Source of the DNA: an uncultured Candidatus Saccharibacteria bacterium | GTDB taxonomy: Bacteria > Patescibacteriota > WWE3 > UBA101185 > UBA10185 | Reading direction: 5' to 3' | Length of the DNA: 25,855 nt | Assembly (NCBI GenBank): GCA_964402525.1 | Contig: CAYOCN010000001.1 | Span: 18,162 to 44,016 of the forward strand | Shown: positions 1-25,855 of the stretch, in pieces | Layout: each line of letters begins with the position of its first letter | Numbering within the stretch: the first letter of the stretch is position 1 | The notes under the pieces: generated by a model | What the model was told of the DNA's origin: nothing | The model's database searches: none | The model's input: the letters and a program-made list of their open reading frames with translations, nothing else | Translations under genes and position numbers: made by a program

Positions 1-981
1 GTAGAACAACTTAAAAAATCCCTTTTCATAGAAGAAAAAACTAAGAAAATTCTGGAGTTAAAAGAACGCCTAAAAGATGAAACATTGTGGACAGACTGGG
101 AAGCGGGTCAAAAGATATCACAAGATTTAGCCGCATTAGAAAAAGACATTGAGGAATATACAATGTTGGAATTGTTGGTGGAAGAAGGAAATATAGAAGA
201 AATTGATAAAGAGATTAAAAGATTAGAGTTAAAAACGTTTTTATCAGGCAAACACGACAAAGATTATGCCATTATTTCGATCCACGCGGGCCAAGGTGGC
301 ACCGAAGCTATGGATTGGACTGAAATGTTATACCGAATGTACACACGCTACGCAGAGCGCAAAGGATGGAAAGTGGAAGAACACTACAAAATACAAGGTG
401 AAGAGGCAGGAATAAAGAGCGTGGTATTTGAAATAGACGGTGCGTATGCATATGGATTTTTAAGAGAAGAATCTGGAGTACATAGATTAGTTAGGCAATC
501 CCCTTTTAATGCAGATAGCCTAAGACAAACTTCTTTTGCATTAGTGGAATTAATGCCCGTTATCGAGGATGATTCAGAAATAGAAATAAAAGAGGAAGAT
601 TTGGAGTGGGATTTTTTTAGAGCAGGTGGGCATGGTGGTCAAAATGTTAATAAAGTTTCAACTGCAGTACGCTTAAAACACAAACCAACAGGAATAATTA
701 TAGAAAGCCAAGAAGAGAGGTATCAAGGTAAAAATAGAGAAAAAGCTTTAAAGTTGCTAAAGTCAAAACTATATAAAAGAGAATTAGAAAGATCCGAAGA
801 AGAAAAACGAAAAATAAAAGGTGAATATAAAACTCCAGGGTGGGGCAATCAAATCCGAAACTACATCCTCCACCCTTATAAACTAGTAAAAGATCTTAGA
901 ACAAACGTGGAAATAACAAATCCAGAATCTGTCTTAGACGGAGACTTAGATTTACTTATAGATGCAGAAATTAGAATCTAA
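1..981 (+). CDS. prfB: Peptide chain release factor 2, 5'-partial (frame is open from base 1; true start lies upstream of the window)
   Basis: SPF anticodon-mimic motif (RQSPFNA), [33 protein letters not shown]. Frame 1 reads [13 protein letters not shown]... with no stop before position 85. Confidence 0.97.
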
Positions 982-1222
982 ATAAGTATTGAACCTGTTC
1001 AAAATTAAAACCACTGTATTTCATTCCAAGCAAAGATACCACAGCGACTACTGCAAATACTAAGATCATGGTTAAATCTCTTTTCATTTGAGTAACTGGA
1101 AGTTCGTGTGTGTGAGAACTTGGTTTGGAAACGGTTAAATTTTTACTAACGGGTTTTGCTGAAGCTTTCTTTTTTGTGGCAGCAACAGCTGGGCGTTTTT
1201 GGGCAGTTTTCTTTTTTTTCAT
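971..1222 (-). CDS. Small hypothetical protein: Lys/Ala-rich basic N-terminus, single C-terminal TM helix
   Basis: 83 aa; SD-like GAGGT 3 nt before ATG; hydrophobic stretch [16 protein letters not shown]; overlaps the prfB 3' end convergently by 11 bp. Confidence 0.75.
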
Positions 1223-1274
1223 ATACCTCTATAAAATTAAATAATTACTAAGATAATTGTAAAGCATATTACTA

Positions 1275-3503
1275 CTAATTCAAAGATTCTACTTCATCAA
1301 TTGGTTCTTCCGAAAATCCAGAAAAAGAACTATCCGAAGAAGTTAATACGTGACGTGGCTTACTGCCTTCGGCAGGACCGACAATACCTTTTTCCTCAAG
1401 TTGGGATAGTATTCTTGCGGCACGCGCATACCCAATGGATAATCGGGTTTGTAACAAAGAGGCAGAGGCTCTACCCGCAGCAGAAACTATTTCTACAGAG
1501 TCATTGAATAGCTCATCTACGTCACTCCCACCACCATTACTACCGCCAAAACTGGAGTTACTACCCATTTTTAATATTTCTTCACGATACTCAGGAGAAA
1601 CACCTTGAGCTTTCAAAAATCCCACAAGATTTTTAATCTCAACAAGAGATATAAAAGCTCCTTGTAAACGCACTGGTTTTGGTCGATCAGGAGGAATAAA
1701 TAACATATCTCCTTTTCCAAGTAGTTTTTCAGCACCTGGTTGGTCAATAATAACGCGCGAATCAACATTGCTCATAACATTAAAAGCAACTCTAGCAGGG
1801 ATGTTAGCCTTGATAAGCCCTGTAATGATATTAGTGGTAGGTCTTTGTAACGCTAGTATTAAATGTATACCGGTAGCACGAGCTAGTTGTGCGAGTCTAA
1901 CAATACTTTTTTCAACTCCTGCAGGATCTTGAATCATAATTTCGGCAAGCTCATCAACAATAATTACGATATAGGGCATACTTTGAAAACCAGATTTTTC
2001 ATTGTAACCATCAATATTCATAACTTTTGCTTGTTCAAACAATTTATAACGTCGATCCATTTCAGTAACCGCCCACTTAAAAACAGAAGGTGCTTTATCC
2101 ATGTCGGTAACTACAGGAACCAAAAGATGCGGAATATCTTGGTAATGAGTAAATTCAACACGTTTTGGGTCAATCATTATTAAACGAACTTCTTGAGGAC
2201 TTGCTCTAAATAAAAGAGAGAAAATTAAGTTGTGTAAAAAGATAGATTTACCAGAACCAGTAGTACCAGCTACAAGTAAGTGAGGCATTTTAGAAATATC
2301 ATACGTGGCCACCTGTCCTGCTACATCTTTACCTAAAACAATACTTAATTTAGATTTAGACGCTTTCATAGGGCCAGAACTAATGAGAGATTTAAAACTA
2401 ACAGTTCCGCGTACATCGTTAGGAACTTCAATTCCCACAAGGGATTTACCAGGAATTGGAGCTTCAATACGAACAGTACCGTTTGGAGAAGCTAAAGCTA
2501 AAGCCAAATCATTTTGTAGATTAGCAATTTTTGCAATACGAACATCAGAATTAGCTTTTAAAGAATACTGGGTAACAGAAGGGCCTCGTTGTATGTCGGC
2601 AACTTCCACGTCAATTCCAAAAGATTTAAGCTTATCCCGTATAATTTTGGCGCGAGTTTTTGTATCACCGCTATCCCCTTCTTCATCAACAGGATCAACT
2701 AAAATATCAAGAGGTGGGTGTTCCCACATACGATCAGCTCCTAAAGGATTGTTATTAGCTAAACTCAACTTTTCCAAAGACTCACTGGGATTTAAAGCTT
2801 TTTTAGATTGAGGTTCAGACATAGTTGGAATAACTTCAATTTTTGGCTCATCAAAGACATCTTCTTCCAATCCATTTAGGGTATCAAAGGAATCGCGGGA
2901 AGAATAACTACTGACAACTTCGATATCAGAATCATCAGAACCTTTTTTATTACCAAAAACACCCAATAGTTTAAACCCTGAAAAGGAACCAGAAACTTTT
3001 TTCACGGCACTTTCCAACGAAACATCCAATGTAAAAATTACACTCATCACAAGTGACAATAAGAGTATTGGAAAACCTGCATAAACACTTACGGTGTCTC
3101 TCAACATGGAAGAAATCTTATATCCTATAAAACCGCCGCCGTTACCTGCAACCGCAGCTTCATAAGCAGATTTACCCGACATAAATATATGAAACAGTGA
3201 TGATAAAGAAATTAAAACAAAAAATAAACCTAAAATATATCTAAATTCTTTAAATTTTATCTTTAAAGATTCAATGAAAAAAATACCTAGTAACCCTAAA
3301 ACAAAAGGAAATAAAAAAGATGGAAAACCAAACAAACCTCTTAATATTTGTTGTATTTTTGCATTAACAGAATACTCTGGCAGAAAAAAGGACAGTAAAC
3401 TAATTAGACTTAATAAAATGAGCAACAGAGAAAATATAGACCTTAGGGTCTCGGGTTTTATATTAAAATTGAATCTGAATTTCTTTTTTCGTCCTCTGGG
3501 CAT
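1275..3503 (-). CDS. ftsK: FtsK/SpoIIIE DNA translocase (N-terminal 4TM, motor, gamma domain)
   Basis: TM-rich N-terminus, RIEAPIPGKSLVGIEVPN, PHLLVAGTTGSGKS Walker A, IIVDELA Walker B, RATGIHLILALQR, GAEKLLGKGDML, gamma-domain SASLLQTRLSIGYARAAR. Confidence 0.98.
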   Translation of the reverse strand: MPRGRKKKFRFNFNIKPETLRSIFSLLLILLSLISLLSFFLPEYSVNAKIQQILRGLFGFPSFLFPFVLGLLGIFFIESLKIKFKEFRYILGLFFVLISLSSLFHIFMSGKSAYEAAVAGNGGGFIGYKISSMLRDTVSVYAGFPILLLSLVMSVIFTLDVSLESAVKKVSGSFSGFKLLGVFGNKKGSDDSDIEVVSSYSSRDSFDTLNGLEEDVFDEPKIEVIPTMSEPQSKKALNPSESLEKLSLANNNPLGADRMWEHPPLDILVDPVDEEGDSGDTKTRAKIIRDKLKSFGIDVEVADIQRGPSVTQYSLKANSDVRIAKIANLQNDLALALASPNGTVRIEAPIPGKSLVGIEVPNDVRGTVSFKSLISSGPMKASKSKLSIVLGKDVAGQVATYDISKMPHLLVAGTTGSGKSIFLHNLIFSLLFRASPQEVRLIMIDPKRVEFTHYQDIPHLLVPVVTDMDKAPSVFKWAVTEMDRRYKLFEQAKVMNIDGYNEKSGFQSMPYIVIIVDELAEIMIQDPAGVEKSIVRLAQLARATGIHLILALQRPTTNIITGLIKANIPARVAFNVMSNVDSRVIIDQPGAEKLLGKGDMLFIPPDRPKPVRLQGAFISLVEIKNLVGFLKAQGVSPEYREEILKMGSNSSFGGSNGGGSDVDELFNDSVEIVSAAGRASASLLQTRLSIGYARAARILSQLEEKGIVGPAEGSKPRHVLTSSDSSFSGFSEEPIDEVESLN

Positions 3504-3510
3504 CCATCAT

Positions 3511-3519
3511 ATTTTAACA
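3511..3519 (-). promoter_or_regulatory. Extended -10 promoter TGTTAAAAT, 7 nt before the ftsK ATG (leaderless candidate)
   Basis: Minus strand reads TGT-TAAAAT-ATGATGG-ATG; no SD. Confidence 0.6.
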
Positions 3520-5250
3520 TTATATTGTTAATGCGTGCACAATTATAAGAGGTGATCTCCCGGTTTCTTTATACAAAAATTTATCGAGTTCATTTTCAAC
3601 TTTCTTTTTTTGAAAATTCCAATCTTTATTTCTGCCGTCTTGCTTGTTTAAAACTTTAGTTATTAACTTTTTAGATCTGTTCATTAATTCTTGAGATTCA
3701 CTAAAATAAACAAATCCACGTGTTATAACTTCTGCTTTATCCGCTAATAGCTTACCACCTTTAACTTGAGGAACAACCACCACTAAAACGCCATCGTTAG
3801 ATAAAATCTCACGATCTTTTACCACAACAGGATTTATTTTTTGAGTGGTACCTGTATTTATATAAACAGGTGCAGTTTCAACAGAATAGCTTTTTTCAGC
3901 TTTCCCGTTATGGAAATCAACACCTTCACCTTCTAAACATTCAAAAACAGATTCTTTTGGAAATCCCAAACTACCTACTAAATTTTTATAAGCACGCATC
4001 TTTGTTACAGTACCACCTAAAGGAATAAAGTATTTGGGTTTAACAAGTTGAATCATTCTAGTAATGTCTTCTTTAGCCGCATGACCTGAAACGTGTAAAT
4101 TGTTTTGGATGGCGCTGTAAATAACTTCACACCCAGCTAATGTTAAAGCATCTGTTAACTTACCAACAGTAATATCAGATCCTGGAGGCGCGGGGTCACC
4201 TGAAAATACAACCATCGCATTATCTTCCAATGAAATGTCCTTATTTTCATCGCGACTTAATCTTTCTAATGAAGAGCCAACTTGTCCGTAACAACCAGCA
4301 ATAATATAAACTAAGGTACTTTGATCATAAGACACAGATTCTTTTTCGGGAACAAAAACATCGTCAGGAAAAGGTAAGTACGCAAGTTTACGAGCAATTT
4401 TTACCATTTGTTCAATGGATCTACCACTAGCAACTACTTTTCTACCACATCTTATAGCAGCAGAAGCTACCTGGTTCATACGAGAAATATTAGATGACAT
4501 TGTAGTTACAAAAATCTGTCTTTTACCAGCGCGTTGAAATAATTCATCAAAAGTACTATCCAAAGTCTTTTCTGATTTTGTGTGACCCTCTGTGGTTACT
4601 AATAAACAGTCAGACAGTAAGCAAGTCACACCTTCTTTTCCAAATCTTTCTATTTTATCCACTTCTATCGGTTTATCTAAAACAGGAGTGTCATCGAATT
4701 TATATTCAGCAATGTGTAAAAACAAACCTTCGGGAGTTTTAATAGCATAACCAGTGGTTTCTGGAATTGAGTGGTTTACACGAATTCCCGACACTTTAAA
4801 ATTACCTAAAGTTATTTCTGGGGTGTTACCATCAATTAAATTAAATTTAACTTTTTGTAATAAACTTTTATCAAAAGAACGATCCTCTAACATTACCTTA
4901 ACAAACTCTTGAACCAATTCTCCAGAATAAAGACTAATTTCTCCAACATCTTGAAGTAAATAAGGCAAAGCACCAATATGATCTTCATGAGCATGAGTGA
5001 TAAATAAACCTCTTATTTTATGTTTGTTTTCAACTAAGTAGGAAAAATCTGGAATTACGATATCGACTCCGGGCATATCAAAAATATCAGGAAAACCAAT
5101 ACCACAATCAACTAAAATAATATCGTTACCGTATTCATAAACGGTAAGATTTTTATTTACGTTTTCAGTACCACCCAAAGTTCTAATAGTTAGTTTGGAA
5201 CCTGAATCATACAAAGTATTTATATTTTCTTTACTAGTCGAATTATTCAT
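3520..5250 (-). CDS. rnj: Ribonuclease J (beta-CASP metallo-beta-lactamase) with atypical motifs IV and C
   Basis: THAHEDHIGALP, VNHSIPE, LLSD, HVSGH, C-terminal SNDGV...EVITRGFVY. Start placed at the ATG at 5250 rather than the TTG at 5259. Confidence 0.95.
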   Translation of the reverse strand: MNNSTSKENINTLYDSGSKLTIRTLGGTENVNKNLTVYEYGNDIILVDCGIGFPDIFDMPGVDIVIPDFSYLVENKHKIRGLFITHAHEDHIGALPYLLQDVGEISLYSGELVQEFVKVMLEDRSFDKSLLQKVKFNLIDGNTPEITLGNFKVSGIRVNHSIPETTGYAIKTPEGLFLHIAEYKFDDTPVLDKPIEVDKIERFGKEGVTCLLSDCLLVTTEGHTKSEKTLDSTFDELFQRAGKRQIFVTTMSSNISRMNQVASAAIRCGRKVVASGRSIEQMVKIARKLAYLPFPDDVFVPEKESVSYDQSTLVYIIAGCYGQVGSSLERLSRDENKDISLEDNAMVVFSGDPAPPGSDITVGKLTDALTLAGCEVIYSAIQNNLHVSGHAAKEDITRMIQLVKPKYFIPLGGTVTKMRAYKNLVGSLGFPKESVFECLEGEGVDFHNGKAEKSYSVETAPVYINTGTTQKINPVVVKDREILSNDGVLVVVVPQVKGGKLLADKAEVITRGFVYFSESQELMNRSKKLITKVLNKQDGRNKDWNFQKKKVENELDKFLYKETGRSPLIIVHALTI

Positions 5251-5261
5251 AAGCAGCAATA

Positions 5262-5786
5262 TTAGATAATTAAACCACCTTCCTTGAGTTTATCCAAGAA
5301 TTTTAGGTTTAAATCCCTTTTATTAACTTGGTAACTTTTCCCAAGAAGGAATTTTGCAGAGGTGTAATCAGCCCAGAAAAACTCATCAAACTTTGTTTCT
5401 TTTATGTCTATTTCTTCCGATTTAACAGCTAAAACATAAAGAAAATACTTTTTACCAGTCATATTTATGGCAACACCCTCATCTGTTTGAACATCTCGTT
5501 CACCATAAAACTTTTTGTTCATTGTAACTTCGCCGTCACCCAAATAAATATAATTTGTATCACAACCATCTGAAAATGTTTTTCCAAGTTCTTCCGTTAA
5601 TTCACGTCTTATAGCATCTGCGGGGGTTTCATTGTTTTCAACTCCACCTTGGGGTAAAAGCCATAATTTATATTCTTTTTTAAAAAGTAATAATAATTTG
5701 TTTTCGTGAACACAAAAACAAACAACTCCGGGTCTAAACCCTTTTGTACGTATTTCATCTAATTCTTTTAAAGTTGGTTCTTTCAT
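5262..5786 (-). CDS. Nudix hydrolase, RppH/NudH-like (putative RNA 5' pyrophosphohydrolase)
   Basis: Complete Nudix box GGVENNETPADAIRRELTEELG. FRPGV, WLLPQGG and EFFW resemble RppH FRPNV, WQFPQGG and EFDGWRW. ATGA overlap with the UDG stop. Confidence 0.8.
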   Translation of the reverse strand: MKEPTLKELDEIRTKGFRPGVVCFCVHENKLLLLFKKEYKLWLLPQGGVENNETPADAIRRELTEELGKTFSDGCDTNYIYLGDGEVTMNKKFYGERDVQTDEGVAINMTGKKYFLYVLAVKSEEIDIKETKFDEFFWADYTSAKFLLGKSYQVNKRDLNLKFLDKLKEGGLII

Positions 5787-6358
5787 ATATTAATACTTTC
5801 AAGTATAGACGGAATTCTCAAAAAATCTTCCTTTAAGGTTTTTAACATATCACCATTTCTTAACGCGGCTGCAGGATGGTATACCGGATAAACGTTATAA
5901 ACACCTTGTGTGGTTTCTACTTTAATCGTATGTCCATGATCTCTTGTAATTTTCCCATCTTTATAAAAATAGTTCATAGAAAATCTACCAAGAGTTACCA
6001 CAAGTTTTGGTTTTATAATATTTAATTGCATTGTTAAATATGGTTCACACAAAGAAAGTTCATCAGGTAAAGGGTCACGATTTTCAGGTGGACGGTGCTT
6101 TATGATATTACCGATCCAAACATCTTCTCGTTTTAAATTAATAACTTCTAATAATTTTTGTAAAAGCATCCCTGCACGACCAACAAAAGGTCTACCAGTT
6201 GCATCCTCAGTAGCACCAGGAGCCTCACCAATGAATACAATTTTGGAATCTATATTACCTTCCCCTGGAACAGAATTTTTAGCGTTTTCACAAAGTCGAC
6301 ATTTTTTACAAAGTTTCACATTATTTTCAATTTGATTTAATAATTCCAGTTTCGTCAT
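5783..6358 (-). CDS. Family-4 uracil-DNA glycosylase (4Fe-4S type)
   Basis: CxxC near N-terminus, GEGN..SKIVFIGEAPG, GRPFVGRAG, KHRPPENRDP, LVVTLGRFS, YHPAAALR. ATGA overlap with the upstream Lon-like gene. Confidence 0.95.
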   Translation of the reverse strand: MTKLELLNQIENNVKLCKKCRLCENAKNSVPGEGNIDSKIVFIGEAPGATEDATGRPFVGRAGMLLQKLLEVINLKREDVWIGNIIKHRPPENRDPLPDELSLCEPYLTMQLNIIKPKLVVTLGRFSMNYFYKDGKITRDHGHTIKVETTQGVYNVYPVYHPAAALRNGDMLKTLKEDFLRIPSILESINI

Positions 6359-7416
6359 TTTGGTAAGTAATATTTAAGATTTTCAGCAGTTATATAAACA
6401 CTCTTAGATTTACCTTCAACAATTTCTTTAGCCACTTTTCTACATAAAGATTCTAAAGTTCTACCCAAACTTCTAATACCGGTATCAAAACCAAAAGGTC
6501 TAACAATTCCTGGCCAAAGATTTGGATCGATTTGTAATTCTTCCGCAGTAAGACCGGCACCTTCAATAATTTTGGGAAATAAATATTTTTGAGCAATTAC
6601 CAGTTTTTCTTCATCGGTGTAAGAAGGCATTTTTATAACTTCCATTCTATCCATTAAAGCGGTTGATAAGGTACCTGTGTTGTTAGCAGAACAAATAAAC
6701 AAACAGTCAGATAAATCAACAGGAAAATCTATGTAGTGGTCTCTAAAGGAACTATTTTGGTTGGGGTCTAATATTTCAAGCAAAACCGCCATAATATCAG
6801 AACGTAATCCTTTTTCACCACTAGCTTTTTCTATTTCATCCAATAGAATTAAGGGGTTTTTCACTTTAGACTTGATTAGCGCTTTAATTATTTGCCCAGG
6901 TTCTGCATCCGGAAAAGCTTTGCTTTCACCTCTAAGCTCTAAGGTAGACCCCAAACCTCCCATGGCAATTCTCCCGAATTCTCTTCCTAAAGCCTCCGCC
7001 ACAGAAATAGCCAGTGTAGTTTTACCAACTCCTTGCAAACCCACTAATAGTAAAACTGGTGAACGGGATATGGCGTCTTTCCCTCGACGTTTTAATAAAA
7101 TTAACGAGGAAAGGTACTCAAGAATTCTATCTTTAACGTAACCCATTCCATAGTGATTTTTATCTAAAAATTGCTTAGCCTTCTCTAAATCTAAAATATC
7201 TTCAGTTTTATTTTGCCAAGGAATTGAAGTAACAACATCTATATAACGTGATAACGTGTCAAATTCAGAGGCATAATGGCCCAACTTGGCCATTCTATTC
7301 AAACGATCGATCATTTGATTCAGTCGCTCAGAAAGATCTTCCGGCAATCCTGTGGTGTCTTTAACCTTTTGAGATAGTGTGTCTAGTTCTTTAAATATAA
7401 ATTCTTCTTGTTGCAT
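6355..7416 (-). CDS. Lon-family AAA+ protein lacking both the Lon N-domain and the Ser-Lys protease domain
   Basis: YIDVVTSIPW, LDKNHYGMGYVKDRILEYL, GLQGVGKTT, NPLILLDEIEK, LLEILDPNQNSSFRDHY, LMDRMEVI, YTDEEKLVIAQKYL, GIRSLGR. Stops at 353 aa. Confidence 0.92.
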   Translation of the reverse strand: MQQEEFIFKELDTLSQKVKDTTGLPEDLSERLNQMIDRLNRMAKLGHYASEFDTLSRYIDVVTSIPWQNKTEDILDLEKAKQFLDKNHYGMGYVKDRILEYLSSLILLKRRGKDAISRSPVLLLVGLQGVGKTTLAISVAEALGREFGRIAMGGLGSTLELRGESKAFPDAEPGQIIKALIKSKVKNPLILLDEIEKASGEKGLRSDIMAVLLEILDPNQNSSFRDHYIDFPVDLSDCLFICSANNTGTLSTALMDRMEVIKMPSYTDEEKLVIAQKYLFPKIIEGAGLTAEELQIDPNLWPGIVRPFGFDTGIRSLGRTLESLCRKVAKEIVEGKSKSVYITAENLKYYLPK

Positions 7417-7422
7417 AAAAGT

Positions 7423-7431
7423 AAGATATCA
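7423..7431 (-). promoter_or_regulatory. Extended -10-like TGATATCTT, 6 nt before the Lon-like ATG (leaderless candidate)
   Basis: Minus strand TGA-TATCTT-ACTTTT-ATG; the TGA is also the stop of the upstream gene. Confidence 0.45.
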
Positions 7432-8412
7432 CAAAACCAAGTAATCCTGCTTACCAGAAAAGTATGAGGTTAATAAATCTTTAACAAATGTAGATGAAAT
7501 ATCACCAACTTTTTTGTTTAAATCTTCTAAAATACTTTTACCGGTAGCAGTCATGGATATTAATAGGGTTGTTCCTTCAACATTAGTTTTATCACTTAAC
7601 AAAGAGTATTTGGAATTAAGAGCCAAACTTCTTTCAATTTTACTTTTATAGGCAGCCGATTGGGTTAAAACATCTTTGTTATTACTTATCAAAATAACTG
7701 AATCAAATTTTTTAACAAAAAAATCCTTGGAGGTAGTTGATATGGAAGACTTTTGAATATCTTCAGGAATAATCAATAAACCCCATGTAGTTGCAGTGGC
7801 AGTTTTTGAAACAAAAAAGGCAAAAGGTTTAAATTTTTCAGCAGCAACAAAATCAATAAGCGATTTATTCTTTTCAAATAGATTTGTAAATAATTCAGAA
7901 AATTTTTGAAAATCAAATCCTTCAACATATAAATCAGCTCCGTAAGGAACGTACTCTGCCAAAGCAGAAAACCCAAAAACATTACATTTCTGCAACTCTT
8001 CAATTAAACACACTGGTTTTTTGGAAGTTACAACTTCCTTTGGTTGCTCCACTTTAGTTTCTACAGAGGATTCTTTTGTGGGTACAATAACCCCAGAACC
8101 TTTTAATACAGGTTTATCTAAAAAGGCATTTAAAACGTTTTTACCATAGACAGAAGCAACCACTATAACAATAACAATTAATAAAATTCCAATAGCTATC
8201 AAAACTTTTTTTATATTTAATTTTTTTAGATCAAGAGACATTTTTGTAACAGCTTTTGGAGGAATCGGAATAATAGGAACAGTTGTAATTTTTTGAATTA
8301 TTTCAGGAGAGGTAACATCCTTAATATCGAGTTTTTGAGAACAGGATGAGCAAAAATAAAAATCATAAGAACCAAGTTTAGAATTACAATTTGGGCAGAA
8401 TCTGTTAGGCAT
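7429..8412 (-). CDS. Hypothetical membrane protein: N-terminal CxxC-CxxC zinc ribbon, Pro-rich linker, one TM, extracytoplasmic domain
   Basis: CPNC...CSSC; IAIGILLIVIVIVVASVY TM; TATAAT box 8 nt before ATG. Confidence 0.85.
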   Translation of the reverse strand: MPNRFCPNCNSKLGSYDFYFCSSCSQKLDIKDVTSPEIIQKITTVPIIPIPPKAVTKMSLDLKKLNIKKVLIAIGILLIVIVIVVASVYGKNVLNAFLDKPVLKGSGVIVPTKESSVETKVEQPKEVVTSKKPVCLIEELQKCNVFGFSALAEYVPYGADLYVEGFDFQKFSELFTNLFEKNKSLIDFVAAEKFKPFAFFVSKTATATTWGLLIIPEDIQKSSISTTSKDFFVKKFDSVILISNNKDVLTQSAAYKSKIERSLALNSKYSLLSDKTNVEGTTLLISMTATGKSILEDLNKKVGDISSTFVKDLLTSYFSGKQDYLVL

Positions 8413-8425
8413 TTAAATTCATTAT

Positions 8426-8461
8426 ACAGAAACCCCTCGCGATATTAAATCGGCAAGGGGT
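8426..8461 (-). terminator. Probable intrinsic terminator after pnp
   Basis: Minus RNA ACCCCUUGC-C-GAU(UUAAU)AUC-GCGAGGGGU followed by UUCUGU; about 12 bp stem with one G-U pair and one bulge; U-tract is weak. Confidence 0.7.
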
Positions 8462-8479
8462 ATTCTTATATTTTTTCTT

Positions 8480-10597
8480 TTATTGATCGGATTGTGGTGC
8501 TTCTAAGGCTTTTTTCGATAAGGCAATCTTGCCTTCTCTTTCTACTCTCAAAACCTTAACTTTAACAACATCGCCCATTTTGAACCACTCGTTGATATTT
8601 TCAACATAACGATCTGCTACTTCACTAATGTGTAATAAACCAGTTTTACCAGGTAAGATTTCAACAATGGCGCCAAAGTCTAATAAATCAATGACTGTAC
8701 CTTCATAAATTTCACCAGGTTTTACCTCGTGTGTAATACCTTCAACAATTTTTAGAGCTTCTTGAGCTTTTTCAATATCGGCACAAGAAATAACCACGGT
8801 ACCATCTTCTTCAATGGAAATTTCAGCGCCAGTTCTTTCTTGAATTTCTTTTATTGTTTTACCGCCACTACCTATTACCATACCAATTTTATCAGGATCA
8901 ATTTTTGTGGTTACAACTTTAGGTGCATACTTTGAGACAGTTTCTCTGGAAGTTGAAATAACTTTTTGCATTTCATCTAAAATAAATAATCTACCATCGC
9001 GTGATTGATTGATTACTTCTTCTAAAACGTGCATTGGCATTCCTTTTACCTTCATATCACATTGAATTGCAGTAACACCTGTTTTTGTACCAGTCATCTT
9101 AAAGTCCAAGAATCCACCACCATCTTCTTCACCAGATAAATCGGTTAATACTTTGTAATTGGTAAATTCATCGTCTGAAACAATTAATCCCATTGCAACA
9201 CCACCAACCATATCTTTAAGTGGAACACCGGCATCCATTAGTGCAAGGGTAGCACCACAAGTGGAAGCCATTGAAGACGAACCATTTGAAGAAACTGTTT
9301 CCGATACCAAAATAATAGTATATGGAAATTCTTTTTGTATTGGCATTACAGGTTTTAAACCTTTTTCAGCAATCATTCCGTGACCTATCTCACGACCTCT
9401 TGGGGAACCCATTTTTCCAACTTCACCAGTTGAATAAGGTGGGAAGTTGTAATAGTGCATAAATCTCTTGGATCTCTCACCATACATATCTTGAACTAAA
9501 AGTTCCATTGAGGGTGAACCTAATGTGGCAACAGTTAAAGCTTGGGTTGTCCCACGTGTGAATAAAGCACTTCCATGAGTTCTTGGAAGTAAATTGACCT
9601 TACCTGATATTGGTCTAACTTCTGTTAAACCTCTACCATCTAAACGTTTGTTTTCATCAAGTACAACGTGTCTAATAGATTCCTTTTCGAGATCCTCTAT
9701 AGCACGCACTATATCAACTTTTGTGTAAACACCATCAAACTTAGCAACAACCTCATCACGTAATAAAATCTTTTGTGCGTCAAGATCATGCTTACTTAAA
9801 GCCTGTTTAGTTAGTGCATCAACTTTATCCTTAGCCGCTTCGGAGACATCTTTTAAAAGCGTCTCGCCTAAAGCTCTTGATACATAAGTATATTTTTTTA
9901 TTCCGGGATTTAATTCATTAGCAAAATCTTCAATTAAAGCTAAAAGTGGATCAACGCTACCACGACCAAAATTTATTGCTTCCAATATTTTTGTTTCTGG
10001 TAATACGTTTGCACCAGCTTCAACAGCTAAAAATCTTTTTTCTTTTCCAACAAAGGAAACAATCATTTCAAGATCACTTTTGTCATGTAAAACTTCTCTT
10101 GAAGGACATAGCACAAGTTTTCCATCAACTAATCCAACTCTGGCAGTGGCCATAGGACCATACCAAGGAATATTTGAGGCGTGTAAAGCAGCAGAAACTG
10201 CAATCATGCTGGTAAATTCAGCGTCAGCTTCTTCATCAACAGATAATACAGTGGCTATTACTTGAACATCATCCATATAATCTTTTGGAAATAGTGGTCT
10301 TATTGCGTGGTCAATTGCTCTTTGAGCAATAATTGCATCATCAGTACCTCTTCCATCTCTTTTTACAAATCTTGAACTTTTGATGGAACCACTGGCGTAC
10401 AATTTTTCTTCATAATTTACGGTAAGTGGGAAAAAATCCTTATCTGGATTTGCATTTCCGGACACTGCTGTTACTAAAACAACTGTTTCACCATAGGTGG
10501 CTTTTACGGCCATAGTTGCTCTTAAAGCAATTTCTCCGGTTTCAAGCACCAAATTCTTTCCTGCAAAGGAAATTTCTTTTTTTACATATTTATTCAT
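8480..10597 (-). CDS. pnp: Polyribonucleotide nucleotidyltransferase (PNPase)
   Basis: DFFPLTVNYEEK, RLDGR, PRTHGSALFTRG, REIGHG, SNGSSSMAS, DFK, KH (IGSGGKTIKEI) and S1 (FGAIVEILPGKTGLLHISE) domains. Confidence 0.99.
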   Translation of the reverse strand: MNKYVKKEISFAGKNLVLETGEIALRATMAVKATYGETVVLVTAVSGNANPDKDFFPLTVNYEEKLYASGSIKSSRFVKRDGRGTDDAIIAQRAIDHAIRPLFPKDYMDDVQVIATVLSVDEEADAEFTSMIAVSAALHASNIPWYGPMATARVGLVDGKLVLCPSREVLHDKSDLEMIVSFVGKEKRFLAVEAGANVLPETKILEAINFGRGSVDPLLALIEDFANELNPGIKKYTYVSRALGETLLKDVSEAAKDKVDALTKQALSKHDLDAQKILLRDEVVAKFDGVYTKVDIVRAIEDLEKESIRHVVLDENKRLDGRGLTEVRPISGKVNLLPRTHGSALFTRGTTQALTVATLGSPSMELLVQDMYGERSKRFMHYYNFPPYSTGEVGKMGSPRGREIGHGMIAEKGLKPVMPIQKEFPYTIILVSETVSSNGSSSMASTCGATLALMDAGVPLKDMVGGVAMGLIVSDDEFTNYKVLTDLSGEEDGGGFLDFKMTGTKTGVTAIQCDMKVKGMPMHVLEEVINQSRDGRLFILDEMQKVISTSRETVSKYAPKVVTTKIDPDKIGMVIGSGGKTIKEIQERTGAEISIEEDGTVVISCADIEKAQEALKIVEGITHEVKPGEIYEGTVIDLLDFGAIVEILPGKTGLLHISEVADRYVENINEWFKMGDVVKVKVLRVEREGKIALSKKALEAPQSDQ

Positions 10598-10607
10598 TTT
10601 TTAATTA

Positions 10608-10715
10608 TAGGAAAAATTTTATAAGAAGACTAAGAGTTGAAATACTATGCACTTCTACGTCAAGAATGCACACTAGCCCAATCCTTAATACTTCTAAGGT
10701 ATAAAATCTTCCCTA
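10608..10715 (-). promoter_or_regulatory. Long multibranch stem-loop in the rpsO-pnp intergenic region (putative pnp leader)
   Basis: 16-bp outer helix (10700-10715 with 10608-10623, two G-U pairs on the minus RNA) enclosing hairpins 10683-10699 and 10646-10672. Confidence 0.7.
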
Positions 10716-10746
10716 ATCCTTAACTTTTCAATTAATTACTTACTAC

Positions 10747-11016
10747 TTACTTATTAAACTCAACTTTTTCAAGTAAAGCTTGGTATCTTTCGGCATCTTT
10801 ATTCTTCAAGTAAGCTAAAAGGCGTCTTCTTTTATTGACCATTTGAAGTAGTCCTCTTCTAGAGTGATTATCCTTTTTGTGAGCTTTTAGGTGATCTGAT
10901 AATTTGGCAATTCTTTCACTTAATAAAGCCACTTGTACTTCTGGAGAACCAGTATCCGAAGCGTGTAACCCACTAGTTTTAACTATTTTAGATTTTACTG
11001 CTTTTTCTAATGCCAT
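10747..11016 (-). CDS. rpsO: 30S ribosomal protein S15
   Basis: [16 protein letters not shown]...[29 protein letters not shown]; start placed at the ATG at 11016 (89 aa). Confidence 0.99.
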
Positions 11017-11026
11017 AAACAACCGA

Positions 11027-11046
11027 AATCTTAACAAACTAAGATT
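11027..11046 (-). promoter_or_regulatory. 8-bp hairpin 10 nt upstream of the rpsO ATG (possible S15 autoregulatory leader or weak terminator)
   Basis: Minus RNA AAUCUUAG(UUUG)UUAAGAUU, flanked on both sides by GGUUG. Confidence 0.35.
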
Positions 11047-11059
11047 AAAAAATCAACCT

Positions 11060-11761
11060 TTATTCTACGTTACGGCACAAAACACCGGTCAATAGGGCTT
11101 TTGCAGCCTTTTTGTTAATTTTTAAATCCCAAAAGTTAGATTTTTGCAACACTAGCAATGAAAGACTGTCTGCGTATTCATCGATAATGTTAACAAGACC
11201 AAATTTAGTATTTTTTTGTACGTTATCTATATTTATAATTTGAGATCCAGCAAACTCTTGAGCAAGATCAGTATATACCTGTCCAAAATCCCCTAATTCT
11301 TGAGCACCGACTGCAAGTATAAGATCATAATCAAAACCTTTTATAGAGGCTCCTACACGGCTTAAATCAAAGTTTTTGTCTATAGGACGAACCTTTAGAT
11401 ATAAAACATCCTTTTCAGTTGAATAATGAACTTTGGCGGCTGGGGTATTGGAATAATCAATAGAAACCATGAGTTCTCGTTCTGCAATATCGGCTGTCAC
11501 ATCTTCAGGAGCAATTAAATCAGCACAACCATCGGGAAGTTGGCCGGTATATACAAAACTCACATCTTTACCTTTTTCCTTCAACATGTGGTATAAACCC
11601 ACACCTGCAGAAAACGCATCTTTTCCCGCTATTTTAGAAGGAAATATAGCTATTCTTTTAGCACCTTCTACTAATTCAAAAAATCTTACATCACTATTTG
11701 ATTTAAAGCTTGTTGTGACGTCTGTATATTCAGTTGTGTTTTGCATTGTGTGTTCGTTCAT
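11060..11761 (-). CDS. Degenerate DHH/NrnA-like protein (N-terminal domain only, metal ligands lost)
   Basis: AKRIAIF...KDAFSAGVGLYHML, DLILAVGA, IINIDNV, SLSLLV, AAKALLTGV follow the DHH motif order. Occupies the usual nrnA slot after infB. Alternative start at 11746. Confidence 0.75.
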   Translation of the reverse strand: MNEHTMQNTTEYTDVTTSFKSNSDVRFFELVEGAKRIAIFPSKIAGKDAFSAGVGLYHMLKEKGKDVSFVYTGQLPDGCADLIAPEDVTADIAERELMVSIDYSNTPAAKVHYSTEKDVLYLKVRPIDKNFDLSRVGASIKGFDYDLILAVGAQELGDFGQVYTDLAQEFAGSQIINIDNVQKNTKFGLVNIIDEYADSLSLLVLQKSNFWDLKINKKAAKALLTGVLCRNVE

Positions 11762-11792
11762 AAAATTAGGAATAATTTAGGAGGATTAAGGG

Positions 11793-11821
11793 ATTGTATA
11801 ACAATTCGATAATGCTGTCAA
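11793..11821 (-). promoter_or_regulatory. Near-consensus sigma70 promoter TTGACA-N17-TACAAT for DHH-rpsO-pnp
   Basis: -35 at 11816-11821, -10 at 11793-11798, 17-nt spacer. Confidence 0.8.
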
Positions 11822-11838
11822 ATGGGGAAAAGTGAGTA

Positions 11839-13329
11839 TTATTTTACTTCAATCCACATATCAGGTTGAATATCTAAAAATATAGGTTTTAAAAGCACGC
11901 CACACTCATTATCCTTACCCACAACAGCAACTTCATCTTTACCTTGGCGTAATCTTTTAATAGAACCACGATAAATAGGTTCATCTTTTTCTGTAATATC
12001 AGCAGGATCTTTAGCATAAATAGCCACACGAGCATTTGGTTTTAAAGCTCCAGCTATAACTTTTGAACCAACAATCAAATCTCCGGAAGCAAGTTTAAAT
12101 ATTTGAATAACTTTAGCTCTACCTTTTATCTTTTTCTCTTCACTAATAGCTTTTCCTTCTAAGAGGTTCTTGGCATCATCGATAAGTTCGTAAATTGCTT
12201 TATAAGATTTAATTGGAATGTTGTGGGTATCGGAAAATTCAGCTATCGATGGAGAAACTTTTACATTAAAACCTAAAACCACACCTTTGGTACTTTGAGC
12301 TAGCATAGCATCGGATTCAGTAATATCTCCAGTGGAACAGTGTAAAAATTTAAGTGCAAAACTAGCACCCACTGAAGAACTTACTAAATCGGCCAAACAA
12401 CTCTTAACAGCTTCAAGTGTTCCTTGTGTATCAGCCTTTAATACCACAGCAATAGTTTTCTTAGCATTTTTGCCAATTATTTCTACACGATTTTCATCAA
12501 CAGCTAATTCAGCTAATTCACTACCAATAGTTAAAATTAAGTCACCAACGTTTGGAACTTTACTAAATCCAAGAATTTCCACAGGTTTTGAAGGTCCAGC
12601 TTCTGTTACCATAGCACCCTTATCGTCCATTATTGATTTAACCTTACATTCCCCGCCACTAGCAGAAACCTTGTCACCAATGTGTAACGTGCCGTTCTTG
12701 ATAATACAAGAAACAATTACACCTTTTTGTCTATCTAAACGAGATTCAACAATTGTAGCTTCCAATTCACCTTTGGGATCAGCACGTAATTCAGCAAGTT
12801 CAGCAACGAGTAAGATGGCATCTAATAAACCATCCATATTTTTGTTTTCTTTAGCTGATACTTCAACACTAATTACATCCCCACCCCAGTCTTCAACCAA
12901 AATATTATGTTGAGCGAGTTCTTGTTTTACTTTTTGGGAATTAGCACCAACTTTATCGATTTTATTGATGGCTACAATAATTGGAACGCCGGCTGCTTTT
13001 GCATGAGAAATGGCTTCAACTGTTTGAGGCTTAACACCTTCATCAGCTGCCACTACTAAAACAACGATATCAGCAGCTTTTCCACCACGTGATCTCATTT
13101 GAGTAAACGCAGCATGACCTGGTGTATCAATAAATGTTATTTTCTTTGAATTATGTTCTATTTGGTATGCACCTATGTGTTGGGTTATTCCACCATATTC
13201 TTTATCAACAACGTGGGCATGTCTTAGAGTATCTAAAATAGAGGTTTTACCATGGTCAACATGTCCCATAATTGTGACCACTGGAGGACGAAAATATTCA
13301 ATTTTAGTATCTTGTCCTGTTTTTTCCAT
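11839..13329 (-). CDS. infB: Translation initiation factor IF-2, minimal (no N-terminal extension)
   Basis: RPPVVTIMGHVDHGKTS, FIDTPGHAAF, NKID, KADTQGTLEA, ECG; 496 aa. Confidence 0.98.
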   Translation of the reverse strand: MEKTGQDTKIEYFRPPVVTIMGHVDHGKTSILDTLRHAHVVDKEYGGITQHIGAYQIEHNSKKITFIDTPGHAAFTQMRSRGGKAADIVVLVVAADEGVKPQTVEAISHAKAAGVPIIVAINKIDKVGANSQKVKQELAQHNILVEDWGGDVISVEVSAKENKNMDGLLDAILLVAELAELRADPKGELEATIVESRLDRQKGVIVSCIIKNGTLHIGDKVSASGGECKVKSIMDDKGAMVTEAGPSKPVEILGFSKVPNVGDLILTIGSELAELAVDENRVEIIGKNAKKTIAVVLKADTQGTLEAVKSCLADLVSSSVGASFALKFLHCSTGDITESDAMLAQSTKGVVLGFNVKVSPSIAEFSDTHNIPIKSYKAIYELIDDAKNLLEGKAISEEKKIKGRAKVIQIFKLASGDLIVGSKVIAGALKPNARVAIYAKDPADITEKDEPIYRGSIKRLRQGKDEVAVVGKDNECGVLLKPIFLDIQPDMWIEVK

Positions 13330-13347
13330 TTTAGTTTAATACCCATA

Positions 13348-14562
13348 TTAGGATAAAGGTTCTTTTACTTCTTCAGGTCGCTGCTCAATTGATTCAGCAG
13401 CGGAGTCATCCGCAGATGCTTCTTCAGTTTTTGCAGCAGCGGCGGCAGCAGCTTCTTCAATATCTTTTTTCTCTTTTTCTTCTTTAGTATGTTTAATATT
13501 TTTAATATTTTTATCCCAAATACCAACTACTTTAGCATTAGCTGCTTTAGAAGAACGTGATTTGTCAGCAGAGGCACCGTCGGATTTATCATCGCTATAC
13601 AATCCTTCAGCACTTTTAATATCAATTTTCCATTTTGTAAGTTTGTTAGCCAATCTAGCGTTTTGACCTTCTTTTCCAATAGCTAAGCTTTGTTGATCTT
13701 CTGGAACTGAAACTACAGCTCTTTTGTCTTCTTCAAATATTTCAACTTCTGTAACCTTTGCAGGTGACAAACTTGAAGCAATAAATTTCTCTACAGTATT
13801 TGAGAAAGGAACAATATCGATTTTTTCACCAAACAATTCAGCAATTATAGATTGGACACGAACACCTTTTTGTCCAACACAACTACCAACTGGATCAACT
13901 TTATCGTCTTTTGAATGAACAGCCATTTTGGTTCTAGAACCAGCCTCACGTGCAATTGCAGAAACAGTAACAACACCAGAAGCAATCTCAGGAACTTCTT
14001 GTTCAAATAGTTTAATTACAAAATCTGCATCAGATCTACTAACAATAATTTCAGTACCTTTTGGTCCCATTCTCACATCTTTTACTAAAACCTTAAGTCT
14101 TTGGTTAATTCTGTAGCTTTCTGTTTGAACTTGTTCTTGAGGAGGCATTATTCCTTGAGCATGAGATTTTCCTAAATCTAAAATAATAAGACCACCTTCC
14201 ATTCTAAAAATGTGGCCAGAAACAATTTCTCCAATTTTTGATTTAAATTCTTTAATAATTTGTTCTTTTTCAGTTTCACGAATTTTTTGCAAAATTACTT
14301 GTTTAGCGGTTTGAGCAGCAATACGCCCAAAACCTGCAGGGGTAACGTCTACCAAATCTTTTATAATATTAACTTCACCTGATTCGGAATTTAATTTAGC
14401 AACAATTCCTTCAGAATCGTCAATATCTTCACCGTTTTCTTTTCTATCTTTTTTATACGCAGTTACTAGAGCCTCTTTTATAGACTCTATAATGTTTTCT
14501 ACAGGTATTCCACGTTCTGTGGCTACCTGGTTTAAAGCCGAACTAAATTCTGTTATTGCCAT
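13348..14562 (-). CDS. nusA: Transcription termination/antitermination factor NusA with low-complexity acidic/Ala C-tail
   Basis: FGRIAAQTAKQVILQKIRE, IAREAGSRTKMAV, CVGQKGVRV, AIGKEGQNARLANKLT. Start placed at the ATG at 14562. Confidence 0.98.
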   Translation of the reverse strand: MAITEFSSALNQVATERGIPVENIIESIKEALVTAYKKDRKENGEDIDDSEGIVAKLNSESGEVNIIKDLVDVTPAGFGRIAAQTAKQVILQKIRETEKEQIIKEFKSKIGEIVSGHIFRMEGGLIILDLGKSHAQGIMPPQEQVQTESYRINQRLKVLVKDVRMGPKGTEIIVSRSDADFVIKLFEQEVPEIASGVVTVSAIAREAGSRTKMAVHSKDDKVDPVGSCVGQKGVRVQSIIAELFGEKIDIVPFSNTVEKFIASSLSPAKVTEVEIFEEDKRAVVSVPEDQQSLAIGKEGQNARLANKLTKWKIDIKSAEGLYSDDKSDGASADKSRSSKAANAKVVGIWDKNIKNIKHTKEEKEKKDIEEAAAAAAAKTEEASADDSAAESIEQRPEEVKEPLS

Positions 14563-14574
14563 AATATTTCTAAC

Positions 14575-14597
14575 AAAAAAGTGGGTCATGCCCACTT
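14575..14597 (-). terminator. Intrinsic terminator/attenuator in the nusA 5' leader
   Basis: Minus RNA AAGUGGG(CAUGA)CCCACUU-UUUU, located between the promoter and the nusA ATG. Confidence 0.75.
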
Positions 14598-14615
14598 AAA
14601 ACTTAATACCTCTTA

Positions 14616-14645
14616 AATATACCAGTGTTAGAGTATCATTTGCAA
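14616..14645 (-). promoter_or_regulatory. sigma70 promoter for nusA-infB: TTGCAA-N18-(TGG)TATATT
   Basis: -35 at 14640-14645, extended -10 at 14616-14624. Confidence 0.6.
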
Positions 14646-14688
14646 CAGATAAAGGCAAATCCAATTGATCATATATAATGAAATGGTT

Positions 14689-15603
14689 ATGAAAGAAACA
14701 AAGTTTTTTGAACGAATAAGTAGAATCTTTAATACAACTGAAGAAATAAGTAAAGAAATCCTTAGTAGACCAAGGAAAAGCTCGTTTAGGATAAATACTT
14801 TAAAAACTCAAAATATTGAAGAAATAGCAAAATTAACCAAAATTATACCTATAAAGTGGTGTCAAAATGCTTTTAATATAGAAGGTGATAAATCTTTATT
14901 AGTGGCAAGTGACGTTTTTAAAAATTCAGAAATATATATTCAAAATGCATCAAGTTTAATACCACCTTTAGTATTAGAACCCAAGGAAAATGACGTGGTT
15001 TTGGATATGTGCGCCGCTCCAGGAGGAAAAACCATTCATATTGCAAATATAACTAACAATAATGCCTTTTTGTATATTAACGAAAACGACAATAGACGCT
15101 TGAAAAATTTAACGGAGGTACTATCAACGCATAACGTAAAAATTGTTCATTGTTTTAACCAACCAGCCCAATTTTTACACAAATATACCAATCAAAAATT
15201 CGACAAAATATTACTAGACGCCCCTTGTAGTGGTGAAGGAATGATTGATTTTACAAAGAAAAACCCTCTAGTGTACTGGAGTACAGACAAAATTAAAAAA
15301 CTTAGTTTTGTCCAAAAAACTATGTTAAAAACCGCTTACGAAATGCTTAATCCAGGAGGGGTTTTGGTCTATTCAACATGTACATTTGCCCCAGAGGAAA
15401 ATGAAGAAGTAATAGACTATGGAATTAAAACTTTGGAAGACTTGACCGTGGAACCAATAAACATAGATATATCAAATATAAAAACACCGATAATACAGTG
15501 GAATAACAAAAACTTTGATAATAATGTATTAAAAGCAATAAGAGTAACCCCAACAGAATTTATGGAAGGGTTCTTTGTGTGTAAAATAAAAAAAGGTATT
15601 TAA
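14689..15603 (+). CDS. RsmB/RsmF/NOL1-family RNA m5C methyltransferase (catalytic core, no C-terminal PUA domains)
   Basis: SFRINTLK, YIQNASS, DMCAAPGGKT, ILLDAPCSGEG, YSTCTFAPEENE, EGFFVCKI. Start uncertain (14683 or 14689); TATAAT at 14674-14679. Confidence 0.93.
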   Translation: MKETKFFERISRIFNTTEEISKEILSRPRKSSFRINTLKTQNIEEIAKLTKIIPIKWCQNAFNIEGDKSLLVASDVFKNSEIYIQNASSLIPPLVLEPKENDVVLDMCAAPGGKTIHIANITNNNAFLYINENDNRRLKNLTEVLSTHNVKIVHCFNQPAQFLHKYTNQKFDKILLDAPCSGEGMIDFTKKNPLVYWSTDKIKKLSFVQKTMLKTAYEMLNPGGVLVYSTCTFAPEENEEVIDYGIKTLEDLTVEPINIDISNIKTPIIQWNNKNFDNNVLKAIRVTPTEFMEGFFVCKIKKGI

Positions 15604-16505
15604 GCGGTTAAATACTCTTCAAGCAATTGTTTTTGCTTTTTGGATATCTTCTTTGGAATTGCTAAATTAACTTGTACAAGAACATCTCCTTGAGTTGTAG
15701 CGTGTAATTTTGGCATTCCTTTACCTTTTACCAAAAATCTCATACCTGGTTGAGTACCGGCTGGGATTTTTAGTTGTGTGTGAGAAATACCAGAAGTTGA
15801 ATGTAAATCAACCACAGGAATGTCGACAGTACCACCCAAAGTGGCTATTACAAAATCAATATCTTTAGTTACAAAAATATTTTCTCGGGAAATATCAAAC
15901 TCTCGAGGAGATTTGTAATGTAGGGTTAAAAACAAATCACCTGCAGGAGTTCCCTGAGGACCGGGCATACCCTTACCAGGAAAACGCATTTCAGCACCAT
16001 CGTGAACACCTTGAGGAATCTTTATAGATAATTTACCACTTTCAATGTTTACTTCTTTTTCTAAACCAAACACAGCATCTCTAAATTCAATTTGCATTTC
16101 ATAATAAAGATTTTTTCCTCTTCTTGGAGTACGAGAACCTCCAAAGCCACGAGAACCAAAAATACTTTCAAAAACGTCAAAAGGATCGAATCCTTCAAAA
16201 CCTTCACCAAAAGGATTAGCACCCGATGCAGAACTCCACTGACCTTGAAAACCATTATTACCACCACCTGCATTAAATCCAGTACCAGCGTGACCGTACG
16301 TATCGTACATTTTTCTTTTTTGAGGATCACTTAAAACTTGATAGGCTTCATTTATTTCTTTAAAGCGAGTTTCAGCTTGCTTTTTGTCACCATCACCTAC
16401 CATGTCAGGATGATGAGATTTAGCTAATTTTTTATAAGCTTGCTTTACTTCTTCAGCAGTGGCACTTTTTGAAATATCTAAAGTATCGTAATAGTCTTTT
16501 GACAT
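15600..16505 (-). CDS. Class II (B-type) J-domain chaperone, DnaJ/CbpA-like, no zinc finger
   Basis: KDYYDTL, HPD motif, FKEINEAYQVLSDP, G/F-rich region, KIPQGV..G...GDL C-terminal domains; no CxxCxGxG repeats. Confidence 0.93.
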   Translation of the reverse strand: MSKDYYDTLDISKSATAEEVKQAYKKLAKSHHPDMVGDGDKKQAETRFKEINEAYQVLSDPQKRKMYDTYGHAGTGFNAGGGNNGFQGQWSSASGANPFGEGFEGFDPFDVFESIFGSRGFGGSRTPRRGKNLYYEMQIEFRDAVFGLEKEVNIESGKLSIKIPQGVHDGAEMRFPGKGMPGPQGTPAGDLFLTLHYKSPREFDISRENIFVTKDIDFVIATLGGTVDIPVVDLHSTSGISHTQLKIPAGTQPGMRFLVKGKGMPKLHATTQGDVLVQVNLAIPKKISKKQKQLLEEYLTA

Positions 16506-16511
16506 AGGAAT

Positions 16512-16520
16512 ATTTTAACA
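16512..16520 (-). promoter_or_regulatory. Extended -10 TGTTAAAAT, 6 nt before the dnaJ-like ATG (leaderless candidate)
   Basis: Minus strand TGT-TAAAAT-ATTCCT-ATG. Confidence 0.6.
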
Positions 16521-16524
16521 CAGT

Positions 16525-16588
16525 AAAAACGCGCGGGACCCCACCTTCGCGCAAAGGTAGGGTCCAATTTTCGGATCCCAATAGGGTC
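16525..16588 (-). terminator. GC-rich structured element after hup (terminator and/or switchable hairpins)
   Basis: 13-bp stem GGACCCUACCUUU(GCGC)GAAGGUGGGGUCC, then CGCGCG-UUUUU; direct repeat TAGGGTC at 16558-16564 and 16582-16588. Confidence 0.65.
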
Positions 16589-16595
16589 AAACTAA

Positions 16596-16868
16596 TTATT
16601 TGACAGAGTCCTTCAAACCTTTACCAGATTTGAAAGCTGGTGTCTTGCTTGCAGGAATGTGTAATGGAGCTCCTGTCTGAGGATTTCTTCCCATTCTTGC
16701 GGCTCTTGTTCTAACTTCGAATGTACCGAATCCAGTCCAAGTAACTTTTTCGCCTTTTTTAAGAGCTTTCATGATTACATCGGATACTGCATCAACTGCT
16801 TTTGCAGCATCTACTTTTGTCATTCCGGCCATGTCGGCGACTCCAGCAATTAACTGTTGTTTTGTCAT
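16596..16868 (-). CDS. hup: DNA-binding protein HU
   Basis: MTKQQLI...[28 protein letters not shown]...[11 protein letters not shown]; SD-like AAGGGGGTG; start placed at the ATG at 16868. Confidence 0.98.
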
Positions 16869-16903
16869 TTTTAACACCCCCTTTCAAAATTCTGCCTGGT
16901 AGG

Positions 16904-17683
16904 CTATAAAATTTTATCAATTCTCACTATAGAACTATTATCTGTATCTAATAATACGCTTCGAAAAGCCTTGGTTCCAGAAGTTTCCCATTCAAATCGC
17001 TGATTTCTTGCGGTTTTAAATAAAGCTAAAATTATTTCTTTTTTAACACCCAAAATAGAATCAATTATCCCGGTCATACCAACATCAGACACATATAAAG
17101 TGCCGTCTGGTAACTTTCTTTCATCACAGGTAGGTATATGTGTGTGGGAACCAACAACCGCAGTAACGCGACCATCTAAATAAAAACCCATTGCACATTT
17201 TTCACTAGTAGCTTCTGCATGAAAATCCACAACAATAGCTGCAAATTTTTCATTCTTAGTTTCTTCTAATATTTCGTCTGCTTTGGAAAAAGGATCGTCT
17301 AAGTAAGAAAACGTTCCACCAAAGGAAGTTCTTCCCATTAGATTAATAACTAATACTTTTCCTTTTTTTCCAGTATCCACAATAGAATAACCTTTACCAG
17401 GTGTACCTTTTGGATAATTAGCAGGAATTATAATGGGTAAATCTTCTATAAAATCTTCTGTGCCGTTTTGCCAAAAAACGTGATCGCCACTTGTGAAAAA
17501 ATCTACACCAACATTTTGCATTTCAGCGAGGGTTTCTTCAGTGATTCCTCTACCGCCAGCGATGTTTTCTGCGTTGGCAATTACAAGATCAATATCTTGA
17601 TCTTTTTTTAAATCGGGAAGAATTCTTTTAACAGCTTTCCTTCCTCCTTCGGCGACTACATCTCCTATAAATAAGATTTTCAT
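16904..17683 (-). CDS. ymdB: YmdB-like 2',3'-cyclic phosphodiesterase / calcineurin-like metallophosphoesterase
   Basis: MKILFIGDVV, IANAEN, SGDH, DFHAEATSEK, GSHTHIPT, SDVGMTG; downstream of rny as in Bacillus. Confidence 0.93.
   Translation of the reverse strand: MKILFIGDVVAEGGRKAVKRILPDLKKDQDIDLVIANAENIAGGRGITEETLAEMQNVGVDFFTSGDHVFWQNGTEDFIEDLPIIIPANYPKGTPGKGYSIVDTGKKGKVLVINLMGRTSFGGTFSYLDDPFSKADEILEETKNEKFAAIVVDFHAEATSEKCAMGFYLDGRVTAVVGSHTHIPTCDERKLPDGTLYVSDVGMTGIIDSILGVKKEIILALFKTARNQRFEWETSGTKAFRSVLLDTDNSSIVRIDKIL
16911..16919 (-). promoter_or_regulatory. Extended -10 TGATAAAAT inside the ymdB 3' end; probable hup promoter
   Basis: TGn-TAAAAT about 40 nt upstream of the SD-led hup start. 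Confidence 0.45.
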
Positions 17684-17687
17684 GTTC

Positions 17688-17798
17688 CTATAAATCTAAG
17701 TAATTTTTACTTGTGGACAGATATCTAGGTGAGAATAGCATAACAGTACCTAAAAATACAGTAACGTAAATTGCAATTGTTGCAACTGTAATAAATAT
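17688..17798 (-). CDS. Possible 36-aa single-TM peptide with non-AUG (ATA) start, filling the rny-ymdB gap
   Basis: IFITVATIAIYVTVFLGTVMLFSPRYLSTSKNYLDL*; A/T-ending codons throughout; fills the gap almost exactly; no ATG at the 5' end. Confidence 0.3.
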   Translation of the reverse strand: MFITVATIAIYVTVFLGTVMLFSPRYLSTSKNYLDL

Positions 17799-17799
17799 G

Positions 17800-19353
17800 T
17801 TACTTAGCGGTTTCTGATATGCGAGTTTCTCTTATAACAATAACCTTAACTGTACCTGGATAGGTCTGTTCAAGTTCAATTTTTCTCGCTATTTCTCGTG
17901 CTAATAAAGCAGTAGAGGTATCGTCTACTTTTTCAGGAGAAACAAACACTCTAACTTCACGTCCGGCTGACACAGCAAAAGCTTTTTCAACACCGTGAAA
18001 AGATAATGCAGCTTCTTCCAAATCCTTCATACGTTTAATGTATGCTTCGTAGTCTTCACCTCTAGAACCAGGTCTAGCACCACTTATATGGTCTGCAAGA
18101 GCCACGATGGCAGCTTCAATGCTTGAATAGCTATCGTTGTGGTGTTGTGCCACACAGGTAATAACATCCTCAGGAACCTTGTGTTTTCTCAAAAGTTCAG
18201 CACCAAGTTCCACATGAGTTCCATCTTGATCGGTAATAACTTTACCAATGTCATGTAGCAAACAACCTAGTTTAACTGTTTCAACATTAGCATTTAATTT
18301 ATGAGCCAAAAACACACCAATTCTTGAAACTTCTAAAGTATGCTCGATCATATTTTGACCATAAGAAAATCTATATTTGAATTTTCCAAGAATTTGAATT
18401 AAATCTTTAGATAAATTATAAACACCTAATTTGTGGCATAGATCATCTCCAGCCTTAAACATAATGTGTTCTAATTCTTTTTGAGTCTTTTCAACAATTT
18501 CCTCAATTCTTGCAGGTTGAATTCTTCCATCAGCAATTAGTCTTTCTAAGGAAATTTTAGCAACTTCACGTCTAACAGAGTCAAAGGATGAAATAGTTAT
18601 TTCATCTTGTGAAGAATCTAAATCTAAATCAACGCCAGTAATCTCTTCGAAAGATCTAATATTTCTACCTTCTTTTCCAATAATTCTACCTTTTATATCA
18701 GCATCTGGGATTTTTACACGAGAAGTTGTATGTTCTACCACAACATCAGTAGCCCCATATTCTAAAGCATCCATTAAAATATCTTGAGAAATTTTATCGG
18801 CTTCTTTTTTAATTTCTTCTTCGTGACGTCTAATTCTTTTACTTTTTTCCTCAACTAATTCTTTATCCAAACTATCCAATAAAATTTTTCGAGCCTCATC
18901 TTTGGTAAGAGACGCTACTTTCTCAAGCTGACTTTTTTGTTTTTCAAACATCTCATCAACTTCTATTTGTTTCTTTTCAATAGTTTCTTTAGCAAGTCTT
19001 AAAGTTCTAGCTTTATTTTCTAATTCTTTTTCAGAAGATTCTAAACGACCTTTTTGTATAGCTATATTCTTTTCTGCTTCTAAAGCATGTTCTTTGATTT
19101 TTCTAGCCTCATCTTCAGCAGAAGATTTTACCCTAAATGCCTGATCACGAGCTTCTAAAACTAGTTCTTTAGCACGTGTGCGTGCTTCTAAAGTAATAGC
19201 ATTTTCAGCCAATGCCTTAGCGGCAGGGTCATCTGATATAGGAAGCTTTTCTATAGGTAAATTTAATAAGTTACTCTTTTTAGAGTAAAACCAAAATCCC
19301 GAAGCACCGCCCGCCGCGGCAACTACCACTAGTAATACTGTTAAAATGTCCAT
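17800..19353 (-). CDS. rny: Ribonuclease Y
   Basis: N-terminal TM, coiled coil, KH (KGRIIGKEGRNIR), HD (LLHDIGK), SGARPGSR, AGREVRV, YPGTVKVIVIRE; SD GGAGGT. Confidence 0.98.
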   Translation of the reverse strand: MDILTVLLVVVAAAGGASGFWFYSKKSNLLNLPIEKLPISDDPAAKALAENAITLEARTRAKELVLEARDQAFRVKSSAEDEARKIKEHALEAEKNIAIQKGRLESSEKELENKARTLRLAKETIEKKQIEVDEMFEKQKSQLEKVASLTKDEARKILLDSLDKELVEEKSKRIRRHEEEIKKEADKISQDILMDALEYGATDVVVEHTTSRVKIPDADIKGRIIGKEGRNIRSFEEITGVDLDLDSSQDEITISSFDSVRREVAKISLERLIADGRIQPARIEEIVEKTQKELEHIMFKAGDDLCHKLGVYNLSKDLIQILGKFKYRFSYGQNMIEHTLEVSRIGVFLAHKLNANVETVKLGCLLHDIGKVITDQDGTHVELGAELLRKHKVPEDVITCVAQHHNDSYSSIEAAIVALADHISGARPGSRGEDYEAYIKRMKDLEEAALSFHGVEKAFAVSAGREVRVFVSPEKVDDTSTALLAREIARKIELEQTYPGTVKVIVIRETRISETAK

Positions 19354-19441
19354 TTTTTTGTACCTCCATGTTTTTTAAATCCATATATTAATTATTTAAT
19401 TTGGGTATTTGCCACAAAGGTTTAAAAAAAGTTAGTAACAC

Positions 19442-19521
19442 GTAAGAAATGTTAGCTTATACATCTTATAAACACAGTTATGTAAGAAAGGCTCTATATT
19501 CATCTTTTAAACACAATATAG
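19442..19521. repeat. Two tandem ~40-nt imperfect repeats in the recX-rny intergenic region
   Basis: GTAAGAAA at 19442 and 19482; CATCTT(A/T)TAAACACA at 19462-19476 and 19501-19515 (14/15 identical). Confidence 0.7.
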
Positions 19522-19588
19522 CAAAATCCGTAGCACCATTCTATACCAGTACGCCAAAAATTGCCAGTTTATAAATAACTATAGGTAA

Positions 19589-20089
19589 TTAAAATTTAGT
19601 AGCTAATAAAGGAGCGATGATGTTGGAAGAATAACCACGAGACAATAAAAATCTATACATGCGCTGCTTTTGTACAGATACCGGATATGCTGAAAGACCC
19701 CTAATTTTCTGATCAAATACTTTAGAAATATCCGATTCTTCCTTTTCTAAGTCTACATCTTGCAAATTGGAGGTAATCAAATCTCTGGAAATACCCCGCA
19801 GCATAAGTGTTTTCATCAACTTACCCTGCGACATTGGTTTTGAAGATAGATTAAAATCACGGACAATATCTTTTGCCATCTGTTCGTCGTTTATAACACC
19901 ATCTTCGTTTAATTTTTTTAAAAGGGAGTCTTTTAAAGAAGAGTAATCCTCAGAGGAAAGTTTGTATTTATTAAGATACATCACTAACCTAGCTGTGATT
20001 TCCTTCTCAGACCTACCCCTGTAAGATACAAAGTTTAAAAGTTTCCCATGTATCCTACAGGATAAATCATCTAATTCGTTATAGTTCAT
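19589..20089 (-). CDS. recX: RecX-family regulator of RecA
   Basis: [44 protein letters not shown]; overlaps the recA stop by 11 bp. Confidence 0.85.
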
Positions 20090-21200
20090 CGCCTAAAAGC
20101 TCATCGACAGCAGAATCTTCTGCAATAGCGTCTTTATCTTTTCCTATCTCCAATGGAATCTCGTGTAACTTTTTAACAGCTTCACGAACTTTTTTATCTA
20201 TTTCATCAGCAAGTTTGCGATTCTCTTTTAAGTATTGTTTTACAGCTTCCTTGCCCTGACCTAGCTTTTCACCATTGTATTCATACCAAGAACCACTTTT
20301 TTTAACTACGTCAAAATCAACACCCACATCAATTAAACCACCCATTTTGCTAATACCTTCGCTAAACATAATGTCGAATTCAGCCGATCTAAATGGAGGG
20401 GCAACTTTGTTTTTAACAATTTTCGCCCGCACTTTAATACCACCAACTTCAGTGCCATTTTTTATAGATTCTATTTTACGAACTTCTATACGAACGGAAG
20501 CGTAGTACTTAAGGGCTTTACCACCTGCAGTGGTTTCAGGATTTCCAAACATCACACCAATTTTTGATCTTAACTGGTTAGTAAAGATTAAAGTACAGTT
20601 AGATCTACTAATAGCACCGGTAATTCTTCGCAAAGCCTGACTCATAAGACGAGCTTGCATTGCGATTTGAGTATCCCCTATGGAACCTTCAATTTCTGCT
20701 CGAGGAACCAATGCAGCAACCGAGTCTATAGCAACCACATCCACAGCACCAGAACGTATTAAAGTTTCGGCAATCTCCAAAGCTTGCTCACCTGTGTCAG
20801 GTTGAGAGACAAGAAGTTCGTTCACTTTAACACCTGTTTTAAGGGCATATGTGGGATCAAAGGCGTGCTCAGCATCTATTAGAGCTGCAGTACCTCCTGC
20901 ATTTTGACATTCAGCAATAATGTGTTGTACAAGGGTGGTTTTACCAGAAGACTCTGGACCATATACCTCAACAATTCTCCCTCGAGGAACGCCGCCTACA
21001 CCTAGAGCAATGTCTAACGCTATGGAACCTGTTGGAATAACAGCAATTTCCTTTTCACCTATCTGGTCACCAAGCTTCATAATGGAACCTTTTCCAAAAC
21101 TTTTTTCTATCTGGGCAAGTGCAGTCCTTAGGGCAAGATCTTTGTTTTTATCCACCTTATCCACAATGGTGGGCTCTTTCTTTTCGGGCTTTTCCGGCAT
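20079..21200 (-). CDS. recA: Recombinase A
   Basis: [70 protein letters not shown]; SD AGGAGGT. Confidence 0.99.
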
Positions 21201-21234
21201 AAATACCTCCTACAATTAAATTATTATTGGATCC

Positions 21235-21262
21235 ATTCTAACAAGTGAAACTAATTTAGCAA
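21235..21262 (-). promoter_or_regulatory. recA promoter TTGCTA-N16-(TGT)TAGAAT; no recognisable LexA box
   Basis: -35 at 21257-21262, extended -10 at 21235-21243. Confidence 0.55.
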
Positions 21263-21291
21263 CGCGGGGGTGTCTAAAAATATTAGAATTT

Positions 21292-22755
21292 TTATAGTTC
21301 CTTTTTTAGCCTAGATATAACCATATCCTTGCCAAGAACTTCTAAAACATCAAATATCTGAGGGGTGGCTTTCTCACCTGTGACAGCAATTCTCAGGGTC
21401 ATAAATGCCTCCTTTGGCTTATATCCATACGTGGAAAGTAATTCGTGACATTGTTTGTCTAAATAATCTCTAGTCCATTTAGAATTTTCAATATTTTCTA
21501 ACAATCCCACAAAGTGAGATACTACTTCTTTGGCTTTAGCCGTGTCCGTAACAAAATCTAAATATAAATTACTATCAATAGTGGGTTCCTCATAAAAATA
21601 ACGTGTGAGATCGTTAAACTCGGACAATAGCTTCATTCTTTCTTTTACCAACTCCAAAGCCTGCAAAGTATATTTAGTGGGTTTTTCTTTTGCATGCTCA
21701 ATAGAATCTGTTTTAAATTTTTCATTCCATTGTTGAATTCTTTCCCATAATTTATCAGTTGGTAAATTTCTTATGTATGTACCGTTCATCCATAAAAGTT
21801 TTTGCCTGTCAAAAGCCACTAAATCGGTTGTTTGAATGCGATCCACAGAAAAATCTTTTACAAATTCGTCTAAGGAATAGATTTCTTTTTCAGTTCCAGG
21901 ATTCCATCCCAAAAACATTAAAAAGTTCAGTACAGCTTCAGGTAAGTAACCTTCTTTTAAAAATTCAATTGCAAACACAGAGCCAAATCTTTTAGATAAC
22001 TTTTTATCGCCACCTAATTCTTTTAGGTTTGGTAAATGAATTATTTTTGACATTTCCCAACCAAAAGCTTGGTATAAAAGTACATGTTTAGGAGTGGAAG
22101 GTATCCAATCGTTACCGCGCATTACATGTGTAATTTTCATCAAGTGGTCATCTATAACCACTGCCAGATGATATGAAGGAAAACCATCAGATTTTAATAA
22201 AACCTGATCATCAATATCATTAGAATTAATTGAAATATCTCCAAACACTTCATCGTGAAAAAAAATATTTTTATCGTTTGGAACATTTAGTCTAATAACA
22301 TAGTCCTCACCATTTTTTAATTTTTCGGAAATTTCTTCTTTGGGTAAGTTCAAACAATGTTTATCATACTTAGTTGTAGGCAATCCTTGCTTCTGTTGGG
22401 AATCACGTAGTTCTTCTAAACGTTGTTTGCTACAAAAACAATAATAAGCAGCATTTTTTTCTATTAATTCTTCAGCATATTTTTTATAAAGGGGTAATCG
22501 TTCTGATTGTATATATGGACCAAATTCCCCGCCAACACGTGGACCTTCATCCCAACTCAAACCATAGTCATTAATAATATCTAAAATTCTATCAACGGCA
22601 CCATCTACCAAACGGGCTCTGTCAGTATCTTCAATACGAATTAAAAAAGAACCATTATATTTTTTTGCCAAAGCAAAGTTATATAAAACAGTTCTTATGT
22701 GACCAACATGGTATTCACCTGTGGGGCTTGGAGCCATTCTTGTGCGAATATGCAT
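21292..22755 (-). CDS. gltX: Glutamate--tRNA ligase
   Basis: RTRMAPSPTG, HVGH (HIGH), RIEDTD, YYCFC, YHLAVVIDDH, KLSKR (KMSKS), LRIAVTG. Confidence 0.98.
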   Translation of the reverse strand: MHIRTRMAPSPTGEYHVGHIRTVLYNFALAKKYNGSFLIRIEDTDRARLVDGAVDRILDIINDYGLSWDEGPRVGGEFGPYIQSERLPLYKKYAEELIEKNAAYYCFCSKQRLEELRDSQQKQGLPTTKYDKHCLNLPKEEISEKLKNGEDYVIRLNVPNDKNIFFHDEVFGDISINSNDIDDQVLLKSDGFPSYHLAVVIDDHLMKITHVMRGNDWIPSTPKHVLLYQAFGWEMSKIIHLPNLKELGGDKKLSKRFGSVFAIEFLKEGYLPEAVLNFLMFLGWNPGTEKEIYSLDEFVKDFSVDRIQTTDLVAFDRQKLLWMNGTYIRNLPTDKLWERIQQWNEKFKTDSIEHAKEKPTKYTLQALELVKERMKLLSEFNDLTRYFYEEPTIDSNLYLDFVTDTAKAKEVVSHFVGLLENIENSKWTRDYLDKQCHELLSTYGYKPKEAFMTLRIAVTGEKATPQIFDVLEVLGKDMVISRLKKEL

Positions 22756-22761
22756 AAATAG

Positions 22762-22805
22762 ATTTTAACACGCTATTGCAACTAACTTTAGTTGTCTTGT
22801 ACTAT
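22762..22805. promoter_or_regulatory. Back-to-back divergent promoters, both leaderless candidates
   Basis: Minus: TGT-TAAAAT (22762-22770) 6 nt before the gltX ATG. Plus: TTGCAA (22776-22781)-N18-TACTAT (22800-22805) 7 nt before the ATG at 22813. Confidence 0.6.
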
Positions 22806-22812
22806 ATAAGTA

Positions 22813-23985
22813 ATGAAATTAACAGAAGTAGCAAAAGCGTTCAAAGCAGGATTAGTTTTTTTAGTTGGATTTATGGGTGTTTACTATATATCAATCTTAA
22901 TAGTATTCCCAGTTGCAGGAACACTTATAAAAGCAATAATTCCAGATAGAAATCCTCCTCAAACTATATTTGGATTATTAAGCCCGTTGGAATTTGTTGA
23001 AAAAGCAATAGATGGTACCCCAATATATGAATTAAATACTAAATCAGGTAGGTTACCTTCTACTATGCCAGATAAAATGTATGTTTTTAAGTATAAATCA
23101 GTACCTTTTTCTTATGTAGCAGGTAAAACAGCAATACAAGATGCTTCCGTATTGGGCTATACAGATCCAGATTTGATTACAGATTTAAAAAGCGACGTAT
23201 ATAAATGGCGAAATCTCCAAACAGGAACTATTTTGGAAATAAAAATAAATGGTAAAGAATTAACATCAACTACTCAACTAACAGGAAAAGATTATTTATA
23301 TCCAAAGGGCACCGTAACAATACAAAAATCTGCAGAAACCTCAAAATCAATGTTAAAAATGATCGGAAGATTCGATGATCCTTTATACACAACAGGCACA
23401 CAAACAGTAAAAATGGGAAAATATTTTGGGGCTAAAGTAATTGAAACAAATAATCCAGAAGAAGCTCAAGTTGCTAAAGTAGATTTTTTTAGAAAAATTA
23501 AAACTCCAAAGGAAATAGAATATAAAATATTGGGTCCTGATCCTAAAAAGGGACTGCTGAGTGTACAAACAGCAGCATTACCTGAAAATTACAATTCCTA
23601 CAATAAAACCTTCACCTCAGTAAACTTTCCAAACATGGAAGTTTATTACTGGGAAATAGATACCAACACACAGGCAGTCTATCCAATCATTGGGGTTAAT
23701 CAGGCATGGACACTAATTAAACAGGGAAAAGGGGTTATAACAAATGTAACTGCAAAAGAAGGGAATCCTTTTGAACCTTATACAAAAACAAGAATAGAAA
23801 ATATTATAATTAATGATGTCTATTTAGCTTATTATGACACTCCTGCAGCACAAACATATCTACAACCTATTTATGTGTTTGAAGGAAATTACAAAACCAG
23901 TGGAACAAATGGTGGAAGCATTTCAATATATTTCCCAGCTGTTGCAGGACAACATATTCAAGGAAATACTACAGAAACCAAATAA
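22813..23985 (+). CDS. Membrane-anchored extracytoplasmic hypothetical protein; C-terminus resembles YycI/YycH-type folds
   Basis: N-terminal TM (GLVFLVGFMGVYYISILIVFPVAG); C-terminal VYLAYY...YLQPIYVFEG pattern. Confidence 0.85.
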   Translation: MKLTEVAKAFKAGLVFLVGFMGVYYISILIVFPVAGTLIKAIIPDRNPPQTIFGLLSPLEFVEKAIDGTPIYELNTKSGRLPSTMPDKMYVFKYKSVPFSYVAGKTAIQDASVLGYTDPDLITDLKSDVYKWRNLQTGTILEIKINGKELTSTTQLTGKDYLYPKGTVTIQKSAETSKSMLKMIGRFDDPLYTTGTQTVKMGKYFGAKVIETNNPEEAQVAKVDFFRKIKTPKEIEYKILGPDPKKGLLSVQTAALPENYNSYNKTFTSVNFPNMEVYYWEIDTNTQAVYPIIGVNQAWTLIKQGKGVITNVTAKEGNPFEPYTKTRIENIIINDVYLAYYDTPAAQTYLQPIYVFEGNYKTSGTNGGSISIYFPAVAGQHIQGNTTETK

Positions 23986-23994
23986 AGTAACGTA

Positions 23995-25194
23995 TTATTT
24001 TTTAACTTCCGGTAAGATCCAGTTTAGTAGATTTCTAGTATCTCTAAATCTATCGGCACTTCCCGTAACAACAATTGTTACATCCACAGAGTCTGTAGCA
24101 TACTCATAAATTAAAACCTCCCCTGCCGCTACTGTGGTGCCAGTTTTAACACCTATAGATTCAGGTATTTCCCACAGCAAAGAGTTGGTATTTAGTAAAC
24201 GCGTGTAAAAAGCTCCATCTGTGGAATAAAACGAGTATTCCTTCAATTTAACAATATCGCGTATTACCTGAGATTTCATCGCGTTCTTTGATAACAAATA
24301 TAAATCGTATGCAGTGGAATAATGCGAACCATTTACGCCATCAAGCCCAATTGTATTTGTAAAGTTAGTATCTGTCATTCCAAAACTTTTTTTTTTTTTT
24401 TTCATGTGTTCAATAAAATCTTTGTAAGAAATTTTTCCCATGGATAGCGTACAAGCCGCGTCAGCAGAAGAATTAATAAGTAATGCATGTAATAAATCTG
24501 AAACTTTAAAACTTTTACTAATGGGCAAATAAGCTTTAGATCCTTCTACTTGAGCACAAACAGCAGGAACACTTATAACATCATCAAGAGAATAGGTAGA
24601 TACAGCTACCACAGCAGTCATTAATTTTGTAGTGGAAGCAGGAGCAGATTTGAAATCGGAATTAAATTCATACAAAATTTCACTTCTTTTATTATCAACT
24701 ACAATCGCAGATATAGCTGAAAGTTCAGGTGCCTGCTCAAAATTCATTCTTTTTACAAGCACTGGAAACTCAGGAATCTTTTTTGATTCAACAAGCTCTT
24801 TATCCATAAAATCCACGTAACGATCATTAAAGGAATAAATACTAGAAGAAAGTTGCTTAAAATACGAAGAATAATAAACAAAGTAACCAGAAAATAAAAG
24901 AAAAAATGAAAACAACAATGTATACGAAAAAATCTGAACAAACTTGATTTTAGAAATAGAAACTAAATCTACAATCCAAATAACCAACATTAATAATTTG
25001 AAAACCAAAATAGCAAAAACCTGTAATAGTGAAAAATTAGGAAAAACTAATTTAATGCGAGGAATCTTAATCTTAAACTTATTAAAAGGACGTGGAATAA
25101 AAGAAAAAACTTTACGACACCTATTTATCAATTTAACAATAAGGCTTTTACAACGTGCCAATAAAGAATTCACCCGCGACGGTAAAATAAACAT
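23995..25194 (-). CDS. Peptidase S11 D-Ala-D-Ala carboxypeptidase (DacB/PBP5-like) with long basic/hydrophobic N-terminus
   Basis: SAISAIVVD, PASTTKLMTA (SxxK), TNFTNTIGLD, STAYDL, GVKTGTT (KTG). Start placed at the ATG at 25194 (TATCAT 6 nt upstream); the ORF track uses a TTG at 25230. Confidence 0.9.
   Translation of the reverse strand: MFILPSRVNSLLARCKSLIVKLINRCRKVFSFIPRPFNKFKIKIPRIKLVFPNFSLLQVFAILVFKLLMLVIWIVDLVSISKIKFVQIFSYTLLFSFFLLFSGYFVYYSSYFKQLSSSIYSFNDRYVDFMDKELVESKKIPEFPVLVKRMNFEQAPELSAISAIVVDNKRSEILYEFNSDFKSAPASTTKLMTAVVAVSTYSLDDVISVPAVCAQVEGSKAYLPISKSFKVSDLLHALLINSSADAACTLSMGKISYKDFIEHMKKKKKSFGMTDTNFTNTIGLDGVNGSHYSTAYDLYLLSKNAMKSQVIRDIVKLKEYSFYSTDGAFYTRLLNTNSLLWEIPESIGVKTGTTVAAGEVLIYEYATDSVDVTIVVTGSADRFRDTRNLLNWILPEVKK
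24387..24402. repeat. T16 homopolymer (A16 on the coding strand) within the carboxypeptidase gene
   Basis: Encodes ATG AAA AAA AAA AAA AAA AGT (MKKKKKS), in frame. Confidence 0.95.
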
Positions 25195-25240
25195 AAAGAA
25201 ATGATATCCAGTTCTAAACCAAAGGGTCAATCATTTAATT

Positions 25241-25855
25241 TTACGGACGTAACCTTTTAACGTCTCTAGGTAAAAAGATAACCTCTTTAATATTTGGCAT
25301 ATCTAAAATTTTCATCACTAATCTAGCAGGACCGATACCAGCACCACCATGTGGCGGACAACCATATTTAAAGAAATTAAAGTAGTCCTCAAGAGATTCT
25401 AAAGGCATACCTTTATCTTGAGCTTGCTTTTGTAATACATCCAAACAATGTTCTCTTTGAGCACCTGTGGTTATTTCAATACCTCTATATAAAAGGTCAA
25501 AACTTTTGGTTAAGGTTTGATCATTTTCGTGGCGCATATGATAGAAGGGACGTACTTCAATAGACCAATCAGTTAAAAACACAAAGTCATGGTTAAATTC
25601 TTCTTTGATTAAACGAGATAGTTCTTTTTCCTCTTCAGGACTTAGGTCATTTACTTTTTCACTTGCCACACCAGCTTTAGTTAATTTTTCTTTAGCTTCT
25701 TTCATAGTTACTTTTGGAAATGGTGTTGTTGGAATTTCAATATCTAAACCAAGATTTTCTTTTATACATTTAAAACCTTCAACAAGCATATCTTCTTCCA
25801 TCTTCATAATTTCAAAATGATCTTTAACGTAAGAAGATTCAAAATCCCAACCGGT
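25241..25855 (-). CDS. aspS: Archaeal/eukaryal-type aspartyl-tRNA synthetase, C-terminal catalytic part (5'-partial)
   Basis: Frame is open to the window edge (TGWDFESSYVKDHFEI precedes the called ATG); RPFYHM, SFDLLYRGIEITTGAQREH, YGCPPHGG, FLPRDVKRLRP. Confidence 0.88.
   Translation of the reverse strand, partial: TGWDFESSYVKDHFEIMKMEEDMLVEGFKCIKENLGLDIEIPTTPFPKVTMKEAKEKLTKAGVASEKVNDLSPEEEKELSRLIKEEFNHDFVFLTDWSIEVRPFYHMRHENDQTLTKSFDLLYRGIEITTGAQREHCLDVLQKQAQDKGMPLESLEDYFNFFKYGCPPHGGAGIGPARLVMKILDMPNIKEVIFLPRDVKRLRP

Follow-up and report, generated by a model that had tools for sequence, protein, structure and literature searches.

Gene content and layout of the locus

The window, that is, the whole stretch of 25,855 nucleotides that was analysed, comes from a tiny freshwater bacterium of the WWE3 group of the CPR and contains the genes rny-ymdB...nusA-infB-rpsO-pnp-x-lonAAA-udg-nudix-rnj-ftsK, x being an open reading frame of 327 codons (orf327). 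A previous sequence-only reading had singled out lonAAA, udg, nudix and rnj as a coupled operon. All four open reading frames are present on the minus strand (Table 1), as are the two ATGA overlaps of stop and start codons at positions 6358–6355 and 5786–5783, and the gap of 11 nt between nudix and rnj is correct if rnj begins with its ATG at 5250; with the in-frame TTG at 5259 as the start codon, the gap would shrink to 2 nt.

Table 1. Position of genes and putative signals of the locus
Feature	Position	Strand	Remarks
ftsK	1275–3503	−	begins 16 nt after the rnj stop
rnj, RNase J	3520–5250	−	TIGR00649 above cut-off; sole copy in genome
nudix	5262–5786	−	174 aa; canonical Nudix box
udg, family-4 UDG	5783–6358	−	TIGR00758 above cut-off
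lonAAA, Lon-type AAA+	6355–7416	−	353 aa; Pfam/NCBIfam profiles, fold match
proposed −10 of lonAAA	7423–7431	−	TGaTATCTT; 6 nt before lonAAA ATG
orf327, 327-aa ORF	7429–8412	−	weak WWE3 homologues
candidate promoter, sigma-70-like	8421–8448	−	TTAATA-16-TATAAT; 8 nt before ATG at 8412
hairpin, GC-rich	8433–8460	−	in the 67-nt pnp/orf327 spacer; followed by UUUCU
pnp	8480–10597	−	upstream member of conserved array
rpsO	10747–11037	−	upstream member of conserved array

The four genes had also been regarded as a discrete unit, which does not hold. From pnp to ftsK the spacings in this window are 67, 12, −4, −4, 11 and 16 nt, so that 12 nt separate the end of orf327 from the start of lonAAA, and the relatives are equally tight throughout (median spacings 37, 3, 3, −4, 10 and 43 nt). 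The terminator scan found no terminator-like sites flanking the four genes, and the best promoter and the hairpin both lie upstream of orf327. This upstream neighbor is a WWE3-specific membrane-protein gene with an N-terminal CxxC...CxxC zinc-ribbon-like motif and one hydrophobic helix; it matched no Pfam or NCBIfam family, and most WWE3 loci have a weak homologue (19–28% identity) at this place.

The candidate promoter before orf327 has 10 of 12 matches and is the best one between pnp and ftsK in the minus-strand promoter scan (rank 2 for this strand over the whole scanned region, 900–12000). The hairpin has a folding energy of −20.9 kcal/mol (z −4.62), and none of 200 shuffled sequences folds equally well. 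It is probably a terminator, perhaps a partial one, of rpsO-pnp and was missed by the simple terminator scan because its T run is weak. The −10 box proposed for lonAAA is indeed present (4/6 plus TG), but it has no −35, overlaps the TGA stop codon of orf327 and was not listed by the promoter scan. As 4 of 18 relatives carry a similar or better −10-like hexamer 6–7 nt ahead of the ATG of lonAAA, versus a background of 3.6%, an internal start of the leaderless type is possible, and the box could be a weak promoter of this kind. The TATAAT before ftsK (3525–3520) overlaps the rnj stop codon. Most likely, transcription would start at the promoter around 8421–8448, past the pnp hairpin, and continue through ftsK, with weak internal starts possible before lonAAA and ftsK.

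Properties of the four encoded proteins

The protein encoded by lonAAA comprises a helical NTD-3H region, the AAA+ large domain and the Lon lid (PF00004, PF22667). The description as a Lon ATPase without protease is correct: the Lon_C domain with the Ser-Lys dyad (PF05362) is absent, as the open reading frame stops after the lid, and the LAN (PUA-like) substrate-recognition N-domain is absent too, the protein beginning in the helical region. Accordingly only positions 254–571 of the 795-position LonA model TIGR00763 are matched (332 bits, cut-off 608). Since udg starts by the ATGA overlap directly past the lid, there is no fragment of a protease domain downstream. Elsewhere in the genome no genuine Lon_C domain was found; two weak matches, one of them at 23.2 bits just over the cut-off of 21.1 bits, fall in ComM and RadA. 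Two closed or curated WWE3 genomes have no Lon_C match above the cut-off.

Over the three regions that it retains, the protein shares about 36–39% identity with LonA, and it resembles the AAA+ module of E. coli Lon crystallised alone (PDB 6n2i; TM 0.88/0.91, rmsd 2.3 Å). In the alignment to 3m6a Walker A and B, sensor 1, the Arg finger, sensor 2 and the aromatic residue of pore loop 1 are all kept, and the ATPase motifs are conserved across 67 family members. The remainder of pore loop 1 is different, with HRRTY[VI]GAMPG in Lon and xSK[AV][FY]P[ED]xEPG in the lonAAA family. In Lon the tandem Arg of this loop pair with a Glu of the PS1 hairpin and the Tyr has a hydrophobic partner (PMC7239648); in the lonAAA family both the tandem Arg and the partner of the Tyr are replaced. 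With its ATPase motifs and pore-loop aromatic but neither a proteolytic chamber nor a substrate-recognition N-domain, the protein is predicted to be a ring-forming, ATP-driven unfoldase or remodeller of proteins. In a preprint the known chaperone-like activity of Lon is reported to map to the N-domain (bioRxiv 10.64898/2026.05.06.723147). As lonAAA is without this domain, this precedent would not explain a stand-alone role.

Short Lon forms of 350–450 aa are encoded by about 68 of 301 genomes, approximately 30 of which also encode a Lon of 780–830 aa. In the tree the short forms are a single clade (SH-aLRT 100, stem 1.03) apart from all sampled full-length Lons. Judged from this phylogeny, lonAAA is best regarded as a member of an old, single-clade, Patescibacteria-wide paralog family, apparently a widespread and uncharacterised Lon ATPase without protease domain. 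It is this family which, of the whole stretch, merits experiments.

The RNase J is degenerate as had been claimed. Aligned to B. subtilis J1 it has a complete HxHxDH motif (HAHEDH), the motif-3 His (NHS) and the motif-B His (HVSGH), whereas the set of metal ligands is incomplete, with Glu for the motif-4 Asp (codon 4705–4707) and Gly for the motif-C His (codon 4015–4017). The match to TIGR00649 is 445.5 bits (cut-off 400). Like the Bacillota enzymes J1 and J2 (PDB 3zq4, 6k6s, 6k6w) the protein has the MBL, beta-CASP and C-terminal domains at full length, and by synteny its gene corresponds to that one of the two Bacillus paralogues which lies upstream of ftsK. The difference from the Bacillota enzymes lies at motif C, which is Gly or Ser throughout one CPR clade. 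The motif-C His is a zinc ligand, being His in RNA-acting and Val in DNA-acting beta-CASP enzymes (PMC3095777). The Glu at motif 4 is seen in this genome alone. On the tree the exchange of the motif-C His for Gly or Ser goes back to a single event at the root of a CPR clade; other CPR lineages have swapped this His for E, Q or Y. Of 121 genomes, 118 have a single RNase J gene, and rnj, rnc and pnp are retained as core RNases in the CPR (PMC12641178), which argues for an active RNase J. The protein would be the only 5′ exo/endoribonuclease of the cell, presumably catalytically competent with one metal ligand fewer as a clade-wide trait.

Also the proposal of a His-ligated UDG was right. The protein has KHRPP where the solved family-4 enzymes have KCRPP, and the predicted Fe–S ligands are C17, C20, H88 and C104, that is, three Cys and a His at the third position instead of the four Cys of the [4Fe-4S] cluster. 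In other respects it is a family-4 protein (TIGR00758, 190.4 bits, cut-off 125.3) with the catalytic motifs A (GEAPG) and B (HPAAALR), corresponding to GE[AG]PG and HP[AS]A in PDB 4zbx, 1l9g and 1ui0, and about 40–50% similarity at full length. The exchange of Cys for His is fixed within WWE3; in other CPR lineages, including some without lonAAA, it occurs here and there, and some CPR relatives are without any Cys ligand. With its Cys3His version of the family-4 cluster site the protein is expected to excise uracil from DNA, assuming that it is catalytically competent.

The assignment of the Nudix protein as RppH-like stands only in part. The Nudix box GX5EX7REUXEEXGU is present at residues 47–69, a motif which marks the Nudix superfamily but not RppH. 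The best NCBIfam matches are RppH models, yet they reach no more than 47.9 bits where the cut-off is 139, and the matches to RppH in the PDB (24 bits) are no better than those to other Nudix enzymes. Thus the protein resembles RppH and Ap4A-hydrolase-type enzymes in its canonical box and in these weak best matches, and differs from them by scores 3- to 8-fold under the equivalog cut-offs and by being dispensable among close relatives. The gene is sporadic, being found in 15 of 39 WWE3 loci and there in another slot, and no homologue was found in the closed WWE3 genome G301. It probably encodes a dispensable accessory hydrolase.

Conservation of the gene order

The expectation that lonAAA-udg-nudix-rnj would be kept together is borne out for three of the genes. 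The order lonAAA-udg-rnj, in some loci with nudix between lonAAA and udg, is found in 36 of 39 WWE3 loci, but nudix is the sporadic member and the conserved array is larger. Outside WWE3, at least eight further families of Patescibacteria have lonAAA directly before rnj, with udg either present or absent, and lonAAA stays in the block in 13 of 20 other family-level genomes. Nine loci of the Levyibacteria type have pnp-lonAAA-rnj-ftsK without udg and nudix, and CPR genomes without lonAAA have pnp-(udg)-rnj-ftsK. Across the relatives the four genes do not co-occur as a set, as nudix is sporadic, udg is missing in the Levyibacteria-type loci and lonAAA is missing in many genomes which retain udg-rnj. 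Judged from these patterns, the adjacency of udg and rnj predates the arrival of lonAAA, and lonAAA was inserted into a pnp-(udg)-rnj-ftsK backbone in one large clade.

The order is not confined to the CPR. In Bacillus thuringiensis a stretch of 16 kb holds pnp, rnj and ftsK with the order and strand seen here, and the window also resembles the Bacillota rpsO-pnp...rnj-ftsK region in having nusA-infB upstream and rny-ymdB nearby. The difference lies between pnp and rnj, where Bacillus has about 8.8 kb of other genes and the CPR have udg and/or lonAAA. That many divergent families have lonAAA directly before rnj, or before udg-rnj, could be due to selection and not to inertia, which would count against mere inheritance of the array.

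A probable inherited array and alternative explanations

We consider it probable (about 0.7) that the four genes belong to a long, compact, inherited housekeeping array, of which they form one segment, and are not a dedicated machine. The array nusA-infB-dhh-rpsO-pnp-orf327-lonAAA-udg-nudix-rnj-ftsK would have been inherited and compacted from the older pnp...rnj..ftsK order also seen in Bacillota, and the four gene products most likely work in separate pathways. It had been argued that chance neighbors would rarely include three deviant members. In fact the deviations differ both in depth of origin and in distribution, so that those of Lon, RNase J and UDG are better understood as lineage traits of different ages.

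Another explanation is that the protease-less Lon is an accessory of RNA decay by PNPase and RNase J, which might remodel oligomers of RNase J or ribonucleoprotein substrates, and that it co-evolved with the RNase J lacking the motif-C His. We regard this as unlikely. In agreement with it, the WWE3 class, the Levyibacteria-type loci and at least eight other families all have lonAAA between pnp and rnj, and PNPase and RNase J physically associate in Synechocystis (PMC12464536). In addition, every sampled genome with lonAAA adjacent to rnj has Gly or Ser at motif C, and the His is kept in four f22 genomes, in which lonAAA is unlinked and sits in a glyA-thyX-dcd-aminotransferase context. Such a co-distribution would fit a functional link, yet it amounts to about one event each on the trees, and the gene context in f22 speaks against a tie to RNA decay. 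Moreover, the two traits come apart: one genome (G106) has kept the Gly-type RNase J and is missing lonAAA, another (G116) has kept lonAAA and is missing RNase J, and in a third (G059) lonAAA is apparently interrupted by TGA codons beside a Gly-type rnj. The acidic pore loop ([FY]P[ED]xEPG) does not suggest threading of RNA either. A more far-reaching version, which we think unlikely, would have the stand-alone Lon AAA+ as a new class of bacterial remodelling ATPase, a Lon motor released from proteolysis whose pore loop is acidic and contains proline. In a major Patescibacteria clade it would have been tied into the RNA-decay locus and have co-evolved with an RNase J without this zinc ligand. 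If true, lonAAA could control the assembly or activity of RNase J, or clear RNA or DNA of proteins before PNPase, RNase J or UDG act.

The sequence-only reading had favored a coupled nucleic-acid quality-control module in which the Nudix protein, as an RppH, makes 5′-monophosphate RNA for RNase J and the Lon unfoldase serves RNase J, RppH or UDG. The tight coupling by the ATGA overlaps, the lonAAA-udg-rnj order in most WWE3 loci, the RppH models as best matches of the Nudix protein and the possible −10 before lonAAA are what one would expect of such a module. Nevertheless, we find it very unlikely, as nudix is sporadic, found in another slot and without homologue in the closed genome, and scores far under the RppH cut-offs; as udg-rnj predates lonAAA and occurs without it; as the Levyibacteria-type loci have neither udg nor nudix; and as the four genes have no boundaries at either end. 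It is the larger array that is conserved, and the deviations of its members are independent.

That lonAAA is merely a truncated Lon remnant with irrelevant neighbors (a pseudogene, an assembly artefact or a split gene), as the partial match to the Lon model might suggest, is hardly credible and was rejected, given its steady length (around 350 aa across more than 60 genomes, some of which are closed), its invariant ATPase motifs, its long-stem clade, its coexistence with full-length Lon, the udg overlap in place of a protease-domain fragment, and the contigs from separate runs of the same study which bridge all junctions.

Boundaries of the array

The sequence-only reading had described lonAAA, a 353-aa Lon-type AAA+ protein, together with the genes of a family-4 UDG, a Nudix protein and RNase J as an apparently discrete and coupled four-gene operon that may serve nucleic-acid quality control. 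We could confirm the anatomy of the four genes: both ATGA stop/start overlaps are real and so is the 11-nt spacing before the ATG of rnj, which would shrink to 2 nt with the alternative TTG at 5259. Nevertheless, no boundary was found around the four genes. They are not a delimited unit, because the flanking gaps are tiny (merely 12 nt from the stop of the 327-aa ORF to the lonAAA start and 16 nt from the rnj stop to the ftsK start) and because the packing from pnp to ftsK is tight in the relatives as well, with median gaps of 37, 3, 3, −4, 10 and 43 nt, all small.

Genes of the array and its neighbors in window coordinates
Feature	Position	Strand	Remarks
DHH-like ORF	11060–11761	−	233 aa; 22 bits, under Pfam cut-off
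rpsO	10747–11037	−	
pnp	8480–10597	−	
327-aa ORF	7429–8412	−	without assigned Pfam/NCBIfam family
lonAAA, Lon-type AAA+ protein	6355–7416	−	
family-4 UDG	5783–6358	−	
Nudix	5262–5786	−	
RNase J (rnj)	3520–5250	−	
ftsK	1275–3503	−	

The −10 box proposed before lonAAA is present as a sequence (TGaTATCTT), but it was missed by the promoter scan and overlaps the stop of the 327-aa ORF. Likewise, the separate −10 box of ftsK exists as a TATAAT lying across the rnj stop but was not picked up by the scan. The top minus-strand candidate of the scan in the pnp-to-ftsK stretch is TTAATA-16-TATAAT (8448–8421), just after a stable hairpin located 3′ of pnp (−20.9 kcal/mol, z −4.6). In addition, a −10-like hexamer is found 6–7 nt 5′ of the lonAAA ATG in 4 of 18 relatives compared with 3.6% at random positions, and a weak leaderless-type internal start before lonAAA is a candidate that has to be reckoned with.

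The source MAG of the window is a Patescibacteria genome of 727 kb (completeness 91%) whose nearest relatives are WWE3 candidate division genomes. The sequencing-run search listed only four DNA runs with the stretch, all of one freshwater study, and no RNA run; the DNA contigs of this study span every gene junction and the Glu codon at 4705–4707. In one low-depth contig of run X1, positions 4855 and 5678 are separated by just 20 unrelated letters; this contig may stem from a related strain with another udg/nudix/rnj junction or be chimeric. At the udg/lonAAA junction (6172–6694) the contigs of runs X1 and X3 show clusters of differences with third-position spacing, which indicates that strain variants of the locus co-occur in the source study. 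Contigs of other organisms match solely the conserved HxHxDH stretch (∼4957–5003).

The 327-aa ORF product is WWE3-specific and has an N-terminal double CxxC, zinc-ribbon-like, and one hydrophobic helix; most WWE3 loci have a weak homologue at this place. An Atlas search with this protein returned its own WWE3 cluster alone and otherwise a weak resemblance to DUF3352-type proteins. A PADLOC scan gave weak generic AAA/Nudix matches only and no defence-system signature.

Origin of the gene order

When the neighborhood is compared among relatives, the conservation expected of an operon holds for lonAAA, udg, and rnj, as the order lonAAA-(nudix)-udg-rnj is kept in 36 of 39 WWE3-type loci, but not for the Nudix gene. 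The latter is present in 15 of the 39 loci, every time between lonAAA and udg, whereas in the window it lies between udg and rnj. Levyibacteria-type loci (n = 9) have pnp-lonAAA-rnj-ftsK without udg and nudix. For 20 further genomes of other families, lonAAA is within the pnp…rnj-ftsK block in 13, and udg is found in four of those. Genomes devoid of lonAAA have pnp-rnj-ftsK or pnp-udg-rnj-ftsK, and a 16-kb region of Bacillus thuringiensis contains pnp, an rnj paralogue, and ftsK with order and strand as in the CPR array.

Because the lonAAA-less genomes and Bacillus keep the order of pnp, rnj, and ftsK, the backbone of the array is inherited. On this backbone udg is long established, lonAAA was inserted later within one large clade, and the Nudix gene was added sporadically. 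Upstream, the window contains rny-ymdB and nusA-infB, in agreement with the gene order between nusA and ymdB on the B. subtilis chromosome. The stretch 11060–19353 (minus strand), with rny-ymdB-(93-aa ORF)-dnaJ-like … nusA-infB-DHH-like-rpsO-pnp, mirrors the Bacillota region, the DHH-like ORF occupying the slot expected for rbfA/truB. As a caution, ancient inherited arrays in streamlined genomes can give tight packing and conserved order without functional coupling.

UDG, Nudix, and RNase J

The UDG is a family-4 member with both catalytic motifs and has the His that had been noticed as a putative ligand: it stands where the solved enzymes have their third cluster Cys and is fixed in 36 WWE3 orthologues. 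An extra Cys of a CxxCxxC motif as replacement of the lost cluster Cys was rejected, since this position is C, Y, H, F, or R while the His is fixed. The same His is also found in CPR lineages without lonAAA; in other CPR lineages the Cys is kept or all four ligands are absent. In some rnj-adjoining family-4-like UDGs of CPR (loci L082, L083, L086, L091, L126, L127, L129, and L130) the Fe-S Cys ligands are mostly or entirely missing and GE[AG]PG and HPAA are kept; these ligand-poor proteins look like cluster-free derivatives. The graded Cys4, Cys3His, and cluster-free sites of CPR family-4 UDGs amount to a natural experiment that bears on what the Fe-S cluster does in glycosylases.

The Nudix box is canonical, but the assignment to RppH is unsupported. 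An Atlas search with the Nudix protein yielded generic Nudix clusters only, and no homologue was found in the closed genome G301 or in genome G306.

RNase J scores above the family cut-off and is encoded by a single gene in the window's genome. Aligned to B. subtilis J1, it deviates from the canonical motifs as had been noticed, with motif-4 Asp replaced by Glu and motif-C His by Gly. The Glu is found in the window's genome only, and Gly or Ser at motif C is common to all homologues adjoining lonAAA (54/54). Among 70 RNase J sequences motif C is His in 43, Gly/Ser in 20, and Glu, Gln, or Tyr in seven; the Gly/Ser sequences form one clade (support 100) and the seven others have several separate origins. 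Loci L143, L156, L163, L165, L175, L185, and L186, in which Glu, Gln, or Tyr is found, belong to several CPR lineages without the short Lon ATPase, and the replacements arose there independently. Motif C contributes a zinc-ligating His, which is held diagnostic of RNA-acting beta-CASP enzymes (PMC3095777). Since rnj belongs to the core RNases kept in CPR (PMC12641178), the His-less variant is probably active. Of 121 Patescibacteria genomes, 118 have a single RNase J and three have no match. A large CPR clade with a sole RNase J devoid of the motif-C His bears on how essential the ligand is.

The short Lon family and the question of coupling

The lonAAA protein is protease-less as described, having only the AAA and Lon_lid domains. 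It matches positions 254–571 of the 795-position Lon model (332 bits, cut-off 608) and can be aligned over its whole length to the AAA+ portion of Lon from B. subtilis, E. coli, and human. The structure prediction is confident (pLDDT 88.9), and superposition of the model on 6n2i, a construct of the E. coli Lon AAA+ module alone, gives TM 0.88/0.91. Walker A, Walker B, sensor 1, Arg finger, and sensor 2 are conserved in 67 family members. Pore loop 1 reads xSK[AV][FY]P[ED]xEPG instead of HRRTY[VI]GAMPG as in Lon, with the aromatic residue kept; in Lon the pore-loop Tyr and a hydrophobic neighbor hold the substrate, and a Glu in a hairpin is the partner of the two Arg (PMC7239648). A protease domain encoded in trans was rejected for the genomes checked: Lon_C matches in the window's own genome reach only 23.2 and 20.3 bits (cut-off 21.1) and lie in ComM and RadA, and two closed or curated WWE3 genomes have none above cut-off. 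ClpP and FtsH are both present. We suggest that lonAAA is probably a non-proteolytic, ATP-driven protein remodeller. According to one preprint (bioRxiv 10.64898/2026.05.06.723147), the holdase activity of known Lon maps to the N-domain; because lonAAA is missing this domain, that precedent would be little guide to its function.

The short form (350–450 aa, 45–79% identity) is found in ∼68 of 301 Patescibacteria genomes, ∼30 of which also encode a Lon of 780–830 aa (36–43% identity). It occurs alone in the 17 genomes of the window's class, and no other Lon-type protein was found in those WWE3 genomes that were checked. In the tree the short forms group together in a single clade (SH-aLRT 100, stem 1.03), to which none of the full-length Lons, CPR or non-CPR, belongs. 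The query matches more than 5,000 protein clusters of such a length, which are named just "AAA family ATPase" or "Lon protease", and we found no relevant description of a protease-less Lon, in CPR or elsewhere, in the searchable literature. A natural LonA paralog without protease and N-domain is conserved in about one-fifth of the sampled Patescibacteria, and the family can serve to test the action of a Lon motor that has no degradation chamber.

If true, the proposed module would be a new kind of RNA/DNA surveillance system. One pattern is suggestive of coupling: rnj-adjacent lonAAA always occurs with a His-less RNase J, and four genomes of family f22 with unlinked lonAAA keep the motif-C His. 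On the trees, however, this co-distribution reduces to about one event per trait, and there are exceptions. Genome G106 (100% complete) has a Gly-form RNase J and full-length Lon only, G116 has lonAAA and no RNase J above noise, and in G059 lonAAA is apparently interrupted by TGA codons. A complex prediction of lonAAA and RNase J, with 30-row alignments for both, gave no support and says nothing either way. Three deviant members had appeared unusual for chance neighbors; the traits of lonAAA, RNase J, and UDG differ in age and distribution, and the deviations are therefore not a co-evolving set. Taken together, the discrete coupled module is not supported, and the evidence speaks against it. 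Most likely, the genes belong to a compact housekeeping array that was inherited, and its members act separately. Of most note are the family of Lon proteins reduced to the AAA+ part and the clade of RNase J without the motif-C His.

In the f22 genomes (G294, G174, G017, and G237; loci L081, L084, L095, and L096) the short Lon has a larger N-terminal part (∼385–450 aa) and lies downstream of glyA, a 531-aa ThyX, dCTP deaminase (dcd), and a class-V aminotransferase, a gene context of thymidylate/dUTP type; tig-clpP-clpX, which had been expected as neighbors, are not found at this place. The G116 genome is one contig and 98% complete, and neither a search with the protein nor one with TIGR00649 detected an RNase J in it. 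The lonAAA of G059 (family f8, C1:555265–556273) has three in-frame TGA codons and is split into two frames, and rnj of G032 (also f8, C1:186575–188236) has one; either gene decay or a local recoding of TGA may account for these codons.

Follow-up and report, generated by a model that had tools for sequence, protein, structure and literature searches.

The window analysed here, a stretch of 25,855 nucleotides, carries a gene that almost certainly encodes a stand-alone ATPase derived from the motor of the LonA protease, and that is intact, highly conserved and evidently functional. Judged from its sequence, the protein may assemble into a ring and remodel its substrates without proteolysis, contacting them through a rebuilt surface; to this reading we give an even chance. 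The source genome comprises 727 kb in 129 contigs and is 91% complete; the sequencing runs that contain the locus are all DNA runs of a freshwater metagenome. Positions of all features are collected in Table 1.

The open reading frame begins with ATG and is intact over its 353 aa. Pfam assigns the protein AAA (residues 122-261) and Lon_lid (287-339), the remaining matches being overlapping generic P-loop/AAA families; neither Lon_C nor LON_substr_bdg (PF02190) is matched within the 353 aa. The Lon model TIGR00763 scores 332 bits, below its curated whole-protein cut-off of 608 bits, and is covered only at positions 254-571 of 795, the region of the three-helix bundle and the AAA+ large and lid domains. 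All strong sequence matches in the PDB are Lon proteases (E 1e-76 to 1e-68). In E. coli Lon (6u5z), which has 784 aa, residues 252-579 align with residues 12-351 of the ATPase, and the C-terminus (...ENLKYYLPK) falls at about residue 579 of that protein. The domain boundary at this C-terminus is exactly the AAA+/protease linker. With 64 family members as input, AlphaFold2 models the protein at a pLDDT of 91.9, and the modelled fold compares with Lon ATPase modules at TM 0.85-0.90.

These results agree with the initial annotation, which had described a Lon AAA+ module alone, with no protease domain: the intact frame, the Pfam matches and the span of the TIGR00763 match all confirm it. The same annotation had placed the beginning of the protein at YIDVVTSIPW, and this needs correction. 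The motif comprises residues 58-67 and closes the third bundle helix; the protein contains the whole bundle (residues ~9-64). At the other end of the gene, the TGA stop overlaps the UDG start codon as ATGA. Read-through past the stop adds five more codons and then meets TAA, and 2 TGA and 1 TAA were counted in the extended Lon match beyond the stop. The earlier view that the stop is coupled to the UDG start, with no frameshifted protease half behind it, is upheld.

Table 1. Features of the window discussed in the text, with positions counted from its first nucleotide.
Feature	Position	Strand	Remark
Stand-alone Lon-type AAA+ ATPase gene, 353 aa	6355..7416	-	Three-helix bundle, AAA+ large subdomain and Lon lid
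Three-helix bundle (NTD3H), residues ~9-64	7225..7392	-	From the AlphaFold2 model
Walker A GLQGVGKT (G126-T133)	7018..7041	-	Leu-Gln where LonA has Pro-Pro
Pore-loop-1 region RGESKAFPDAEPG (R162-G174)	6895..6933	-	Phe-Pro here at the LonA Tyr-Val/Ile positions
Walker B Asp193-Glu194	6835..6840	-	Invariant in the clade alignment
Sensor-1 Asn245 to Arg finger Arg257	6646..6684	-	Both invariant in the clade alignment
Clade signature RP[LF]G[FY]D[AS]GIR, including sensor-2 Arg315 (invariant)	6472..6498	-	Replaces LonA YTREAGVR
Uracil-DNA glycosylase (UDG) gene	5783..6358	-	Start overlaps the ATPase stop (ATGA)
RNase J gene	3520..5259	-	Downstream of the ATPase gene
Zinc-ribbon single-TM membrane protein gene, 327 aa	7429..8412	-	12 nt upstream of the ATPase gene
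PNPase gene	8480..10597	-	Upstream of the ATPase gene
rpsO	10747..11037		Precedes the PNPase gene

The residues required of an AAA+ motor of the HCLR clade are all present, namely the Walker A Lys, the Walker B Asp-Glu, the sensor-1 Asn, a trans Arg finger and the sensor-2 Arg. K132, D193, E194, N245, R257 and R315 are invariant in 64/64 members of the stand-alone clade described below. Because the trans-acting Arg finger is invariant, an oligomeric active site is implied, and we infer that the protein forms an oligomeric, Lon-like ring. Alignment with B. subtilis LonA (3m6a) bears out the earlier observations that Walker A reads GLQGVGKT instead of GPPGVGKT and that the ATPase retains Walker B, as LLDEIEK, together with the Arg finger, in DRMEVI, and sensor 2, in GIRSL. 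The pre-sensor-1 beta-hairpin is also present, the segment FRDHYIDFPVDLS of the ATPase aligning to the hairpin of LonA. Two of its residues persist across the clade, Tyr228 as Tyr or Phe in 99% of the sequences and Asp230 in at least 90%; the hairpin residues of Y. pestis Lon are Y456 and E458 (PMC7239648).

To place the protein among its relatives, 301 Patescibacteria genomes were searched with the Lon model, and the stand-alone form was defined by model positions ~253-572. This form is found in 74/301 genomes, about a quarter, and full-length LonA in 59/301. Both occur together in 36 genomes, full-length LonA only in 23, the stand-alone form only in 38, and neither in 204. The 38 genomes with the stand-alone form only include 18/18 sampled from the class of the source genome and 14/14 sampled from another family, f22. 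Members named in databases come from candidate division WWE3 and from Microgenomates-type Levy-, Shapiro-, Ames-, Davies-, Roizman-, Gottesman- and Beckwith-bacteria. Current annotation labels such proteins 'AAA family ATPase' or, wrongly, 'ATP-dependent Lon protease'.

A homologue phylogeny had been proposed as a check in the initial annotation. In an unrooted maximum-likelihood tree of 132 ATPase modules, the stand-alone proteins form one clade of 65 rows (60 of them labelled stand-alone) against 67 LonA rows, with SH-aLRT support of 100 on a branch of 0.38. The clade is separate from every full-length LonA, those of Patescibacteria included; its internal topology tracks family, order and class, and a second tree recovers it as exclusive again. 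The position between pnp and rnj, common to 14/26 families, supports the orthology of divergent members. Taken together, these sequences mark the family as an ancient paralogue, present in a part of Patescibacteria and inherited vertically at the pnp-rnj locus. The tree being unrooted, the family may have split off before bacterial LonA diversified, or may be a rapidly evolving branch of patescibacterial LonA.

Length and sequence are both closely maintained. In databases, more than 120 clusters share 72-83% identity with the ATPase, and almost all of these proteins have 353-370 aa. Long open frames among the Lon-model matches were considered as a clue to fusions and set aside, being mostly stop-to-stop artefacts; four longer proteins, L023 (1078 aa), L026 (529 aa), P0147 and P0152, contain no recognisable extra Pfam domain. 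Conservation was compared in seven genome pairs, each pairing the source genome with a relative of its own family (f1). Relative amino-acid conservation is given in place of dN/dS, since dS is saturated at these distances. Identity is 67-78% for the ATPase, 58-69% for PNPase, 63-71% for UDG and 43-59% for RNase J, and the ATPase is conserved above pnp, udg and rnj in 7/7 pairs. Ribosomal protein S15 (rpsO), at 58-75%, lies below the ATPase in six of the seven pairs and equals it in one. The earlier argument against a pseudogene is thus strengthened: the gene is intact, under selection and invariant in its catalytic residues.

In contrast to the catalytic core, which it shares with LonA, the ATPase differs from LonA at the substrate-contacting pore loop. 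In Y. pestis Lon, Tyr398 and Ile399 of pore loop 1 grip the substrate, and the tandem Arg395-Arg396 together with Glu458 helps to position them (PMC7239648). Alignment with 3m6a confirms that the substrate loop is replaced, as first reported: the ATPase has RGESKAFPDAEPG where B. subtilis LonA has RGHRRTYVGAMPG, and the aromatic-hydrophobic pair conserved in LonA is Phe-Pro. Among full-length LonA modules (n=117), these positions are Y in 97%, V/I in 92% and R in 95%. In the stand-alone clade, the Tyr position is F in 18%, H in 12% and S in 9%, the Ile position is P in 48%, and the first tandem-Arg position is S in 65%. The initial annotation had stated that the aromatic is kept; this is correct for the ATPase and its family-level relatives, the position being mostly Phe or Tyr in the source genome's own family, and fails for the clade as a whole, other lineages having Asn, Ile, Val, Leu, His and others.

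The surroundings of the loop are conserved in a form of their own. On its flanks, Glu172 (93%; Met or Leu in LonA), Pro173, Gly174 and Lys178 (95%) are conserved in the clade, and 'xD[IV]M' follows Walker B in place of the LonA 'RGDP[SA]'. There are two clade-specific insertions, at residues 45-47 and 111-116. Directly after the 3-residue insertion lies Tyr48 (Y in 71% and F in 7% of the clade). Counted from the pair Tyr58/Trp61, which corresponds to Tyr294/Trp297, it aligns to Met284 of Y. pestis Lon, a position at which the LonA residue is variable. Met284 of Y. pestis Lon lines the three-helix-bundle pore above the channel (PMC7239648). We hypothesize that substrate contact may have moved to this loop of the three-helix bundle, with Tyr48 as the candidate residue.

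From these features we propose the following mode of action. The three-helix bundle, AAA+ large subdomain and lid, descended from LonA, would make up a self-contained motor. Like LonA, this motor most likely forms a ring, and ATP would be hydrolysed at sites between subunits. The energy would go into unfolding or reshaping a limited range of client proteins, presumably without degrading them, in the manner of a chaperone-like Lon. Substrate contact appears to be rebuilt: the pore-loop-1 Tyr-Val/Ile pair seems to have been released from selection, and the conserved Tyr48 of the three-helix-bundle loop, predicted to lie at the entrance of the channel, would take part. A precedent is LONP1, for which a chaperone-like activity that depends on the ATPase and not on the protease is reported (PMC8368198). 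Two points count against this proposal. With a pore aromatic that is not conserved, the ATPase may thread no polypeptide at all; and its conserved neighbours PNPase, UDG and RNase J are nucleic-acid enzymes, which could point to another class of substrate.

On the minus strand, the gene order is nusA, infB, an unassigned 233-aa ORF, rpsO, pnp, the zinc-ribbon single-TM gene, the ATPase gene, udg, Nudix, rnj and ftsK. A promoter/terminator scan returned nothing above chance. We surveyed 50 related loci from 26 families. PNPase is encoded upstream of the ATPase in 14/26 families; downstream, RNase J is found in 14/26, UDG in 8/26 and FtsK in 10/26. One alternative is an RNA-decay or nucleic-acid motor, which would act on nucleic acid or ribonucleoprotein rather than on free proteins, either as a degradosome-type accessory to PNPase and RNase J or jointly with UDG on DNA. 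In its favour, pnp and rnj flank the gene in 14/26 families, the ATPase-udg-rnj block survives where pnp is missing upstream (families f60 and f16), stops and starts are coupled in the window, and the pore aromatic is not conserved. However, one genome (G023) has the array rpsO-pnp-udg-rnj...ftsK without the ATPase, and in four further ATPase-less genomes pnp has neither udg nor rnj behind it; the neighbourhood is therefore weaker as functional evidence. In f22 the gene sits elsewhere (5 loci sampled); every sampled genome of that family carries it. The source genome also has an ordinary DEAD-box helicase, and the idea that the ATPase is its only candidate RNA-decay ATPase was dropped on that account. 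The Lon-type module is, moreover, acidic, with a mean net charge of -4.4 overall and of -1.4 in the residues that follow the PW motif. A DNA-binding patch attributed to E. coli Lon (R306, K308, K310 and K311) plays no part in this weighing. The order itself may simply be inherited, if pnp...rnj...ftsK is, as we assume, also the order in Bacillus subtilis. Given the ATPase-less array, the location in f22 and the helicase, the link to RNA decay is a minority hypothesis, and we consider it unlikely. A related and rather doubtful version is that the Lon motor has been repurposed, non-proteolytic and without a pore-loop-1 grip, to work with PNPase/RNase J or on some other non-protein substrate; if true, a degradosome or nucleic-acid ATPase would have arisen from Lon. 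It is likewise rather improbable that the ATPase belongs to a membrane-linked machine, acting on or recruited by the upstream zinc-ribbon single-TM protein, for example in extraction or regulation. The 12-nt gap in the source genome suggests such a link, as do the zinc-ribbon/TM gene lying directly upstream in ~10/50 loci (the source class and f24) and the other single-TM proteins that overlap the ATPase start in f86. Against it, the zinc-ribbon gene is missing in 4/10 family- or order-level relatives compared, among them the closest (L031), where pnp lies directly upstream; and the protein evolves fast, family members being 19-25% identical where the ATPases are 73-75% (L036, L032). With ~10 of 50 loci, the zinc-ribbon partner was rejected as a general feature, and the link is lineage-specific at best.

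The remaining alternatives concern proteolysis. Substrates could be handed to ClpP or FtsH, or the protein could co-assemble with full-length LonA, and the source genome does encode ClpP, FtsH and a ClpC-like ATPase, while LonA coexists with the stand-alone form in 36 genomes. The presence of these three also means that ordinary ATP-dependent proteolysis exists there without Lon. A flexible [ILV]G[FL] loop on the large AAA+ subdomain, the mark of a ClpP partner, was not found; the sole candidate tripeptide, in PFGFD (residues 307-311), terminates a helix of the lid beside sensor 2, away from any flexible loop of the large domain, and was discarded. Furthermore, the 38 genomes that lack LonA keep the stand-alone protein unchanged. 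Lon proteases with 2-3 AAA+ modules in tandem occur in metagenomes, but every one of these modules lies outside the stand-alone clade. An accessory role of this kind is quite improbable. The initial annotation had left a choice between a remodeller and one half of a split Lon, the protease domain being encoded elsewhere, and had suggested a profile search with Lon_C and LON_substr_bdg. This search yields no full-length Lon and no free protease domain in the source genome. The LON N-domain has no match there, and the Lon_C matches are look-alikes, RadA (21 bits) and a ComM/YifB-type Mg-chelatase-like ATPase (22-23 bits). In the 61 genomes searched from this class, Lon_C matches reach at most 33.5 bits, in ORFs of RadA/ComM size, whereas genuine domains score 170-230 bits, and no S16 protease domain is present in the DNA downstream of the ATPase either. 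The one argument for a split Lon is the domain boundary exactly at the AAA+/protease linker; with these searches, and with a complete LonA beside the stand-alone protein in 36 other Patescibacteria, it is very improbable and close to refuted, and of the two readings first offered the remodeller is the better. Finally, a recent truncation or a decaying Lon remnant is practically excluded. Had the gene been shortened recently, close relatives would be expected to have a full-length Lon here, but each has the short form. The frame is also unbroken, the 353-aa length recurs in >100 clusters, the clade is old, the ATPase is more conserved than pnp, udg and rnj in all pairs compared, and its catalytic residues do not vary.

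Lon is defined by a motor and a protease on one chain. A full-text literature search found no description of a natural Lon AAA+ family lacking the protease. Here, nature has kept the Lon motor alone for a very long time, in genomes of ~0.7 Mb that discard almost everything dispensable. The ATPase is kept in whole classes without a real Lon, and its conservation at least equals that of a neighbouring ribosomal protein gene; it probably serves a core function of Patescibacteria. The family is thus a natural test of the Lon motor without proteolysis, and is relevant to the chaperone function of Lon and LONP1, which is under debate.

Compared with known systems, the ATPase is closest in design to LonA (endopeptidase La; MEROPS S16, TIGR00763; 3m6a, 6u5z, Y. 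pestis 6on2 and human LONP1), with 35-43% identity over the common module. It shares with LonA the three-helix bundle, the AAA+ large subdomain with the pre-sensor-1 hairpin, the Lon lid and all ATPase residues. The Tyr58/Trp61 position is kept in the clade (W 67%; Val61 in the present ATPase), as is the Tyr228/Asp230 scaffold, which in LonA holds pore loop 1. Unlike LonA, it has neither the LON N-domain nor the Ser-Lys protease domain, and has lost the pore-loop-1 Tyr-Val/Ile pair and the first tandem Arg; its clade has its own second loop and pre-sensor-2 signature, Leu-Gln in Walker A, and the insertions at 45-47 and 111-116. The E. coli Lon AAA+ fragment 6n2i has near-equal boundaries (ATPase residues 12-351 against chain residues 12-339; TM 0.87 by query and 0.90 by target), but is an engineered fragment of a protease, whereas the ATPase is the product of a natural, selected gene. 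ClpX and HslU are likewise AAA+ motors of the HCLR clade encoded apart from their peptidase. However, they dock onto ClpP and HslV and keep the pore-loop aromatic, whereas the stand-alone Lon ATPase has no evident partner or docking loop and its aromatic is not conserved. LonC of Meiothermus taiwanensis is a Lon relative in which the protease is kept and the AAA-like domain is inactive. It is thus the mirror image of the stand-alone ATPase, each having given up one of the two activities of Lon.

The form of the ATPase that lacks a protease domain occurs at 45-53% identity on many contigs (L110, L111, L114, L116, L117 and others) whose records name the source as 'uncultured Gammaproteobacteria', 'Pseudomonadales' or 'Methanoperedens'. 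Judged by their gene content, these contigs seem to come from Patescibacteria bins that were given the wrong label.

The closed genome G059, which also encodes a full-length LonA, contains a match to the stand-alone ATPase divided between two adjoining frames, one covering TIGR00763 model positions 256-452 and the other 452-572; a frameshift may account for the split, or the copy may be decaying. In genome G025, a Lon-like AAA+ module with 31% identity to the query forms the C-terminal part of a longer protein, of which the approximately 770 N-terminal residues have no Pfam match at all.

Near the ATPase gene itself, the ORF located in the infB-rpsO interval, the usual site of rbfA or truB, likewise has no Pfam match, and neighbourhood clustering showed that it is kept at the same position in 13 related loci. 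The Nudix hydrolase gene lies outside the conserved array of the related loci, in which rnj usually follows udg directly, without a Nudix gene between them. Elsewhere in the same genome, Pfam recognises AAA_lid_9 in a ClpC/ClpB-like protein, together with its second AAA module and a D2-small domain. Since its first AAA module is unmatched in Pfam, D1 may be degenerate.

Coordinates of neighbouring genes and of unusual or additional ATPase proteins
Feature	Location	Strand	Context
233-aa ORF	window 11060..11761	-	between infB and rpsO
Nudix hydrolase gene	window 5262..5786	-	between udg and rnj; 4-nt overlap with udg
ClpC/ClpB-like protein, 718 aa	L005:124-2277 (own genome, contig C13)		directly upstream of radA
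Two-frame ATPase match	G059:C1:555304-556285		
Protein with C-terminal Lon-like module, 1078 aa	L023:3274-6507 (G025)		

Tandem Lon-type AAA+ modules, two or three per chain, were also observed in the metagenomic proteins P0121, P0124 and P0125 and in about 35 other representatives, and none of the modules from such proteins falls within the stand-alone clade. A Pfam scan identified a genuine Lon_C protease domain in all three of the tandem-module metagenomic proteins checked; these are 'double-ring' or 'triple-ring' Lon of 990-1380 aa. Other short clusters combining AAA with Lon_lid are listed in the protein atlas for Bacillota and Nucleocytoviricota (giant viruses), and protease-less Lon-like ATPases may have more than one origin.
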